DNA of 63,678 nucleotides, counting the filler, from Craspedostauros australis (taxonomy: Eukaryota): the NCBI GenBank assembly GCA_030167865.1. It is 11 parts of 11 records of this genome, joined end to end, with 100 filler letters (N's around TTAATTAATTAA, not from the genome) between each part and the next. Parts side by side here need not be neighbours in the genome. Positions count along the whole stretch, not along the records: positions 31,605 to 36,563 come from JALAGF010006153.1; 10 more parts are not named here. The stretch is one strand, 5' to 3'. Position numbers and translations under genes: made by a program. Below the pieces are notes generated by a model. The model was not told the DNA's origin. It did not search any database and was given only the letters and a program-made list of their open reading frames with translations. Positions within the stretch are counted from its first letter, which is position 1, and every line of letters begins with the position of its first letter. Shown here piece by piece: positions 1 to 63,678 of this stretch.

Positions 1-140
1 CAAGGTTGAGCTTCCTGTGTTGCTTGGTGTGGGTGAGCGGTGGTTGATGGCCGGCTGTTGCGTTTTGTGGGGTGTGAGGGAGTGGTCTAATTACTATAAT
101 AGTGGTAGAGACGTATCCCGTGAAGGCAACAGATGACTAA

Positions 141-350
141 CTAAATAAGTCGAATGACGGCTATTAAAATCTAATGGCGGCTATTTGAGTCGAATGACGG
201 CTATTTAAATCTAATGACGGCTATTTGAGTCGAGTGACGGCTATTTAAATCTAATGACGGCTATTTGAGTCGAATGACGGCTATTTAAATCTAATGACGG
301 CTATTTGAGTCGANTGACGGCTATTTGAGTCGAACGACGGCTATTAAAAT
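141..350. repeat. 20-bp tandem minisatellite with two mostly alternating variants (about 10 units)
   Basis: Units CTATTTGAGTCGAATGACGG and CTATTTAAATCTAATGACGG alternate in 20-bp register. Confidence 0.95.
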
Positions 351-606
351 CATGGGTTTGGTTGTTGCACGACTTCTCGGGATTAAATCACGAGGCTGTG
401 CTTCAGGGTCATTTTCGGAGTTTCTCCATGATTCTCCCAACAATGAAACTCGAAGCTATGACCCTCGAAGAGTTCCTGAGAACGAAAATATGAGTCGAGA
501 GCATTCTTTTCGCGGGAACATTTGTCATCGCCAAAACAACAAGTTTTAATTGGCTGNNNNNNNNNNNNNNNNNNNNNNNNNNNNNNNNNNNNNNNNNNNN
601 NNNNNN

Positions 607-933
607 TCGAGTGACGGCTATTTAAATCTAATGACGGCTATTTGAGTCGAATGACGGCTATTTAAATCTAATGACGGCTATTTGAGTCGAATGACGGCTA
701 TTTGAGTCGAACGACGGCTATTAAAATCATGGGTTTGGTTGTTGCACGACTTCTCGGGATTAAATCACGAGGCTGTGCTTCAGGGTCATTTTCGGAGTTT
801 CTCCATGATTCTCCCAACAATGAAACTCGAAGCTATGACCCTCGAAGAGTTCCTGAGAACGAAAATATGAGTCGAGAGCATTCTTTTCGCGGGAACATTT
901 GTCATCGCCAAAACAACAAGTTTTAATTGGCTG
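607..933. other. Assembly duplication of 230-556 across a 50-N gap
   Basis: Same sequence at offset 377; the same pattern recurs at most 50-N gaps in the window. Confidence 0.85.
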
Positions 934-1396
934 GGCCAGTCATCTCCAATATCGACTAATTCGACCCTTTTTGCCGGGTGTCCCTGGTGCGACACAAAGC
1001 GACGCAGCGAGAGTGACACCAACGATGACACCTTCCGACACCCACCAACGAGCGCGCAAACACCCCAACAGTTGCAGTAACAACACCAGGAACGCAGCCT
1101 TGACTTCGCAAACTCCATCATCGGGGAACGCATCGACGACACCGTCCTCTGCTTCTTCTTCTCTTACAGCAACTCCACACCAACGATCCTGTCATCAAGG
1201 CGAATCAAGCCCATTCCATCCGAACGATTGGCAGCAGCAGCCGCAGCATCCTCTCTGCAGAGTATCCAACATTCGCCTCCGTCTGGACTGCTCCACGCGC
1301 TTGACACTCTGCAATACATATTATTACAATACCACCCAGGGCAACACAGACATACAACCGGACTTGCTCAACATCCATCCAATTCAATCCTAAACC

Positions 1397-2416
1397 ATGG
1401 GAAATCAGCCATCAGTGAACGGCGGGAACGAGGCGGATGCGCACGGACGCGGCTCGCAGCAGCACCAGCAGCCGCCGCATGCTTCCGATGGGCGCAATTA
1501 CGGCGCGGGGTACAATCAGCAACCGCCGCCGCAGTATTCGGGAGGCCTGCCGTTCGGCAACACGTACCCGGGGACCGGAGGCGCTGGCGGCGGTGCGTCT
1601 GCTTCGGGCGGTGAGAGCAACATCCAACGGTCGAACAGCGACGCCTCCATGACGCTGCTCGATGGCGACAAGACGGCTGCCGCAGTTGCCGGCGCCACGC
1701 CCAACATCCAGGACTTCCTCGACGACAACACGGTGCCCACCGTCTTTCGCTGGGAGCATGGCGGACGTCAGGTCTACATCACCGGCACCTTCAACGGCTG
1801 GTCGCGACAGATCCCCATGCACCGCTCCGGCAACGACTTCACCTACATCCACAACCTCAAGCGCGGCAAGCACGCCTTCAAGTTCATCGTCGACGACGAA
1901 TGGAGGTACGCGCCGGACCAACCCACCGTGGCCGACGTCGAAGGTCGCATCAACAACTTCATCGACGTCACGGACTTCCAGGCCTACACGGGAGACAAGG
2001 AATTCGAAAAGGAGAAGGCGGCCGCCGAGTACGGCGTCAGCTCGGCCGAAGGCGTCGGCGGCGAGGAAAGCAAGATCAGCAAATCCATACCCGAAGAGGA
2101 GGATGAGGACGACGGATCGCCCAAGAAGAACAAGCCCGACAAGGACGGCGAGATCTTCGCGCAATCGATGCCCGATTTCGATGAGTACACGAAGGAACCG
2201 CCGCCGCTGCCACCGCATCTGCGCCAGATCATCCTCAACAAACCGCCCCAGTTACAGGACACGGCAGCGTTGGTCGTGCCGCAGCATGTCGCGTTGAATC
2301 ATCTCTACTGCACGGCGATACGCGACAACATGATGGTGCTGGGCATCACGCAACGGTACAAGACCAAGTTCGTCACCACCGTGTACTATTCACCATGCAA
2401 TGACAAGAAGGCATAG
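1397..2416 (+). CDS. AMPK/SNF1/SnRK1 beta regulatory subunit
   Basis: MGNQPS myristoylation-type N-terminus, CBM48 (VPTVFRWEHGGRQVYITGTFNGW...FKFIVDDEWR), C-terminal ASC domain (PPPLPPHL...HVALNHLY...RYKTKFVTTVYYSP); intact 339-aa ORF. Confidence 0.97.
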   Translation: MGNQPSVNGGNEADAHGRGSQQHQQPPHASDGRNYGAGYNQQPPPQYSGGLPFGNTYPGTGGAGGGASASGGESNIQRSNSDASMTLLDGDKTAAAVAGATPNIQDFLDDNTVPTVFRWEHGGRQVYITGTFNGWSRQIPMHRSGNDFTYIHNLKRGKHAFKFIVDDEWRYAPDQPTVADVEGRINNFIDVTDFQAYTGDKEFEKEKAAAEYGVSSAEGVGGEESKISKSIPEEEDEDDGSPKKNKPDKDGEIFAQSMPDFDEYTKEPPPLPPHLRQIILNKPPQLQDTAALVVPQHVALNHLYCTAIRDNMMVLGITQRYKTKFVTTVYYSPCNDKKA

Positions 2417-3238
2417 CGTGGATAGCATATGCGAGCGGGCTTCATATGAATACATAAATGATTGGATGATTGGTTTGGGTTCGAACGAAGAGTGACAGTC
2501 AGAAAGGAAGGGAACGGGAGATGGTGTTGGGGAACGGCGACCTGCAATCGTCTATTCAAGGAGGAGCCTTGATTGGCTTGCGTGGAAGTACCAGTTTCCA
2601 TCCCTTCATGCTGACCATATCCATTTTGAAATAACTTTCGCATGCTCTCCATCAACGACCATGTTGAGGAACGAAGGCAGGCACATGCGCGAGGTGCCAG
2701 CAATGATGTCCATTGTGTGCCCAGGCGCATTGGCGATCAACATTTCTCCTCAGCGTACCCGTACTCCACGCACACACACACGGTATCAATCAAACTCTCC
2801 ATTCTGATATGTGCTGCGCGATACCACACTTGCCGGCCAATAGATAGTACTACGAATTGTGAGCTGGCTTCTCGAGTACATGCTCGTGTATATATTCCTT
2901 CTTGGTTTGGAGAAGTTTGCTGTGTGACCTCGGACTGTTGTGTCTCAAACCGAAAAGAGTTGAAAATGGAAGCAACGGGAAGCTCCGTGATTTTTCTCAT
3001 GTCTCTAACAATTTCTGCCACACGACTTCGAAATGTTCCATCGCCGACAGCGAATTTGACTCATACGACTAAATACCACGTGCGAACAACAGGTTCCAGA
3101 AATAATGGCCTCCGCCCCAGCCACCATACGCTGAAGTTCACATCACCACAGGGTGCTCTGCTTTGCCAGCACAAAATAGGAAATAGCGGCAGGGCACGAA
3201 CCAGAGCATGCTAGTATGTGTGGCTGTGTAAGTGGTGA

Positions 3239-6192
3239 TTAGACGACTGCGCAGGCAGATTTGGATGGCACAGGGCAAGCCGCGCCTTCTTCTATGACGT
3301 ACGTCTCTTGTGGCAAATCACACACTCCCGCTTGGCTGCAACCGTTGCAGGGGATGGCTGCCGTGCAGACTCCTTTTCTGATGATGATGTCATTGGTTGC
3401 TTTGGCATTGCCGCCAAGATTGTAGCAAATGTTCGTCCCCTCGCACGCACCAGCTTCAACGATCAGGTTTCCTGAAAGTTTGTTCCCGAATTCACCCTGA
3501 TGCAATTGATTGCAAGCGCCCATCCCTTGGCATGCATTTTTGCCGATGAAGATGCTTGCCACGACCGGATCCGTGGTAAAAGACCCTTGGTTGACGCGCC
3601 TAGCCACAAAAAAACATGATTGAATTGTATTGCATGCTCCTTCTTCCACTCGGATATTGCCAAAGATATTGGATCCAATCAAGCTGCAAGTCGCAGGCCC
3701 AGGGCAAGATCTTGGTCCAATCACGGTGAATCCGATTTTCGCACCAGCATGTGGCTTGTTTGGAACGAAACCGCCCACCCCATTGCAGGCATCTGCGCCC
3801 TTGCAACTGTCAAGTATGATCGCGTTGGGACGTTGGCGGGCGCAAGCGCGATCTGCATCACACGACCCTGAGCTCACCGTCATGACACCGCCACGATCAA
3901 GATTATGGGTGCAAGCATCCTCACCTATGCAGCAGTCGCTACCGCACGCAGCCGTCACCAGAGCCGGGCTACCAGTGTAGAACTTCGCGTTCTCGTTCGC
4001 GATCGCCAACAACGCGGTGGTCACACTTTCGTCGTTCTTGATCTTATCAAAGCGTTCCTGAGCCACCCCGAACGTCACGGGTCCTGGAGGGGTTGCATCA
4101 TTGCATCCAAAGATGCTCTTGATCATTTTGGCTGCACCATCGCCGAGTGTATTGATAGAATTGACAAAGTCGGCACAAGCTCCGGTCGCGCCATCGCAGC
4201 TGACCACAGTGTCAACGGGGTTGAATGTCGATGATGCACCTCCCGGAGTTTCGAGACAGCCAACTTGAATGGTGGCTGGGGGACCAGTTGGTGCCATGGT
4301 AACCGTTGGCACTTCGGTTGGAGCAATGGATTCCGAAGGAGCCCAGCTGGGGGTGTCTGACGGCGCATCAGTTGGTGCTACGGATTCCGTAGGAGCCCAG
4401 CTGGGGGCGTCCGACGGCACAGTTGACGGCCTGTCAGATAAGGGTAGAGTTGGCATCGAGGATGGTTGGTCGGATGGGGCACTGGAAGGTTGGTCAGACG
4501 GAAGGTCTGACGGAAGTGAACTTGGGCTGTCCGAAGGCTGTGAGCTTGGGACATCGGATGGATTTTCGGAAGGAATGCCGGAAGGAGCCGTGGAAGGCGA
4601 TGCAGTTGGCATATTCGATGCCAAGATCGTTGGATTGGAGGTAGGTCGTCTTGTCATGGTCGGAAGAGGAGTTGGAAAGAAGGTCGGGGTCTCTGTGGGC
4701 AAGCTGTCTTTTCCAATGCAGTACTCCTCCACCCTCTCCCCAGTCGGATTGCCACCGGAGCTGCTGTCTCCCTTGGGGCAAGCTCCATCGGTGTTGCTGA
4801 TGAGATACGCCCCACCGTTGTCGCAGTCTTCTGCGGTGATGCATCCCCTGCAAGTGCCGGCGACACTGCACTCACCAGGAGCGACGATGATATCCATTCC
4901 CAACCTGTCGTTGAAGCCAATCTTTTCGCAGGAGCGATCCTTTGTGCAACTGCCATCGCCAATGGTCAGGCTTCCTTCGCGCTTGCCGGCAGTGCCATAA
5001 TTGACTGTAGAATGAGCATCCTTGCAGGCATCGATGCCAACGCATGCATTCGGTCCAATGTTGATGTGGCTTGGGAAACGGTTGGACGTCTTCTGCTGAC
5101 TGCGGCGTCCAGCTGCGTTGCATGCGTCTGGGCCAACGCAAGAGGCGTCCAGGACGACGACATTCCCGTAAGAGCGATGCCCCACTCCCTCACATGATCC
5201 TGGATTGGTGCATGAGGCTTCACCCACGAAGGTGACTCCCGCAACGGATGGATTGAGATCATTTTCATTCATGGATTCGCATGCACTCACGCCAGTGCAG
5301 GAGAAATCGAGGATGAGGGGATTCGGCCCGATGTTCTTGCATGCGCTGTCGCCGGTGCAGCTGGTGATGGCGACGGTCATGAATGGTGGAGAGCTGGAAG
5401 CGAAAGCGGCGGCAGAAGTGCACCCCGAGGATCCCTGGCAGCATGGGTCTGCGACGACAGGCGATTGCATCGCAGCGATGGCCGCGCATGCTGCCTTCAT
5501 GGCATCCGGACGTTCGGTGACGAGGGTCGCGCTAGTGGAGGCGATCATCGTGAGTTGCTCAGCGAGCACAGTGTCTGTTGCGTACTTGTTGAAGAGCTTG
5601 CGCGCGGCTCCTTCGCTGAGGTCTCCAGCACAAGCGAAGAAGTTCTGCAGCTCTGCGGATTCCTTCACGGCAGTCACGGCCTCGCGGCACGATGGCTTGG
5701 TGGCATCGCAGATGATGGTCTTGGCGCTGGCTTCGGCAAGGGTGAGGGCGGTGGCACCGTCTGGGTTGCAAGCGACTTCGATGGTGGCATCGAAGGAGTC
5801 TGGGTCAGATGTTGGTTGAGTGGTAGGCGGCATCGAGGGCATCTCAGCTGGAGGGCCCGTCGGCGGGCCGGTCGGTTCATGCGTCGGCGAGGCAGTCGGA
5901 GGGCCCGTGGGCCGGCAGTCGGCGATCCAGTCGGCAACGCGGTTGGCGCAGAGGTCTCTGGAGTACCCGGGTTGTCTGTGGGAGGCTCTCGTTCGGCCTT
6001 GTTTTGTTTCGCCGCCTTCGCGTTGTCATCAGCGCCGACCTTGAGAGCGCGGATCCTGTTCATCGCCGTACGGAGTTCCTTGGTTGGATCCACGGGGGTC
6101 CGGTTGCCACGGAGCACGGCGTGAGTCAATGGCATGTTGGAGAGGAAGAGCACAGCCACGATGGCTGCCTTCATGTTGATCACGTGGATCAT
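3239..6192 (-). CDS. Secreted Cys-rich protein with two homologous CxGxxAC-repeat domains and P/S/T-rich linkers; 1-bp frameshift near 5910
   Basis: ORF 6192..5674 has a signal peptide (MKAAIVAVLFLSNMPLTHA-VLRG); adding one base at GGCCC-ACG gives ...TAGPTGPPTASPTHEPTGPP... and joins the 867-aa ORF 5842..3239. Confidence 0.85.
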
Positions 6193-8363
6193 GGTTGCTT
6201 GCTGATTGTCGGTTGCTTGGATTGTGTGCTGTGATTCATTTTCGTGTTAGACACGAATAGAGCAGCACAGCGAGGAGTAGAGAAGTGTGGAGTGCGCGAG
6301 CATACGTACTCGTACCGGCGGGATGCGAGAGGTGTGGGGTTGAGTTGAGTTGGGCAGAGCAGAGCGGAGTTGGAGGCGATGACACATTATGCCACCAACA
6401 TACAAAGCAAACGCATGATCGGAACGACAAGCGCGGGGGACGCGTGGCATCACTACGCATCACACCTCTCATGACGATGGCAGGCAGCTGATCCGATGGG
6501 AGCATCCTCCCCAGATGCTGCCGGTGATGCTGATGGTCCCGATGTGTGCATCTGCTTGAGGCAGCACGCTGTGTCGGGTAGGACGAGCGCTGCGAACGAA
6601 TCCTCCCGTCATTGGTTCCTCGCCACGCAGACATTCATTCATCTCGCAAACCTGCGTCTGTAATCGACCGACGAGCGGAACGTACCTTTGGTTTGTATCT
6701 GGGTTTGGCCGGAGAGAGGCTTGTGATCACCTGGCAATGCTTGTCGATTGCTGTGTGGCGATACTGTGCTTCGGAGTACGATCTGTTCGTCGATTGTTTT
6801 TATGAGAGATGCTGTGTGGATGTTGTCGAAGGCAAGAAAGTGATCGTCACAGACGCAAATCCACTTGCACGTGTAGCGAGAGACACTGAGACGCAGCGTG
6901 CGATGGACACCGTGGTTTTGTTGTTGCATCAACGACAGATGCACACTCCTCCCTCCACTACTCTTCTCGTGCTTGCACACACACACTTGTGGAGTCGAGT
7001 ATTTGGAGGGGCATTGCTCATTCATTATTCATTCATTCGTTCGTTTGTTTGCCTCGTTCATCCGCCTGTCGCTCATGGGAACCTTCACCTCTTCAACGCA
7101 GTCCAACAGCGTGATCTGCACCAACGACGGCTGGTTCCAAAACAAAGAGACTCGTTTCAGTGCTGTCAGTGCGTGTGCATGTGTTCGTACGAATTGGATG
7201 AGTTTGACCCCGTTTCGTTCGCACTCGCGTTGATAGCGTGGTTGGTAGAAGTTGTACTATGGTGCACCACTGGTGAAGTTGGTTGGCCATTCCAGCGTCT
7301 ATTTTCTCCGTGACCACATTCACCCATTTCTCAACGTTGTCTCGCTGAACCTGTGGTCACGACCACCTCCGAAAGAACTGAACGCCGCACACATCGCGAA
7401 TAGCATTTCTTGGCCGGCTCGATTTATTGGTCTGTGTCACGAAGAAAATACGGGAATGGTGCCCGTACTGAATTGGTGCCGCGATGTGACACAGTAGCAT
7501 GCACAGTCCCCGAAAGTCAGGCATAGCCGCAAGTAAGGGGCCTGTTGAGTTCCCACCACAAGGCGCATAGTACTCGCAAAGTATTGCCGTCTATTTATAC
7601 AGAGGTGTGTTGATGGTCTTGTTGCCACCAACGTCAGCAAAACACTTCTCCGACTCGCGCCATTCTCCTGATTCGGACATTCGTTGGAGAGAACTCGTAA
7701 GATCGAACAAGGTGCGTCAAAGCGACAACGTGTGTCCTCACCTCGTGTGTGGTCACGTTGCCACCATCCGATGCATTGGTAGAAGACAGACATGCAGGGA
7801 TGCAACACCAGAGAGCCAGAGCGTTGGATGGAGTTGCCAAGGAGAGACACTGCACTTCAATGTGCTCCATGTGATAGACTCGTAGATGCTGCAGTCGAAC
7901 AGTCCTCTCAATCATTCTAAACACATGTTCTGTCTCTGTCAGAGAAACTCTGTCGTCACAAAAAAAGCAGCGCGAGAGCAGCGACATTCGTACCAGCATC
8001 ATGATTAGCAACAAAAGTAGAGACATTGACGACGGCATCACCAATGGCAGCGCATCACGAGCGTGTGCACGAAGAGAAGCACAACTGAGAGCAAGACCAA
8101 GACCAACCGTAAGCTCATCGCCATGGACGTCATTGGCTTTTTTTGTAAAGTGTTCTCTCGACGAAGATTAAACAAGACTGGCTTGGCGAAACGAAAATGT
8201 GAAGGAAAGCTTGTGCGCCTGGCGTTCGTGAGTGGCGTGACCAGACGACGGAAGCGGGGAAGTGGTCGTGGCAATGTCCCAGACCTTCGAGGCGCAGCAA
8301 TTCCGACAGTCGACAACTCGCAACGAACCATTAACACTCCAGACAGAGAAACAAGAAAGACGA

Positions 8364-8383
8364 AGAGAGAGAGAGAGAGAGAG
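8364..8383. repeat. (AG)10 microsatellite
   Basis: Direct reading. Confidence 0.9.
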
Positions 8384-8760
8384 CAGGAGCGATGGCAGAC
8401 CAGCTCACGTTGGTTGAGACAAGACGGCGCAGCCGAAGCGCTGGTCGATTCGCACGTGTTGAGTGTGAGGCATGATGCTTCACTCCGGCGTTGAGTGCTG
8501 TCTCTCTCCCTCCCAAAAGTTCTGCACTTTGCTCGAAATGACTTTTGGATTCTTCGTGAGGATTCACCTCATTCGACAATCGAATCGATGGACACGATGG
8601 CAACCGCACACACAGATTCCATTTCAGTGAGTATCGGTTTGATAGTATTAACGTATTCGTTCACAAGTATCTCTCAGACAAAGTAATTACTCTATGCCTG
8701 TGGTACCAAGTGGAATGAGCTCAACCAAGCCTGGGATGATTCCAGGATCCTCGTTGCATT

Positions 8761-9933
8761 CTCCAACACAATCCTGACGATCTTGATGATGCTGTCGTGG
8801 TACACGTACATTTTGGAATGGCAGGCAACTGGGCGGTGTACCCGTACAACCACAGCAATGAAGATCCACCACCAGAACCAACCAAAACGAACCGCGTACG
8901 ATTGGAGTCTGGTGATATTGCGGCCGATCTGGCAGCCATGACCATGCAGCACAGTGACATGTCGTTGTACAACAACAAACAATGCAAGTTGGGTGAAGAT
9001 CCCTTGTGTGCCGATGTCGATCCAGAAGCGTTGTGGCAGCGAATCCAGGGATCCAAGAAGTCCATCAGTGCATTGCTGATGGATCAGAGCTACTTTGCTG
9101 GCCCTGGGAACATCTACCGTGCGGAGATCTTGTTCAAGGCGGGCGTGCATCCCGACGTGCTGGGCAGGGCACTGGAGCGCTCCCAATTCGACCGGGTGTG
9201 GGCACACACCGTCGCATTGCTACTGCGTGGATTCGAGACGGGTTCCACCCTGACGGTGGATCCTTCTGAAGCCAAGGCGTTGGGAAGGTCGAGACTGTAC
9301 ATCTACAACACCTCTAGATGTCCCCGCTGTTCCACTCACATCCAGACCTGACAGATCGCGAATCGCAGGTGTTACGCTTGTCCCAGATGTCGACCGGTGC
9401 ATGGCAGTGACCTGAAGAGCACAGTGATCACCAATGCAGTGAAGTCAACGAAGATAACGCAGACAGCGAAGATGGCGAAGGTAACGAAGGTAGCGAAGAT
9501 AGCAATGACAAACGCTGTATCTCGCACCGCATCCCGCACCACGTCTCACGCCAACACAGTGAAAGAGAATCGCGTTCCATTCAATTCGCACTGTGCACCT
9601 GAATCAGTGACGCAACGATTGCAGGCCGACGGGCCTGGAAGGCTCAACATTCGTGAAATCAAGAGCGAGTTACATCGTCGAGGCCAGACGATTGTCACAA
9701 ACTCGAAGAAGGCAGTGTTGGTGCAGCAGCTGGAGCACGTCCTATCGAAGGATGCCGTGATGGTGTCGGCGGAAGATGATGCGATGGAGAAGGCCATGGC
9801 AGGGGAGAGTTTGGCGGTGGAACACATTGCGGAATTGGGACCATCGCAGGCCCGCAAGGCCAGGCAACGGGCGGTAGCGACAGTGATAGCAATACCGATA
9901 GCGATCAAGAGAGAACCAATCACTGTCGAGTAG
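8761..9933 (+). pseudogene. Fpg/Nei-family DNA glycosylase with H2TH, zinc finger and C-terminal SAP domain; 5'-truncated, internal TGA at 9349-9351
   Basis: VHFGMAG, LGEDPL, LLMDQSYFAGPGNIYRAEILF, CPRC...*QIANRRCYACPRC; ORFs 8797..9351 and 9397..9933 share a frame; LNIREIKSELHRRG...KKAVLVQQL is SAP-like; no catalytic N-terminus upstream. Confidence 0.85.
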
Positions 9934-10498
9934 TCCACAGATTCGGACGGGGATTGATGACGCTGCGGATACTGGTACGTATGATTCGTGCTCAACTGCG
10001 GAGAATGAGGGTGGTATTACAAAATTAGAGGAGGAATTGGCACAGAGAGAGAGAGACTCCATTCACTTCGAAGACGCGAAAGCTGCACCGATCGAGTGCT
10101 CGATAACGACAAGCGATGGGAGCTGTTCTGGAGTAGATAGAGCTGCACCAGCGCTGGTGGTGGACGGATGGACGTGATCGTGTCGATGAGGGTGTAGCAG
10201 ATTCAACATGATATGAACATGCCTCTGTGTCCATGCTTCATCGTCGATGTTTTTGCATTCGCTTACTTTTGCTATTCCTGCCGGCGTTTCTCTACCGTGC
10301 TATCCTTGTGAGTGGTCATCACGCAACGCAGAGTACGAGTATAGTAGTCGGATCCTTCCAAAAACGACCAACGCAGATTACTACTACTCATACAACGTGC
10401 GTCCACCTTCCCCGTCACCATTGCTGTCATCTATAGAGCTTGCGCAAATATAATAGATTGGTTGATTCGTGCGAGTGGAGCATGGTGTAGTTACACTC

Positions 10499-11035
10499 CT
10501 AGTTCTTCCATGATGTTCCCTCATTGGTGCATGCCACAATCACATCACCGATCAAAGTCATGGCCTCTGCAGCCTTGGCATGCGCCACGATGGAATCCAC
10601 GACGGTGGGCAAAGGTGTGTTCTTGAATGATGTCGACGACGATGGCGACGATGATGATGACAGCGACGAGGTGACCCATCCATTGAGCTGCTCGAAATTC
10701 ATGTAGTAACCTTCACCCGACAGGACCTTGCGACATGCATCCTGAATGATTTCATCCATCTCTATCTTGGTGACCTTCCACAAGGCCTCCACCTGCAGCA
10801 CAAACAGCAGTGCTTTCTGGGCCTCGAACTGTTGCAGGAAGAGGAGGTCTTCCTCGTCGTAGTTGCTGACAGCGTCTCCATCTGAGTCATCAAACATCAA
10901 GGTGTGATGATCCAACAGGAGCCAATCACCTTCCAAATCCATATCGAAATCGCTGACACCGTTGTTGTTGTCATTGTCATTGTTGTTGTTGATGTCACCA
11001 TCCAAGTAAGACTTCCCCTTGTTGCCCTGTTCCAA
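10499..11035 (-). pseudogene. C-terminal fragment resembling a DnaJ X-domain protein; probably the remnant of a longer degenerate gene extending toward ~12300
   Basis: VEALWKVTKIEMDEIIQDACRKVL...AEAMTLIGDV resembles the DnaJ-X C-terminus; upstream frames are broken by stops. Confidence 0.45.
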
Positions 11036-12665
11036 CTGTTCCTTTTGTTGTCAATGCTGCTTGCGTTGATGTTGCTGTTCCTTCCACAGTTCTTCTTGCA
11101 AACCCCGCACTTTCTGTTGGCAAGTTCCATGGACGGATACCTTGCGATCATGGAAGATAGTGTTGATTGATAGTTGTTCTGTTTGCTATTTCAATTGTTG
11201 AGCACTCCAATCCTCTTGGTGTCTCCGTTCTCTTGCCTGATGCTCTTGGCACGTCTGTCTGTTTCATAGATTGGGTCTCCAACTATGAGCCAGTACACAA
11301 GATGCTCTCTCACTGCCATTGTATTCTCTCTCTCCTCAATGTTGCATGTTCATGTTACACGATACTCCGTGCTTGATGCGTACTCTGCATTTGACACTCC
11401 GTTTGTTCACTACTGACTCCTTCTCCACAAGCACTTACCACTTGAACTCCTCCTTGTGTGCCCATGATCTTGATGCCCTTTGGTCATCAACTCTTCACCT
11501 TCTACTTCTGACATGGAGACAGATGTTGACATGGTGACACAATGACATCCTGTCAACGTCAGTTGTTGTCTTCCTGTTCTCCAGATGTCACATTCCATTG
11601 ATGATGCGATGGTCTGTCAGATGACATCATCATCTGGGGTTTAGTTGGGAGGTACCTCAAGCTTTGCTCAATACCATACTCTTGGTGTTTGTGTGGTGAT
11701 CGAAGCAACAGCGGCTCCACTTTCTGTTGCCTTTCTTGTTGTCTCCGATATTCTGGAAATGTCTTCTGATTCCTTGGACTGCATGGGGTGCTGGTCAGAC
11801 TTTGCCATCGGTGGGGAACACTCATCGAGTAGTCATTTTGTAGGCCATTCGCCTAACGAGGGGACAACGTATCACAGAAGCCCGGACACACGAAATGAGA
11901 CTATTCAAGGAGGGTCTCAGCAAGCACCATGGAGTACACATACCCGTACTTCTCTCATTTGTCTTGGAGCAAGCTCAGGTGCAAGGTGTGAGGTACAAGG
12001 TACTGGGACAGACCAAAGCACAAGTTCTCTCAAGAGCGCAGAGTATCAGTAGTGCTCTATCATGCTCGTCGAGCGCATTGGTATTGGCATGTCTTGACGG
12101 CCACCCTATCTCATCCCTCTCCCTCGTCTCTCGCTGCAAGATGTTGCCCGACCAAGCTGATCTTGCGAATGACGACCAAGGATGTCTGACGTCGTCCTGC
12201 ATCGTGGTCGTGGTGTCGCTATAATCATCCTCCAGAGGACGATTGTTGCGATTGTATTCGTACTCGTACTCGTACCTATGCATGACAAGTGCCATCTGGA
12301 CTCATCCATTTGTCGACCACATCACCACCTCAACCGATCGCTGATGGGGCGAACGGATGCACACACCGCAGGTCATTACACCCTCCCACATGATGGATCT
12401 CTTCGTTCGGAAAGAATCGTTTCAACGGTGGCATGGATTCGAATGGACGCTAACGAAACTGAGGGATTCTCGATCGTGAGTTCCCCTGGTTTCTAGAATA
12501 CTTTGAATGACCTGCACATGCAATGATACATGAGCACACATTCTCGTTGTATCGTATGGTGTTGTACGAGTATGATGGCGCAGGAGGATAATGAATAGGA
12601 GTGCACAGCGGTAGTACCTATCATCACTTGTGTGTGGGCAGGACTGCGCACCATCCATCGCCCAT

Positions 12666-12700
12666 CATGCACCATGCACCATGCACCATACACCATGCAC
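12666..12700. repeat. Heptamer tandem repeat (CATGCAC)x5
   Basis: Direct reading, one mismatch. Confidence 0.85.
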
Positions 12701-12959
12701 TATACATCGTGGATAAACTAGCCAGTGCACGAATAGATGATGAAAGAGTATGAGTATGGATGTGAACATGAGTATTATTATACATGGATTTGTCGTTGTT
12801 TAGTGAACATTCTGTCGTGTGTGTTTTGTCTTGTGTTCTGCATGACATTTGTGATATCCGTCGCGATTCCCCTTCGCCCCCTTTGTGTTGGTACATAGCT
12901 GAGTCTTGAATCAGCTTACAACAGCTCGTAGAGCAGCTCATAGAGCAGAGTAGAACATT

Positions 12960-13885
12960 CTACATCATGCTTTGGCTCATCAGTCCGTGGGCACCGACAA
13001 AGTGCGCGTCGGCAGTTTCTCCGGTGGCATTCTTGAGCATCATATTGATGATCATCATGGCTGCCGATGTGATCGTCGTGTTGGTGTTGACGATCGTTTC
13101 GTTGACGATCGTTTCGTTGCCGATTGGCATGTCCATCGTCGTGGATGCTGCCATGCTCATCTGCATCAGCATGCCGCATCCGTACAGCAGCAGGGCGGCA
13201 ACTGCGACAGCACTTCCGACGTAAAGGCGGAAGAGACTGATGATGCCGCGGAAGGCCAGGGTGAAGAGGAAGGAGTTGATCAGGCCCATGAACTGGACGA
13301 TCACCAGGTGCTGCATAGTGAGACATTCGGGGAAGCACATGTCCAGGGTGACTGCCGCCAGCATGGGGATGTTGAAGATCCACGAGTTGCCGTTGCGGAG
13401 GTCGGATGGGATGAACTGCTTCCATGTCATCAGCTGCAGCGAGAAGAGGATGGCTGGGATGGTGGTGTTGAGCTGGATCGCGTTGAGGAACGACATCAAT
13501 GACGGCGAGTCGCCCATGATGTTGCTGGCGGTGGGGAGATCGCCGCATAGACCGCAGTCCTTGAGCAGCAGTCCGATGATGCGGATGGTGGAGTAGTGGA
13601 AGAGGGCGATGGCCAGCTGGAATGCTTCCTTGTGGCACACGACGATCCTGTCTGGTCCCCAGATGACGGTCTTTTTGGGAACCTGCTTCATCAGTGAGTA
13701 GGCGTGTGTGGCGAGTGTCTCGTTGGAGAGCGTGGCGAATGCGACGAGGTATGGGTTGTTTGGGAACACGATGGCGAGCATCGCGGTGAGGAGGCAAGTG
13801 GAGCCAAGGATTCCGTGGAATCCAAACCTCAGCTTTCCGATCTTGAATAGGTAGGCATGCTTTCTGGCTTGGTACTTGCCAGTGG
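12960..13885 (-). CDS. Hypothetical multi-pass membrane protein, 5'-partial (open to scaffold end)
   Basis: Frame stays open upstream of 13781 (TGKYQARKHAYLFKIGKLRFGFHGILGSTCLLTAMLAI...); several hydrophobic segments; C/G-ending codon bias. Confidence 0.65.
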
Positions 13886-13985
13886 NNNNNNNNNNNNNNN
13901 NNNNNNNNNNNNNNNNNNNNNNNNNNNNNTTAATTAATTAANNNNNNNNNNNNNNNNNNNNNNNNNNNNNNNNNNNNNNNNNNNN
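13886..13985. other. Artificial scaffold linker N44-TTAATTAATTAA-N44; the 12-mer also occurs at 18022, 31549, 36608, 45773, 48348, 52042, 55331, 57550 and 61883
   Basis: Identical 100-bp structure ten times; TTAATTAATTAA places stops in all six frames. Confidence 0.97.
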
Positions 13986-14444
13986 CGCTGACCATGGCCA
14001 TGACCAGGTCACACGGAAATCAATGACGGGCGTGGTTCTACTGATCAACAACACCATCGTCAAAACCATATGCAAACGACAGAACACAGTGGAGACATCA
14101 ACCTACGGATCCGAACTGGTAGCCGCCAGGATAGCTACCGAGGCGGTCACAGGTCTGCGCTACATGCTGAGAGATCTCGGAGTCCCCATCGACGGACCCG
14201 CAATCATGCTCGGAGACAACAAAGCNGTGGTACTCAATACTACGGTTCCATCCTCAACGCTGAAGAAGAAACACTGCTCATTGGCCTTTCACCAAATCCG
14301 GGAATGCATCGCCGCTGGAATCATCGTGTTCGCCCACATTGCGTCAGTCGACAACATCGCTGACATACTCACCAAGCCCCTTTCCAAAACACCATTCCAC
14401 CACATCACGTCGAGAACGATATTCCGGAACTCAATCCATGAGTC
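13986..14444 (+). CDS. Copia RNase H domain (end of pol, partial)
   Basis: ADHGHDQVTRKSMTG...KRQNTVETSTYGSELVA...GDNK...LKKKH...NIADILTKPL. Confidence 0.93.
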
Positions 14445-14973
14445 CNNNNNNNNNNNNNNNNNNNNNNNNNNNNNNNNNNNNNNNNNNNNNNNNNNGACGA
14501 CCAGAGCAGACGATGATCCCGATATAATGGCCACGGAGACGCAAGAACCACCACCACCGAAGGAAGAACACACTATGAGCGTAAACATGGCAAGGTATCA
14601 ACAGACCTCCATGAAATACAGCCCGACATCAAAAACCCTTCGGCTAACCAGAACCCAACGAGAACCGAACCCCCTCGAAACGGCACAAAGGAAATCACCC
14701 AGAACCATCAAGCGCACCAAGAGCACATCGGCCTCGCCCAACCGCCAACAGACGCAAAATTCCAGTGTCGTATACGACATGACCGACAACCGTACCACGA
14801 ATCAGAACCACGAGCCAGCCGGTGCGCCAACCGACAAACTCTTGATCCGGCGTGGTGACACACCACCATCAGCCCTCACCGACGAATTCAGCACATTCTC
14901 GAGTATCAACCCCTCATGTGGAANNNNNNNNNNNNNNNNNNNNNNNNNNNNNNNNNNNNNNNNNNNNNNNNNN

Positions 14974-17614
14974 GACGACCAGAGCAGACGATGATCCCGA
15001 TATAATGGCCACGGAGACGCAAGAACCACCACCACCGAAGGAAGAACACACTATGAGCGTAAACATGGCAAGGTATCAACAGACCTCCATGAAATACAGC
15101 CCGACATCAAAAACCCTTCGGCTAACCAGAACCCAACGAGAACCGAACCCCCTCGAAACGGCACAAAGGAAATCACCCAGAACCATCAAGCGCACCAAGA
15201 NNNNNNNNNNNNNNNNNNNNNNNNNNNNNNNNNNNNNNNNNNNNNNNNNNNNNNNNNNNNNNNNNNNNNNNNNNNNNNNNNNNNNNNNNNNNNNNNNNNN
15301 NNNNNNNNNNNNNNNNNNNNTGATCCGGCGTGGTGACACACCACCATCAGCCCTCACCGACGAATTCAGCACATTCTCGAGTATCAACCCCTCATGTGGA
15401 AGCGACGTCCTCTGCTACCCAAGAGACATGCTGGAGACAGGGCCCATCATGCCGAGCAACCAATCACACGTCGCCACATCGACTAAGTTCCGGAAACCGC
15501 CACCTGGAGCCGCCATGCCAGCCATCAAGGAAGTTAACTGCGAAACTTCCTTCCACACGGGCCTGACACCTCGGGTTTTCGTTACACCTGAGCACGAAAC
15601 ATACAGGTGCGACATGTTGATTGCTGATCTCCAAGAAGACCTGGCACGGAACGCGACCGCACCCTCTATTGCATTCCGCGACATGAACATGCTTTCACCA
15701 CAAAAACGGAGCCGTCACAACCAGGACCCCGGACACAACCTCTCCCCATTCCAGACGAGGACACGCAAGATGACATTCCCAAAGTACACCCCGTTCTACG
15801 ATGGCATCCAATGCCCCGTCCCCGGATCCAGGGTACTATATCCCGCAGGAAAGAAGGGACCTTTCCAAGGAATCGTCGTCGGATACAGTGGCCGCAGAGT
15901 CCGAATCTTCTGCATGAAGGGAAACGATAACACATCAGCCGGCGAAATCACCCACGTAGAGAAACAATCCATCTACCCTCTCACCCTCTCCGAATACCTG
16001 GATGACAACCTCCAAACCANNNNNNNNNNNNNNNNNNNNNNNNNNNNNNNNNNNNNNNNNNNNNNNNNNCTCACCCTCTCCGAATACCTGGATGACAACC
16101 TCCAAACCACCGAGGTCCTCAGCATCGCCATAGCCGATGGCCAGTGCTTCTACACCAAAGAGGACGGCGCATGGGGCGAATCACCCGACGAGTACCGCGC
16201 AACCTTGCGGAAGCCATCCATATGCCACTTCTTCAAGGTGAGGATGAACCGGATCCCAATCATCCTCGCACGCGCAAGGAAGGCACGAATGGTCCGGAAA
16301 CAAAGCGACACCCTCGCCGTCAATCTCGCACGAGAGAAGAAAGCGCTCGCGAACGAGCCTTTTCCCCCTACCGATGAGGACGACATGGTCGACGGAATAC
16401 CATCCCTCGAAGACACCCGTCCCAGTCTCGAAGAGGGAGAGACACTAGAAGGCAGGTTCCTGGATGAGATCCCGGACGGATTCTTCGACAAGAAGATGAC
16501 CGCAGAAGAAGCCAGCCATCAGGAGTCTGAATCAGAGGTGTACCGCGATGGAGACCAAGAATCGCAGGAACCAGGAAGTGTGATTGACGTGGAAGCAGAG
16601 ATCGCAAGTGGGGCGGTGATCAGCCATCCCAGACCTCCCATCAGACGATCATCACGACCATCACCGGCGTCCAAAATCTTGACCGCCACGCGAGATGGAC
16701 AAGGGTATACCGACAAGGTACGCCCAAAGCCCATGATCCCGACCGACCACTCCGTGGACAGCGCGTCCGCCCAAGAGCCCGGCGACAGTGACGATTCTGG
16801 GTCCATCTTCCGACCAGAAGACAACTCATCCAACCGGAACCAAGCATCGCGACGACCTACCCCTGGAGCCAGCAGCAAGCAAAGCAACCGCCCCAAGAGA
16901 AAGGGGCTCTTCGATGAATCTGAGGATTCAACCGTTTCCTCGGGAATGTCAAGAATCAAGACAATCAAACAGGTCAGGTCCGCCAAGAAAACCACGAGTG
17001 GGACCATCAACGCGAAAGGAGCCCTCACCACGACCGCGGAGAATCCTCCCGATGCAACAGAGCCGATGCTCCCTATAACCCGGGATGAGCAACCAGAGGT
17101 CCCTACGCCACCGGAGGGGCCAGCCGATGATGACGTGCCGATAGCAACCGCGTACCCGGCACCTGCGAGCCACAATGAGGATGCGAACACCAGCACCCGC
17201 AGTTTCCCCGTTTTGAACCATCCCCTGCCATCGACACCCAACACTCCGGAGACCAGCAACGCTAACAAGAGGGCCCGAACGGAACCCCGACCAGCGATCG
17301 CATACCCGTCGCCCCGACGTCTTCGATCTGGGTACATCATGTCCGGCAACCCTGAACCAACGATGATGCAACCATCCATCTTCCAGATGCCTCCCGACCC
17401 CACAGCTCAGATCAAGGCCGTCCTCCAAAACGACGAGAGGACACCTATGGTTATCCAAACCCTTGCCGATATCCTTTTCTGCGGAGGGCTCGACCATATC
17501 AACCAAGTTCAGCAGGTCAGCATCACCTCCTCGCTGAACAAGGCATTGAAAGCCATGCTCACCAACCGCCGCCAAAGCCGCAGCTACTACGACAACAACG
17601 AACAGTCCGAATGA
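14974..17614 (+). CDS. Extra ORF (about 850 aa after removing duplicated overlap) between RNase H and 3' LTR; unknown function
   Basis: Long open frame, stop at 17612-17614 about 100 bp before the LTR; true start lost in the gap at 14445-14495; 14496-14923 is a duplicate copy. Confidence 0.8.
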
Positions 17615-17698
17615 AGCCCGCTCGCCGCCATCTTGGGCGGCGGAACAAACCACACTATGATTAGCTTTCTTGCTTTCAGTCAACTCACGTTTCAACGT

Positions 17699-17712
17699 GA
17701 GATGAAGGGGAG
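17699..17712 (+). other. Polypurine tract
   Basis: GAGATGAAGGGGAG directly abuts the LTR start. Confidence 0.85.
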
Positions 17713-17977
17713 TAATAGAGCTAAACTAGTAGCCACCTTAGCGAGAGAGACTACGAATCATCCGATTCGTCAGCATTCCAGTAGATCGAATGAATACTTC
17801 GCCGGACCCCACGTTTGGAGACAGATCCAGAACCTTGAAGCGGATCTTCGGAATTCGTGTCAGGGAACCAATGAGGTTCCGATAACCAAGTTCCTGACAC
17901 CCACCATCGCCAAAACGCCGACGCACGGAACCAAAGCCACAACAACGAGCATCATCGCCCATTGTCTCTCACAGAAC
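17713..17977 (+). repeat. 3' LTR of copia family A (truncated by scaffold end)
   Basis: Aligns by eye with 29567.. and 39236.. Confidence 0.92.
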
Positions 17978-18077
17978 NNNNNNNNNNNNNNNNNNNNNNN
18001 NNNNNNNNNNNNNNNNNNNNNTTAATTAATTAANNNNNNNNNNNNNNNNNNNNNNNNNNNNNNNNNNNNNNNNNNNN

Positions 18078-21000
18078 AGGCATGGGTCTACCTCACTCTG
18101 TCTGAACCCCAATTTGAATAGGATGTCGACGAGCTTCTTGTTCCATTGTCTGGCACTCTGCACGAGTCCGTAGATGGTTTTCTTGAGNNNNNNNNNNNNN
18201 NNNNNNNNNNNNNNNNNNNNNNNNNNNNNNNNNNNNNNNNNNNNNNNNNNNNNNNNNNNNNNNNNNNNNNNNNNNNNNNNNNNNNNNNNNNNNNNNNNNN
18301 NNNNNNNNNNNNNNNNNNNNGTGAGCATGATACGGTAGGTTGCATCATGTATCACCGGTGCGTGGTGCGCTGAGAAGTCGACTCCTGCGATCTGCGAGTA
18401 TCCGCATGCCACGAGTCTGGCGCGGAATACCCCATTTCTCTTTTCCTTGAAGACCCATTTGGTCTTTACGCACCGCCGATTCCTCGGCATCCGGTCCTTC
18501 TTGATCTTTTCCCATACTTTCCTTCTGGCCATATCGTAGAATTCCTTGTTGNNNNNNNNNNNNNNNNNNNNNNNNNNNNNNNNNNNNNNNNNNNNNNNNN
18601 NGTGTTTCATGCCTTTCGGGCATTGCATGTAGATCTCTTCGTCGAGGTCTCCATGCAAGAATGCTGTCTCAAAGTCGATGATGATACTGTCTAGCTTCAG
18701 TATCATCTTCATGGTGAGCATGATACGGTAGGTTGCATCATGTATCACCGGTGCGTGGTGCGCTGAGAAGTCGACTCCTGNNNNNNNNNNNNNNNNNNNN
18801 NNNNNNNNNNNNNNNNNNNNNNNNNNNNNNNNNNNNNNNNNNNNNNNNNNNNNNNNNNNNNNNNNNNNNNNNNNNNNNNNNNNNNNNNNNNNNNNNNNNN
18901 NNNNNNNNNNNNNCCTTCTGGCCATATCGTAGAATTCCTTGTTGATGGCTTCTCGCCATTTCTTTCTCTTACTGGGGTCCGCGTGGTCCCAGCAGTCCTC
19001 GAATGTGGTTGGGTCCAATAGCATGGCGATACTCGCTAGCTCCATCCCATCCTCATTCTGTTCATTGTTCAATGCTTGGTCCGCAGTGATGATATCGTCG
19101 AGTCTCATCATTCCGTGAGGTGTATCTATCATCATACCTGCGATATCTCTGTTGAATGTTGACCCNTCCGCGTGGAAGTCGGGTCCTCCTGTGTCCGATG
19201 GGGATGCGATAGTCTCTTGGGGTGTCTCGTACCCTTCGTCTGTATTTGGTTCTGACTCATCGCTCGATTCGAGGTCTCGCTCTTCCTCTGGAATGGGTTC
19301 TTTGTTATACCCTGCGAGAGCACTCACCATCCTCGGTACGCATTGCACAGGTTCTGCGATAGGGGTCTGCTCCGGCTCATATTTGGCCTCTTCGTTAGCT
19401 CTCCCCTCATCGTCCCTTCCGAATTCGTCGCCGTCATTATCGTTCGACTCATTTTTCCCTTGGGTGGGGAGCAAGTCANNNNNNNNNNNNNNNNNNNNNN
19501 NNNNNNNNNNNNNNNNNNNNNNNNNNNNGCCGTCATTATCGTTCGACTCATTTTTCCCTTGGGTGGGGAGCAAGTCATCTTGCCCTCGCGCAGCGTCTTC
19601 TGTATCTTCTTTGTCTCCGGCTCTGCTGCTGCGATCTGCGTCGTCGGTCTCCATGCCTTTGATGGTCTCCGATCGTCGCTCCCAAACTGCTCTCGCGTGT
19701 CGAGTCTTCATACCCGATGTAGAGTCGTCATCTTCCAGATCTATCGATATTGATCTGTTGGCATTCTCGATACCTCTGAANNNNNNNNNNNNNNNNNNNN
19801 NNNNNNNNNNNNNNNNNNNNNNNNNNNNNNNNNNNNNNNNNNNNNNNNNNNNNNNNNNNNNNNNNNNNNNNNNNNNNNNNNNNNNNNNNNNNNNNNNNNN
19901 NNNNNNNNNNNNNNNNNNNNNNNNNNNNNNNNNNNNNNNNNNNNNNNNNNNNNNNNNNNNNNNNNNNNNATCCACGTAAGTTGGGATCCGGTTATTGAAC
20001 AGCACGCATGCTGGTTCTCTCGTTTTCGTCCCGATGATATTCTCCAGTTGGGTCGCGGTTCTGGCCGCCTCGGCCCATAATTTTCCTCGGACATTTTTCG
20101 GCAGGTGCGTGTGATTGAGCATGGCTCGGACTTTCCCGTACAACGTGGCGAATTTTCTTTCCACGCGACCGTTCTGTTGCGGCGTNNNNNNNNNNNNNNN
20201 NNNNNNNNNNNNNNCGAACCCTGCGACGAGCAGTTGCTTCTCCGCAGAATAATTTTCTCCTGCGTTGTCACATCTGATAATTTTCACTCGTGTTTGCTGG
20301 TTGGCGTGGAGCCACTTAAGCAACAGAATCATTTTTGTTCCAACCTCGCTCTTCTCCTTCAGGAAATAGCTCCAACAGTAGTCACTGTAATCATCGAGGA
20401 CTAGGAGCCAATACTTTCCTTGTCCGTAGCTGTGNNNNNNNNNNNNNNNNNNNNNNNNNNNNNNNNNNNNNNNNNNNNNNNNNNNNNNNNNNNNNNNNNN
20501 NNNNNNNNNNNNNNNNNNNNNNNNNNNNNNNNNNNNNNNNNNNNNNNNNNNNNNNNNNNNNNNNGTGACATTCCACCCGTATCGTCCCGCTGTGCGAGAG
20601 ATCGTGTAAGTGTCAACATGGCCTAACATTTTATGGATTTGATTGATGTCCACCGCGGTCTGGGTGGACACGCCAACATTGGCTTGATCGTGAGGGTGAG
20701 GGGCGGTGATCATGTTAACACCGCTCACGAANNNNNNNNNNNNNNNNNNNNNNNNNNNNNNNNNNNNNNNNNNNNNNNNNNAATTTTCACTCGTGTTTGC
20801 TGATTGGCGTGGAGCCATTTAAGCAACAGAATCATTTTTGTTCCAACCTCACTCTTCTCCTTCAGAAAGTAGCTCCAGCAGTAGTCACTGTAATCATCGA
20901 GGACTAGGAGCCAATACTTTCCTTGTCCGTAGCTGTGTGTCTGGACACTTGATGTGTCAATGAACAGGCGATCACCAACCTCCTTCGCTCGTGATTGGAG

Positions 21001-23955
21001 TTTCTTCGCCATGGCCTTCTGCCTTTGTTTGCCAATGACACAGTCCACACATGCATGCAATTTGCCTGTGACATTCCACCCGTATCGTCCCGCTGTGCGA
21101 GAGATCGTGTAAGTGTCAACATGGCCTAACATTTTATGGATTTGATTGACGTCCACCGCGGTCTGGGTGGACACGCCAACGTTGGCTTGATCGTGGGGGT
21201 GAGGGGCGGTGATCATGTTAACACCGCTCACGAAACCACTGTGGGTAGCCATAAGCGGGTCAAACGTAATACGTTGTCCGCGCTTCTCCAGGCTCATCAC
21301 AACACCGTGGTTGCTGATGTTGAAGCCGCTCTCAAGCGCTTTGTTGATGCTGAGGAGGTTCACCCACAAATTGGGCACGAACTTCACGTGCTTGAGGAGG
21401 ATGGTTGCGGTGGTACCGTTCTTCTGCATCACCACCATGCGCTTGTCGCCCACCTTTGTTGCCTTGATGTAGCGACCGCTGCCGATCTTGATGGAGTGGT
21501 CGGCCACGCGCACGTTGGTCATCCCCTCATCGTTGTTGGTCAGGTGGCACGAGGCACCTGAGTCGCCCAACCAAGTGCTTGCCTCATGGCGGTCTGGGGC
21601 GAGCGTGATGCGGCGTTCTTCGACGCCGTCGATGTCACTGATCACCATCGCCATGTCTGGTTGCGGGTTTCTCTCGCTGTAGAGAGGGAGTTCAGGGAAC
21701 TCTCCATGGTTGCGGACTCCGTACTGGCCGGGGTGGTACTTCCACATGACTTGGAGTGCTCCAAGCGAGGCCAGGCTTCTGATGAGTCCATGATGGATGG
21801 CTGGCAGCTGTTCTCTCTCCAGCCTTTCATTGATGAACGGCATGTTCTTCATTACGTTGAATGGTGTCATCATACCGATCTCGCGCAGGAGGAAGTAGAG
21901 GGTGCGAGCATCCATGCAAGTGTGTCTGTCTCTTGAGCTGTACTCCTTCACTGTGTCGAGGCACAGCAGGGCAAGCTCGCAGCGCACACTGTCAGCCGGC
22001 ATGGCGTTGCTCAATGAGTATCGCACTGCAAGTGCGAGTGACTCCTCTTTGGCAAGCATCGCGCGGCGGTCATCACGCTCCTTGTGAGTCGTCGGCTTTG
22101 CCACGTCCACTCCATCAGGTAGATCGATGAGGAATGACATGGCGGGGCAGTCCACACAGTAGGAGTAGATGTATCCTTGCTTGAAGCATAGTGGGCACGA
22201 CGCCCATCCTTGGTACAGAGCGCGCCCTGCTGTTTCGATCGACTTCTCGATGGGAGGCTTGTTGGTGGAGAGCGAGAAGACTGGCTCTCTGCAGATGTCT
22301 TCTGCTCCGATCACCATTGCCACTTCGTTGGTGGTCTCCTCTTTGGTGCTGACGAGGTCTTCGTCGTAGATGACGTCCTCGAAGAACCCGTCATCTTCAG
22401 TGGACTCGTCGTCTGACGGGAAGAGTTCGCGGTTGATGCGCTCGGCTGCGACCAGTGGTGGTCCGTAGTGACCGTACACCCCTAGGTGATGGGCCGCCCG
22501 CTCTTCTGCTGTCCATTCGCCACCTTGGTTTGGCGCGTTGCCTCCTTGGTCGGTCATCTCTTCGTCGGTGGACGTGAGGGCGAGATCTTCGGTGGTCTCC
22601 TCTTCGGGAGGCATCATGGCGAGGTTGTTGCTCATGTTTTTCTTGATGTTCGCGATTTCTTGGGTGGTCACGAGTCTTGGGTTGGTCACATTTTTTACCT
22701 CTGTCGAGTCAATTTCGAACTCGTTGGTGAGGAAGCACATCATTTCCGTGCTATCCATGGACTTGTCGTCTTCGGGCAACCAGATGGGCTCCTCGATCAT
22801 GGCTAGGGCAACGTCGTTGGCCTTCTCGTTGGAGGGCAACCACATCTCCTCGTCAACTTCAACGAAGGAGTCGTAGCCTGCCACATCGTCTTCGGTAGTC
22901 CGCCACATGTGTTCTTCAACCATCATGAGGGCGACGTCTGTCTCCTCCTCCATGCCGTCGGTCGCCACGTTTGCGGCCTCGGCTTCTCGCATCGCTGCTT
23001 TCAACTTGAAGCAGTCGAGGATCTTGTGCCCTTTCTTACCGCAGTACTTGCAGTTTCCGTTGAACTTGTTCTTGGCGGGGGAGTCTCCTTTCTTGTTGTT
23101 CTTCTTCAAGGCCTTGTTGCTTTTGTTCTTTGGGGGAGAGCGACAGTCCGCCTTCTTGTGCCCGTAGGCACTGCAGTTGCGGCAATATCCTTTGAAACCG
23201 CCAGTGGCAGCGAGAGCCATTTCCTCTTTGGTGTCGCTCTCGCGACGGTTGCTTCCTTGCTTGATGTGACGTGCGTCGTAGGTGGCACTCACAGCTTCAC
23301 GGATGTCCTCGATTGACATCGTGTCTTCGATGCCGGTGAACTTGAGTTCGATGAGCTTCACATCCATCTTGTAGTCCCTTGCGAGGGCGTTGAGCACGAG
23401 CATGTGGTACTGAGTCATGTCCAAGTCGACGCCGGCGTGGGAGAGGCGTCCACGGAGCACTTCCATCTCGGTGAGGAACGTGTCCGGGTGTTCTCCCTTC
23501 TTCATGCGCATCCCGTTGAGCTGCGCCAACAACTTTGCCTTCATAGGCGCAGTGCGCTGCTCGTAGATACGCTCAAGAGCCTTCCATGCCTTACGTGGGT
23601 CTCCTCCCTTGTAAGCGCTGCTCTTGCATCCCAACACAGCCATGAAGGCAACATTGCCTTCGGTGGTCTCATGGCTAATAGCCATGGTCAGTTCTTCAAA
23701 CGCGTACTTCGCCAATGCCTTCTTGTACTCAGCCTCCTCTCCAGGAGTCATGTCACTCGGCTTCTTGGCTTCCTCATCCTTCTTCTTGCCTTTCACGGGG
23801 AGGGCAGCAGAGGAGGGGACAAACGGTTCTTCCTTCACAATCACATCACTCATGTCCTTGAGATACAAGTCTCCATAGCCCTTGCGGTTGGCGCGGGCCA
23901 GGAACTTCGCACTCCAAGCTTTCCAGCTGGACCGCTTGCTGTCGAACATGATCAT
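18078..23955 (-). CDS. Gag-Pol polyprotein, family B (single frame from gag into integrase; gapped and partly duplicated further 3')
   Basis: Two CCHC knuckles (CRNCSAYGHKKADC, CKYCGKKGHKILDC), protease WLGDSGASCH, HKMLGH...CVDC, integrase IRCDNAGEN/TPQQNGRVER, RT KWVFKEK...ARLVACGYSQ, DFETAFLHG, IYGLVQSARQW. Confidence 0.93.
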
Positions 23956-24066
23956 GTAACGATCAGTCTCCTAGGAAGGATGTCATGGTGATGATGGTGA
24001 TAGGATGTTTGTTGCTGTGCTGGTGATGGTAGAAACGTAGGATTTCAATTGTAACGTTTCGAAACG

Positions 24067-25183
24067 TGTTGGAAATCCGGGGTTATTGTTAGTACTGTAA
24101 TCTAATCCGCTGTTAGAAACTGTACCGTTTTAGAACTGTGAGCACAATCTCACTTTCTCTTCCGATTTCATCTTCATGGCAGGCATCTGTCGTGGTGGCG
24201 ACACGGGGCGTCCTGTTGTCTCTTAGGTGCTTTCCCTTTCATTCATCATGCTCTGTTCTTGCTTCCTTGTTTCTGCATTGTCGTAGCCGTCTACGCTTGC
24301 ATGGTAGGGATCTGCAGTCTTGAGCACTTGCCTATCTCATGTTTCCATCGTTGATCTCATGACACCATCGTCTCATGGTCGATGTCACCTTTGGTGATGT
24401 TCCAAACCTGCGGCTGTTCTGATCCTTTCTGATGTTCCAAACCTGTGGATGTTCTTGTCCGCAGGAGGGGCGCGTGCTGCCCTCTGAAGAAGGTGCGTCA
24501 CTTGCCCATTGACCTGCTGTTCTGATCGACGTCGTCGTCTGGGTGGTTGCCATGGTTGGTTTGGTATCGGGACCTCCTGATCCGTCATAGGTGTCGTCCC
24601 TGTGTTACTGGAGGACAGGCTATCCTCCTCGTGGTAGTACAGGTGTCAATCGCGTCCGTACCCTTAGTCATAGTCATAATGATATGGCATATAAAGGTGT
24701 GACAAATAGTCTCCGAACATGTGACGAATAGTATTCAAAGCTGTGACGAACAATGTTGGGAGGTGCGGCAATCACGGGTATTCCGACAAAGTCGTACCCT
24801 CGATTCCTAACATGAGATGGCCGAGGAGCTGAATGAGCTCCCAACCAAGGTGTTCCCGTGACGAATGGGAGACCATGATCTGATCGAATGAAACGACCTG
24901 TGTGATGCCTACGACTCGGCGATGTCTAAGGGCATCGAAACTATCAGCGGAGGACAACGTGCTTGTGTGCACGAACATGGGGTACTCGGTGGTGCATGCA
25001 TGTCCATGGTGAATTTGCGATGAACGCAAGATGGATGCCTGCTAGACCAACAGAGGGACCCATGATGATCTCAGGAGGAGATTGGACTTTGCAATTGAGA
25101 GCAATGAAGAGCTCACAGTTCAGAGAAGTAGATTCTAACAAACGATTAGTTCTCTACTATCACACCACCCCGGATTTCCAACA
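24067..25183 (-). repeat. 5' LTR of family B (1117 bp, TG...CA)
   Basis: 17-bp perfect terminal inverted repeat TGTTGGAAATCCGGGGT...ACCCCGGATTTCCAACA; flanks are not a TSD; lies just upstream of gag. Second LTR not in window. Confidence 0.8.
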
Positions 25184-25958
25184 AGTATCGTCAATAGTTG
25201 ATATACTAATGTGTGTAGATACCATTTAAACCGTACCATACGAACAGAGAACAGCATCTCCACATTTAGACTGCTTGTCCGGCGTCACTCTCCATGTTTC
25301 TGTCATTGAAACACTGTGCAAGAGTTGGTTTGTGTGCTTTCACTTGTCCGATTGGTTGGACGGTTAATTCTTATCGTGACGTCACACTCTGTTCCGTAAG
25401 TCCAAATCATCCTCCGGTTTCACAGGCGAAATACAACGTGGTACAACATGCGAAGGACGACGCAATGACAAAATCACGAAACATCGATTTTCTATTTGAC
25501 ATTTTATTTGTGTTCACAAGTACGCAATCGCTATTTGTTTGAAGGGAAACATGAGAACTCCCCTCGTGTTGTGGACATCGGTGTCTTCGTGACCTGTCGC
25601 AGACATCATTGCGTTCCCGCCAAATAAGAGCTTTGACACAACGCCACGAACCAATCAGCCAATCATGATGGTGGGTTCATGCAATGCCATAGTTATTGTT
25701 AACTGATGACGCCATCGGGCTTCCGAAGGGTTTGTTCAACACGTCACGTTGGTCGTGTTGTGAATTTTTCTTTTCCGTTTTTACGTTTCGAAGCACAATT
25801 TTTGGTGTTGTCGTTGTGGTTGCGCCTTGAAAACGTGATTTCCGACTGATTGCAACACTCATCCATTTCCCGAATCGTGCAATTCTCGTGTTGTATTTGT
25901 ATTAAATGGTTTATTATTCCTGCAAAATGCCTGGTGTTGTCCAATTGTTGTTTGAATT

Positions 25959-28900
25959 TGTCAGTGTCGTGAGTGTGCGGTGTGTATGATTTGGTGCTGA
26001 TGATGGATTCAAGACTACGGAGCTGTGATGTTGTTTGTTGTGTCAGCTATTGCTGCTGTCAATGATGTCTGTCATTGTACATGTGTACAGATGCCAACAC
26101 CCCCATGCTTGTGGTAGCTAGTGGAACCAATTCACTCTTTCATACAGAGAAGACTGGGATCACCACACTCCACTGGCGGCATTCACCGGCGAACGTAGAA
26201 TGATGGAATACATCCCATGAGTAGGTCCGTANNNNNNNNNNNNNNNNNNNNNNNNNNNNNNNNNNNNNNNNNNNNNNNNNNGAGTAGGTCCGTATGTCAA
26301 AAGAACAGAATCACAGGCATCTGCTTGTTGCACAGATCCAAAGCATTGGGGTTGGATGACACATCGGCAATGAGGATGAGATCTCTGTCCACCGAGTCGC
26401 AGACCGCATTTGTGTGTATATCGATATGCCTGGAGTTCCTTGGCGGTTGGTTGGCGTTTGCCATCATTCTGGCGCCTCGGTTGTCCTTGTAGATNNNNNN
26501 NNNNNNNNNNNNNNNNNNNNNNNNNNNNNNNNNNNNNNNNNNNNGTTGTCCTTGTAGATAAGTATGGCATGCTGTTGGCGCATGCTGATCTTGTCCAGGA
26601 TGGACCGAAACCAGAGCACCATATTGCCATTGTTGCTGGTGACAATGAACTCGGCTTTAGAGGTAATGAGAGAAACAGTGGGTTGGACACAGGTTTTCCA
26701 CGCAACAGCAGGGCTGCCAAGAAGCAACACAATGTCTCTGGTGAATTTGCAATGCTTTGTATTGGCACCCCAATCGGCGTCCATGTATACATGTAGCAAA
26801 GTTGCCTGGATGGTGGCCTGGTCCGTTGGGCTGTGCCGCTTGTTGTTGGCAGGCAAGAGTTGTTTCAGTGCTGGCACATCTGCAAGCTGCGGAACAGGAG
26901 ACAGTCGCCAGTAGGTGATCCCAAAGTCCCTGGTGGATGCAACATACCTGAAGAGGTATTTGACGGCTTTGTAGTGTACACGTGCAGGGTTCATCAAGAC
27001 TTGGCTTGGCTTCACCACAGGGAAGGAGATGTCAGGGTGCCAGGAAACCATGGCCCAGATGAGCTTGCCAATGGCTCAGTGGTAGCTGAAGGACTTGGAT
27101 TGCAGACCATGATGCTTGGCTTCCATGTTGGGTAAGACTTCCTGATCTAATTGCCACACATGTCCATTGTCTGTGCGCATGGGTAGGCGTTGTGTAGACT
27201 TCAATCCATGCCAATCGTGTCGCTTGAGCACCTTGTCGATGTATGTGGAGCAGTGCACATTCACATGTCGTCGGGTCTGAGTGAGATCCAGTCCATTGTA
27301 GTGTGCAAACAGACCGTACCAAGTGATGGGATGGTTCAGCCGAGCATCGAGCATGTCACAGAACTCCTTGTAAAAGGTCTCATCCTTGGTTGCCACCGCA
27401 AAGTTTTCCACCTGCCAGGGCATGTACGCATTGTGGGTGTGAAGGTTTCCAATCTGCAAACATGGTGCTTGAGTTGTTGCATGGACCCCATGTCCTTGAG
27501 TAGCCAATTGGTATGCAGACTCCACTGTAGCAGTGCTTCAGGATGCCCTGTAGATTCTTGAGAACAGGCACAACCATGTGTTGACCCAGAACAACATCAT
27601 GATTGTGCTTCCACTAGCTGCAGAACTGATCATCGATTTGCATGTAGTGACGTTGTGCGCTGGCAGGCGCTTTGGCGACTGCATTCGCGATGCCAGCTCC
27701 GTACACGAGCAGTCCTTGCACTTCAGCAATGGCCACCAAGATGCGGAACTCCGTGAGGTCAGGAGTAGCAGCGTATGTGTGACCAAATATGTGCACATTG
27801 CCTCCCCAGGTGGACCCATCACAAATGGCACAAGCTTTTTACAGTTGCTCCCATGTGTCTTTACGACGCCGAACCAAACCCAGTTGAAGACTGCCATGCC
27901 TGATTGTGCCTCAATGGGCTCGCAGAACATGCCTTGGTGATGACATTGCTCCATTTTCTTGAGTTTGACTTGTTGCTCCTCATCTCAATCATCGCGCTGG
28001 AGCAGTTTGCGCCAGGTGGGCTTCGGAGCAGCCTCCACTTGACATGCAGTTGGTGAGATGTGATCGAGGATGGAGCCGATATGCCCAAGTTGGTCAAAGT
28101 ACATTTGTGGAACACCGTGCTGTGTGATGGAGTTGCGAATATTGTTGAATACAAAGACCACATTGCTTGCATCCAGTACAGCCTGGGTGAGATCCGGCAG
28201 CGAGCAGATATCATGGTCACTGATGACCAGCAAGTAGGCACTCTTGAGCCAGGATCTCCACTGCAGAATGCGCGCTGCAGTCGAACCTGGCTTGCATTGT
28301 GTGAGACGCAGACGTCCTCAGAGCTCATCAGACACAAATTCCAACCCTGCAGTTGGATCGTTTCCGGAGAGGCGAATGTGCTCATGGAATGCCCTTTGGT
28401 AGGGATCCACAGTCATGCGAACGATGTAGGCACTGTCAACAGAGCGTGCTGCTGCAGCTGCATGGAGCATGTCATTGTCATGTGTACTGTAGTTGGTGCA
28501 CTCGATAGGAAGGCGTATGATCATCCGTCTTGGCTTTCTCAGCACCTGAACCATGTATGCCGTTGCCATCGTGAGACAGTTGAAACCCAAGGTTGAGCAG
28601 AAGTTGTGGTCCTGGCGGACGTTCATGGACAGAGAAGTGGGCCTCATCAAAGATCAGGTTGCCAGCAGTCTTGATACGCCCCGAATCCAAGTTGAAATAT
28701 TCCTGGAGCGAGGGTGTGGCAGTATGACCAACAAAGATGCCGTTGTAGGTGTGGATGTCCAGCTTTGCGGCAGGATGGCCAGGCTTGCACATAACCACTC
28801 TGGAACTAAGACTTGCAGGTGGCTCAGGTTGGGCTTGATGCCATGCGGAAGCTGGTATGGAGTGGCGTTAATGATGGAGTGCCAAAGCCTATTCTTGACA

Positions 28901-31504
28901 TACACTGCATGTGCAAGGGTACAAACCTGGAACTTGGGATGCAGGCCTGAGGAGTACTTCAGTGATCTGGCCATCACACCAAAGGTGCGGTTGAGTCCCT
29001 CAACCTTGCCATTCATCCAAGCGCATCTGGCCCCAGTGGGTTCGAGAGTGTATCCCGCAGACCGGACGACCTCCTGGAAGGCACTCGATCATGCAAGCTC
29101 GCCACCAGTGTCGACCCTCACCGCCTTGCAACCATCCTTGCAACCAAACTCATGAAGCAGGTTGGCAAATATGTCCACAGGTGGGGATCTGGTCTTGGTA
29201 GGGGAACCCCTAAGTGTACCAAGTGCACACATCAGTGACAAGAAAGTACAAGTGTACCCTTCAAGAGGCTGGACCACCTGTTCGACTTGGCAGAGTTGCG
29301 TGACGACGCCTGTCCGTACTGAAGATCGGACGACCACATGAAGCCGTAGTCAGCATGGAATCTTGCACCAGTGGAGGGAACAGGGCTGCCATCTTGAGGT
29401 CCTTGAGGATCTGTCTGACACTGGGCTTGGCTGCATGTAGCACAATGCCGCATTGGATGTGCACAGTGGNNAGGAGGCCTGGAATACCAGAACAGTGCAT
29501 ATGGAGCCACTTCATGTGCGACATACCAGCGCAGCCCAGGCACATATGCCAGAGCTCCGCGCTGAGTAATAGAGCTAAACTAGTAACCATCTTAGTGAGA
29601 GAGACTACGAATCATCCGACTCGTCAGTATTCCAGTAGGTCGAACGGACACTTCGCCGACCCCCACGTTTGGAGACAGATCCAGAACCTTGAAGCGGATC
29701 TTCGGAATTCGTGTCAGGGAACCAATGNNNNNNNNNNNNNNNNNNNNNNNNNNNNNNNNNNNNNNNNNNNNNNNNNNGACACTTCGCCGACCCCCACGTT
29801 TGGAGACAGATCCAGAACCTTGAAGCGGATCTTCGGAATTCGTGTCAGGGAACCAATGGGGCTCTGATAACCAAGTTTCTGACACCCACCATCGCCAAAA
29901 CGCTGACGCACGGAACCAAAGCCACAACAACGCGCATCATCGCCCATTGTCTCTCACAGAACTCAGACAACGGATCTCGACCCACGGTACTTGGGCTACA
30001 CAACCCACACGCATTGTCATACAGGACACCACAGGAGATCCCCCTCGAAGAGAAGAACCATAGCACTAATCTCATAATCCGCACGTTTCTTCACCATCTA
30101 CCAGTATTCTCAATTGACTACTTGTGGAACAGAAGACTCACATTCGGACCGCTTGCCAGTCAAGCCTCTACAGCCTACAGCTAAAGAACAGCCAACAAGA
30201 CAACAGCCATTACGTTTGGGCTCTATTACTGAGTGCAGGCAGTGCACGCTGGACAGCGAACGCAGTTAGCTTGACATCATCATTGGTACTGAAGAAGTAG
30301 AGTCTGTTGCAACGACGCGTGGGCGCATCAATGGAACACCTGTGGCCATGGAAGGAGAGAACATACCCTGATGGACCGTCATGGAGCACATAGCACACAA
30401 AGTCATTGTCCTGCTGGCGAACAATGGCCTGCAACAAGACAAATTCTCAGCCAGATCAGGGCAGAGCATTGTGTTGGCCTAAATCACTCCACTGCACAAG
30501 CTGGGAATGGTGAGAGTGCTTTCTCTCTGGCATACCATACAGGTCGCACTGGCATTAGCTGCAGCCAGTGGGACAACATTGGTGTACCACTGATAGTCTT
30601 GGAGGATAGACCAGTCAGGCGTAGCACTGACGTTTGCACAAGGATATCATTCCCCCACATTGTCTATAGGGTTTCATGCATGCACCGTACTTCCAGAAGA
30701 CGGAGCAAGTGAACAGCGCAAGTGTGGGCAACTACAAAGGTGGCCAGCTTTGACAGAGTGATCTCTGGAGGGACAGACTGTGTGAACGAGGGCACTTCAT
30801 CAAGCGAATGTACTGCCTGTGTCCTGCTAGCGCATGGTGATAAAATATGCCGTTCGTCAAGAATTGTGCCCGATCCTGACCAGCAGGCCAAAATCGTGTT
30901 TAAGGGCATCCTGAATCGCATCAGACAAGATGAGATCAGAGAAGTCGCCGTCACCATGGTTCCTGAAGTGCTGTAGAGCATGAGCAGTTGCCTTTGACCT
31001 GTTGCAACCAAAGTGGGTGCAATAGCTTTTGTGAATCTTGTTGGCCTCATCAGGATGCTCTTGCACAAAGTGCATGAGATGGATGGTGCGCCCAAAGGCT
31101 TTGCACATACATGCCTTGTATCCCATGTAGCAACATGCTTCGCAGAAGGCATCTAGATTGGGCTTGTAGAAGGTATTGTGCCGCCTGTGTGACCAACTGT
31201 TGTCCTGTCGGTCGCCTTGTCCGCCACAACTACTGTGGGTTTGAGTGCAGTGGGCCTTGAGTGAAACAGCACTGCCAGGGGGATCTACAATTCTTGGGCA
31301 AGATGCTCGGCATGCAGATTGAAAGGCAGTGCCTTGGGCGATGTCACAGTGCGCAGCATGGTGTGGTAATGCTCCAGCATGTACCCGTGCTCACGCAGAT
31401 CCTCGAGAGAGATAGGACTCAGGTTTGTCGAGATGTACATGTGAGTATATGTCAAGATGTACGTGTATATGTGCATCGTTCACCCGTTATTCTCTCATAC
31501 GCAC
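25959..31504 (-). mobile_element. Degenerate Ty1/copia family C (many stops and frameshifts), with a probable 141-bp 3' LTR at 25959-26099
   Basis: Fragments LWHMCLGC, VRVDTGGELA, NGKVEGLNRTFG, IFDEAHF, YMDADWGA, SLITSKAEF; G-tract then TGTTGGCATC at 26099 on the minus strand. Confidence 0.85.
29567..30228 (+). mobile_element. Solo LTR of family A nested in family C, 5-bp TSD CTGAG
   Basis: CTGAG at 29562-29566 and 30229-30233; ends TAATAGAGC...GCTCTATTA; ~530 bp after removing the 50-N gap and 81-bp overlap. Confidence 0.95.
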
Positions 31505-31604
31505 NNNNNNNNNNNNNNNNNNNNNNNNNNNNNNNNNNNNNNNNNNNNTTAATTAATTAANNNNNNNNNNNNNNNNNNNNNNNNNNNNNNNNNNNNNNNN
31601 NNNN

Positions 31605-32327
31605 GCAGCGTTCATCGTGGAAGCCCACGAACCCAACGGACACGATGCGTTCCAGGCACTCGTGCGAACATACGAGTCGCCCGAACACAAAGCTGAAGCC
31701 ATCGTCGAAGAAGAACAGAAGATCGCCGAGCTCCGTTACGACGGATCCGAGCCCTTCCCAGTATTCGTCAACGCTTTCTCCAAATGCATCCGCGTCATGG
31801 AGCAGAACGGGAAGCAAATGACAGACCAACAGAAGATCGCAAAGTTCTTCCGCAACATCACGGACGATCGCTTCACGAGCGAGATGTCCAGATTCCGTCA
31901 CACGGAACAGTCCTTTTCCGCCATCCGGGAGGCATTCATGCAACATGATGCGCTCCTCGCGAAGTCGGAAGGGCACTACTCTCCCAAGCGCAACCGTNGC
32001 TACCANCAGAAGGACACCAAGGACGACCGCAAGAGGCCACGCGAATCCTCCAAGTGGGATCGCAAGGGCGCCGCATCATTTCGGTTGCCGGACTCCGTCT
32101 TCCGTCGCATGCCGGCGAGCACTCAAGTGCTCCTCGTCGAAGCGTCTCGTCACTTCCGTACCACCGGGAAACCAATCGATGAAGACACACTCAAGCGCAA
32201 CAAGCCAACAGAGTATGCGCGCAACCTCGAGTTGCCACTGACCCAGCGAGGACCCAAGCGGCCTCGCACGGGCGACCACAAGACCGGACGACCCGGCACC
32301 CAAGGACCATGGAACGCCGGTTCTTGA
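31605..32327 (+). CDS. Gag (5'-partial), family D
   Basis: NGHDAFQALVRTYE...LRYDGSEPFPVFVNAF...KIAKFFRNI resembles copia capsid; ends at TGA 32325-32327. Confidence 0.8.
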   Translation, partial: AAFIVEAHEPNGHDAFQALVRTYESPEHKAEAIVEEEQKIAELRYDGSEPFPVFVNAFSKCIRVMEQNGKQMTDQQKIAKFFRNITDDRFTSEMSRFRHTEQSFSAIREAFMQHDALLAKSEGHYSPKRNRXYXQKDTKDDRKRPRESSKWDRKGAASFRLPDSVFRRMPASTQVLLVEASRHFRTTGKPIDEDTLKRNKPTEYARNLELPLTQRGPKRPRTGDHKTGRPGTQGPWNAGS

Positions 32328-35300
32328 CAATCAAAGACGGGCACAACTCGCCGTCAGTCGGAGATTGTCATCCACCTCAAACCCCGCGACTGTAGGGGGG
32401 CGAGCGTGACGACCGCAGCGGGAATGCCCGGACGTGCACGTCCGGTGGCACCACAAGAGTCCCGTCCGTGCACAACCCACCCGACAGTGGAGCACTGCAT
32501 CCGAAGGGCAAGAGTAACGAACAATAGCCAAGGCTTTATCATCCTAGACTCAGGGGCGGACGGAGACATCGTTCATGCGTCGGGCTGGGAGGTGACCCAC
32601 ACACACCAACAAGAGTTTCGTGCCCGAGGGGCGACAATCAGCTCACCAATCGAGACATTCCAGATGGTTGACGCGGTGGCAGCATACGAGCCCCCATCAG
32701 GCGGCGTGATCCTCATCAAAGCGAACTACGTGGCTCTCGACAAGCATCCACAGCAGACGGAATCACTGTTTAACACACATCATATGCGCGCGTCCGGACT
32801 GAACGTCTACGATCGCCTAATCGAACATCAGGGACAGCAGCGGGTCTCATCGGACGACATCAGCATAACACTGGAGAACCATGACGGCAACACGCTCCGA
32901 ATTCCCATCAGAAAGCCGACAGCCCACGAGATGGCAACGGCGCAGCATATCATCATATGCGACAGACATCAGCGTCTACGACGCAACGCAGGTCGGGTCG
33001 ATTTCACACGAATCTTCCGGCACCTTCCGCCACACGTGGTGGAGAAGACAATGGCGGCGTCCACTCAGCTGGCAGATACTCCGATCGAGGCAGAGTCAAG
33101 GCTCATCCCGCGGCAGTATCGAGCGCAGCGAGCAGGAGTGCTGCAACCCAACAGGATCGACGGCAGAGTTGACACGGACACGTTCTTCTCCACCGTCCAG
33201 TCCATCCGGCACTACAAATGCTTTCAGCTGTTCTCGCACCAACAATCGAAATTCATCTGGGCGAAGCCATTGGGCCGCGAGGCCATGGCACCAGGGGCGC
33301 TCACGGACTTCATCATAAGCATCGGCGCTCCGGACCTACTCGTATCAGACAATTCGCAGGTGCAGTCGGGCAAGGCATGGAAAGCGGTCACATCCCGCTA
33401 TTTGATCAAGCACCAGTTCACTGTGCCCATGAATCAGAACCAGAATCACGCAGAACGGGCGATCGGCAATGTCAAGCGGCATGCATACCAGCTTCTGTGG
33501 GCCGCCTCGGCGCCACTCTCATTCTGGTGCTACGCTGTGCAACACGCGATCGACACTTGGAACTACACGGCAAAGGCGAGCCTCCAGTGGCGTACGCCAA
33601 TCGAGATTCTTCGAGGCAACACTCCCGACATCTCGATGTTTCGCTTCACGTTCTTCCAGCCCATATGGTTCTTCGAGCCCATGACCAAATTTCCCAACCA
33701 TCCATTCAAACCAGGGTACTTCCTTGGCATCGCATGGAACCACGGTGATCCATTCACCTACACCATATGGTCACCGCGAGGCGATGACATCACGAAAGGC
33801 ACCGCGCTTGTGCGCAACATCGTCAAGCCGCGTGTCGTCGAAGACGCCATCCCTCCACGCATCACCGACGCGGAGGTCAACCGCATCGCTCGGCTCGATA
33901 TCATCCACACCACTACGCGCGGCGAATCCGGCGAACGCGCCAGGACCAAGACATTGCCGGCGGAACTCGCTCGACAGGTCCGTGAGGCCATCGACGCGAT
34001 TGCTGTGCAGTCAGGGGCGGCGGCAGGTCCACCGGCGACGGCGACGCAGGAGGTCAGGGGCGTATCCGAGAATAACACGCCAGCAGGCACGGATGACCGA
34101 TGGTTCGGTCAGCCAAACATAATTCCCAACGACGGCGACAGGCCGGAACATAATGCGCACGGCGTCATCTCCGATGACGACGGCGACGCATCCACGGGTA
34201 CCATCTCTGAGGAGACCGATGACTCCGAAGTCACGGCGATGCCAGATCCTCCGGAGCACCGCTCTCAGGGGCGTGAGTCCTCTCTCATNGAGAGAGAGCA
34301 TGACGAGCTGTTCCGAAATCAGGTCGAAAACGAGAAATCTGACGACTTGGCAATCAACTCCATCCTCAGCCACGCATTCAGAGACGGACATCTACACTTC
34401 AATGTGCAATGGTCCAATACTGAAACGCAATGGTTCCGATATGACGTGATCCGAGCAGACCATCCCGAAATGGTAGCACGATACATCATTGACAACGAAC
34501 CACGACGCAACGGTCGACACAATCGACAATCGCAAGTCCTACTCAAGTGGGCGAAACATGCACTGCGAGCCATCAGGCGCAGAATCCGAAGAATCGAGCG
34601 AACTCGAGTCTTCACCATGGATGACGATGACAACATCATCATCATCAGACGAATCCGTCCAGGCAAGAAGAAGCCGAAACGAGACTACTTCGCCACTGTG
34701 TATCAATACGGTGTCGAGGTCCCACGCAACATGAAACATGCATTGCAACTGGATGAGGCCAACGGGGATCACCAATGGAGAGACGCAGCGAAGAAAGAAA
34801 TCGACGCATTGATCGAACTCGACTGCTTCACATTCCACCCATCAACATACCAACCACCAGCAGACTACCAGAGCACGAAACTCCGACTCATATTCGCGGT
34901 CAAGCAAGACCTGCGACGTAAGGGGCGCTTGGTAGCAGGCGGGCATCTCATCGAGCTGGCGGACAACATCCGAGTCTACTCTTCCACTGTCAAGTCGACA
35001 AGCGTCCGCATTCTCGATGCAATAGCAGATGCAAACAACCTGCAACAGCTATGTGGCGACGTCGGCAATGCATTCGTCAATGCATACACCAATGAGAAGA
35101 TCTATGCGACAGCAGGAAAGGCATTCGACGACAAAGAAGGACAAGTCATTGTGCTCAAGAAGGCACTGTACGGTCTTCGGTCGAGCGCTCAACGATTCCA
35201 TGCACACTTCGCTAATACTCTCTCATCAATGGGATTCACGCCATCACGGCATGATCAGGATGTATGGATCCAGCGCAGAGACGACTCTGGCTACGACTAC

Positions 35301-36563
35301 ATCTGTACCCACGTGGACGACTTCAAGATAGTCGCCAAAGACCCAGANCAGTACATGAAAGCGATCCAACAAGTCTACACAGTCAAAGANATCGGACCGC
35401 CGAANTACTATCTTGGCAACGATTATTCCAGGAACGCAAAAGGAAAATGGAGCGTCGGATGCGACAAATACATTTCCAATGCNCTGGACAAGATCGAACG
35501 GCTCCATGGGGAACTGCATGACCAACATGTGCCCATGAAGAGCAAGGATCATCCGGAAACGGATGATACACCACTACTAACACCTGACGAGCAACAACAG
35601 TTCCAGCAGCTCATCGGCATGCTGAACTGGGTTGTACAGCTCGGACGTTTCNNNNNNNNNNNNNNNNNNNNNNNNNNNNNNNNNNNNNNNNNNNNNNNNN
35701 NATGGATCCAGCGCAGAGACGACTCTGGCTACGACTACATCTGTACCCACGTGGACGACTTCAAGATAGTCGCCAAAGACCCAGACCAGTACATGAAAGC
35801 GATCCAACAAGTCTACACAGTCAAAGACATCGGACCGCCGAAGTACTATCTTGGCAACGATTATTCCAGGAACGCAAAAGGAAAATGGAGCGTCGGATGC
35901 GACAAATACATTTCCAATGCNNNNNNNNNNNNNNNNNNNNNNNNNNNNNNNNNNNNNNNNNNNNNNNNNNNNNNNNNNNNNNNNNNNNNNNNNNNNNNNN
36001 NNNNNNNNNNNNNNNNNNNNNNNNNNNNNNNNNNNCAGTTCCAGCAGCTCATCGGCATGCTGAACTGGGTTGTACAGCTCGGACGTTTCGACGTCGCATT
36101 TGCCACCTCTTCTCTCTCACGTTTCACATCGACACCGCGAAAAGGGCATCTCACGAGAGCACTTAAGATATGGGGATACCTCAAGAACAAATCCACGCTG
36201 AGAACCATGATCGACTCAAAACCTATCGCGTTCGAGAACTTCAATCCAGAATCGCCCAACCCGGAGATGGTTGCACAGATGAAGGAAGAGTACCCCGAAG
36301 CGGCTGAGGACATTGACGATCAGGCACCNNNNNNNNNNNNNNNNNNNNNNNNNNNNNNNNNNNNNNNNNNNNNNNNNNNNNNNNNNNNNNNNNNNNNNNN
36401 NNNNNNNNNNNNNNNNNNNNNNNNNNNNCTGGGGCGCACCCCAGTGCACTTCTCCAGCAAACGCCAGACATCAGTCGCAACATCAACATACGGAGCAGAA
36501 TTCAATGCAATGCGCTCGGCAACCGAGGAAATCATTGCACTCCGATACGCACTCCGATCTCTG
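32328..36563 (+). CDS. Pol, family D, in frame with gag after the TGA
   Basis: IILDSGADG, VDTDTFFS, LVSDNS, QNHAERAIG, YGVEVPRN, RKGRLVAGGH, GDVGNAF, ALYGLRSS, THVDD, SKRQTSVATSTYGAEF. Confidence 0.93.
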
Positions 36564-36837
36564 NNNNNNNNNNNNNNNNNNNNNNNNNNNNNNNNNNNNN
36601 NNNNNNNTTAATTAATTAANNNNNNNNNNNNNNNNNNNNNNNNNNNNNNNNNNNNNNNNNNNNCAACTGATGACAGAGACCCAGGTGTTTTGTAGTGGGA
36701 GAATGAAGAGTGGTGGTATTGATGGTGAGTACAGCCACATGTCCATGGTGGAGCTGTACAAGGTTATGGATCAGGATGAGGGTACAGCACAAGTGGATTC
36801 ATACATGGATCGGGCAACATTGGTGGACTTCGTCCGC

Positions 36838-38063
36838 TCAATGAGAACCAGCTCTATGAGAGCCAATTGATCCGAAGTGATTGTGGTGGACGGCACTGCC
36901 GAGGAGGAGGAGTGAAGTGTCAGACCATGCCATACCGTACCAGAAATCTTCCACAAGTGAACGCATGACAGAATTGAGTCGACGGATAAAACTAGTCGCC
37001 AGAATAGTCATTAGGACAGTAACTATGTGAAAGGAGGTGGAGCAATTTGTAATCCATTCATTCAATGGTGCGTCCGGCATGCCTTCACCGTCACCTTTGG
37101 TGATGTGCACAGCATGCTGCTCCATGCAGTCCCGTATCGTTCGCAGCACGGTTTGGCTGGGCCGCGAGATGCGCATGATCTTCTGTGCATGAATTGCAGA
37201 TGATCCTGGTTGGCATAAGGCACGTTGGTGTGCAGCATCATTGGCCAATGCGACAGGAAGAAGATGGTTCAGCCACCGCTGTCATCGCCGTGATCGTTGT
37301 TGCCGATCATATGGTTTCCACGTTCGTTGGTTTCGTGGGTGTGGAAGGAGTTGTGTGGGAAACGATGGCAGACCACGCTGGCGTCATGCATGGCTTGTTG
37401 GACTGGAATCCAACTTGACGAGGTGGAGCGTATTGCGACAGTTACCTTGTTGTTGGTGGTGGTGGTGGTGGTGGTGCTGCTGCTGCAGTTTGTGCACGAT
37501 GTCGCGCAGGGCACGCATGTATGCCAGCAGCTGCATGGTTTTCGATAGGTATGGCCGACAAAGATGACGAGCAATGGGAGAAGTTGCCAACGTCATTGNN
37601 NNNGATTTCAATAATGGTGGATCCAAGGAGACAGTGCCTCTGTCTCATCGTTTGCGGTTTGTGGTGGCGACGTATCGCTTCGAGCATCGGTATGAGCAGG
37701 CGTGGCTGGTTGTGGTGCGTGTAGTGGGGACTGAGGAACATCTCCAAACTGATGGCTCTGTTGGTCTCGGGAAAGTCGCTGCGTCCAATCTTACAGATGA
37801 ATCCATCCAATATGTGCTGAATCTCCGTTTCAGACAACGCATCGGACGTTTATGTGGGTGGGCGCCGCTGCTGATGACTTGAATCCAGACCGCACCACGG
37901 GCCATGGCATTTCTTGCCGTTGCTGTTGGCACTGTTGTTGGTGCTGTGATTTCCCATGTCTCAAGATCTTCTCTACTCCGGAGCAGTTGGTTTGACATCT
38001 TCCTTTCGGATGTCGCTGAGTGATGTGACAAGTTTGGGAACGCTGTTCATCACTGCTCGTCAT
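36838..38063 (-). pseudogene. Possible fragmented hypothetical gene
   Basis: Several successive minus-strand ORFs with protein-like composition and trinucleotide runs; no recognisable domain. Confidence 0.25.
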
Positions 38064-38083
38064 TCATCATCAGCGTCATTCAT

Positions 38084-38114
<31 letters not shown>

Positions 38115-39235
38115 ATCATCGTTGGCATCATCACAGTCTCTTGCCATCACCGCCTTCGTTGATTCTGGTTGGCATGCCATATTTTGCGCAGCCGCTGCTT
38201 GCTTGATTACTTCATTGCTTCATTGCTTTGCTGCTTGACGGACAACGTCTCAGTGTTGGCTGATACCTCCATCAATGCAAACATAGTCAAGCCATTTCAT
38301 CTCTCTTGCTCTCTCTTTCTCGCTCTCTCGTTGTGTTGAAGTCGCTTGATGGATCATGGGTGCAAAATCGAAGATTCGTTGTTTTGGGTGGTGTCAAGAA
38401 TTGTTGGCGCGTTTGTTGAGTACTCGTCTGTCTGCCATCCGTAGTTCATTCAACCAATGACACGCACGTGCACTCACAACGAACATCACCTCTGTGTTGT
38501 CTTCATTCGACGCAACTCTGTTCGACGATGACGATGGCGACCCCTCCAACGGCGCCGCATCCCTTCACAATTGGTACCACCGACGCAAACGCAAACACAA
38601 ACAATCAGACAAGATGACAAAGCATCGACATCCAAGAGGAACTGTGGGAAGGCTCGCCAGTTGCTCCGCATCTTGACCCACCCGTTGTACAACTATGAGT
38701 CTGGAACCTCCCATGAGTATGATCTACTCTGGGAGTTGCCACAACAAAGCGTCCAGCCTGATAGGTACTCTGTTCGAACCTTCATGAGGTCATGGCCATC
38801 GAAGTTGATGTTGATGGAAGAGGAGGGTGTCAGACTGATAGCAGAGAAGCAAACGGAGACCAAGCAATCGCATCAGGCCGACACGAAATTGAAGGCGAGC
38901 AAGCCCACAAGCGTCGCCAATGAGGCCAAAGCAGCTGCAAAATCAGGTCGTCGTGCGAGTGTCAGCACAGATACACCAAGCAGTGCCAATAGAAGCACAG
39001 CAAAAGATGCGAAAGCTTCAGCTGTGAAACAATCACATGCGAAGAGTCTGGACATGCTCAACATGCAAGCTCATGACATGCAAGCTCATGAGATGTCATT
39101 CAGCTCCCTTGATCCCAGCAAGTTCATCAACAACGAACTGATGCCTGTGCCAAACACCCCAGGTGGACTCAGCTTCGCCACAGCCCCAGCACTTGGCACA
39201 ACCGGCGAATGGAGCAGCCAAGACAAGACGAAGCT

Positions 39236-39762
39236 TAATAGAGCTAAACTAGTACCCACCTTAGAGAGAGAGACTACAAATCATCCGACTTGTCAGCATT
39301 CCAGTAGATCGAACAGATACTTCACCAGCCCCCACGTTTGGGGACAGACCCAGAACATTGAAGCAGATCTTTGGAACCCGTGTCAAGGAACCAGAAGAGT
39401 TCCGATAACCAAGCTACTGACACCCACCATCGCCAAAACGCCGACACATGGAAACAGAGCCCCAGCAACGCGCATCATCGCCCATTGTCTCTCATGGAAC
39501 TCAGCCAATGGATCTCGACCCACGGTACTTGGGATACATGACCCATACACACTGTCATTCAGGACACCACAGGAGATCCTCCCCGCAGGGAAGAACCATA
39601 GCACTAATCTCATAATCCGCACGTTTCTTCACCATCTACCAGTATTCTCAATTGACTACTTGTGGAACAGAAGACTCACGTTCGGACCGCTTGCCAATCA
39701 AGCCTCTGCCCAAAGCTATCAACAGCCAACAAGACAACAGCCATTACGTTTGGGATCTATTA
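39236..39762 (+). repeat. 5' LTR of family A (527 bp)
   Basis: TAATAGAGC...GATCTATTA; boundaries match the TSD-defined solo LTR. Confidence 0.93.
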
Positions 39763-39775
39763 GATTAACAGTCAC
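39763..39775 (+). other. Putative primer-binding site complementary to the tRNA-Asn(GUU) anticodon arm
   Basis: GATTAACAGTCAC, reverse complement GTGACTGTTAATC, directly after the LTR. Confidence 0.7.
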
Positions 39776-39807
39776 AAAAGATTGTCAAGCTCTTAGACCC
39801 CTGCAAG

Positions 39808-42183
39808 ATGACCGTCACCCAACGCCTCCAAGCCTCCAACCGGCCACCTCCCAAGAGGAGCCCAGGAGATAGGACCCTAGCCTTCGAGACCCTTCCCGCG
39901 GACCCAAAGGACCCAAGCCTCTCTGCCATCCTTGATGGCACGCCAGGCTACCCAACAACCGGGCCATCTTCGCTCTCCTTCACAGAGATCGGAGTCGACT
40001 TCATCGAGGTCACCTTCCGACACCCCATCATCGTGGATGCATGGAATCGAAAGGAAAGAACCAACGAAGCCGAAATCGTGCGCCACGTCCACAAGACTAC
40101 CTGGAACGCGTTCACGGAACTCAAGCAAGAGTTTCGGATCAGCATCGAAACCGCCATGATCTTTGATCTCTTCCCATCCAAGACCCTCGCAGAAGAGAAG
40201 ACCATCTCCCAACTGCTGATCACCATCCATGAAGAAGCCACCGACATGAACCCGGCATTAATCATGTTCAACCTCAAGCACCCGGACGACGTGGCAAGGA
40301 ACTACGAGACAGGACTCCTCATCTACCACATCGGAGAATGGGTCAGATCCATCAAAGTTGAGGATGAATCCACTCTCGAATCCACCCTTGACGCAATGTT
40401 CACCGACACGGACACCACCGCCAAAGCCATGGCAGACTTCTGCCGTTCCGAACGATGCGGCAAACGCCACCACAACCAAGCTTGGTTGAATGTCATCGGG
40501 GAACACAAGAAGGCACTCTCCAACGCATCCGCGACCAGCGTCTCATCTGGGTCAGAAGCATCTACCCGTAGAACCGGACGCGACAACGACAGCCACCAAG
40601 GAGGAACCCCATCTGGGCTCTCCCTCATGCTCGGTGGGAACACCCCGCACCGTACCCCACCCGACTTCCCGAACGAAACCCAACTCTCCAGCATCGCCAA
40701 GCAAGGATCACAAAACACGTCACCAGCAATCATCGACACCCGTGGTACCACCCCGCCCAACGAAGATACCGAACCAGGCACCAACTACGACCAACACCAT
40801 GATAACGACGATACCGTAGACGTACCCGACAACCGCGGTCCCACAGGACGGAACCGACTTTTCCCCAACGTAGACCCAGCAACGATCGGTGACTTCGACC
40901 GCAACCCAACCGTCGCCAAGGTAGTAACCTTCGCCCCCGAAACAACCGCAAGAGGTCCAGGAGGTACCAACGCACCCCGGATGAACTACCCAGAGAATGA
41001 CGGGAACCGTCCACCCCACGATCGAAACCTGCATCCCTACCACGGTGCCGCGGATACACCGGCCTCACATGGTGTGGGTAACTATCGAGGCAACAACGGG
41101 CACGAACCCGTGAACCGAAACCCTGTCAGTAACCCACCCGCGAACCATGGGACAAACCGCCCGCACCGTGACAACCATGGGCCTCCAATTAACCATGGAC
41201 ACAACGGCGGCGACCCTTATGGGCATCCCCCTAACTTGGGGAACCAATTCCCTCATGGCCCACCGCTTCCGATGTACCACAGAACCCACCCAGGAGGATT
41301 CCCGCCCATTGGAATCCCTATCCCCATGGGCCATTTTCCCCATGGAACCGGAGGTTTTCCAATGCCACAAGGAGCCTTCACCCCCGTTGGACACCCTCAC
41401 CCCGGGTATCCACCACGACCACCCGCGTATGGGTACCGCCCAACCGATCCCAATGGAGGTTTCGGAAGACATGACCCACGCAACATGGGCCCGAACACCC
41501 CACACGGGCAACACGAACCCGGGTATGCACCCCATCGAGGATCCACCCGCAGCGAACCACCAGTCGCCCAGGCCAAGCTAACGAAGCGACGCCCCATCCC
41601 TGACTCCGTCAAATTCACGAGTGACGCGGCATCCTTCCAAGTGGTGAAACACCAAATCCATGCTCATCTCCTTGGAAACGACATGGCGTACCTGATCAAC
41701 GATCAGTTCCGGCACCGATACCATTCCCAAGGAATCCATGCGATCAAGGACCACATCGACCCGGTGACAGGAGTGCCAACAACCACCTCGCCAGAACAGG
41801 TCGCAAGCGACGTCAGGACCCTATTCGCGGGACTATACTCCGTCTTCGCCGGCGGCCCAGCACATGGACTCGCCACCAGAGGACTCCTCACCGAGGACGG
41901 TATCCTATTCTGGAATGAACTCCTCAATACCTACGATAGCGACTGGATCAGAGGAATGGAGGTCGACTCTCTGATGAAGAGAGTGCATGATTTCAATCCC
42001 GGCAGACAGGACCTGGGATCCTACCTGAAGGAGATCCAGGATATATTCGCGAACGTGAATTTCCTGGCAACCAACCCGGATCAACAAGTCTCCGACGCGC
42101 AACAACGCCGCACGCTCCTTAACCACCTCATCGGTTGCGACGACATCAACGTACGCACCATGGTCCGGAGCATCGAGCGAAGC
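39808..42183 (+). CDS. Gag of family A, unusually long with a Pro/Gly/His/Asn-rich middle (runs into gap)
   Basis: ATG 45 bp after the LTR; C-terminal DGILFWNELLNTYD...YLKEIQDIF capsid-like segment. Confidence 0.8.
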
Positions 42184-42318
42184 NNNNNNNNNNNNNNNNN
42201 NNNNNNNNNNNNNNNNNNNNNNNNNNNNNNNNNNNNNNNNNNNNNNNNNNNNNNNNNNNNNNNNNNNNNNNNNNNNNNNNNNNNNNNNNNNNNNNNNNNN
42301 NNNNNNNNNNNNNNNNNN

Positions 42319-45300
42319 TGAATCCAACACCGAGATGGTCATCAATGCCATCTCGAAGAAACTACAGGAAGATCCCACCTTCATCTCACAAGAAGTATTC
42401 GATGGACTACCCGAGAAGGTCCGTCGAGTGATCATGAAACTCCGCAGCTCCCTCCGTTGGGCCCGCCGCAACAATGACCGGAACGGATCCGGATTCACCC
42501 GCGTCGAGGGCAAGAAGGAGCAGGAAGAACCCCAACCACCTGCCAGCGTGAAGCCCCCAGAGAAAGGGGAGGAAACCAAGCCACACAAGCAGTATGGAGG
42601 TGTCACCCACGCGAACCTGGCCAGGTACACCCCAGGATCCACCGAGGGAACCGATTCCCAGGACGAGAATGGCTCGGATCTATCCTCGATTGACGCTTCG
42701 GAGCTTGCCAAGTTCCTGGTCGATTATGGAGGATACGAGGAGAACGGCAACGACCGGCTCGTGAAGATGATCACGATGAGTGATTCATCTGGCACCACAA
42801 GCCCCGTCGACCCGCCCGAATCCAAACAACGCCAATCAGTGCCCGAACAGCTGATCAACCTGGCGACCTTCTCTCCGCAAACATACGCGGTATGCGACGG
42901 TGGCGCACAATGCTGCGTTATCGGGAACAAGGACCGGGTCTGGAAGATTGACTACATCTACCCGCATCGGACGTACAACATCGTCGGTGCCGTGGCCAGC
43001 ACGATGAGGAAGAACAACCTCGCGGTGGTAGACGCAAGTATCAAGGCCAGAACCAGGGAAGGCAACGAAGTGATCCTCCGGATCTACGAAGCCGCCCTGA
43101 ACGCTGACAGCCGGGTAACGCTGCTCTCCGACCACCAAATTCGGGCCAGTGGAACCGTCCTCGATACGGTCTCATCGGAACACCGAGCATCGTTCTCGAC
43201 ACCAGGCACAGGAAGACAATGCCTGATGCCTGACGAGGACACAACGATCAACTTGGAGATGCGGGACGCGCTGATGACGTTCGACGTTTTCCCCATCATG
43301 GAGGACGATGAGGATCTGCCCACCCACGACATCACCCCAAAGCAAGGATGGAACCCTTCGGATCACCAAGGAGGACACGTATGCAACGTGCCCATGGGTT
43401 GCTACCTTACCAGGGACCCGAACGGAGGAGAGAAGGCAGTTGACTGGGATGGCCGACCTGATGCACCGCATGACGCTGGAACGATGGATCCAAGCGCCCG
43501 CAACGCATCGATGGATCCCATGGAACCCGGGACAAGCCAGGCCACGGTCGGCATCCCGGATAATCCCATAGAAGGACGAGAACCCATGGACCCCAACGCC
43601 CGTCATCCAGACGAGCACGCCACAGAAGGTCTCAACCATGTCAACCAGGAGTACCCCAAGGTGGACGCATTCCTTGACACTCTAAGTCTCGAGGAGCTCA
43701 TTGGAATGTCACATGCAATTGACACGGTAACGTTCGCGAAATCGGCCACCGACACAGCCATCTCGATCCAAGACACCCTCTTCGACCTGGTAGACAATCT
43801 CTCTGCTGGAGACATCGACCACTTATACAGGGAACTGGGCATTGATCGCAAGGCCAACGCGGTAGGAACGGACAAGAAAGGATACACCGAGTCAACCAAC
43901 GTACCACCGACAAAGGTACCAGACCTGGATGACGAGGCAGACAGCGCCATCTCATCCTTACACTCGGTAGGATCCGAACCGGCGTTCCAAAGAAATCGGG
44001 AGACATTTCGCATCCCCAACGAGATCGGCGTGACCAAGGCAACACGCGCTGACACCCTCCGGGGAGACCCGCGAAGCGCACCTGGATACCACGGGCACAC
44101 CAAAAGCGAGAACCCCGTCGGGATTGATGATCCGGGAAAGGACAATCCCATGGACACCATGGACCGACACCCTGCGGAAGCTATGACCGAGTACAGCCAC
44201 CAAGGGTTCCCGTTCCGAGCTAAATGGAAGTCCATCGATCTTCACAAGATCCAACCGTACCTCGGGTACCTACCCACGCACGTGATCAAACAAACCCTTG
44301 CCAGAACCACACAACTCATGCGGGCAGTGATCACTTACCCTATGCGAAGGCACAAGAAGTCCAGATTCGAGTGGATGCGACGACAGCGAATCCGGGAGAT
44401 CGTGGCGACGGACACCATATTCTCCAACGTCAAGTCTTTTGGAGACGGATACTCCATGGCACAAATCTTCNNNNNNNNNNNNNNNNNNNNNNNNNNNNNN
44501 NNNNNNNNNNNNNNNNNNNNNNNNNNNNNNNNNNNNNNNNNNNNNNNNNNNNNNNNNNNNNNNNNNNNNNNNNNNNNNNNNNNNNNNNNNNNNNNNNNNN
44601 NNNNNNNNNNNNNNNNNNNNNNNNNNNNNNNNNNNNNNNNNNGGAGAGAAGGTCCTCAAGCTTCTTAGGGACCTCCACATCAAATCAAGGCTGACAGAAC
44701 CGCACAACCAGCAACAGAACCCGGCCAAGCACAACGCCATCCTGTACATGAAGTGATGTGTCACAACACTCATTGACCGGACAGGGGCACCGCCAAAAGC
44801 ATGGTACCACGCTTTCCGATACATGTGCTACGTGCACAACCATACATCAGACCCGTCCCTACGATACGCAATCCCACACACCGTACGACACGGAGAAACC
44901 GTCGACATCTCTGCGCTCTTGACCTTCCAATTCTACGAGAAGATCTTGTACCATGACCCCAACGCTACCTTCCCGAACTCGAAGGAGAAATCAGGATACT
45001 GGCTCGGCATGGCAGAGTCCCATGGGGACTTCCTCACATACCACGTGCTGGACGATGAATCCCGACGAGGACTGGTACGGAGCGTGGTCCGCCCCTTCCG
45101 GAAGGGTATAAACAACAACAGGCGTGTCACCTTCGACCAAGACATGGACCCCGAGGCAGATAACCCCAGCACACGGACCCCGCTGGAACTGTCCGGTACC
45201 CCACAAGGATGGAAGACCAAGACCCCACCGAAAAGAGGGTATGCGGCGACGGCCAAGACGACACACCCGCGGGCATGGGAGAACAAGACCGACAAGATGA

Positions 45301-45728
45301 AACGAACCGCTGGGATCCCTGATTCAGGGGAGGCACGGAACACAGGACCCGTCACCCGATCCCAAACGCTAACCAAGCGGACAGCGAAGGCACCCACGAC
45401 GCGTGCCACCGAGGAGGACAAACCGCGAACGAACCGCGATACGCCAGACAGGGGAGACTCTGACCCAGGGTCTTCGTACCTTCCATGTTCGTCGGGACCA
45501 CCATCATACCAACGCATGGATGACGGCCCCGAAGAAAGGGGAGGGAATAAGAGGACCAAGCAAAACAAACNATNNGTTTTGTCAACAGGTACCAGGAAAG
45601 GCATCCCATGGAAGAACATCGTCCATGGAACGATCAGATCCATAATCCAGACCATCGCAGCGGACCCAGTCACGACAGGCGTGAATACCGCGCCACCGCA
45701 AAGGGTACCCACCCTAACAAACCATCCA
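42319..45728 (+). pseudogene. Gag end/Pol of family A (protease, integrase) with premature TGA at 44754-44756
   Basis: YAVCDGGAQCCVIG, TLLSDHQIRASG, YLGYLPTHVIKQTLARTTQ, VATDTIFS, TEPHNQQQNPA, GETVDISALLTFQFYE. Confidence 0.85.
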
Positions 45729-45828
45729 NNNNNNNNNNNNNNNNNNNNNNNNNNNNNNNNNNNNNNNNNNNNTTAATTAATTAANNNNNNNNNNNNNNNN
45801 NNNNNNNNNNNNNNNNNNNNNNNNNNNN

Positions 45829-48303
45829 CACCGTCACATTCTGGCGAACGTTTCGACATCACAGCGGATCGCGCAGTCATTTCCAAGTGTGACCACTTTC
45901 CTGGGAGCTGCGTGAATATATTCGTCCGGTAATAATAGCAACAAATTGAACCAACAACCACATCCTCGCAACACCCAGCTACACGATGTCCAACGCAATC
46001 CCAATCAACGACCCCATCCTGGCACACGTCCTCAGCGTTCTCGGATATGACGACTCGTCCAATGAGTGGCTTATCTTGCATACCGAAGAGATCCGAACCA
46101 TCATGGATTTCGCTTCGCTCCATCGCGAAGACATGCCTGAGATGAACGCCACCATCCAGGTGCCTGACCCAGACCCCGACTACGTAGCCCAACTGTCTAA
46201 GATAGCAATCCGGAAATTCTCAAATGCCATTGGCTGGTTCAGTGTTCAACCTAATCCCACTGTAGAGACATGGCGGGAGCTCAATCAAGCCTCATACATG
46301 GAGTATGTCGCTCGGACATTCACACCATCGCCCGCATCCTCAACCGCCATGCCTGACACAGCCACCAGTGCATTCCCCTTCGAGACAACGAAGACCGAAC
46401 CAACGGAGAAGACCGGACACGACCTCGCCGCAGAGTTCAACCGTAGCATCAAACGTAACATTAGCGACTATCCCAAGTTGTCTGATGATAAATACTTCGC
46501 TACATTCCATCGTCGCCTGCGTGCCACCGCTGCTGCTCATGGCATCTCCAATGTTCTCGATNNNNNNNNNNNNNNNNNNNNNNNNNNNNNNNNNNNNNNN
46601 NNNNNNNNNNNNNNNNNNNNNNNNNNNNNNNNNNNNNNNNNNNNNNNNNNNNNNNNNNNNNNNNNNNNNNNNNNNNNNNNNNNNNNNNNNNNNNNNNNNN
46701 NNNNNNNNNNNNNNNNNNTGGTCCGCGAGTACACCACCGGTGCCACCGCCGTCAACACCATCCGACGCATCCGAGACGAGATCATCAAGTTCAAGCTGGA
46801 CAAGCAGTGGCGCAAGACCCGTGAACAGTTCCTAGACCTGTGGCAACACAAGGTGCACGAACTTGAGGCTTTGCGTGATGATCCGATCGACGACGCGACG
46901 AAGAAGGAGTGGTTGACCNNNNNNNNNNNNNNNNNNNNNNNNNNNNNNNNNNNNNNNNNNNNNNNNNNCAGACCCCGACTACGTAGCCCAACTGTCTAAG
47001 GTAGCAATCCGGAAATTCTCAAATGCCATTGGCTGGTTCAGTGTTCAACCTAGTCCCACTGTAGAGACATGGCGGGAACTCAACCAAGCCTCATACATGG
47101 AGTATGTCGCTCGGACGTTCACACCCTCGCCTGCATCCTCAACCGCCATGCCTGACGCAGCCACCAGCGCATTCCCCTTCGAGACAACGAAGACCGAACC
47201 AACGGAGAAGACCGGACACGACCTCGCCGCAGAATTCAACCGTAGCATCAAGCGTAACATTAGCGACTATCCCAAGTTGTCTGATGATAAATACTTCGCT
47301 ACATTCCATCGTCGCCTGCGTGCCACCGCTGCTGCTCATGGCATCTCCAATGTTCTCGATNNTGACTACNNCCCATCCGATGAACAAGCCGANCTCTTCA
47401 ANGTGCAGTCCACCTTCCTGTTCAACGTGTTTGTATCCAACCTGCAGACCACGAAGAGTAGGAAGTGTGTCACTCCGTATGAGTCGATCTGTGACGGCCA
47501 AGCCGTCTACTGCAGGCTGGTCCGCGAGTACACCACCGGTGCCACCGCCGTCAACACCATCCGACGCATCCGAGACGAGATCNNNNNNNNNNNNNNNNNN
47601 NNNNNNNNNNNNNNNNNNNNNNNNNNNNNNNNNNNNNNNNNNNNNNNNNNNNNNNNNNNNNNNNNNNNNNNNNNNNNNNNNNNNNNNNNNNNNNNNNNNN
47701 NNNNNNNNNNNNNNNNNNNNNNNNNNNNNNNNNNNNNNNNNNNNNNNNNNNNNNNNNNNNNNNNNNNNNNNNNCGCAACCACCATGGAGTTCGACACCCT
47801 CGTGGAGCTCGTTCGATCCTACGCTGTCCAACTCGATGGCCACGACGCCAACAAGCCGAAGACGCCACGGCAAGTTAACAACACCGACCAGCGCAAGCAA
47901 CATGGGAAGGATAAGGACGACGGACCCAATCTCTGGAAGCCCAACAAGGACTACAGCAAGGAGACACGAGAACGNNNNNNNNNNNNNNNNNNNNNNNNNN
48001 NNNNNNNNNNNNNNNNNNNNNNNNNNNNNNNNNNNNNNNNNNNNNNNNNNGGACGTGGTAAGAAGGACAAGCCTAGGCGTTCCGCCAACAACACCAACCG
48101 CAGTGGATCCACATCCAACCAGAACGACCAACAGGACACTCAGACCAACAACAAAGGTAGTAACAACAACGAGTCTAGTTCTACCGCTGGAACAGCAATC
48201 AACCGTATGCTATCCAGTACCATGTCTAGCGCGTCTGGGAACCCGCCGACTACCCTCGTCATTGACGGTCGCACCTACACCCTGTCCCACACGAACGTAT
48301 CGT
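45829..48303 (+). mobile_element. Ty1/copia family E gag region (two overlapping contig copies; ATG at 45986)
   Basis: FNRSIKRNISDYPKLSDDKYF...DGQAVYCRLVREY; 3' end nearly identical to the reverse complement of ~63415-63663, which continues into a protease. Confidence 0.85.
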
Positions 48304-49013
48304 NNNNNNNNNNNNNNNNNNNNNNNNNNNNNNNNNNNNNNNNNNNNTTAATTAATTAANNNNNNNNNNNNNNNNNNNNNNNNNNNNNNNNNNNNNNNNN
48401 NNNTGACCGGAATGACGGAGCCTTGCCAGTGGAGTTGCTGACTGCGAGATGACGAACCTTCGGATCTGCTGGCATTCTGTTGTTGCTTCGCACGGTCATC
48501 ACGTTGTCTTGTGGAGGAAGAGTCACACGATGTCTCTTCCTCTGTTGTGACTCGTTTTGCATGACGTGGAATCCGTCCCCTGTGACGTAGAAGACGGATC
48601 AGCGAGAGTAAACACGAAATAGCTCTAAATGTACAATCGCCGTTTCTCCCAAAAGCAAGCAAACCAGTGGCAACAAGGGGCCAAAACTCTACAACTAGCG
48701 TTATCGTGACCCAGTTTACGGTTTGGCGCAGGTCGTACGATGACGCACGCAGCAGTCAGCGAGATGATGGCGACTGTCAGAAAATTGCAACCGCGTTAGC
48801 GGCAATCGTGCTTGGGAACCGCGGTAAAGACCACATATTGGTCGGTTTGCTGATGGGACTCCAATAGTAGTCCAAGTAATCCGTTGCAACAAAGTAGACT
48901 ATCTAGAAGGAACTACCGTAGACACCAAATCGTCCTAGTGTGATCATGGTGATTAGAGTTATTCGCTAATAGTGTTATTCTTGTTCGTGTGTTCAGGGGT
49001 GGTCGGGATAGTC

Positions 49014-50890
49014 TCACTCGGTCTCTGTGCTGTCGTCATCGCCTGTTTTCAAGTTCGCGGGTGCTGGTACGACTTCGAAATCGCTATCGCTCTCGGTGTC
49101 CATGTGGAGGTCAATCAACACGGCCTCACGCTTTCTACGCTTCGTTTTAGCGATGCGCGGTGCACGGGCGCAGGAGGGAACAGGAGGCGGCACCACGACC
49201 GAGACAGGGACGGAAGGAACAGCGGCTGGGCTGGAACGGCATGCCATGGCACAGGGAGCACGTTTGCGAGAAGCAGAACGGCGCGCAGGGCGACGAGAGA
49301 CTGTCATCCTGTGCACGGACGCACGAGGTGGCGAAGGAGCAGACTGGCCAATCGGGAACAAAAAGAAAGCAGGTGTGAGTGTGCAAGTTCATGTCATGCA
49401 CAAGAGGCGAGTGTGGCATCGATGGGGCTTACCTCGTAACATACTCCGAATCCGGTTCCTCGGCGGCCTTGTGGAATCGGCGGACGAACAGCAGAGGACG
49501 GAACAAATGTGACTTCGTCCTCCTCAAGCGAGGAGTAGTCATCCCCATCCATTGTGATGCCCGCGGAATGCTTAGTTGTGTTATTCTCCGCCTTGCGCCC
49601 GTAGCGTGCCAAGTTGGTGGCGCTGTGCACCACCGGATTCGCAGAGTACACCGGTACCAACCGAACAATCAAGAGAGGCGCATCAGCCTCCACGTCGCTG
49701 TTGCGGTCGTTGAGATTGACACCCGGATTGAGGAAGTCCACACCGTGCATTGCATGATCTGGAGTCATCTCAAAACGGTCACTCACTTGGATGGGGAGAA
49801 TCTCCCTGTGAATGCGGTAGGGTTGGGGGTGTCCGCGACACATCCTGCGGACAGCAAGCGCATACGACTCGCCCCGCTCGCGTTGGCCCTGAAAAGAACG
49901 CTTGTTGAAGTTTGGAGGCAGCTTCTCATTCAGGCGGTCAAGCAGCTCCTTGTCCGTAGTCGCAGATGACCCGAGTTCGTGGTTCTGCTTCAACCCCACC
50001 TCCAAAACGCGTCCTTGCTCCTTGATGGACGCTTTGACGTCACCGTAGCAAGTCCCACCTGGCAATTCGAAAGTGATTTCGAAAACCTCGCCATGGCCTT
50101 GAGGAGAGTACACGTGACGCACAGCAGGTAAGAAGACCAGGCTGTTCTTGTTCATCCAATCAGAAATGGATTGCGCACGACTCGGACCCTCTTGCAAGGG
50201 TGTCCCAGATACGGAAGTGTTCATAAGCATGCCGGTAGCAGAGGCAGGACGAACAGCAGCAGGAGAAGCCACAGGAACAGACGAGGGCTCAGGAGGAGCA
50301 ANNNNNNNNNNNNNNNNNNNNNNNNNNNNNNNNNNNNNNNNNNNNNNNNNNAGCTTCTCATTCAGGCGGTCAAGCAGCTCCTTGTCCGTAGTCGCAGATG
50401 ACCCGAGTTCGTGGTTCTGCTTCAACCCCACCTCCAAAACGCGTCCTTGCTCCTTGATGGACGCTTTGACGTCACCGTAGCAAGTCCCACCTGGCAATTC
50501 GAAAGTGATTTCGAAAACCTCGCCATGGCCTTGAGGAGAGTACACGTGACGCACAGCAGGTAAGAAGACCAGGCTGTTCTTGTTCATCCAATCAGAAATG
50601 GATTGCGCACGACTCGGACCCTCTTGNNNNNNNNNNNNNNNNNNNNNNNNNNNNNNNNNNNNNNNNNNAGCAGAGGCAGGACGAACAGCAGCAGGAGAAG
50701 CCACAGGAACAGACGAGGGCTCAGGAGGAGCAACAGTCATCATGCTCGCCGCGTCGTATGCAGGTCTGGGGGTTGGTGGCGGATGGGTGGGGACAGGTGC
50801 CGCGACGTGCGCCCGGGTTGGTGGGGCGGACGGACGGGCAGTTGTCGCGACTTCGGTTTCGCCGACTGGTGGGGAGGCGTACCGAACCAA
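49014..50890 (-). CDS. Spliced gene with HSP20/alpha-crystallin-like segment, NLS and acidic tail; 5' end probably missing; contains a duplicated contig overlap
   Basis: Phase-0 intron 49432..49344 (GTAAG...CTCAC...pyrimidine tract...CCAG, 89 bp) joins ORF 50890..49394 in frame to ORF 49361..49014; FEITFELPGG...DVKASIKEQGRVLEV; KTKRRKR. Confidence 0.65.
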
Positions 50891-51581
50891 AACCGTTTGA
50901 CAAGAAGTGGTACTCGTTCAAATTTCGCGCTGCCGGTTTGCGTTACGAGTTGGCTGTTGCGATTTCTACGGGCAAGATTGTTTGGGCGAATGGGCCTTTC
51001 CCGTGTGGCCTGTTGAACGATCTTTCGATCTTCCGCCTGGGCCTGAAGCCGAAATTAGTGCAACACGAAGTCGTCGTCGCAGATGCCGGATACCGTGGGG
51101 ACCCTTGTGTGTTCCCCCCAACTTTTCGCGCGGATGGCATCATGCGGTGCCGCCACGAAACGGTCAACAGGCGAATCAAGCACTGGCAATGCATGCACCT
51201 GAAGTGGCGGCACCACGTCAACAAGCATCGCCTTGCATTCAACGCGGTTGCCATCCTCACCCAAATTGAATTGAGCAACGGTTTCCCCTCGTTTGACGTG
51301 GNNNNNNNNNNNNNNNNNNNNNNNNNNNNNNNNNNNNNNNNNNNNNNNNNNGTGGGGACCCTTGTGTGTTCCCCCCAACTTTTCGCGCGGATGGCATCAT
51401 GCGGTGCCGCCACGAAACGGTCAACAGGCGAATCAAGCACTGGCAATGCATGCACCTGAAGTGGCGGCACCACGTGGACAAGCATCGCCTTGCATTCAAC
51501 GCGGTTGCCATCCTCACCCAAATTGAATTGAGCAACGGTTTCCCCTCGTTTGACGTGGTTGTCGCGATGCAAGAAGCACGC
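50878..51581 (+). mobile_element. PIF/Harbinger (ISL2EU-like, DDE_Tnp_4) transposase, 5'-truncated; 51352-51581 largely repeats the preceding contig
   Basis: EPKPFDKKWYSFKFRAAGLRYELAVAISTGKIVWANGPFPCG..ND...VADAGYRG...RHETVNRRIKHW...RH; first catalytic Asp motif absent. Confidence 0.88.
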
Positions 51582-52097
51582 NNNNNNNNNNNNNNNNNNN
51601 NNNNNNNNNNNNNNNNNNNNNNNNNNNNNNGTCCCACTTAGTAGTAACAAATAGCCCAACTTTAGCAAGCACAAAAGGTTCATCCCACATGCCCCCCTTG
51701 CCTGTTTGAGTGAGTGTTGTTAGGGTGTCCTGATTACGGGGTAGTAATTTTAGTGCTTTGTTTTGCTGTTGGAGGTTTGAAGGACTACCTTGTTGTGGTT
51801 GCATGTGGGACGCACTGAATAGCCAGTCCAGGAGGACGGAGACGAGGAGACACCAACGCTTGCCCAAGAGAGTCCCGGTTTACATCATGGACAAACGAAG
51901 GGCAACATCAGCCAGGCATCTTGGCCACCCAACCACAACGACGTTGAGCGGAGGGACGGGTTTGTGGTCGCCACCACTGCCCACAACGGTAGCGATGNNN
52001 NNNNNNNNNNNNNNNNNNNNNNNNNNNNNNNNNNNNNNNNNTTAATTAATTAANNNNNNNNNNNNNNNNNNNNNNNNNNNNNNNNNNNNNNNNNNNN

Positions 52098-55000
52098 TTT
52101 TCCAACATCAATGACAAACAATTCTTGAGTGAGATTTCTTGGCTTCACAACGTCAATCAGTCATTTGACTGGATCCGCAATGAGTTGATGAGGCACGACA
52201 GCTCCATCGCCAACTCCAAGATCGAACAATCCCCACAGTGCAACCGGCGCTAACAGCAGAAGAAGGACAGGCAAACCAACTGTAAGCGTCGCTACGAGGC
52301 GCCAACAGTGGACCAAAGGCCCTTGGCAATGTCCCTGCTGATGGACAGCGTCTTCTGCCGGCTTCCGACCCACATGCAGGTGCTCGTCGTGAAGTCTGCG
52401 CTTTACTTCCGCAAACACGGCNAGCCAATCAACGAGGACACGCCCAAGAACCTCAAACNAGCGGAGTACGCAAAGAACCTCCAACTTCCCACCATGTGAA
52501 GATCTCACAAGAGAGCCTGGACCAAAGTGTCCCCAGCGTGCAGTGGAAAGGAATACGGACCATGCGACAACAGTTCGTGACAATCAATGACAGACACAAC
52601 TCGCCGCCAGTCGGAGATCATCATACATATCAAGCCCCACGACTGTAGGGGAGACGCGCGCAGCTGCGGAGAGAAGATCCAGGTGTGCACGCCTGGAGGT
52701 ACTACAAGAGTTGGCGCCAAGTGGAACCCACCCGACTGTCAACCACTTTCTTTGCAGGGCAAGAGCAACAAGCAGTAGCCAAGGCTACATCGTTTGACTC
52801 AGGGGTGGACAGCGACATTGTACATGAATCCGGATGGGTGGTGACCCAACAACACCAACAGACGTTCCATGCTCACGGGGCAACAATGGCCTCACCAATC
52901 AAGGCATTCCAGATGGTCGACGCGGTGTCAGTATATGAATCTCCAACAGGCGATGTGATCCTCATCAAGGCAAAATATGTGGCTCTGGATAAGCACCCAC
53001 ATCAGATGGAATCATTGTTTAATACACATCACATGCGCGTGCCTGGACTGAATGTATACAATCACCTCATCCAACACCAGGGGCAACAGCGCATTGCATC
53101 AGGTGACACCAGCATCCCACGGGCCAACCATGGTGGCAACACCCTGCGNNNNNNNNNNNNNNNNNNNNNNNNNNNNNNNNNNNNNNNNNNNNNNNNNNAC
53201 GGACCATGCGACAACAGCTCGTGACAATCAATGACAGACACAACTCGCCGCCAGTCGGAGATCATCATACATATCAAGCCCCACGACTGTAGGGGGAGAC
53301 GCGCGCAGCTGCGGAGAGAAGACCCAGGTGTGCACGCCTGGAGGTACTACAAGAGTTGGCGCCAAGTGGAACCCACCCGACTGTCGACCACTTTCTTTGC
53401 AGGGCAAGAGCAACAAGCAGTAGCCAAGGCTACATCGTTTGACTCANGGGTGGACAGCGACATTGTACATGAATCCNGATGGGTGGTNACCCAACAACNC
53501 CAACAGACGTTCCATGCTCACGGGGCAACAATGGCCTCACCAATCAAGGCATTCCAGATGGTNGACGCGGTGNCAGTATATGAATCTCCAACAGGCGATG
53601 TGATCCTCATCAAGGCAAAATATGTGGCTCTGGATAAGCACCCACATCAGATGGAATCATTGTTTAATACACATCACATGCGCGTGCCTGGACTGAATGC
53701 ATACAATCACCTCATCCAACACCAGGGGCAACAGCGCATTGCATCAGGTGACACCAACATCCCACGGGCCAACCATGGTGGCAACACCCTGCGCATCCCC
53801 ATTTGGAAATTCACAGCTCATGAGCTAAAACTCAATAATCATGTCACGATATGCAACTGACACCAGCGCCTTCGGCGGAATAACCAGGGAATCCATTTCA
53901 CCGACATGATCAAACACTTCCCACACCAGGTTGTTGAGAAGACAATGGCGGCATCCACCCAACTGGCGGACAGACCAATCGAGGCAGAGTCACGACTCAT
54001 CCCATGGCAGTACCGAACACAATGAGCTGGAGTGCTCCAGCCGCAATGAATCCAAGGCAGAGTCAATACGGACCCCTTCTTTTCCACAGTGCAATCAATT
54101 TGGCATTCCAAGTGCTTCCAACTCTTTGTCCACAGCAAACCAAAATTCATCTGGGCAAAGCCGCTCCAAAGAGAGGCAATGGCGCCAGGGGCACTCATGG
54201 ACTTCATCCTCAATGTCGACGCACCGGATACCCTTGTGTCCAACAACTTGCAGGTCCAATCAGGAAAGGCCCTGGAANNNNNNNNNNNNNNNNNNNNNNN
54301 NNNNNNNNNNNNNNNNNNNNNNNNNNNATGGACTTCATCCTCAATGTCGACGCACCGGATACCCTTGTGTCCAACAACTTGCAGGTCCAATCAGGAAAGG
54401 CCCTGGAAAGCGACCACATCCAAGCACATGATCAAGCACTACTTCACTACGCCCATGAACCAGAACCAGAACAGAGCGGAACGCATGATCGGCGACATCA
54501 AGTGGCATGCTTATCAGTTGATATGGGCGGCATCCGCGCCACTCGAATTCTGATGTTTTGCATTGCAGCATGCCATCGATGTGTGGGACTATATGGACAA
54601 GGGCAGCATCCAGTGGAGGACACCAATTGAACTTTTCCATAGCAACATGCCCGACATTTCCATGTTCCAATCCACTTTCTTCCGTCCTGTGTTGTTCTTC
54701 GGGCCAATGACAAAGTTCCCTGAGCATCCATTCAAACTGGGCTATATCCTGGGCATCGCGTGAATTCACAGGGATCCATTCACTTACCATATCTGGTTGC
54801 CACAAGACGAGGATATCAAGTGGGGCACAGTCCTCATGCGCAACATCGCCAAGCCGCATATTCTGGAATACGCAGACACTCCGCACATCAGCAATGGAGA
54901 CATACAACGAATTGCAAGGCTCAACCTCATTGACGCAACCACAAACAGCGCTTCGGGTGGCAGGGCATGAGCAAAGACAATACCGGCTGAGCCCGCTCGA

Positions 55001-55286
55001 CAGGTCCAATAGGCCATCGATGCGATTGCCGTGTGGCCAAGAGCGGCGGCTCGCATCCCGGAACCTGGTCCAACGAGGGTCAGGAAAATCGAGGTCAACG
55101 CAAACACAGCTTCACTAGAGGACCAATGGTTTGGACAGCCAAATGTTGTGCCTCATGACGAAGACACGAGCGGAAATGACACTGCAGATGTGATCTTGGA
55201 CGGTGATGACAATGGTGACAGCCAAATACCTGGCGACGTCTCTGAGTAGCTCGATAATTTGGCGGCAGTACCCATGCTAGATCCTT
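52098..55286 (+). mobile_element. Degenerate copy of copia family D (gag end, protease, integrase)
   Basis: Collinear with ~31850-34250 (VILIKAKYVALDKHPHQMESLFNTHHMR, KFIWAKPLQREAMAPGAL); many stops and frameshifts. Confidence 0.92.
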
Positions 55287-55469
55287 NNNNNNNNNNNNNN
55301 NNNNNNNNNNNNNNNNNNNNNNNNNNNNNNTTAATTAATTAANNNNNNNNNNNNNNNNNNNNNNNNNNNNNNNNNNNNNNNNNNNNGATGACCAGGCACA
55401 AGCGATTTTCTCCCTTCCCGCTCTTTCCCATCATCGCCTCTCCATCATCACTACATTGGTGCTCCTTGA

Positions 55470-56830
55470 TCACTTGGATGATTTGGCGGACTTACTCGTT
55501 TTGCTGTCTTTCGATGATTTTGACCCCTTCGCTTCCTTCATGCTCCAGGCCAGGGTTGGTTGAGAAGATGATGCGGAGGATGGTGTGGGCGAGGGCATGA
55601 ATGGTGGTCCGGATGACGGCGAAGGTGACGGTGTGGATGATGGCAGAAGCGATGGCGCAGCGGATGTCATGTCCGATGGTGCACCCGCAGCCAACACTGT
55701 CAGAGAGTCGTTGTTGCAGAACTCCAACGATCCCATGAAGAAGTCGTTGAAGCCTTCGTGAGGGACATCAGGATACTCTTCAACCTCTTCGCTTGACAAC
55801 TCTGGGAACATGATGAACGGCCATCCCTCACATTCGAACCAGTCTGGTGTTGTAGGCTCGAAGTCCCCCGTGGCATCATTCCATGATTCTGTTTGCGTAT
55901 CCACACGGATGGCGACCATGCCGTCGCTTGCTGAAAAAGAAAGCGGTGGATTGAACGAGATCACATCGGTGAACTCGTCTGCACCTCTCGCCTCGATGGT
56001 TCCGGATGCAATCTCCGTCCAGGTACCAGGCGCATCCCATGAGCTGGGATGGTAGAAGATGGAATATGGTTGATTACCCACGGTGGATAGAGCAGGTCTC
56101 ATGCCAGTGATATCGACGGTGTCCACCACCTCAATATCGAATCGCTGCGATTCCACTTGGTCGATAAAGAACGGCCGAGGAAGGCCCACTGCTTCCCCGC
56201 TTCGACAAGTAGCTGTCGGCGCCAGGGTCGGAGCGACAGATGCCAAGGCTGTCGGTGATGCTGTGATGGAGGGGGAGAGTGATTCGGTTGGCGTCGCAGC
56301 GGCAAGGCCGCGACAGAATTCGAACACTCCCGGAAAAGCGAATACAACATCTGGAACGATGCTGGATGGATTGTCATCAACTTCCACGCTGCCAAGTCCC
56401 GCAGGTACGCCGAACGGGCAATTCGGGCGGTCTTCAATGGGAGGCTCGAGGCAAGGTGGGGAAGTCCGCGCGGAAGTTCCTCAGCCGGTTTGCCATATCG
56501 ATGCGAAAGGAAACCAGGCCAGTATCCGCTGGAAAGGACAGAGGCGAATCAAATGGAAGAGAGGCCGTGAAACCATCAGAGTCGACTTCTCCGTTGTTGC
56601 CAGAGGCGATCTGAGTCCAATTCCCGTTGTCCACCTGCCAGATGTGGGGATGGAAGAAGATCTTGTATGGCATGTTAGAACAGCCAGGAGCCAGAAACAC
56701 ATTGATGGAGTTAATTTGAACGTCTTCAACAATGAATACATCGAATCTGAGAGGTTGAGAGGTTTGATTCAAGAGGTCTCCGTCAGTGGCTGCGAATCTC
56801 CATTCCTCGCAAAGCGGTGCCGGTGTGGGA
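55470..56830 (-). CDS. Probable secreted/cell-wall protein with two tandem homologous domains, P/S/T linkers and a C-terminal KxxK tail; 1-bp frameshift near 56460; 5' exon(s) likely near 57100-57270
   Basis: RFDVFIVEDVQI...PYKIFFHP..W....WTQIASG...FDSPLSF...GLVSFRID versus RFDIEVVDTVDI...PYSIFYHP..W....WTEIASG...FNPPLSF...GMVAIRVD; ends KEAKGSKSSKDSKTSKSAKSSK*. Confidence 0.75.
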
Positions 56831-56947
56831 TGCTGCAGCGTGATGTCATAGTTGTTGTGAGGGGTACAGTTGTTGCAGTTCAAGTTGATTGAGCGAATTC
56901 GTTCCGTCCGATTTGTTGTGATGATCGCAAGTACAGGCAGCGTGAAC

Positions 56948-56952
<5 letters not shown>

Positions 56953-56980
<28 letters not shown>
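56953..56980. repeat. (GA)14 microsatellite, probably intronic
   Basis: Direct reading. Confidence 0.92.
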
Positions 56981-56985
<5 letters not shown>

Positions 56986-57605
56986 TGGCGGAAGAGTCCG
57001 GAGTGAGTGCGAGCATACATACATGCTACACACATGCATACATCCATGCATGTATACGAACGAATGGACGTATTGTACGGATTCAGCAGGCGAAGAACCC
57101 AACATGGAAGACGTCAGTGAAGGCCACCAGAGGGCAATGAGTGCGATGATCCGGGTGACTCACCGTTGTATTCCCCATGGCGCTTGCTGTTGGGACTGCA
57201 CTCGCAGCGATCATCGCCGCAAATAGTGCATCAGCGTCGAATGGCCACAGTGCCTTCATGATCAACATGCCAGCGTTGTGATTGATGGAAGAGAAGAACG
57301 GCCAATGCTGTATCGATTGCACTGGAGTACGGATGCCCATGATTTGTGTTGAACAAAGTTGCCTTCGCCTCCTTGAGATTGTCTGATCAAGTCTGTGCTT
57401 CTCACCACCTGCGCCGTCACGCCACGATCCAGGAGGCAAGTCTTCGTCTGCTTGCTGCGGAATGTTGCTTCATGAGATGCCACAAAACAGATATCGCCAA
57501 ATCAANNNNNNNNNNNNNNNNNNNNNNNNNNNNNNNNNNNNNNNNNNNNTTAATTAATTAANNNNNNNNNNNNNNNNNNNNNNNNNNNNNNNNNNNNNNN
57601 NNNNN

Positions 57606-60600
57606 TGCGCCTGAGTTGTCTTCAAATGCCTTGCAGTAGACTTTGGGCTTGTATCGGTTTGGCGTGATTCCCAGGTCACACATCTCTTGTAGCATGTGCA
57701 TCATGGGTATGACTTCACGCAGAGCTGTGGATAGGCTGATGAATTCTGCCTCGGTGGTACTCAAAGCGATCTCCGTCTGCAGCTTGGATGCCCACGTCAC
57801 TGGACATCCAGCGAACATGATGATGTAGCCGGTTCTGGACTTGGATGTGCTGGGGTCTGTTGCCGCTGTCTCCTTGTTCCATAGTCCCACAAAGTCTGCG
57901 TCTGCATAGCATTCGAAACCCTTGTCCTTGGGATCGAGGATGATTCCCTCGTCTCTGGTTGATCTCAGGTATCGTATGATGTGATGGACTGCATTGGTGT
58001 GCGATTTCTTTGGGTCTTGGCAGAATCTGGCTGCCTGGTGCACTGCATATGCTATCTCTCCTCTCGTGGATTTCTCAAGGAAGTTGAGCTTTCCAATCAC
58101 TGATCTGTAGTGCCATGCCGCATTGTGTGGTGGTCCATCTTCGTCCTTGTTGAGGATGGTGGTCGATTGTGCTGGTGTGTCGCGAGGCCGAGTGTTTGGT
58201 CTGAAGTTGACGTCTTCGACCAGTTGATCGATGAGATGTGGTTGTGCCAGCTTGATTCTTCCGTCCTCCATTTTGGTGATGTGCACGCCGAGGTAGTCTG
58301 TGATGTCTCCCTCGTCAGTCATGTTGTATTTGGACTGCATGTTGGCGAGGATCTCTTCCACTTGCTCCTTGTCTGGCCCAGCGAGGATGCCGTCGTCGAC
58401 GTATACAAGGAAGATTGTCCTTCCCTTGTAGTAGACGCATCTATCGTACTTGCTTTGCACGAACCCCATGTCGAGTAGGCCTTTGTGCAGATGTTCGTTC
58501 CACACACGCCCTGCCTGTTTCTGTCCGTACAGGTTCTTCACGAGTTGGAGGACGTGGGACTTGTTGTCGCCCCCTTGTAGTTTCACTCCAGTAGGTATTT
58601 CCATGTATATGGTGGTCTCAACGTCAGCCTGCGGGTATGCCAGGATGAAGTCCACCTGCTTGGTGTGCCAGTCGAGCATGATGCTGAGTATGAGGACCAG
58701 CCGGATGGATATCCAAGTGACCACTGGGGCGTAGGTTTCCCAGTAGTTCACTCCCTTCTCCTGCTGACCGCCATAGACGTTCAGCCGAGCCTTCCATCGA
58801 TATACCTCTCTCGTCTTGAGCCGTCTCTTTCGTTTCATGGACCATACCGATGATAGCACCTTGTGCTCCTTGGGAACCTGGGTGCGTGGGATCAACTTCC
58901 AGTGACCGTTGTCGTGATGTGCATCGATCTCCTTCTGCATGGCCTCTTTGAATTTGTCTCGATCCGGCTGTGCCATTGCTTGGTGATAGTACATCGTATC
59001 TGGGTCCGCACTGGCTGCAAATGCTAGTGGGTCATCATATGCCGTAGGGTCGAAGCTGTCATGATCAAGATGGTAGTTGGCCACCTCGTACGCCGCTGGG
59101 ATGGCGATTACGCCTGTCTCGATGTTCTCCAATACCTTGCGCGATGGTGTTCTGTTCCTGCTCGATCGCCTGAGGCCTGTTGGTGCCATTGTGGGGTGTT
59201 GCCCTGCAACCGCGCCGTCCTCTCCGATATCTGATGGTTGCTCACCGATGCCGATCTGGTTCTGATCCATTGTTGGTGCGTTCTGTTGCAGTCTCTCGTC
59301 CACCATGGCATCAGTCTCGATGTCTTGGTTCTGCAGAGTCTCCTCGGTGTCGGGTTCTGCCACAGTCGCTGATTGCTTGTTGATGTATTGTTCAGGAGCT
59401 CCCTCGGGCATCGTGATGCGTTTTGTCTTGCTCTTGCTGTGGCCCAGCTGTGGACTTAGCTTTGCTAGCTGTTTCCATTTGCTGTGGTTGTTGTCCATGT
59501 CTGGAGCCACGGTTTGGAACATGTCGTCACATTTGATGTGGAATTGAGGAGATACCAATCCGGTTCTTGGATTGAGTATCAGAGCAACTGACTTGGCGTG
59601 AACTGGAGATATTCCGATGTAGATGCCAAGCCGTGAGCGTGATAGCCACTTGGGTTGGCTTCCTCCTGATGCCAGCCTTGAGTTGAGTACGTATGTTGGG
59701 CATCCGAAAGTGTGGAAGTGTTTCAGCTGTGGTCTGACCTGTGCACCTGTGAATCTTTCGATGGGTGTTTGGCCTTGATGCTTGACCATTGGCGCCGAGT
59801 TGATGACTTCGTTAGCCATTCGAAGAGCGTATGGCCAGAGCGCGATGGACATTGCTGCCTTCCATCGGATGGATGCATGCAATATCATGGTGCGAGCCGG
59901 TTCCATGAGATCCCTGATGCGCCTTTCGGCTACTCCATTCTGGAAGTGTGCCTCTGCCGCGCAGAAGGTGATTGTCTGTCCCGTCCGATCGATGTGATCT
60001 CGCCATAGATTCTCAGCGAACCTGCCGTTGTCTGCATGATAATGCTTGACTTGGACATGGTGGCTGCGAGCATAGGCTTCGAAGGTCTTCTTTGCGTTCA
60101 GCGTCTCTTCAGCGTTTGTGCTCTTCTGTAGGTGCACGTAACTGAGTCTGCTGTAGTGGTCCACAAATATTGTAGCTGCCCGATACCTCTGGTTGGTCAG
60201 CTTGCCTTTCACTTGACCAATGAAGCCAGGAGTGGGTGACTCGAGTTGATCCACGGATATGCAGTCGCCAGGCTGGTTGATGGGCACTGGTCTGATGGTG
60301 CGCTGTTGCTTGGCTCGAGTTCGCCATGGTCTCTTGGTTGCCTTGCCGTACGAGCAGCTGGCGCACACTGGTAGTTGGCAGTGCTTGAACTTCGATGGCA
60401 GTTCTCCCGTGTTAGCCATGTGTCTCATTTTGTTGAATGAGATGTGGCCGAGCCTGTAGTGAACCTGAAGCATTTCTGCTGTGTTGGTTCCTGCGTATTC
60501 GTTGTTCGTGTGGATGGTTCTTCCGGCTGGTGAGTCCCTGAAGTCGATTTGCATGGGGATGCTCCTCTCTTTCGTGGTGGATGGCTTGTCTGTTTGGAGC

Positions 60601-61580
60601 CTTTCTGTTGTTGCTCGCTGTCGTGCCGGAAGTGGTTGTTGCTGGTGGGAGACTTCGTCTGTCGACTCATCGTCTCCCTCGGAGTCCGTGATGTGATCTT
60701 GGTTTGAGGTTTCGTGAACCGATTCCTCATCGCTCACGATGTTGGACTCGCTGTGAGGTTCTGTGGTGACCTCTGGAAGCATGTTGTTTGCCATGCAGTA
60801 GGTTGCAAAGCACTTGATACCTGGTGCCGACTGAAGCATTCCGATGTTGGACTTGCTCAGTGGTATGGTTCTCTTGTGCTTGCGGTTGTCCCAAAAGAGC
60901 TCCATCTTGTCACCAAGTGTCAGACACCCAGTTCCGTGTGTGTCTCCCTTGGATTGTGCCCAGTGTTGTGGGCACAGTAGTCGGAATGGTAGATCAGGTT
61001 GATATGCCACGTTCTCAAGTGTGATGGTGTGCTTGATGCCGAGGTCGTCTTGTATCTTCCATCTCACCTTGCCCATGTATCTGATACGGGCCTGTCCGAC
61101 ACCTCTGACCTGTTGGTTGACTTGTTTTGGTTTGCCAACGAAGTCGCTGAGTGTGTTGGTGAACGAGGTTGACGCGCAGTTGTCGACAGCGATGTTGAAC
61201 GAGTCGGAGTCGAATCTTGCTGTGGATGTTGCGTCTCTTCTGTGCTTGGGTTGAGCTTGTTGTGCCATCGCCCAGAGCTGAGTGAGGGGACCCGTCGGTC
61301 TCTTTGTCACTATCTTGGCTCTGCGATGTTTGGTGCTGTAAGCGTAGATGCGTCGGCACCTGTTGCGGCTTGGCTTGAGCCTGCGGCGCTTGAAGCATTG
61401 GCGACGGATAACCTTACCGGTTGCTGTCGTCATTGCTGCTCCAACCGCCCACACAATCTTTCCTGTGACATGCATCACAAGCTCTGCGGTGATGAGCAGG
61501 AGCCATGTGATGATGTGTTGGATTGAGTTGAGGAGTGGTCTGCAGATAGCAAGAGCCATTCTTGCGATCCGACCTGAGTT
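57606..61580 (-). CDS. Pol, family F, in frame with gag after TGA; first ATG at 61559
   Basis: IAVDNCASTS protease, HYRLGH...CASC, ISVDQLES, HYHADNGRF, QNGVAERRI, KARLNVYGGQQ, LYGQKQAGRVW, VYVDDGI, YADADF, ALSTTEAEF, FEDNSGA. Confidence 0.95.
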
Positions 61581-61838
61581 TCAGTACTCTTCCTCGTCCG
61601 AGTCTTCCATGATTTGATACATGGCGACTCTGAGCTTGTCCGCCTTTGCCTTGCTGAGTGGCTTGTCGGCTTCCTTCTCTTTCTTCTTGTCCTTCGACAT
61701 GCGGCATTCCTTGGGATCGTGACGGACCCACTTGCCCTTGTCGCCGTGGTTCGGGCACCACCAGATGTCCTTGCCATTCTTGTCGGACTTCTTGTGCGGT
61801 TCCCCGGCGTTGGGAGGAGTCAGGTACCAGGGAGTATC
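61581..61838 (-). CDS. Gag C-terminus, family F (no ATG-led ORF in the track; read directly)
   Basis: DTPWYLTPPNAGEPHKKSDKNGKDIWWCPNHGDKGKWVRHDPKECRM...EDSDEEEY* with a C-x2-H-x8-H-x4-C finger. Confidence 0.85.
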   Translation of the reverse strand, partial: DTPWYLTPPNAGEPHKKSDKNGKDIWWCPNHGDKGKWVRHDPKECRMSKDKKKEKEADKPLSKAKADKLRVAMYQIMEDSDEEEY

Positions 61839-61938
61839 NNNNNNNNNNNNNNNNNNNNNNNNNNNNNNNNNNNNNNNNNNNNTTAATTAATTAANNNNNN
61901 NNNNNNNNNNNNNNNNNNNNNNNNNNNNNNNNNNNNNN

Positions 61939-63678
61939 AGGCGTGTCAGAGAACAACGTGTCCATGGAAACAACATCGTGTAGTCGACTGACATTGGCTG
62001 CGGGGAATCTAGATTTATAGTGCTTACGCATGGGATAACGCTCAGACATGCGGTACCACTGGGTAGTACATGCAAGAGTGTCACGCACGCGGTCTGCTGG
62101 AATCCACCCNNNNNNNNNNNNNNNNNNNNNNNNNNNNNNNNNNNNNNNNNNNNNNNNNNNNNNNNNNNNNNNNNTTGCCTTCTCCCCATCCCCGAGCGTT
62201 GCAGCGGATTGAACGTACTGAACGCACTTGGAGATGGTGATGTCGATGTCGTTGTCGTCGCCTTCGCCGCGTTCGGTTGCGGGAATGTTGTCCAGATCAG
62301 CCTCTCCGTCCAGGACAGATGGGTCCCATTCTTGGTCGGAAGTGAAGAACACGTGTGGCAGATCATCTAGCTCTGCCTGAGTTGGCCTGTGCATGTCCAT
62401 GTATGCGAGGCCTTGACGCACGGTGAGCGGGATGACGAATCCGTCTGGCGTGACGATGGTCTGCCGACCGCNNNNNNNNNNNNNNNNNNNNNNNNNNNNN
62501 NNNNNNNNNNNNNNNNNNNNNGGTCCGCTGGAATCCACCCAAAGTACGGCCGTAGCGCATGGAAGTTGGGCGCTTTACCCACGATGTTGCGTGGCCCGGC
62601 CTTGACCGCCTTCTCCCCATTCCCAAGCGTTGCAGCGGACTGAGTGTACTGAACGCACTTGGAGATGGTGATGTCGATGTCGTCGTCTTCGCCGCGTTCG
62701 GTTGCGGGGATGTTGTCCAGATCAGCCTCCCCGTCCAGGACAGATGGGTCCCACTCTTGGTCGGANNNNNNNNNNNNNNNNNNNNNNNNNNNNNNNNNNN
62801 NNNNNNNNNNNNNNNNNNNNNNNNNNNNNNNNNNNNNNNNNNNNNNNNNNNNNNNNNNNNNNNNNNNNNNNNNNNNNNNNNNNNNNNNNNNNNNNNNNNN
62901 NNNNNNNNNNNNNNNNNNNNNNNNNNNNNNNNNNNNNNNNNNNNNNNNNTTGGCAGAATGGATGGTGCGCCCTTTCCCGTAGTTGGCGTACTGATGGAAC
63001 CAACCGATCACCGGCCCTGAGGTGGTCTGGATGACAGCGGTGGCTGTGACCAGCGCCAGATCCTTGATCTCTGCGTCGCCGATTCCAGAGACATCAGCAC
63101 GGTTGGACGTGGACTCCATCACCAGCATNNNNNNNNNNNNNNNNNNNNNNNNNNNNNNNNNNNNNNNNNNNNNNNNNNCCCGTAGTTGGCGTACTGATGG
63201 AACCAACCGATCACCGGCCCTGAGGTGGTCTGGATGACAGCGGTGGCTGTGACCAGCGCCAGGTCTTTGATCTCTGCGTCACCAATTCCAGAAACATCAG
63301 CTCGGTTGGACGTGGACTCCATCACCAGCATGTCATCGCCAACGAGACCGCCGTTCGCACCTCCATCCACCAATGCGCCTTGCACAGCCACGTTCGTGTT
63401 GTTGAACGTGTACGATACGTTCGTGTGAGACAGGGTGTAGGTGCGACCGTCAATGACGAGGGTAGCCGGCGGGCTCCCAGACGCGCTAGACATGGCATTG
63501 GAAAGCATACGGTTGATTGCTGTGCCAGCGGTAGAACTAGACTCGTTATTGTTACTACCATTGTCGTTGGTCTGGGTGTCCTGTTGGTCGTTCCGGTTGG
63601 ATGTGGATCCACTGCGGTTGGTGTTGTTGGCGGAACGCCTAGGCTTGTCCTTCTTACCACGTCCAGACTTGGCTCGCC
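61939..63678 (-). mobile_element. Ty1/copia family E fragment (gag end, protease, integrase start), gapped and partly duplicated
   Basis: GALVDGGANGGLVG, FHQYANYGKGRTIHS, IVTPDGFVIPL, FTSDQEWDPSVLD, HYKSRFPAANV, VSMDTLFSDTP. Confidence 0.9.

Follow-up and report, generated by a model that had tools for sequence, protein, structure and literature searches.

Outside plants and animals, to our knowledge, descriptions of the accessory genes that LTR retrotransposons carry are scarce, and what these genes do is for the most part unknown. As far as the accessible text of the reports cited here goes, plant LTR retrotransposons carry additional sense ORFs located between pol and the 3' LTR, env-like ones included, and the function of these ORFs is mostly unknown (PMC7264820). 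The CoDi copia elements of diatoms comprise lineages that have been reported from ocean samples too (PMC2806351, PMC2774666), and the integrases of CoDi-A have acquired a putative chromodomain, thereby providing a precedent for module capture (PMC2774666). LTR-retrotransposon consensus sequences of Aegilops tauschii contain a ribosomal L26/KOW domain, a type of domain gain seldom seen in plant Copia elements (PMC9289625). In our literature search, copia elements with a KOW gene did not come up, the Aegilops consensus sequences, as presented in the available part of that source, being the nearest case (PMC9289625).

Here, we analysed a stretch of 63,678 nucleotides, filler included, of Craspedostauros australis DNA (the window) and find a real accessory ORF that is borne by a copia-type element and sits on the sense strand in the interval between pol and the 3' LTR, i.e. 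in the 'env position' (Table 1). In agreement with the initial annotation, which had described a sense ORF of ~850 aa between RNase H and the polypurine tract (PPT) and 3' LTR of a copia-type element, the frame comprises 849 codons and a TGA once assembly duplications are removed. The element is a Ty1/copia LTR retrotransposon with an RNase H-terminal pol, a PPT and an LTR of a family that has terminal inverted repeats and, at its solo copy, a 5-bp target-site duplication; this duplication and the related 5' LTR ahead of gag-pol ORFs confirm the LTR identity. The RNase H fragment of the element retrieves 746 related proteins at E<=0.001, of which the top 120 are 57–68% identical to it, many containing RVT_2 and ending just past RNase H. 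The ORFs behind the 5' LTR of the related copy match the gag, protease and integrase regions of metagenomic relatives. The LTR termini, TAATAGAG...CTCTATTA, were read on the solo LTR, the LTR next to the ORF being cut off at 17977, and 84 nt separate the ORF stop (17614) from the purine tract.

The extra ORF lies on an unplaced scaffold of 3,992 nt (13986–17977), which was assembled from short overlapping contigs, is bounded on both sides by N44-TTAATTAATTAA-N44 linkers and holds only the 3' 4 kb of the element. In the ORF listing, the raw open frame runs from 14846 to 17614 with X runs inside. Two assembly duplications fall in this region, and both were removed before the frame was read: a redundant contig that exactly fills the 120-N gap at 15201–15320 (N map and self-BLAST), and a false gap with a 40-nt duplicate. 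The de-duplicated frame begins at the first base after the 50-N gap at 14446–14495. From 16070 onwards the sequence is unbroken through ORF, PPT and LTR, and this order places the ORF inside the LTR element whatever its link to the RNase H fragment.

Table 1 Features of the accessory ORF, its host element and the related loci (positions count along the window)
Feature	Positions	Strand	Remarks
C-terminal RNase H part of copia-type pol, 153 codons	13987-14445	+	Starts at scaffold linker, ends at gap
50-N gap covering pol end and pol/ORF junction	14446-14495	.	N map
Redundant contig, 5' end of extra ORF	14496-14923	+	100% identity to 14974-15200 and 15321-15401, offset 478 for both pieces
First in-frame ATG of the extra ORF, likely start codon	14527-14529	+	Residue 11; 839 codons from there
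Extra ORF	14974-17614	+	849 codons and TGA (17612-17614) after de-duplication; no internal stop
G/V/K/R-rich beta-type segment, residues 283-336	15821-15982	+	KOW-like spacing G..V.Y..G..G...G.V
False gap (50 N) and 40-nt duplicate	16020-16109	.	15980-16019 = 16070-16109 (N map and self-BLAST)
Basic patch PKRK (NLS-like string)	16892-16903	+	String match only
Basic patch KRAR (NLS-like string)	17267-17278	+	String match only
C-terminal hydrophobic/amphipathic block, residues 780-836, possible helical hairpin	17402-17572	+	Highest hydropathy of the ORF
Polypurine tract GAGATGAAGGGGAG	17699-17712	+	Abuts 3' LTR start at 17713
3' LTR, cut by scaffold end	17713-17977	+	87.6% identity to 39236-39500; 93-96% to 29564-29962
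Solo LTR, same family as 17713-17977	29567-30228	+	Flanked on either side by CTGAG, a 5-bp target-site duplication
5' LTR of related copy	39236-39762	+	gag/protease/integrase ORFs after it, up to 45728
KOW-ORF3 loci: L015, L024/L032, L037/L043, L038/L040, L044, L053, L070, L074, L075; P0121-P0128			Aquatic metagenomes

The extra ORF is an orphan. A phmmer search with its 879-residue translation returned 0 matches at E<=0.001 among 1.84 billion representative proteins, and its C-terminal 514 aa found no match in a word-indexed search. Pfam offered no family for four pieces of the ORF at E<=1 or four shorter pieces at E<=10, Ndc1 at E 0.96 aside. ORF pieces found no relative among viral and metagenome contigs, nor did the RNase H alignment find a match among the viral contigs. 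When the ORF was compared with 80 related loci, drawn from the 398 metagenome relatives of the RNase H fragment, no homologue emerged (best E 6.1). In the ESM Atlas, the best score for the beta segment was 0.88, under the 0.9 lead level, and the C-terminal block had no usable match; a PDB sequence search with a 232-aa piece of the ORF returned one irrelevant row at E 0.99. By DNA or protein, a second copy of the ORF was not found within the window, so 'copia family A' of the initial annotation is represented here by a single copy, and the evidence for the extra ORF comes from this one poorly assembled copy.

Orphan status invites the explanation that the frame is not a working gene, i.e. that it is either young and driven by composition, a proto-gene from a T-poor 3' region, or a recently dead copy that has yet to collect stops. 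The ORF DNA contains only 14.6% T, and shuffling yields longest ORFs of 147 codons on average and up to 403; on the antisense strand, frames of 258 and 295 codons are open too, and the composition is thus permissive for open frames. The lack of homologues among the representative proteins, the viral and metagenome contigs and the related loci fits this explanation, as do the poor structural model of the protein (pLDDT 31) and a weak codon signal across the first 100 codons and the last 350. Against it, none of 500 shuffles reached 849 codons, and ~27 stops are expected from base composition where 0 are observed (P ~1.5e-12), while the other two sense frames contain 21 and 28. Moreover, each third of the ORF, taken singly, is improbably open (P 2e-3, 2e-5 and 3e-5), and a codon model trained on the pol ORFs of the window favours the sense frame in 8/8 windows of 100 codons, most strongly at codons 201–500, around the beta segment. 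We therefore regard a non-working frame as unlikely. Still less probable is that the sequence is foreign to the element, be it a transduced fragment of a host gene or other repeat, or the product of a scaffolding chimera in which the RNase H contig was misjoined. Such an error would be in keeping with a scaffold of short contigs and false gaps, in which scaffolding alone joins the RNase H contig to the ORF contig across a gap, and with the nearest RNase H relatives, which lack any such ORF. However, the unbroken order of ORF, PPT and LTR ties the ORF to the element, the 1.84 billion representatives include no cellular homologue, and related elements do carry genes in the same slot; we consider capture or chimerism very unlikely.

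The 3' neighbourhood of pol raises two further readings. As the initial annotation had pointed out, the 50-N gap hides the junction, and fusion with pol and a separate ORF cannot be told apart by reading the sequence there. The 849 residues could accordingly be a tail of Pol continuous with RNase H, resembling the chromodomain tail of some integrases except that it would follow RNase H. From the last RNase H codon (14445) to the ORF no stop can be seen, the ORF frame being open as soon as the gap ends, and modules fused to pol have been acquired elsewhere, as in the CoDi-A copia integrases with a putative chromodomain in the text available for that report (PMC2774666). However, the size of the gap is a placeholder, so continuity of frame across it carries no meaning. 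In 120/120 of the best relatives (of 746), pol ends 0–66 residues past the last residue encoded at 14445, which favours a separate ORF from ATG 14527 over a fusion. At the DNA level, 77/80 related loci reach the pol stop; where at least 800 nt follow downstream (51 loci), its distance from the gap position ranges from -4 to +57 codons. Finally, 10 codons of the contig precede the ATG, and the two alternative frames close just before it (TGA, 14514–14516) and on it (TAA, 14525–14527, overlapping as TAATG). Altogether, the more likely arrangement is a gene of its own with ATG 14527 as its start, and a pol tail is rather improbable. An envelope-like gene of the type known from plant Sireviruses or insect errantiviruses is close to refuted. 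Only its position speaks for it, in sense between pol and the 3' LTR, where the additional ORFs of plant elements include env-like ones, as far as the accessible text goes (PMC7264820). Against this, the protein lacks a hydrophobic segment, the best 19-residue Kyte–Doolittle mean being 1.12, Pfam recognises no envelope family in it, and its composition is of the disordered type. The absence of envelope features and of a transmembrane segment, both proposed earlier, was thus confirmed.

The protein encoded by the extra ORF is mostly disordered, save for two short stretches, residues 283–336 and 780–836, that may adopt a fold. Its composition is dominated by P (10.1%), S (9.4%), T (9.0%), R (7.5%), D (6.6%) and E (6.5%), much as the S/P/D/E/R-rich make-up first described, and its only tandem repeats are trivial ones. 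A/C-rich DNA gives an amino-acid make-up of this kind in whichever frame it is read. The basic patches PKRK and KRAR are present as annotated; these two short strings are all that points to a nuclear location, which is not supported. Nor did the proposed role as a chromatin reader find support: nothing points to a histone reader of the Tudor or chromo type, and Pfam recognises no reader family.

Genes in the same slot occur among the relatives of the element. A small gene of 111–189 aa, here termed KOW-ORF3, is found in 12 of the 56 related metagenomic copia loci that have at least 600 nt downstream, in each case in sense between the pol stop and the LTR. Its product consists of a KOW barrel, whose motif starts 3–8 codons past the ATG, a variable acidic linker of ~10 to ~110 residues and a helical hairpin, which is modelled at pLDDT 80–93. 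One KOW-ORF3 passes the Pfam gathering score for KOW, and 5/12 of the ORFs tested have a KOW match at E<0.1, while the family profile matches the KOW domains of Spt5 in the PDB at E 5e-11 and also uL24/L26. A Foldseek search of the PDB with a KOW-ORF3 model (mean pLDDT 59.8) gave no match at E<=0.001. In two close pairs, dN/dS is 0.34 and 0. On these profile matches, KOW-ORF3 is a true KOW-domain protein, like Spt5 and uL24. KOW domains bind RNA polymerase and nucleic acids.

Is the 849-codon ORF related to these genes? The initial annotation had placed a compact beta-rich segment resembling a KOW/Tudor barrel at ~15812–15984. What stands of this is a G/V/K/R-rich segment, PGSRVLYPAGKKGPFQGIVVGYSGRRVRIFC, at 15821–15913; the AlphaFold check that had been proposed for this region, run from single sequence on a 232-aa piece, gave no usable model, with a mean pLDDT of 31.3 and strands only at pLDDT <50. 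For a KOW-like character of the segment, we note that KOW-ORF3 is present in relatives and that the best hhalign match of its profile over all 849 residues falls on residues 283–313 in KOW register (P 0.16; P 0.047 on an 81-aa piece of the ORF). However, this match is marginal, its scores being equalled by 8/200 and 13/200 shuffles, and neither HMMER nor Pfam lends it support: the KOW-ORF3 profile did no better than shuffles on the full ORF (rank 155/1001), nor did KOW-ORF3 profiles on the beta segment (ranks 412, 94 and 171 of 2001), and Pfam KOW (PF00467) matched none of the four ORF pieces searched at E<=1, nor any of the four shorter ones at E<=10. Searching all six frames of the window with the KOW-ORF3 profiles likewise gave nothing significant. 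The likeness between the C-terminal block and the KOW-ORF3 hairpin is one seen by eye only (hhalign P 0.71). In size the ORF departs from KOW-ORF3, with 849 codons and the motif at residue 283, and in a quick tree of RNase H the element of the window lies on a long unresolved branch, its nearest rows lacking KOW-ORF3. We infer, with the case about evenly balanced, that the 849-codon ORF may descend from a KOW-ORF3 gene, with much expansion and strong divergence.

Taken together, the best explanation overall, to which we give an even chance, would be a separate, element-borne ORF that encodes a mostly disordered protein, derives from KOW-ORF3 and acts on the element's own transcript, transcription or silencing. 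In this model, the ORF would be translated on its own from ATG 14527 and be neither an envelope gene nor a tail of pol, having arisen from the small KOW gene of related copia elements by expansion and divergence. By analogy to the KOW domains of Spt5, NusG and uL24, its barrel might bind RNA or the transcribing polymerase, the protein acting in the nucleus on the transcript of the element or on its transcription or silencing, while the long disordered arms and basic patches could serve import and multivalent binding. It is tempting to speculate further, although we hold this unlikely, that an aquatic microbial-eukaryote clade of copia elements carries its own Spt5-like KOW gene in the 'env' slot and that the 849-codon ORF is a more than 4-fold expanded, disorder-rich version of it, which would mimic a factor of Pol II elongation or small-RNA silencing (Spt5/SPT5L type) and so aid transcription of the element or blunt silencing. 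Should the ORF be expressed, copia elements would gain in coding repertoire a protein that is large, evolves fast and is mostly disordered. The greater interest may lie in a by-product of this analysis: a recurrent KOW gene after pol in related elements, under purifying selection, offers a testable lead on how retrotransposons might engage the host machinery of transcription elongation or silencing.

Among known systems, KOW-ORF3 is the closest to the extra ORF. Both occupy the same slot on the same strand, each has a G/V/K/R-rich segment with KOW spacing, that of the extra ORF attracting the best profile match in register, and both have a variable acidic linker and a terminal amphipathic block. 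They differ in that KOW-ORF3 spans 111–189 aa with the motif close to its ATG, whereas the motif of the extra ORF lies deep within a far longer chain, and their homology is not significant by HMMER and marginal by hhalign. Compared with the KOW domains of Spt5/NusG and uL24/L26 (PF00467), residues 283–313 can be read as the spacing G..V.[VY]..G......G.V with a hydrophobic strand after it, but, unlike these domains, the ORF has no Pfam KOW match at E<=10, no PDB sequence match and a model at pLDDT 31 only. Turning to mobile elements, relatives of the element's copia clade come, by their contig names, from marine, sediment and other metagenomes, and CoDi lineages likewise occur in ocean samples; the likeness to CoDi is a comparison only, with CoDi membership of the element no more than a candidate reading. 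Unlike the element described here, CoDi elements, in the accessible part of their description, have an upstream ORF1 and a polyprotein ORF2, carry their module on the integrase and have no ORF after pol (PMC2806351, PMC2774666). The additional ORFs of plant LTR retrotransposons share position and orientation with the extra ORF, which belongs to a different copia clade and, within what the available text of that report describes, differs from them in lacking envelope features and sequence similarity (PMC7264820). Finally, the Aegilops tauschii case, as given in the accessible part of its source, concerns a plant element with a recognisable ribosomal-protein domain, unlike the case here; it is similar in placing a KOW-type module inside an LTR retrotransposon (PMC9289625).

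The copia-type element carries an intact extra sense ORF of 849 codons between RNase H and the PPT/3' LTR, as the initial annotation had proposed, and this ORF lies inside the LTR element: in unbroken sequence from 16070, the ORF end is followed by 84 nt, a purine tract and the repeat of the 3' LTR, in that order. With duplicated sequence removed, the sense frame is open from the first base after the gap at 14446-14495 to a TGA at 17612-17614; the remaining two sense frames are interrupted by 21 and 28 stops, and base composition predicts ~27 in the ORF frame. The DNA is T-poor (14.6% T), which makes long open frames easier; 849 codons were reached in 0 of 500 shuffles (longest ORF, mean 147, maximum 403), and the frame is also open in each third taken separately (P 2e-3, 2e-5 and 3e-5). 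When codon usage was modelled on 5,702 codons from the copia ORFs of the window, each of the eight 100-codon windows tested favoured this frame over either alternative, with a preference that peaks at codons 201-500 and is weak in the first 100 and last 350. Two antisense open frames over the ORF most likely reflect the A-poor antisense strand rather than genes, the same skewed composition being their best explanation.

Evidence for the ORF is a single copy in a poor assembly, and the window holds no second copy. From the map of Ns, the window is a series of small unplaced scaffolds linked by N44-TTAATTAATTAA-N44, so features on different pieces are not neighbours; because the ORF sits on a separate piece of 3,992 nt (13986-17977), only sequence within that piece represents its genomic surroundings. 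That piece was assembled from short contigs and contains two artefacts: 14496-14923 repeats 14974-15200 plus 15321-15401 exactly, closing the 120-N gap at 15201-15320 to the base, and the '50-N gap' at 16020-16069 has an identical 40 nt on each side.

Coordinates of features in the window and in related metagenome loci (handles beginning with L)
Feature	Position	Strand	Remark
Linkers N44-TTAATTAATTAA-N44 (ten)	13886-13985, 17978-18077, 31505-31604, 36564-36663, 45729-45828, 48304-48403, 51998-52097, 55287-55386, 57506-57605, 61839-61938
C-terminal RNase H part of copia pol	13987-14445		153 codons
G/V/K/R-rich segment of the ORF	15821-15982	+	position as initially annotated
Antisense open frame	16522-17406	-	295 codons
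Antisense open frame	16952-17725	-	258 codons
Purine tract	17699-17712		GAGATGAAGGGGAG
Repeat (3' LTR)	from 17713		starts TAATAGAG
Solo LTR, same family	29567-30228		termini TAATAGAG...CTCTATTA; CTGAG 5-bp target duplication on each side
LTR copy preceding long ORFs	39236-39762
ORFs behind 5' LTR	39769-45728	+	805, 717, 324 codons
KOW-ORF3	L015:1707-2147
KOW-ORF3	L024:2937-3371
KOW-ORF3	L032:1314-1748
KOW-ORF3	L037:3970-4536
KOW-ORF3	L043:1997-2488
KOW-ORF3	L038/L040:1069-1437
KOW-ORF3	L044:1432-1800
KOW-ORF3	L053:1105-1542
KOW-ORF3	L070:1766-2128
KOW-ORF3	L074:862-1293
KOW-ORF3	L075:984-1553
Second post-pol family	L046:4189-4929, L048:2507-3217, L049:4420-5130, L051:7631-8341, L057:1096-1464, L062:1708-2076

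The 3' LTR repeat recurs two more times in the window. One copy is a solo LTR, which (window 29562-30233) has an 8-bp terminal inverted repeat, TAATAGAG/CTCTATTA, and ends in TA...TA instead of the usual TG...CA. The other precedes three long ORFs, parts of which correspond to gag, protease and integrase regions in copia relatives from metagenomes; Pfam gave nothing for the three at E<=0.001, and a long low-complexity stretch rich in G/P/H/N occurs in the 805-codon ORF. Three metagenome contigs of 7.2-8.6 kb (L001, L008 and L025) have ends identical over 111-123 nt and probably represent circular assemblies of elements in which the two LTRs have collapsed.

The junction between pol and the ORF falls, as initially noted, within a gap, a 50-N placeholder that carries no frame information. 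Before it, the RNase H fragment has 746 relatives at E<=0.001, the best 120 of which are 57-68% identical; in 120 of these 120 the chain ends at most 66 residues past the position of the last pre-gap residue, 17 of them ending earlier through contig ends. Pol reaches a stop in 77 of 80 related metagenome loci, and for the 51 loci whose downstream sequence spans 800 nt or more, it falls between -4 and +57 codons from the same position. The first ATG in the ORF frame is at 14527, 10 codons into the contig, and the two other frames stop at 14514-14516 (TGA) and 14525-14527 (TAA). Because pol of the relatives ends near the gap and the other frames are closed where the ATG occurs, a separate ORF is the better reading and a fusion with pol is less likely. 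The TAA overlaps the ATG as TAATG (window 14514-14529), a layout that could allow coupling of termination and re-initiation if pol arrives in the TAA frame.

Relatives carry a true KOW gene in the slot of the ORF. A sense ORF of 120 codons or more begins at most 400 nt past the pol stop in 23 of the 80 loci; the longest reaches 274 codons, so no post-pol ORF of a relative comes near 849. Where 600 nt or more of downstream sequence is available (56 loci), the KOW gene, here named KOW-ORF3, is present in 12, on which profile iterations converge, and a large protein collection contributed eight more such proteins of 75-147 aa, one of them bearing the source name 'ribosomal protein L24'. Its ATG lies 160-270 nt downstream of the pol stop and is followed after 3-8 codons by the motif G[DAS]xVxVxxGxxxGxxGxV, a variable acidic linker of ~10 to ~110 residues and a conserved C-terminal block. 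Pfam KOW (PF00467) matches 5 of 12 tested ORFs at E<0.1, one above the gathering score, and the family profile matches KOW domains of Spt5 in the PDB (E 5e-11) as well as uL24/L26. AlphaFold (13-row alignment) predicts a helical hairpin for the C-terminal block (pLDDT 80-93) and gives the KOW part pLDDT <50; Foldseek found no match to the model. Two close pairs gave dN/dS of 0.34 (7 synonymous, 8 non-synonymous changes) and 0 (6 and 0). Large ORFs farther downstream on the same contigs belong to the gag-protease part of the polyprotein, which places KOW-ORF3 between pol and LTR. In a quick tree of RNase H, the loci with the KOW gene cluster, requiring 6 changes, a count as small as this being seen in 0 of 500 shuffles, but they are distributed over several subclades; the element of the window sits there on a long branch, loosely placed, its nearest rows without KOW-ORF3. 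Another subclade has a second post-pol open-frame family, unrelated to KOW-ORF3, of 123-247 codons; these frames may be coding or may lie in the LTR, and Pfam on one member returned no family at E<0.1.

That the 849-codon ORF is homologous to KOW-ORF3 has, in our view, about even odds. The two share slot and strand, the outer KOW spacing is kept in the ORF segment PGSRVLYPAGKKGPFQGIVVGYSGRRVRIFC, and the single best local match of the family profile over 849 residues is this very segment, in register, at residues 283-313. However, the score of that match is marginal (P 0.16 at full length, 0.047 on an 81-aa piece) and was equalled in 8 of 200 global and 13 of 200 block shuffles. HMMER family profiles rank the full ORF 155 of 1001 among shuffles and the segment 412, 94 and 171 of 2001, one profile giving no match at all; moreover, the C-terminal block of the ORF aligns only at P 0.71, and ORF size and motif position are very unlike those of KOW-ORF3.

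By database comparison the ORF is an orphan: Pfam gave no family, no match was found among 1.84 billion representative proteins or in a word-indexed protein search, viral and metagenome contigs contained no relatives, nor did the 80 copia loci (best E 6.1), and no ESM Atlas lead reached 0.9. AlphaFold, initially suggested for the beta-rich segment, returned a mean pLDDT of 31.3 from the single sequence, too low for a fold comparison. Abundant residues in the protein are P, S, T, R, A, D and E, in keeping with the S/P/D/E/R-rich make-up first described; a membrane-type segment is absent, hydropathy over 19 residues peaking at 1.12. The PKRK and KRAR strings, like the beta-rich segment, are found in the translation where the initial annotation placed them. 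Its interpretation of the ORF as accessory rather than env holds, and its KOW idea gains context from the relatives while being unproven, the profile match being marginal; a chromatin reader of the Tudor or chromo histone type is unsupported. KOW domains occur in Spt5, NusG and uL24, and by analogy with these the product may be an accessory protein that binds nucleic acid or polymerase. Such a protein would act in the nucleus on the RNA, transcription or silencing of the element, and its disordered arms and basic patches might serve import and multivalent contacts.

KOW-ORF3 is a more solid and more testable lead than the 849-codon ORF, and a full-text literature search turned up no earlier description of KOW genes in copia elements. 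For diatom CoDi elements, the ORFs described by Maumus et al. (2009, PMC2806351) are limited to ORF1, which lies upstream, and the polyprotein ORF2, and Llorens et al. (2009, PMC2774666) report a putative chromodomain on CoDi-A integrases. One paper (PMC9289625) records that LTR-retrotransposon consensus sequences of Aegilops contain a ribosomal L26/KOW domain, and that there is little domain gain in plant Copia elements. As an additional ORF in an LTR retrotransposon, the 849-codon ORF belongs to a known kind of feature, which in plants, as described in a review (PMC7264820), includes both sense and antisense ORFs between pol and the 3' LTR.

Follow-up and report, generated by a model that had tools for sequence, protein, structure and literature searches.

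Retroelements need far more Gag than Pol, and copia elements mostly use a single ORF, splicing or frameshifting. The first-pass annotation of the locus described here regarded gag-pol readthrough as rare in copia elements. The literature, in the portions available to us, is consistent with this, but an in-frame stop between gag and pol is in itself a well-known retroelement strategy. The closest copia precedent is Tca2 of Candida albicans, a Ty1/copia element whose gag and pol share a frame and are separated by a single UGA, after which come an 8-nt spacer and a candidate structure. The authors of the Tca2 report found that the sequence around the UGA was unable to cause readthrough in S. cerevisiae and contained a minor internal promoter, and they regard the bypass as non-canonical. 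Tca2 thus shows that an in-frame UGA is no guarantee of canonical readthrough. In the Ty3/gypsy superfamily, the fission yeast elements Tj1, Tosmo1-3 and Tcry1 keep an in-frame Gag-Pol TGA across diverged elements, with GAA-TGA-CT as the conserved context, and the stop of Tj1 is reported to be essential for transposition (citing Guo 2015).

Type I readthrough signals are those of the tobamoviruses, UAG-CAR-YYA. Natural cases are generally UAG in plant RNA viruses, and a review citing Skuzeski 1991 states that CARYYA also stimulates UGA readthrough. Type II signals are described as UGA-CGG or UGA-CUA with an extended stem-loop some 8 nt further on; the gag-UAG-pol pseudoknot of MLV was compared together with them. 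Copia elements of marine protists have also been described as the CoDi elements of diatoms (Maumus et al. 2009), and the element analyzed here, family D, is likewise a marine-protist copia element.

The DNA that was analyzed, called the window below, is a stretch of 63,678 nucleotides from Craspedostauros australis. It consists of short contigs chained by N44-TTAATTAATTAA-N44 linkers and represents several loci, not one. Family D is present in two independent copies, one of which is dead. The first is a gapped scaffold of 4,959 nt (31605-36563), and the second, decayed copy is located on a separate contig (52098-55286); their DNA identity is 70-75% (about 73%). The first-pass annotation called the scaffold an intact copy. 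This is true in that its frame is open apart from the TGA, but the scaffold is gapped and cut at both ends: the N-terminus of gag and the C-terminus of pol are absent, and it could be a collapsed consensus. It also lacks LTRs, since the window is made up of short contigs, and no repeat was found between the pieces that flank the scaffold. Repeats of 87-88% identity at 29567-30228 and 39236-39762 were considered as the LTRs of family D, but they lie in other contigs and inside ORFs, and therefore they were rejected. The features of the scaffold are as follows.

31505..31604, no strand: contig linker (N44, TTAATTAATTAA, N44) bordering the family D scaffold on its 5' side; an identical linker is at 36564-36663
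31605..32324, plus strand: C-terminal 240 codons of gag, an open frame ending at the TGA; the contig starts here and the N-terminus is missing
32325..32327, plus strand: in-frame UGA stop between gag and pol, also present in the diverged copy
32328..36563, plus strand: pol (PR-IN-RT-RNase H), with scaffold gaps in it and truncated where the contig ends
32538..32567, plus strand: protease active-site motif IILDSGADGD (translation), aligning with the D(S/T)G motif of relatives
34857..35498, plus strand: copia-type reverse transcriptase, Pfam RVT_2 (E 5.5e-20, 72.4 bits versus a cut-off of 31.6)

Judged by its domains, family D is a Ty1/copia-type (Pseudoviridae-type) element, as had been annotated. 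The RVT_2 match is preceded by an integrase-homologous block at about query residues 470-750, and the DSG motif of the protease (at 32547, with the catalytic D 73 codons past the TGA) lies before the integrase, giving the domain order gag-PR-IN-RT-RH. The C-terminal part of gag aligns with the gag portion of fused gag-pol relatives. The Pfam search gave no match for gag, protease, integrase or the chromodomain-like stretch between integrase and reverse transcriptase. A word-indexed protein search with the region from gag to integrase, and also with gag plus the junction, gave no match. Among viral contigs no relative was detected by protein patterns or by a DNA pattern, and among genome contigs there was no match to a DNA pattern. 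The nearest database proteins are unnamed metagenome ORFs with at most 38% identity.

The junction of the intact copy reads TCT TGA CAA TCA. The stop-to-stop ORF that ends with the TGA (31557..32327) has 256 codons, and the ORF that follows in the same frame (32328..36611) has 1427 codons. Between 31605 and 36563 the frame contains one TGA, no TAA and no TAG in 1,653 codons, 97 of which contain N, and thus the description of a single in-frame TGA followed by an open frame into pol was confirmed. The TGA marks the exact boundary of gag and protease. The first in-frame AUG after it is 33 codons downstream (the M of AAGMPGR) and is not conserved in the diverged copy.

The diverged copy was analyzed for retention of the stop and for selection. 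Its features are listed next.

52098..52577, plus strand: gag, C-terminal part, in the diverged, dead copy; amino-acid identity with the intact gag is 45%, and in-frame stops are present
52578..52586, plus strand: TGA CAATCA of the diverged copy
53222..53230, plus strand: TGA CAATCA in a near-identical repeat of the same locus, after a 50-N gap
53231..55285, plus strand: pol (PR-IN) of the diverged, dead copy, 62% amino-acid identity, with 8 in-frame stops in 568 aligned codons

The stop and the six nucleotides behind it are indeed retained, as had been reported, at both positions of this contig. The two stretches flanking the 50-N gap are near-identical (5 substitutions and 1 indel in 593 nt, compared with 52557-53148), and therefore the two occurrences count as one observation. 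Decay is visible in the diverged copy, where six of the eight other stops are TGA and the observed/expected ratio of CpG is 0.70, versus 1.15 in the intact contig. In the latter, 34 CGA and 24 TGG codons are unspoiled and there is no CpG decay, which makes a chance CGA>TGA mutation at 32325-32327 unlikely. In protease and integrase (554 codons) the two copies differ with pS 0.64 and pN 0.21 (dS 1.44, dN 0.25), and in the C-terminus of gag (159 codons) with pS 0.72 and pN 0.38. Judged from these values, the two lineages diverged mostly under purifying selection. Because the TGA is common to both, elements that carried it remained functional over a long time, and thus the TGA looks ancestral and tolerated. 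The codons directly behind the stop are conserved as well.

32328..32402, plus strand: first 25 codons past the stop (QSKTGTTRRQSEIVIHLKPRDCRGA), with conservation in frame 0, pS 0.40 and pN 0.12, with 7 synonymous and 7 non-synonymous differences

The conservation spans the stop in frame 0, with the pattern GP(W/C)(N/D)..S*QS.T.TTRRQSEI.IH.KP.DCRG, and the motif after the stop, RR plus a hydrophobic strand, falls within the continuous gag-pol ORF of fused relatives. That the protein sequence is conserved, with synonymous changes, across the stop makes a programmed bypass, most simply readthrough, the best reading, and programmed UGA readthrough at 32325-32327 is the explanation that we favor, with a probability of roughly 0.65. 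The TGA would be the ancestral, tolerated gag/pol boundary of a Ty1/copia-type element. Most ribosomes would terminate at the UGA and release Gag, while a minority would decode it with a near-cognate tRNA and continue in frame into protease, integrase, reverse transcriptase and RNase H, yielding Gag-Pol, and the frequency of readthrough would set the ratio of Gag to Gag-Pol. The leakiness might come from the UGA-C context and the CAAUCA hexamer, perhaps with help from RNA structure downstream. The arrangement, its age and the coding constraint on both sides of the stop were read from the sequences; that the bypass is readthrough, and what makes the stop leaky, we infer. The proposal of the first-pass annotation, namely that programmed UGA readthrough sets the Gag:Gag-Pol ratio, thus stands with respect to the shared stop and the coding constraint across it, but the role of the hexamer is unproven.

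32328..32333, plus strand: hexamer CAA TCA, a match to CARYYA, identical in the diverged copy

CARYYA occurs at 0.23% of the hexamer positions (1 in 431), and therefore its presence by chance after this one stop, at about 1 in 400, is unlikely, although the motif was chosen post hoc. The hexamer is kept in the sister copy, but because of common descent the two copies amount to one observation, and none of nine other gag-TGA-pol relatives has CARYYA at its junction. The claim that CAATCA is the readthrough signal is thus not established. In the window the 9-mer TGACARYYA is not enriched (6 observed versus 5.4 expected).

Compared with the described systems, family D fits the type I consensus with CAAUCA, but differs from the natural cases in having UGA instead of UAG, in residing in a retrotransposon instead of a plant RNA virus, and in having relatives without the motif. 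With type II signals it shares the UGA, but the next codon is CAA and not CGG or CUA, and no significant downstream structure was detected. It resembles Tca2 in its copia type, the single frame, the single UGA and the 8-nt spacer before a candidate structure. It differs from Tca2 in the CARYYA match directly after the stop, in the lack of a supported pseudoknot and in a sequence that is unrelated beyond the copia fold. The Tj1 group, which likewise retains its TGA across diverged elements, belongs to the other superfamily, and its GAA-TGA-CT is unlike the TCT-TGA-CAA of family D, whereas the metagenomic relative L011 has GAA-TGA-CTG.

The region downstream of the stop was analyzed for RNA structure, with the following candidates.

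32336..32355, plus strand: local GACGG/CCGTC hairpin that begins 8 nt past the stop, in the intact copy only
32355..32398, plus strand: complementary blocks CAGTCG (32355-32360)/CGACTG (32387-32392) and CCCC (32382-32385)/GGGG (32395-32398)
32339..32452, plus strand: candidate branched RNA domain from a two-copy consensus fold, 26 pairs, 5 of them compensatory, -30.55 kcal/mol

The hairpin (GACGG 32336-32340, CCGTC 32351-32355) behaves as had been noted, because two of its five pairs are broken in the diverged copy (GACAG/CCGCC). The complementary blocks are likewise present in both copies, as described, and are identical in sequence; since they are invariant, they are uninformative on pairing. 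A pseudoknot formed by the two block pairs was considered, all bases of which are invariant between the two copies. It is doubtful that a loop of 2 nt could cross a stem of 6 bp in an H-type pseudoknot. Covariation folding of the downstream region had been set as a check by the first-pass annotation, and it yielded no significant structure: in this comparison of two sequences, the energy of the consensus fold was reached by 42 of 500 column shuffles, and the candidate domain is not significant either, because 14 of 83 other windows have at least 5 compensatory pairs. The z-scores of single-sequence folding for family D were -0.79, -0.11, -0.88 and +0.19, none of them significant. An extended local hairpin of the intact copy (32339-32429) was rejected, since it is not retained in the diverged copy as judged by eye. 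RNAalifold also proposed a long-range pairing of the post-stop segment with protease codons, but 75 of 495 other windows match or beat it (scored for the intact copy).

Nine metagenomic relatives, likewise copia elements, have a long gag ORF that is separated from pol by one in-frame stop, and this stop is TGA in all of them. L009, of 505 + 1,393 codons, is intact, and in one clade of relatives the in-frame TGA is kept in all seven informative members. The codons directly 3' of the nine stops are CTC, AAT, AAT, AAA, AAT, CTC, CCT, GGA and CTG. The stop is located 4-10 codons after the RR motif in the relatives and 7 codons before it in family D, and the nine relatives would thus support the strategy, not the particular site of family D. 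Seven of the nine have a strong, covariation-supported long-range stem that begins 6-9 nt past the UGA and closes at the protease active-site codons or just beyond them, an arrangement familiar from readthrough stimulators. The extended stem of L011 and the L012 clade resembles type II signals. These elements suggest that the in-frame-UGA strategy is common in a whole group of uncultured protist copia elements.

Several other explanations were weighed. One of them retains a functional UGA that is bypassed by readthrough but regards CAAUCA as incidental, with the leak coming from UGA-C alone, basal readthrough of the host or downstream structure. It opposes a specific hexamer signal, not readthrough, and overlaps with the favored explanation. 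The lack of CARYYA at the nine related junctions, where seven elements have the long-range stem instead, argues for it, and the hexamer shared by descent is a single observation; the absence of a synonymous change in the two codons CAA TCA is unremarkable at this divergence. Given that chance would give CARYYA at just one position in about 400 and that no significant structure was found in family D itself, incidental presence is possible, but we would not bet on it. An ancestral UGA might also coexist with production of Pol from an internal promoter, by internal or non-AUG initiation or by another non-canonical bypass, for which Tca2, with its junction inactive in readthrough in S. cerevisiae and containing a minor promoter, is the model. 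This is unlikely for family D, where the 25 codons right after the stop are under frame-0 coding constraint, the stretch from the stop to the constrained block lacks a conserved AUG, and conservation on the gag side extends right to the stop; moreover, the relatives have readthrough-type stems beside their UGA.

The TGA could, furthermore, be a functionless, inactivating nonsense mutation that arose independently in both copies or once in a dead ancestor. CGA>TGA changes do occur in this group of elements, as L008 has a TGA at a position where L005, its fused and near-identical sister, encodes Arg, and the diverged copy carries eight other stops with six TGA among them. But the intact frame has no other stop, its 34 CGA codons and its CpG ratio of 1.15 are undamaged, the stop lies exactly at the gag/protease boundary, and it is common to lineages separated by a dS of about 1.4 with a dN/dS of about 0.17, values that could not accumulate in dead copies, all of which makes loss of function by mutation quite improbable. 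Removal of the stop by splicing or editing, or decoding of UGA as selenocysteine or as a sense codon in the host, has nothing in the present analysis in its favor; Drosophila copia is reported to regulate gag and pol by splicing. Conserved residues directly adjoin the stop before and behind it, so that splicing out an intron there would remove codons under constraint, and with one UGA in 1,653 codons UGA is not a general sense codon here. This last explanation is the least probable.

With UGA readthrough as the preferred reading, family D adds an in-frame-UGA copia lineage to the few known cases (Tca2), i.e., a known strategy in a new lineage. A wider reading, which we offer tentatively and consider doubtful, is that gag-UGA-pol readthrough is old and has been rebuilt repeatedly across a large copia clade of environmental metagenomes, aquatic and other, with lineage-specific stimulators: a long-range stem in the L012 clade and L011, and a tobamovirus-type CARYYA after the UGA in family D. 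In the L012 clade and L011, where the stem closes on protease active-site codons, the coding sequence would therefore double as recoding signal, and CARYYA in family D would be the first of its kind in retrotransposons. The relatives offer a clean and testable candidate for a recoding signal, namely the stem, with covarying pairs, that links the region of the stop to the active-site codons of the protease, and family D offers a test of the function of the plant-virus hexamer in another eukaryotic supergroup. In annotation, one stop should not lead to such elements being classed as dead.

Two minor observations concern the window and the region further downstream. Other single in-frame stops are found in the window at 1612, 9349, 23314 and 27078, none of which was tied to a copia element. 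In addition, a palindrome is located 100 nt after the stop of family D.

32428..32445, plus strand: palindrome of 18 nt that folds into a 7-bp hairpin (CCGGACG-UGCA-CGUCCGG)

In the diverged copy the hairpin persists by way of two compensatory pairs and one G-U pair.

The gag and pol frames of family D are separated by one in-frame UGA, which lies in the junction sequence TCT TGA CAA TCA. The stop-to-stop frame extends from 31557 to 32327 and goes on in the same frame from 32328 to 36611, leading to the protease motif IILDSGADGD, whose catalytic D is found 73 codons past the stop. Over the real contig (31605-36563) one TGA, no TAA and no TAG were found in 1,653 codons, 97 of them with N. The first-pass annotation had described a single in-frame UGA followed by a CARYYA-type hexamer between gag and pol, and this observation is real. 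The reverse transcriptase was recognized by Pfam; gag, PR and IN of family D had no Pfam match. Because the best stretches in an exhaustive HMMER search with family D (2,076 proteins) cover the integrase part, query residues about 470-750, the domain order is gag-PR-IN-RT, i.e., the copia order.

Features of family D and of its assembly setting
32325-32327: TGA between gag and pol, intact copy
34857-35498: copia-type RT (RVT_2; Pfam, E 5.5e-20)
32428-32445 (diverged copy 53325-53342): 7-bp hairpin from the 18-nt perfect palindrome CCGGACGTGCACGTCCGG, the best local candidate structure
13886-13985, 31505-31604, 36564-36663, 51998-52097, 55287-55386 and others: linkers, N44 + TTAATTAATTAA + N44

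The window contains 56 N runs, and the linker joint, a six-frame stop spacer, recurs. The window is therefore a chain of short contigs, and neighbouring elements in it are not genomic neighbours, so the setting assumed previously was not borne out. The intact copy is a 4,959-nt gapped scaffold without LTRs, gag N-terminus and pol C-terminus, and it contains an assembly duplication (35264-35483 versus 35702-35921, 99%). Three repeats with 87-96% identity (29567-30228, 39236-39762 and 17710-17977) were rejected as LTRs of family D, as they are on different contigs and inside ORFs; they are fragments of a different repeat family. The diverged copy has a contig of its own (52098-55286), with TGA-CAATCA at 52578 and 53222, on either side of a 50-N gap. 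Between the stretches around the two sites there are 5 substitutions and 1 indel in 593 nt, and because the stretches are nearly identical the two sites were counted as one observation. This agrees with the earlier statement that the motif is kept in the diverged copy and that the second site is an assembly duplicate.

The two copies are 70-75% identical at the DNA level, and 354 of 568 aligned residues are identical.

Divergence between the intact and the diverged copy of family D
PR-IN, 554 codons: pS 0.64 (dS 1.44), pN 0.21 (dN 0.25)
Gag C-terminus, 159 codons: pS 0.72, pN 0.38
First 25 codons past the stop, 25 codons: pS 0.40, pN 0.12

Most of the divergence therefore arose under protein-level selection, when both lineages were active. 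Compared with 109 pol windows, the first 25 post-stop codons had a pS that was as low in 7% and a pN that was as low in 15%. Residue conservation directly adjoins the stop on both sides (GPWNAGS-stop-QSKTGTTRRQSEIVIHLKPRDCRG in the intact and GPCDNSS-stop-QSMTDTTRRQSEIIIHIKPHDCRG in the diverged copy). In the intact copy the first in-frame AUG comes 33 codons past the stop, and the diverged copy does not conserve it. The excess of pS over pN, the conservation flush with the stop and the lack of a conserved nearby AUG together argue that ribosomes translate frame 0 directly past the stop. In the diverged copy the frame is open from the TGA to the protease motif. Compared with the intact copy, however, it has lost 1 nt and 2 nt at two places about 135 nt apart (53300-53440), and the stretch between these deletions is read off the conserved frame (THPTV.H..RAR).

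The diverged copy is now dead: 8 of 568 codons are stops, C>T and G>A changes are in excess, and the CpG o/e is 0.70 and the TpG o/e 1.47, a pattern that fits methylation-driven decay of silenced copies. A chance CGA>TGA change in the intact copy, with a second, independent change hitting that codon in the diverged lineage, is improbable, as the intact contig is free of such decay: its CpG o/e is 1.15, and 34 CGA and 24 TGG codons are unbroken. The gag-UGA-pol arrangement of family D is taken to be functional and ancestral, with a probability of about 0.85.

Gag-pol with an in-frame stop is already an established strategy, and family D adds a further case. It is described for MLV and Tca2, for SIRE1 with the stop at pol/env, and for Ty3/gypsy elements of fission yeast, in which GAA-TGA-CT is conserved and the stop of Tj1 is reported as essential. 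A full-text literature search yielded nothing relevant on diatom copia readthrough. It is fairly likely that the UGA of family D is bypassed by readthrough. The readthrough postulated by the first-pass annotation is upheld insofar as coding constraint continues in frame past the stop, but a non-canonical bypass stays alive as a rival because of results reported for Tca2: the flanking sequence failed to drive readthrough in S. cerevisiae, and a minor promoter was located within the junction.

The CAAUCA following the UGA is a match to CARYYA, and a review citing Skuzeski 1991 states that UGA readthrough is also stimulated by this motif. CARYYA occupies 0.23% of hexamer positions, and the 9-mer TGACARYYA was found 6 times in the window versus 5.4 expected, i.e., it is not enriched. 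Of the hexamer claim, the match right after the UGA stood, but CARYYA was present at 0 of 9 related gag-TGA-pol junctions. That the hexamer stimulates the bypass in family D is therefore a tentative proposal, with the odds somewhat against it.

Single-sequence folds of family D were unremarkable (z -0.79, -0.11, -0.88 and +0.19). RNAalifold on the two copies yielded a branched domain (32339-32452) with 26 pairs, 5 compensatory and 0 broken, but compensatory counts come cheap with two sequences only, and at least 5 such pairs were seen in 14 of 83 control pol windows. The energy was reached by 0 of the 83 control windows, but by 42 of 500 column shuffles; the consensus fold of the two copies is not significant. 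In the diverged copy the GACGG/CCGTC hairpin is disrupted, as had been noted. The CAGTCG/CGACTG and CCCC/GGGG blocks are indeed kept there, but with zero variation they are silent on pairing. The hairpin at 32428-32445 is kept in the diverged copy, where 2 pairs have changed in a compensatory way and one has become G-U. Its distance from the stop is 100 nt, and the protein is not conserved in this stretch.

No close relative of family D was found in any collection searched, the best matches having at most 38% identity. Distant relatives, among them P0005, P0001, P0007 and P0028, are single gag-pol ORFs; inside the ORF a hydrophobic strand follows a basic RR motif (the counterpart of TTRRQSEIVIHL). 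When metagenomes were scanned with family D aligned to its top matches, 73 loci were obtained, the junctions of which were sorted by script.

Junction classes among the 73 metagenome loci
Single in-frame stop with a long same-frame ORF upstream: 10, TGA every time
Fused (at least 200 stop-free codons upstream of the equivalent point): 12
Unassigned, junction beyond the contig or decayed: 51

Locus L008 was rejected as a functional gag-TGA-pol element. Its TGA (L008:322-324) is an Arg codon in the near-identical fused sister L005, further stops are present, and the TGA is simply a nonsense mutation of a copy in decay; the pair is a useful negative control for in-frame-stop calls. Of the other nine loci, L009 is intact, with 505 codons, TGA, 1,393 codons and a terminal TAG. 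L012, L015, L017, L021, L024, L026 and L027 form one clade (SH-aLRT 98%), and in 7 of 7 informative members the TGA is at the same place, after RR.GIL.F. In 6 of 7 (exception L027) it is a few codons ahead of a Ser/Gly-rich stretch, SGS in L012, L015, L017 and L026. Farther along, premature stops of mixed type are present in several of these copies.

A quick tree was built from 48 of the 73 loci and 2 window rows; 25 loci (L007, 13, 19, 20, 25, 29, 30, 32, 36, 40, 41, 42, 44, 50, 53, 57, 58, 60, 66, 67, 69-73) were dropped for short matches or near-duplication. Family D branches deeply in this tree, and its sister (95%) is a group of 34 rows to which L009, L011, the TGA clade and 15 rows of a fused clade belong; the junction type must have changed at least 3 times. 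In an alignment by MAFFT and by eye, which is not decisive, the stop is 7 codons before the RR motif in family D and 4-10 codons after it in the relatives. As the stops are on opposite sides of the motif, the relatives back the strategy, not homology of the family D site.

The more interesting by-product is a covarying stop-to-protease stem in these related elements. In six clade members and in L011, the 45-nt segment that starts at the stop has its best pairing partner in the codons of the protease active-site motif IMDTAADQ (in L011 just past it).

Stop-to-protease stems in related loci
L012:1850-1975
L015:1752-1877
L017:1336-1430
L021:399-520
L024:602-715
L026:188-310
L011:1705-1880

In each of the seven loci, 0 rival windows in the next 1.7 kb (384-505 windows) paired as well. 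Shuffles of the 3' arm were as good in 2, 0, 0, 0, 0 and 0 of 300 each for the six clade members, and in 220 of 300 for L011, for which the window used missed the arm. When six sequences were aligned with MAFFT, pairing was possible in 80.6% of cells, versus at most 42% with the partner slid; 7 of 12 pairs had changed on both sides, which was matched by 0 of 500 shuffles. The fold z-scores of L012 and L015 were -3.0 and -3.1. The paired 5' arm begins 6-9 nt past the UGA in at least L012, L015, L024, L026 and L011, the same layout of UGA, short spacer and extended stem as the review describes for type II signals. Built from coding sequence, the stem probably acts to stimulate readthrough. No such signal was found in L027 (59 of 468 windows as good), L009 (75 of 509) or family D, for which the pairing of the post-stop segment with the protease codons was equalled by 75 of 495 windows.

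Three further observations concern other elements. P0158 (1731 aa) is a fused gag-pol, and the same metagenomic family, a related one, also contains gag (P0157/P0162, 434 aa) and pol (P0003/P0167, 1297 aa) proteins; the frame changes at a Lys-rich stretch (GRKKGGKK versus GRKREARN), close to the position of the family D stop, and candidate explanations, judged from the proteins, are a homopolymer error, a real variant and a slippage site. The short contig 13987-14421 encodes an RNase H/C-terminal pol fragment, 41-44% identical to P0158 and P0028 and, at 14044-14172, 51% identical to family D, and may represent the 3' end that a related element lacks. Lastly, two long ORFs on the + strand (38532-39872 and 39769-42321) have about 100 nt in common, read in different frames, and the overlap is a candidate gag/pol frameshift junction of another element in the window.

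What the first reader, a model, noticed from the sequence alone, without database searches (positions are those of the whole stretch)
39763..39775. Primer-binding site matches the anticodon arm of tRNA-Asn: half-tRNA priming with a non-Met tRNA
Seen: directly after the 5' LTR is GATTAACAGTCAC rather than TGG...; its reverse complement GTGA-CTGTTAA-TC reads as anticodon stem, a 7-nt loop with GTT anticodon, and two paired bases (positions 39-40). Established: GACTGTTAATC is the anticodon arm of tRNA-Asn(GUU) in yeast and E. coli; Drosophila copia and yeast Ty5 prime from a tRNAiMet 5' fragment ending at about this position. Inference: this family primes from a cleaved tRNA-Asn 5' half, which could link its activity to stress-induced tRNA fragments.
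Basis: partly seen in the sequence, partly recalled or inferred. Interest (0 to 1): 0.7.

Follow-up and report, generated by a model that had tools for sequence, protein, structure and literature searches.

The report
Copia primer site for half tRNA-Asn
Right after its left terminal repeat, this copia-type jumping gene carries a short site that pairs with the anticodon arm of the host's asparagine tRNA, so it most likely starts copying itself from a cut tRNA, an uncommon but already described trick that has been reported with this same tRNA in rust fungi.

Summary
The site is real. The LTR is 39236-39762 and GATTAACAGTCACA (39763-39776) abuts it. It complements nt 27-40 of the host's nuclear tRNA-Asn(GUU) with one CpG-type change at 39774; 10 of 19 family junctions read GATTAACAGTCGCA, a 14/14 match. 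That 14-mer occurs 73 times in the genome (0.44 expected): 6 tRNA-Asn genes and 67 sites, all directly after a CA or TA end, in nine sequence groups. The implied primer end, nt 40, is the copia/Ty5 register. It is not new in kind: half-tRNA sites for Ile, Arg, Lys and Tyr are published, and Asn-GTT itself is reported for rust-fungus Helenus elements (PMC10886601, text and Data S1). This scan noted the same site on other DNA (7 notes). Added here: the family's nearest metagenomic relatives use the same register with tRNA-Ile (22 of 60 clusters; C opposite inosine 34 in 21), so the primer tRNA was swapped within one TA-ended clade. Cleavage and priming are inferred, not shown. The stress-fragment link is unsupported: reported stress halves end in the loop at about 30-35 nt, short of nt 40.

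The parts
39236..39762 (+). 5' LTR of 'family A', 527 nt, non-canonical ends TAATAGA...TCTATTA (TA..TA, inverted)
   Evidence: 25 of 30 full-length copies end TA..TA; 8 of 20 copies that are neither 5' nor 3' LTRs have an exact 5-bp target duplication, 3 more with one mismatch
39763..39776 (+). Primer-binding site, complement of nuclear tRNA-Asn(GUU) nt 40 down to 27; G>A at 39774 in this copy
39777..39807 (+). 31-nt leader between the site and the gag ATG; no significant extra pairing to tRNA nt 1-26 in this family
   Evidence: mean shuffle p 0.62, 10 copies; no unusual fold, z -0.01
39808..42183 (+). gag-position ORF, open to an assembly gap; no Pfam match
   Evidence: 79-94% identical to ORFs at the same place in sister copies
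42319..45728 (+). pol, protease-like and integrase part, with gaps; the contig ends at 45728, so RT, RNase H and 3' LTR of this copy are not in the window
   Evidence: sister copies L103 and L107 continue into RT and RNase H (RVT_2 E 1.4e-21 for L107; rve only E 0.0098, under cut-off)
13986..17612 (+). 3' part of another family A copy on a different contig: RNase H and a long C-terminal extension of Pol
17699..17712 (+). Polypurine tract GAGATGAAGGGGAG abutting a family A 3' LTR (starts 17713), overlapped by an 8-bp hairpin at 17684-17701
   Evidence: same in 5 of 5 other 3' LTR copies examined
29567..30228 (+). Family A solo LTR (holds an assembly gap) with 5-bp target duplication CTGAG

Best explanation
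The 14 nt are the minus-strand primer-binding site of a Ty1/copia retrotransposon that primes from a 5' fragment of cytosolic tRNA-Asn(GUU) ending at nt 40. Shown: position directly after the 5' LTR; complementarity to nt 27-40 of the host's nuclear tRNA-Asn and not to its organellar Asn tRNAs; sharing of exactly this stretch by nine sequence groups with different LTR ends; the same register with another tRNA (Ile) in the family's nearest relatives. Inferred from copia/Ty5: the tRNA's anticodon arm is opened and pairs with the site, the tRNA is cut between nt 40 and 41 to give a 3'-OH (nuclease unknown here; a review names host RNase P for Ty5), and RT extends straight into the LTR's last base. 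Because the polypurine tract also abuts the LTR, the cDNA should be blunt at the LTR ends with TA-3' termini, and integration makes 5-bp duplications. The G>A in this copy is most likely post-insertion methyl-CpG decay.
For: Host tRNA-Asn: 6 identical nuclear genes with arm TGCGA-CTGTTAA-TCGCA; two organellar-type Asn genes differ and match only 7 nt. 67 of 67 non-tRNA exact 14-mers follow CA (53) or TA (14), none continues into tRNA nt 41, and only 10 of 67 extend one base to nt 26. Integrase coding sequence lies downstream in five of the eight other groups, only 29-43% identical to a family-A-type integrase that is 47-53% identical to the window's, so the sharing is not recent descent. Of 60 clusters of RT relatives (best 80 of 408 loci), 22 carry the complement of tRNA-Ile(AAU) nt 27-40 after an LTR-like end, 21 of them with C opposite nt 34, as expected for inosine; 27 Ile-type hits on the sense strand, 0 on the other strand. 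L181 has PPT, a TAATGAG..CTCATTA LTR and GATTAACAGTC. 6 of 9 non-exact family A sites change at the CpG. nt 40 register: PMC1181622.
Against: No cDNA, particle or small-RNA data; everything is sequence inference. Within family A the site is not clearly better kept than its flanks (4.5% against 3.0% and 5.3%). 36 of 60 relative clusters gave no identifiable site (many are short, some are not). The tRNA-Ile used for the relatives is this host's, not theirs. Three of the nine groups were not shown to be copia elements. The second Asn-type relative, L231, matches only 10 nt, and the loose pattern that found both gave 4 sense and 2 antisense hits.
Confidence: 0.88

Rival explanations
1. The primer is a pre-existing stress-induced 5' half of tRNA-Asn, so transposition is gated by stress cleavage.
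For: Diatom copia elements are stress-induced at the RNA level (PMC2806351, passages); long tRNA fragments rise under iron starvation in a diatom (PMC4247016, passages).
Against: Reported halves are cut in the loop and are 30-35 nt; they would stop 5-10 nt short of nt 40 and pair only part of the site. The word Asn does not occur in the main text of PMC4247016 (its Table S3 was not read).
Confidence: 0.08
2. The site binds intact tRNA-Asn (or its anticodon arm) as a structural or packaging partner and priming happens otherwise, for example by self-priming.
For: Complementarity alone does not show cleavage; self-priming and tRNA-free sites exist among copia elements (PMC6317226; PMC5445492).
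Against: Longest complement between the site and the LTR is 5 nt; no TGG-type 3'-end site follows the LTR; the match stops exactly at nt 40 next to the LTR end in 67 of 67 sites.
Confidence: 0.04
3. Chance match, or a captured piece of a tRNA gene passively inherited with the family.
For: This copy alone has only 11 contiguous matches; flanks are as conserved as the site within the family.
Against: 73 exact against 0.44 expected; shared by groups with unrelated flanks; replaced by the matching stretch of another tRNA in relatives, with C opposite inosine, which a DNA copy of a tRNA gene would not have.
Confidence: 0.01

Closest known systems
Rust-fungus Helenus TRIMs and partner Copia families with anticodon-loop sites (Kojima 2024, PMC10886601; section 3.6 read whole, supplement searched)
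   Same: tRNA-Asn-GTT named as primer; 7 families in Data S1 begin their internal part with (c)gattaacagt..., the same arm; 5-bp target duplications.
   Different: Those are non-coding fungal TRIMs; 6 of the 7 have one extra C before the motif and the distal bases differ. The text lists this primer once as Asn-GTT and twice as Asp; the sequences fit Asn. Here it is a coding element with TA..TA ends in a probably algal host.
Drosophila copia and yeast Ty5, Osser, 1731 (Hemivirus; PMC1181622 and PMC5371799, passages)
   Same: Ty1/copia domain order; priming from nt 40 in the anticodon stem.
   Different: They use initiator tRNA-Met; priming was shown experimentally there and is only inferred here.
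Plant Bianca lineage (half tRNA-Ile with inosine 34; PMC6317226, passages)
   Same: Non-Met half tRNA; the family's metagenomic relatives show the same Ile site with C opposite nt 34.
   Different: Different tRNA for family A itself; no relationship of the RTs was tested.
Candida Tca elements (internal tRNA-Arg(UCU); PMC4139406) and fungal FunCo1 (internal tRNA-Lys; PMC5445492), passages
   Same: Copia elements with a site complementary to an internal part of a non-Met tRNA.
   Different: Different tRNA; some Candida sites are long, family A's is 14 nt.
Diatom CoDi elements (Maumus 2009, PMC2806351, passages; supplement not readable)
   Same: Copia elements of 5-8 kb; three families (CoDi3.2, 4.2, 4.3) lack TG/CA ends, as family A does; Chromo hits in some relatives.
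   Different: The main text never mentions tRNA or a primer site. No named CoDi sequence was available for comparison, so placement in CoDi is my inference.

Membership tests
Ty1/copia LTR retrotransposon | Integrase upstream of RT and RNase H | tested here: met
   sister copies L103 and L107; this copy's contig ends in the integrase region
Ty1/copia LTR retrotransposon | RVT_2-type reverse transcriptase | tested here: met
   E 1.4e-21 for L107
Ty1/copia LTR retrotransposon | LTRs, polypurine tract, 5-bp target duplication | tested here: met
   no single contig holds both LTRs of one copy
Ty1/copia LTR retrotransposon | TG...CA LTR ends (usual, with known exceptions) | tested here: not met
   TA..TA in 25 of 30; exceptions known in CoDi
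Half-tRNA-primed copia elements (works like copia/Ty5) | Site next to the 5' LTR complementary to a host tRNA anticodon arm, ending at nt 40 | tested here: met
Half-tRNA-primed copia elements (works like copia/Ty5) | No site for a tRNA 3' CCA end | tested here: met
   (no TGG start), 30 host tRNA calls only, not the whole set
Half-tRNA-primed copia elements (works like copia/Ty5) | Cut tRNA joined to strong-stop cDNA | not testable with these tools
   no RNA holder listed
Genus Hemivirus (strict) | Primer is the initiator tRNA-Met fragment (from recall of the genus definition; members listed in PMC1181622) | tested here: not met
   site matches tRNA-Asn
Genus Hemivirus (strict) | RT regions proposed to separate half- from full-tRNA primers (PMC1181622) | not tested
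   reference RT sequences were not fetched
Diatom CoDi I/II clades | RT groups with named CoDi elements | tested here: inconclusive
   120 best relatives listed carry no element names; no named CoDi in the tree

The most novel reading that the evidence does not exclude
In this TA-ended, probably diatom copia clade the primer tRNA is an exchangeable part (Ile in most, Asn in family A and L181) while the cut stays at nt 40 and LTR, primer site and polypurine tract abut without spacers. That would mean the cut is set by the geometry of the tRNA-site duplex (element-directed, by the element's own RNase H or by a recruited host nuclease) and not by tRNA identity or a pre-existing fragment pool, and that its integrase joins unprocessed TA-3' ends. 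It would give a natural swap series for the open question of how half-tRNA primers are made.
Probability: 0.3. Interest if true: 0.6.

Novelty: new member of a known kind. Interest (0 to 1): 0.27.

Why it matters
It extends half-tRNA priming, with tRNA-Asn, to nine sequence groups in one probably algal genome, and explains why tools that look for a TGG site and TG..CA ends would miss or mis-bound these elements. The Ile/Asn exchange at a fixed register, with C opposite inosine in the Ile type, is good indirect evidence that a mature edited tRNA is the partner and offers a test case for how the nt-40 end is made. The mechanism class and even this tRNA are already published, so the gain is in range and detail.

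Tried and rejected
Self-priming: longest site-to-LTR complement 5 nt in two copies; rejected. Organellar tRNA-Asn as primer: 7-nt match only; rejected. Extended pairing of the leader with tRNA nt 1-26: mean shuffle p 0.009-0.067 in six of nine groups, 0.15 in one, 0.62 in family A and 0.73 in another, but tRNA-Asn ranked 2nd to 19th of 30 tRNA calls as partner; inconclusive, not claimed. Direction of the Ile/Asn switch: quick RT tree of 65 rows (one per cluster, short unlabelled rows under 280 aa left out; the careful search did not finish) leaves family A and the two Asn-type relatives on open or weak branches; unresolved. Naming the clade through database labels failed. PDB search with the integrase part gave nothing. 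Expression and tRNA ends: no RNA holder listed; the one same-species contig set laid nothing on the tRNA gene; no evidence either way. Ile-type site after a YA end in this genome: none; without that condition 3 exact copies. One 13-mer hit (L002) has no LTR-like context and is taken as chance; another (L109) is a CpG variant in a different group. Paper searches for a described diatom primer site listed none; the library lacks most subscription papers and database pages, and the supplement of PMC2806351 could not be read, so a prior diatom record is not excluded.

Full report
Setting. The window is a string of short contigs joined by 100-nt spacers, with many internal gaps. The finding lies on the contig spanning 36664-45728. 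The genome holds nuclear, plastid-type and mitochondrial-type tRNA clusters, and the retroelements resemble diatom copia elements; that the host is a diatom is my inference, not a tested result.

Observation. GATTAACAGTCAC is at 39763-39775. Alignment of three window copies and 30 genome copies fixes the LTR at 39236-39762, with ends TAATAGA...TCTATTA. Of these 30 copies 25 end TA..TA; 5 are followed by the motif, 5 are preceded by the polypurine tract, and of the other 20, 8 have an exact 5-bp target duplication and 3 have one mismatch. The motif starts at the first base after the LTR.

Host tRNA. A pattern search found 8 tRNA-Asn(GTT) genes: 6 identical nuclear-type genes with arm TGCGA-CTGTTAA-TCGCA and 2 in organelle-type clusters with other arms. 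The complement of nt 27-40 of the nuclear gene is GATTAACAGTCGCA. The window copy differs at 39774 and so matches 11 nt contiguously; a sister copy matches 14; the next best of 30 tRNA calls matches 6-7 nt (this is a sample of the host's tRNAs, not all). Among 19 readable family A junctions 10 are exact, 7 have one change, 1 two and 1 three; 6 of the 9 altered ones change at the CpG.

Genome-wide test. The 14-mer occurs 73 times exactly (0.44 expected) and 99 times with up to one mismatch, against 5 for the reversed control. I fetched all 73 exact places: 6 are the tRNA genes, and all 67 others follow CA (53) or TA (14), fall into nine groups by flanking sequence, never continue into tRNA nt 41 and extend to nt 26 in 10. 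Family A gives 10 of the 67. Five of the other eight groups have integrase coding sequence downstream, clearly more distant from family A's type; three groups were not shown to be coding elements.

The element. After a 31-nt leader an ORF starts at 39808. Sister copies show gag, protease-like motif (by eye), integrase, RT, RNase H in copia order; RT matches RVT_2 at E 1.4e-21. The polypurine tract abuts the 3' LTR in all six 3' ends seen. In L107 the RT-RNase H frame runs on for about 860 residues to near the tract, and this extension is present in other copies.

Relatives. An RT-RNase H profile found 408 relatives in metagenomes, of which the best 80 were kept, 44-55% identical, forming 60 clusters. 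Unbiased word counting after CA/TA in non-coding parts gave GTTTATCAGAC in 14 clusters, which is the complement of nt 30-40 of tRNA-Ile(AAU) with C opposite nt 34. Allowing small errors, 22 clusters carry it (20, 2), 21 with that C, several with a one-base insertion; it was found 27 times on the sense strand and never on the other. Two clusters carry an Asn-type site: L181 (11 nt, after a PPT and an LTR with 7-bp inverted TA ends) and, more weakly, L231 (10 nt). 36 clusters gave no site. LTRs of these relatives also mostly begin and end with TA or TT/AA. So the register is fixed and the tRNA differs within one clade; the direction is unresolved. Three Ile-type sites exist in this genome too.

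Mechanism. Shown: position, complementarity, sharing across groups, swap in relatives. Inferred: opening of the anticodon arm, a cut between nt 40 and 41, extension from the new 3'-OH into the LTR's last base, blunt cDNA ends. Hemivirus-type elements start from the 3'-OH of nt 40 (PMC1181622, passages); a review attributes the Ty5 cut to host RNase P (PMC5371799, passages). Self-priming and organellar primers were tested and rejected. Extra pairing with tRNA nt 1-26 is suggestive in six groups, absent in family A, and not specific to tRNA-Asn.

Stress link. Stress halves are cut in the loop and are about 35 nt (PMC7515703, passages); long fragments in a diatom are 30-35 nt and rise under iron starvation (PMC4247016, passages). 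They end short of nt 40. No RNA data for this organism could be used. The link is possible but has no support here.

What is known. Half-tRNA sites are reported for Met and Ile in plants, the Ile type with inosine (PMC6317226, passages), for Arg in Candida (PMC4139406, passages), for Lys in fungal FunCo1 (PMC5445492, passages), and for Tyr, Ile, iMet and Asn-GTT in rust-fungus Helenus and partner Copia families (PMC10886601, section 3.6 read whole); in its Data S1 seven families begin with the same arm. The diatom CoDi paper does not mention tRNA in its main text and lists three families without TG/CA ends (PMC2806351, passages; supplement unreadable). Searches listed no paper on diatom primer sites. 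The scan's own notes hold seven earlier reports of an Asn half-tRNA site on other genomes (unchecked AI notes, not counted as support); a word search for the Ile/inosine switch found none.

Verdict. A real, well-supported primer-binding site for a half tRNA-Asn; a new member of a known kind. Interest 0.27.

Noticed in passing
window 39236-39762, 29567-30228, 17713-17977; L169-L248: Family A LTRs end TA..TA instead of TG..CA yet make 5-bp target duplications; most metagenomic relatives with a readable LTR also start and end with TA (or TT/AA). Primer site and polypurine tract both abut the LTR.
   Followed up: partly
L107:762-3359 (-); window 14446-17612: Pol continues in frame for about 860 residues after RNase H, up to the polypurine tract. 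No Pfam match; a 195-residue part gives only weak PWWP/Tudor-like look-alikes (scores 0.76-0.82), a lead for a chromatin-reading module.
   Followed up: partly
L169-L248 (e.g. L172:3681, L175:4730, L183:786): Relatives carry a half tRNA-Ile site with C opposite inosine 34, as in plant Bianca; several have a one-base insertion inside the site (L189-L191, L210, L221, L223, L237).
   Followed up: yes
window 24812-24067 (-), site at 24066-24055: The other copia family in the window has TG..CA ends and is followed by the palindrome CGTTTCGAAACG (9 exact and 1 with one change among 12 loci), with no match among 30 tRNA calls and no complement in the LTR; it recalls the palindromic hairpin site of fungal GalEa (PMC5445492).
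   Followed up: partly
window 17684-17701: An 8-bp hairpin overlaps the start of the polypurine tract in all six family A 3' ends seen.
   Followed up: partly
L047, L044, L046, L049, L060, L071 downstream of the site: Six other groups share a loose motif (…TGA.TG.GTGA) 15-30 nt after the site that can pair with the tRNA's 5' end; not specific to tRNA-Asn in my control.
   Followed up: partly
L249-L251: Three copies of an Ile-type site in this genome follow TG rather than CA/TA; in L251 a gag-like ORF follows.
   Followed up: no
L007:1470-1543: The nuclear tRNA-Asn has a weak acceptor stem (U1-A72, U6.U67 mismatch), which could ease release of a 5' part.
   Followed up: no
whole window: Spacers of N with TTAATTAATTAA join separate contigs; 50-N gaps are often flanked by duplicated sequence, so many direct repeats here are assembly artefacts.
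   Followed up: yes
P0165, P0166: Copia RT relatives are filed in databases under a cyanobacterial metagenome-assembled genome, probably eukaryotic contamination of that bin.
   Followed up: no

Follow-up and report, generated by a model that had tools for sequence, protein, structure and literature searches.

To our knowledge, the control of the Gag:Pol ratio in copia elements is described for a few models only. Ty1 employs a +1 frameshift, Drosophila copia employs splicing, and in Tca2 a UGA is bypassed in a way that is still unresolved. In Tca2 (pCal), a Ty1/copia element of Candida albicans, a UGA interrupts the frame common to gag and pol and is followed by a short spacer and, according to prediction, by an RNA structure, and the junction alone gave no readthrough in S. 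cerevisiae, as far as the available text of that study goes (PMC2194720). The same text gives about 5% readthrough for Moloney murine leukaemia virus (MuLV), in which the in-frame gag-pol stop is likewise followed by a spacer and a 3' structure (PMC2194720). An in-frame gag-TGA-pol arrangement was reported for the fission-yeast Ty3/gypsy elements Tj1, Tcry1 and Tosmo1-3; according to the accessible sections of the report, the stop is essential for the transposition of Tj1, and GAA-TGA-CT is the conserved readthrough context of the Tj1/Tosmo elements (PMC10085805). A conserved stem-loop was described as raising readthrough of alphavirus and plant-virus UGA codons up to 10-fold, in the part of the article that is accessible (Firth et al., 2011; PMC3159437). 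By analogy with Tca2, MuLV and Tj1, the gag-UGA-pol readthrough layout proposed below would be one that is already known as a kind.

The window analyzed here is the whole stretch of 63,678 nucleotides from Craspedostauros australis, a chain of unplaced scaffolds. One of these, an unplaced scaffold of 4233 nt (57606..61838), holds a truncated Ty1/copia element on its minus strand, on which all the features of the element given below are located. This scaffold is bounded on both sides by joiners of the form N44-TTAATTAATTAA-N44 (57506-57605 and 61839-61938), and the DNA above 61938 belongs to a different scaffold. Gag and pol are both cut by the scaffold ends, so that only the last 85 codons of gag (61584..61838) are present, open in the frame of pol, and pol lacks its 3' end; no LTRs are found on the scaffold, and the LTRs, the primer-binding site and the polypurine tract would fall outside it. 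With both genes truncated in this way, the copy may not be an intact one. The pol frame runs for 1325 codons from the codon after the UGA to the scaffold end (57606..61580) and covers a hydrophobic/basic linker, protease, integrase, reverse transcriptase (RT) and RNase H. Over the 1411 codons of the scaffold, one stop was counted in the gag/pol frame, and 34 and 26 in the other two.

The RT of copia type was identified at 58197..58880 (PF07727, RVT_2, pol residues 894-1121, E 6.5e-44), with a score of 150.8 bits against a Pfam cut-off of 31.6, and the GAG-pre-integrase domain, the zinc-binding region of the integrase, at 60342..60494 (PF13976, pol residues 356-406, E 3e-09). Matches to Pol_BBD (pol residues 125-199, 18.4 bits) and to SH3_retrovirus (pol residues 609-667) stayed under the Pfam cut-off, the latter just under it, and DNCAS (protease-like) and YVDD motifs could be read in the translation. 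The domain order is PR - IN - RT - RH, with the integrase ahead of the RT, which is the order of Ty1/copia (Pseudoviridae). Judged by its RT and its domain order, the element is therefore a Ty1/copia LTR retrotransposon.

The gag fragment and the ORF1 of eight relatives gave no Pfam match at E <= 0.01. The fragment was found to align with the C-terminal part of an ORF1 of 400-620 aa in 20 relatives, and its tail ends like theirs, with an acidic stretch followed by Y or E. It also contains a zinc-knuckle-like C-x2-H-x5-W-x2-H-x4-C motif, CPNHGDKGKWVRHDPKEC (61704..61757), in which C, W, H and C are invariant and one H nearly so among 22 aligned gag sequences; from this pattern the motif may be expected to bind metal. 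The ORF1 of one relative, L010, was modelled with a pLDDT of 80.5, and VIA-align matched this predicted model to the Drosophila copia capsid (8vvw_A; Z 11.0, rmsd 6.4, 182 aligned) and to the Ty1 CA-CTD (9rxy_A; Z 10.6, rmsd 2.5, 88 aligned). The capsid matches come from VIA-align, and a Foldseek search of the PDB with the same model gave no match at E <= 0.001. By this model, ORF1 is a genuine Gag with the predicted fold of a retroelement capsid, as tested in L010, to whose C-terminus the window fragment aligns.

At the junction the minus strand reads GAG TAC TGA AAC TCA GGT CGG ATC GCA AGA ATG GCT. The in-frame UGA between gag and pol, the proposed readthrough site (61581..61583), is followed by a spacer of 6 nt, AACUCA (61575..61580), and by a hairpin of 38 nt and 14 bp (61537..61574), consisting of a 5' arm (61574-61560), the loop AUGGC (61559-61555) and a 3' arm (61554-61537), with a 1-nt mismatch and a 3-nt bulge on the 3' side. 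RNAfold, with nested structures only, returned it as GGUCGGAU.GCAAGA[AUGGC]UCUUGC.AUCU...GACC, beginning 6 nt after the stop. The loop holds the first in-frame AUG of pol (61557..61559), which lies 24 nt (8 codons) 3' of the TGA in the same frame and starts a frame of 1318 codons to the scaffold end. A stop in frame with pol at 61583-61581, a stem of about 14 bp, interrupted, 6 nt past it with the AUG in its loop, and a single copy of the family in the window had all been described in the sequence-only reading, and all were recovered here. The scaffold joiners had escaped the same reading, which had also called the hairpin strong, an overstatement. For a stretch of 71 nt the folding energy is -19.3 kcal/mol (z = -2.19), a stability equalled by 5 of 200 dinucleotide shuffles; among same-length windows of its own element, however, the 75-nt minimum free energy (MFE) lies at the 42nd percentile, with 22 of 52 controls as stable, and the positioned hairpin at the 15th.

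We propose, with a probability of roughly 75%, that programmed readthrough of the UGA, aided by the 3' stem-loop, makes Gag-Pol in this element. Gag would be made by termination at the UGA (61583-61581), and a minor Gag-Pol fusion would be made when a ribosome occasionally reads the UGA as a sense codon. Placed 6 nt past the stop, the stem-loop would meet the ribosome while the UGA is in the A site and could tip the balance from the release factor towards a near-cognate tRNA, in the manner of the 3' structures of MuLV and alphaviruses. The occurrence of readthrough, its rate, the amino acid inserted and the stimulation by the hairpin are what we infer from this arrangement.

Relatives were collected as 80 metagenome loci, marine and freshwater, with a related pol (35-52% identity); no relative was found in a viral contig collection, nor in a genome contig collection searched with a single-protein query. 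These loci and the window scaffold gave 67 with a protease match, 14 of the 80 having none on the plus strand, and 56 with an upstream in-frame stop; in the other 11 of the 67, upstream DNA was too short and the frame was still open where the contig begins. When loci at least 90% identical were merged, 50 groups were left for counting. Going upstream from the protease, the first stop met in frame is TGA in 47 of these groups, TAG in two and TAA in one. Moreover, 38 of the 50 (37 with TGA, one with TAG) have an open frame of 150 codons or more that lies in the frame of pol itself and ends at the stop, and in seven further groups, the window among them, the upstream frame reaches the beginning of the contig unbroken. 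By chance, an untranslated frame would be free of stops over 150 codons with a probability of about (61/64)^150, roughly 7e-4. Complete pol frames (n=14) end in TAA (7), TAG (4) or TGA (3), so the TGA at the gag-pol junction is chosen and not a default.

Several exceptions were observed. In L018 a TAA directly follows the TAG, a degenerate case. L021 is truncated, and its odd TAG is explained by its being a 5'-truncated L002-like copy with only the 3' half of the hairpin. In L075 gag lies in the +1 frame and terminates with TAG, the upstream frames of L079 and L080 are short, and in L004 (merged with L003 and L007) gag moved to another frame near its end. In a quick tree of 33 rows, each with 900 pol codons or more, the window falls in a clade of 24 rows (SH-aLRT 94), the inner branching of which gives no sister link to the loci sharing its hairpin. 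Additionally, a second, very distant copia in the window (scaffold 31605-36563) has gag-TGA-pol in frame, followed by CAATCA. The view of the UGA as a recoding-type and recurrent feature, put forward from the sequence alone, was thereby borne out: the TGA and the frame are preserved in relatives, most of which also have a hairpin directly past the stop, and the second copia shares the gag-TGA-pol layout. That reading had looked to copies of the family for conservation of the UGA and the frame; here metagenome relatives provided it, in 47 and 38 of the 50 groups, respectively.

The position of the hairpin is conserved as well. A hairpin starting within 12 nt of the stop falls in the most stable tenth of own-element controls in 20 of 45 relatives (binomial p 2.6e-9), and 29 of the 45 reach the most stable fifth; the 75-nt MFE is in the lowest tenth of controls in 18 of the 45, and about 10 show no hairpin near the stop. 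The hairpin of the window itself aligns with those of seven loci (L002, L003, L004, L007, L009, L010 and L041), with 96.5% of cells paired versus 45-60% when the partners are slid. Compensatory changes of the stem, another point raised by the sequence-only reading, were found in 5 of 11 pairs, altered on both sides, a count reached by 0 of 500 shuffles with a structure derived from the very sequences tested; four of the five double changes set the window against the rest and so amount to one lineage. A covariance model matched the window hairpin with 54.4 bits, the window sequence being part of its training alignment, and over all 81 sources it found only the eight training sequences and L021, so that the motif belongs to a single subgroup. 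Rfam gave only a snoRNA match at chance level on the scaffold (E 0.75). Ten related pairs were compared for nucleotide identity, and the 75 nt that follow the stop showed no peak (mean 63% versus 56-69% in other bins).

The stop context was also compared. The window has UAC-UGA-AAC, a UGA-A context and not the leaky UGA-C, UGA-CU or CARYYA. Among 45 relatives, C follows the stop in 24, 'TGA CT' is present in 12 and AA precedes the stop in 20, and GAA-TGA-C(T) recurs in many of them. The UGA-A context of the window, the ordinary energy of its hairpin for its own element, the relatives without hairpins, the lack of an identity peak after the stop, the descent of most double changes from one lineage, the truncation of both genes and the insufficiency of the Tca2 junction in yeast are observations that count against readthrough.

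The sequence past the stop was analyzed for coding constraint. From the stop to the first in-frame AUG the frame is open, over up to 145 codons, and dN/dS over the first 45 codons after the stop is 0.25-0.71 in the eight pairs with measurable dS (small counts), a ninth pair having no synonymous change there. This range includes pairs in which the first AUG is far off, L003-L009 (+60/+48) and L009-L010 (+48/+145). In 37 of 45 elements, the post-stop product opens with a hydrophobic, transmembrane-like stretch and then a basic cluster. Judging from these substitutions, the stretch between the stop and the first AUG evolves as coding sequence. An open, constrained frame ahead of the first AUG implies that translation enters from upstream.

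Alternatively, pol could be reached by a non-canonical bypass of the stop, by means of distant sequences or element proteins as proposed for Tca2, or by a short intron that contains the stop, and the hairpin would then serve, for example, packaging or dimerization. For Tca2, the available text states that Pol came from gag-UGA-pol RNA, even though the junction was insufficient for readthrough in yeast (PMC2194720). The energetically ordinary hairpin of the window, and the roughly 10 of 45 relatives that lack one, fit this explanation too. Nevertheless, hairpins are enriched at a fixed place right after the stop and leaky contexts are common, splicing would need neither the same frame nor an open, constrained frame past the stop, and no conserved GT...AG around the stop was evident by eye in the aligned relatives. 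A bypass or an intron is on these grounds unlikely.

A second explanation is that pol is translated alone, by termination-reinitiation or internal initiation at the AUG of the loop (61559), with no Gag-Pol fusion. The sequence-only reading had offered reinitiation at this AUG as an option, and the AUG is indeed in frame, 8 codons past the stop, and an AUG occurs within 10 codons of the stop in 17 of 45 relatives. In Tca2, furthermore, a minor promoter at the junction gave downstream expression independent of the stop, according to the accessible text (PMC2194720). However, the first in-frame AUG varies in position from 3 to 145 codons after the stop (median 15), and in relatives sharing the hairpin it is found at +12, +48 (L009), +60 (L003), +73 (L041) and +145 (L010), and ahead of it the frame is free of stops and shows purifying selection. 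The AUG in the hairpin loop is therefore probably incidental. Moreover, independent initiation would not preserve the common frame of gag and pol seen in 38 of the 50 groups, and since this frame relationship was kept over a pol divergence of 35-52% identity, independent translation of pol is disfavoured. Taken with the position of the AUG, it is decidedly improbable, and reinitiation was not supported by the comparison.

Two further explanations can be set aside briefly. A dead copy, in which the TGA is a chance nonsense mutation of a copia with a normally fused gag-pol frame, would agree with the many single-frame copia elements, one of them in this window (20725-23970, minus strand) with gag and Pol_BBD domains in a single frame, and with the presence of only one truncated copy here, but it is very hard to reconcile with the TGA that 47 of 50 relatives have at the corresponding position, a TGA that in the window is the sole stop in 1411 codons of the gag/pol frame, and a gag tail that ends as in the relatives. 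Some protists reassign UGA, and with such a variant genetic code gag-pol would be one frame in hosts reading UGA as an amino acid; this is barely credible, as each element has a single in-frame TGA in about 1500-2000 codons, in every case where gag and pol meet, and TGA also terminates three of the 14 complete pol frames.

UGA readthrough aided by the stem-loop is thus the explanation we prefer for this element. We are evenly divided on a wider proposal, that a deep, species-rich and presumably protist clade of Ty1/copia, seen in the metagenomes and in this genome, depends almost universally on UGA readthrough with two interchangeable signals, either a context of the GAA-UGA-CU type or a stem-loop a few nt past the stop. 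No description of clade-wide UGA conservation surfaced in literature searches on readthrough and gag stop codons in copia, CoDi, GalEa and diatom retrotransposons, which does not prove that none exists. If the proposal is true, no other retroelement group would have as large a natural series of readthrough signals. The clade keeps gag-UGA-pol over roughly 35-50% pol identity, with dozens of naturally varied contexts and hairpins. It therefore offers a comparative series in which the causes of UGA leakiness in eukaryotes could be tested, and the question of Tca2 could be revisited in further hosts. Annotation of such elements should link gag and pol through the TGA, and take them neither as two genes nor as a pseudogene.

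Among known systems, the CoDi copia elements of diatoms could be of the same lineage as the window element; the available text of their report describes neither the identity of the stop nor an RNA structure (PMC2806351). The alphavirus and plant-virus signals are similar in having a UGA and then a stem-loop at a short distance, as far as the consulted part of their description extends. They differ in belonging to RNA viruses, in the greater length of their structures, which lie within about 150 nt of the stop, and in a marked conservation of synonymous sites, whereas no conservation peak was seen in the related pairs compared here. MuLV, in the portion of the account considered, shares the in-frame gag-pol stop followed by a spacer and a 3' structure, but it is a retrovirus, unrelated in sequence, with UAG and not UGA, a pseudoknot that is needed, and an RT that binds eRF1. 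Tj1, Tcry1 and the Tosmo elements resemble the window clade in their in-frame TGA and in the GAA-TGA-C(T) found in many relatives, and differ, by the accessible description, in belonging to another superfamily and in having a short linear context, unlike the TAC-TGA-AAC plus hairpin of the window element. Tca2 matches it in superfamily, in-frame gag-UGA-pol, short spacer and predicted 3' structure; compared by the available description, Tca2 has a purine-rich spacer of 8 nt and a predicted pseudoknot, and the window element has a spacer of 6 nt and, with nested folds only, a simple bulged hairpin.

The element is carried on the minus strand of an unplaced scaffold of 4233 nt (57606-61838), where the junction was read directly as ...GAG TAC TGA AAC TCA GGT CGG ATC GCA AGA ATG GCT.... 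An in-frame TGA (61583-61581) lies between gag and pol, and the ATG at 61559, which starts the long pol frame, is found 8 codons 3' of it in the same frame. The frame is open on both sides, with one stop in 1411 codons across the scaffold (34 and 26 in the remaining two frames), which confirms the in-frame UGA described in the sequence-only reading. Of gag, just the final 85 codons remain, no LTR is included, and pol, cut by the other scaffold end, has 1318 codons counted from the ATG and 1325 from the stop. Pfam detected RVT_2 (E 6.5e-44) and gag_pre-integrs (E 3e-09), with the integrase preceding the RT, and the product is a Ty1/copia polyprotein. No second copy of this family was found within the window, as had been remarked before.

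Ten joiners of 100 nt (N44-TTAATTAATTAA-N44, with stops in all six frames) are located at 13886-13985, 17978-18077, 31505-31604, 36564-36663, 45729-45828, 48304-48403, 51998-52097, 55287-55386, 57506-57605 and 61839-61938. The window is therefore a concatenation of unplaced scaffolds, and features are not readable across the joiners. Many more N runs, of 1-191 nt, occur as gaps inside the scaffolds. The DNA above 61938 belongs to a different scaffold (61939-63678, minus strand), which lies outside this element, contains tandemly duplicated pieces of another repeat (direct repeats, 62976-63128/63179-63331 at 96% and 62235-62340/62660-62765 at 92%) and encodes ...IPLTVRQGLAYMDMHRPT...SDQEWDPSVLDGE...RFPAANVSRLHDVVSMDTLFSDTP; Pfam gave no match on its piece 61939-62109.

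The frame upstream of the stop gave no Pfam match, either for the fragment in the window or for ORF1 of eight relatives (E <= 0.01), and is identified as gag by a predicted fold. The AlphaFold model of ORF1 from one relative, L010, built with 22 aligned sequences as input (pLDDT 80.5), matched the Drosophila copia capsid 8vvw_A (Z 11.0, 182 residues aligned) and the Ty1 CA C-terminal domain 9rxy_A (Z 10.6), as well as the PEG10, dArc1 and PNMA2 capsids; Foldseek alone returned no significant match with this model. The 85 gag residues of the window element align to the C-terminal part of this ORF1 family, which holds an invariant C..W..H..C knuckle-like motif (CPNHGDKGKWVRHDPKEC in the window element) and an acidic tail whose last residue, directly before the stop, is Y or E.

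Distant relatives stood in for same-family copies. A protein search provided five, covering pol only, and their alignment was used to scan metagenome contigs, yielding 80 loci with 35-52% pol identity. Among these loci and the window scaffold, 67 matched the protease on their plus strand; in 11 of them the frame ran to the start of a contig that held too short an upstream stretch, and the 56 with an upstream in-frame stop were merged at 90% identity into 50 groups. Going upstream from the protease, the first in-frame stop was TGA in 47 groups, TAG in two and TAA in one. The upstream frame was open for 150 to 624 codons, ending at that stop, in 38/50 groups (37 TGA, 1 TAG), and as far as the contig reaches in seven more, the window element among them. 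The five exceptional groups look degenerate or truncated, truncation being shown directly for one of them (L021). Complete pol frames mostly end in other stops (TAA 7, TAG 4, TGA 3), so the TGA at the junction does not just reflect common stop usage. The 33 rows covering 900 pol codons or more were placed in a quick tree, which has long branches (median 0.84 changes per site) and TGA maintained throughout; the window element falls inside a 24-row clade in this tree and is not resolved as sister to the subgroup of seven loci that share its hairpin.

Two variants of this layout were observed. Locus L024 is a natural stop-codon swap in the same gag-stop-pol arrangement, with TAG (4884-4886) between a 449-codon gag and pol and a strong 14-bp hairpin (-20.6 kcal/mol) 1 nt past it. 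In L075 (1644-1660), the upstream frame of 333 codons is shifted to +1 with respect to pol, and its TAG stop comes 13 nt beyond the upstream TGA of pol; the locus is a frameshifting variant or else a damaged copy.

The fold proposed in the sequence-only reading was reproduced: an interrupted 14-bp hairpin starts 6 nt after the UGA and presents AUGGC, with the pol AUG, in its loop. The 71 nt containing it fold at -19.3 kcal/mol (z = -2.19), a value equalled by 5/200 shuffles. Compared with controls from its own element, the structure ranks at the 42nd percentile (75-nt fold) and the 15th (hairpin within 12 nt), an unremarkable energy, so that calling it "strong" was an overstatement. Across the groups, the 75 nt past the stop ranked in the most stable tenth of own-element windows of equal length in 18/45 (binomial p ~1e-7), and hairpins starting at most 12 nt from the stop in the most stable tenth in 20/45 (p 2.6e-9) and the most stable fifth in 29/45; about 10 of the 45 lacked a hairpin at this distance. 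Related pairs showed no rise in nucleotide identity over the 75 nt that follow the stop, a result that does not help the structure argument.

Judged from the alignment, the hairpin is homologous to that of the subgroup (L002, L003, L004, L007, L009, L010 and L041). All eight sequences share a (D/E-rich)-Y-TGA-A ending, a 6-nt spacer, an outer GGYC/GRCC stem, an inner stem of varying sequence and a 4-nt 3' bulge (UGCU, UGCA, UGUA or UGUU). On a structure-blind MAFFT alignment, an 11-pair structure derived from these same sequences had 96.5% of its cells paired, against 45-60% with slid partners, and five of its 11 pairs were altered on both sides, values reached by 0/500 shuffles. Four of these five double changes separate the window element from all the others. 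The encoded residues differ after some of the compensatory changes (GL to GR, W to R), consistent with pairing, and not the peptide, being under selection. Matches to a covariance model built for the motif were limited to its eight sequences and the truncated L021; hairpins of other subgroups occupy the same place and are non-homologous.

The stop context was also analyzed in the 45 informative groups. The following base was C in 24, T in 10, A in eight and G in three, with TGA CT in 12, and the last gag codon was GAA in 20 and TAC in eight. The UGA-A of the window element is not a known leaky context. As described in PMC10085805, GAA-TGA-CT is strictly conserved at the gag-pol stop of the fission yeast elements Tj1, Tcry1 and Tosmo1-3, where its authors take it as readthrough.

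The part beyond the stop starts with a hydrophobic, transmembrane-like stretch followed by a basic cluster (61360-61580, minus strand; e.g. RRQCFKRRRLKPSRNR). When the first 100 codons after the stop were scanned in the 80 loci and the window element, a 19-residue Kyte-Doolittle mean of at least 1.6 was detected just past the stop in 37/45 groups, the window element reaching 1.56. A hydrophobic stretch between Gag and protease is unusual for this region.

The stop, frame and hairpin enrichment of the relatives provide strong comparative support for the predicted recoding of the UGA, and programmed readthrough at this junction is considered probable, at roughly three chances in four. Most ribosomes would stop at the UGA and release Gag, and a minority would decode it through a near-cognate tRNA, producing linker, protease, integrase, RT and RNase H as Gag-Pol, so that partial decoding would set the ratio of Gag to Pol; in the UGA-A context, the stem-loop 6 nt 3' would be the likely stimulator. 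The alternative raised earlier, a fresh start of Pol by termination-reinitiation at the looped AUG, is disfavoured. The first in-frame AUG past the stop is found at a distance of 3 to 145 codons (median 15; at most 10 codons in 17/45 groups), and in the hairpin-sharing subgroup it lies at +12, +48, +60, +73 and +145; the loop AUG is therefore not a conserved feature. Moreover, the frame is open from the stop onward and constrained ahead of any AUG: dN/dS in the first 45 codons was 0.25-0.71 in eight pairs, on small counts, with no synonymous change in a ninth, and was below 1 also in L003-L009 and L009-L010, whose first AUGs are 48-145 codons 3'. A conserved translated stretch in the frame of gag with no start of its own is a prediction of readthrough, and not of reinitiation, an internal promoter or splicing.

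Recurrent use of UGA recoding, also proposed earlier, holds. A second, very distant copia element (scaffold 31605-36563, plus strand; RVT_2, 20% pol identity), probably the "family D" of the sequence-only reading, likewise keeps gag, of which about 240 codons can be read, in frame with pol (32328-36611); between the two is a TGA (32325-32327) followed by CAATCA, in agreement with the CARYYA readthrough context given in PMC2194720. A third (20725-23970 and 18026-20818, minus strand) has Retrotran_gag_2 and Pol_BBD in one open frame and carries RVT_2 on the frame piece that follows, with no stop between gag and the pol domain in 20725-23970. The strategy is thus recurrent in the copia elements of this genome and not universal.

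No description of the clade-wide pattern (near-universal TGA, two kinds of signal, hydrophobic linker) was found in the literature searched, which does not prove its absence. Programmed readthrough of an in-frame gag/pol stop is already known in retroviruses and some LTR retrotransposons. As a stimulator, the stem-loop would be comparable to the structure 3' of the stop in MuLV, as outlined in PMC2194720, and to those of alphaviruses and several plant viruses (PMC3159437). The copia element Tca2 has the same gag-UGA-pol layout and, according to PMC2194720, makes Pol from RNA that carries gag-UGA-pol, while its junction by itself was insufficient for readthrough in S. cerevisiae; this precedent is a warning for the readthrough reading. 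Since the strategy is already known, in Tca2 included, the window element adds another case and not a new kind.
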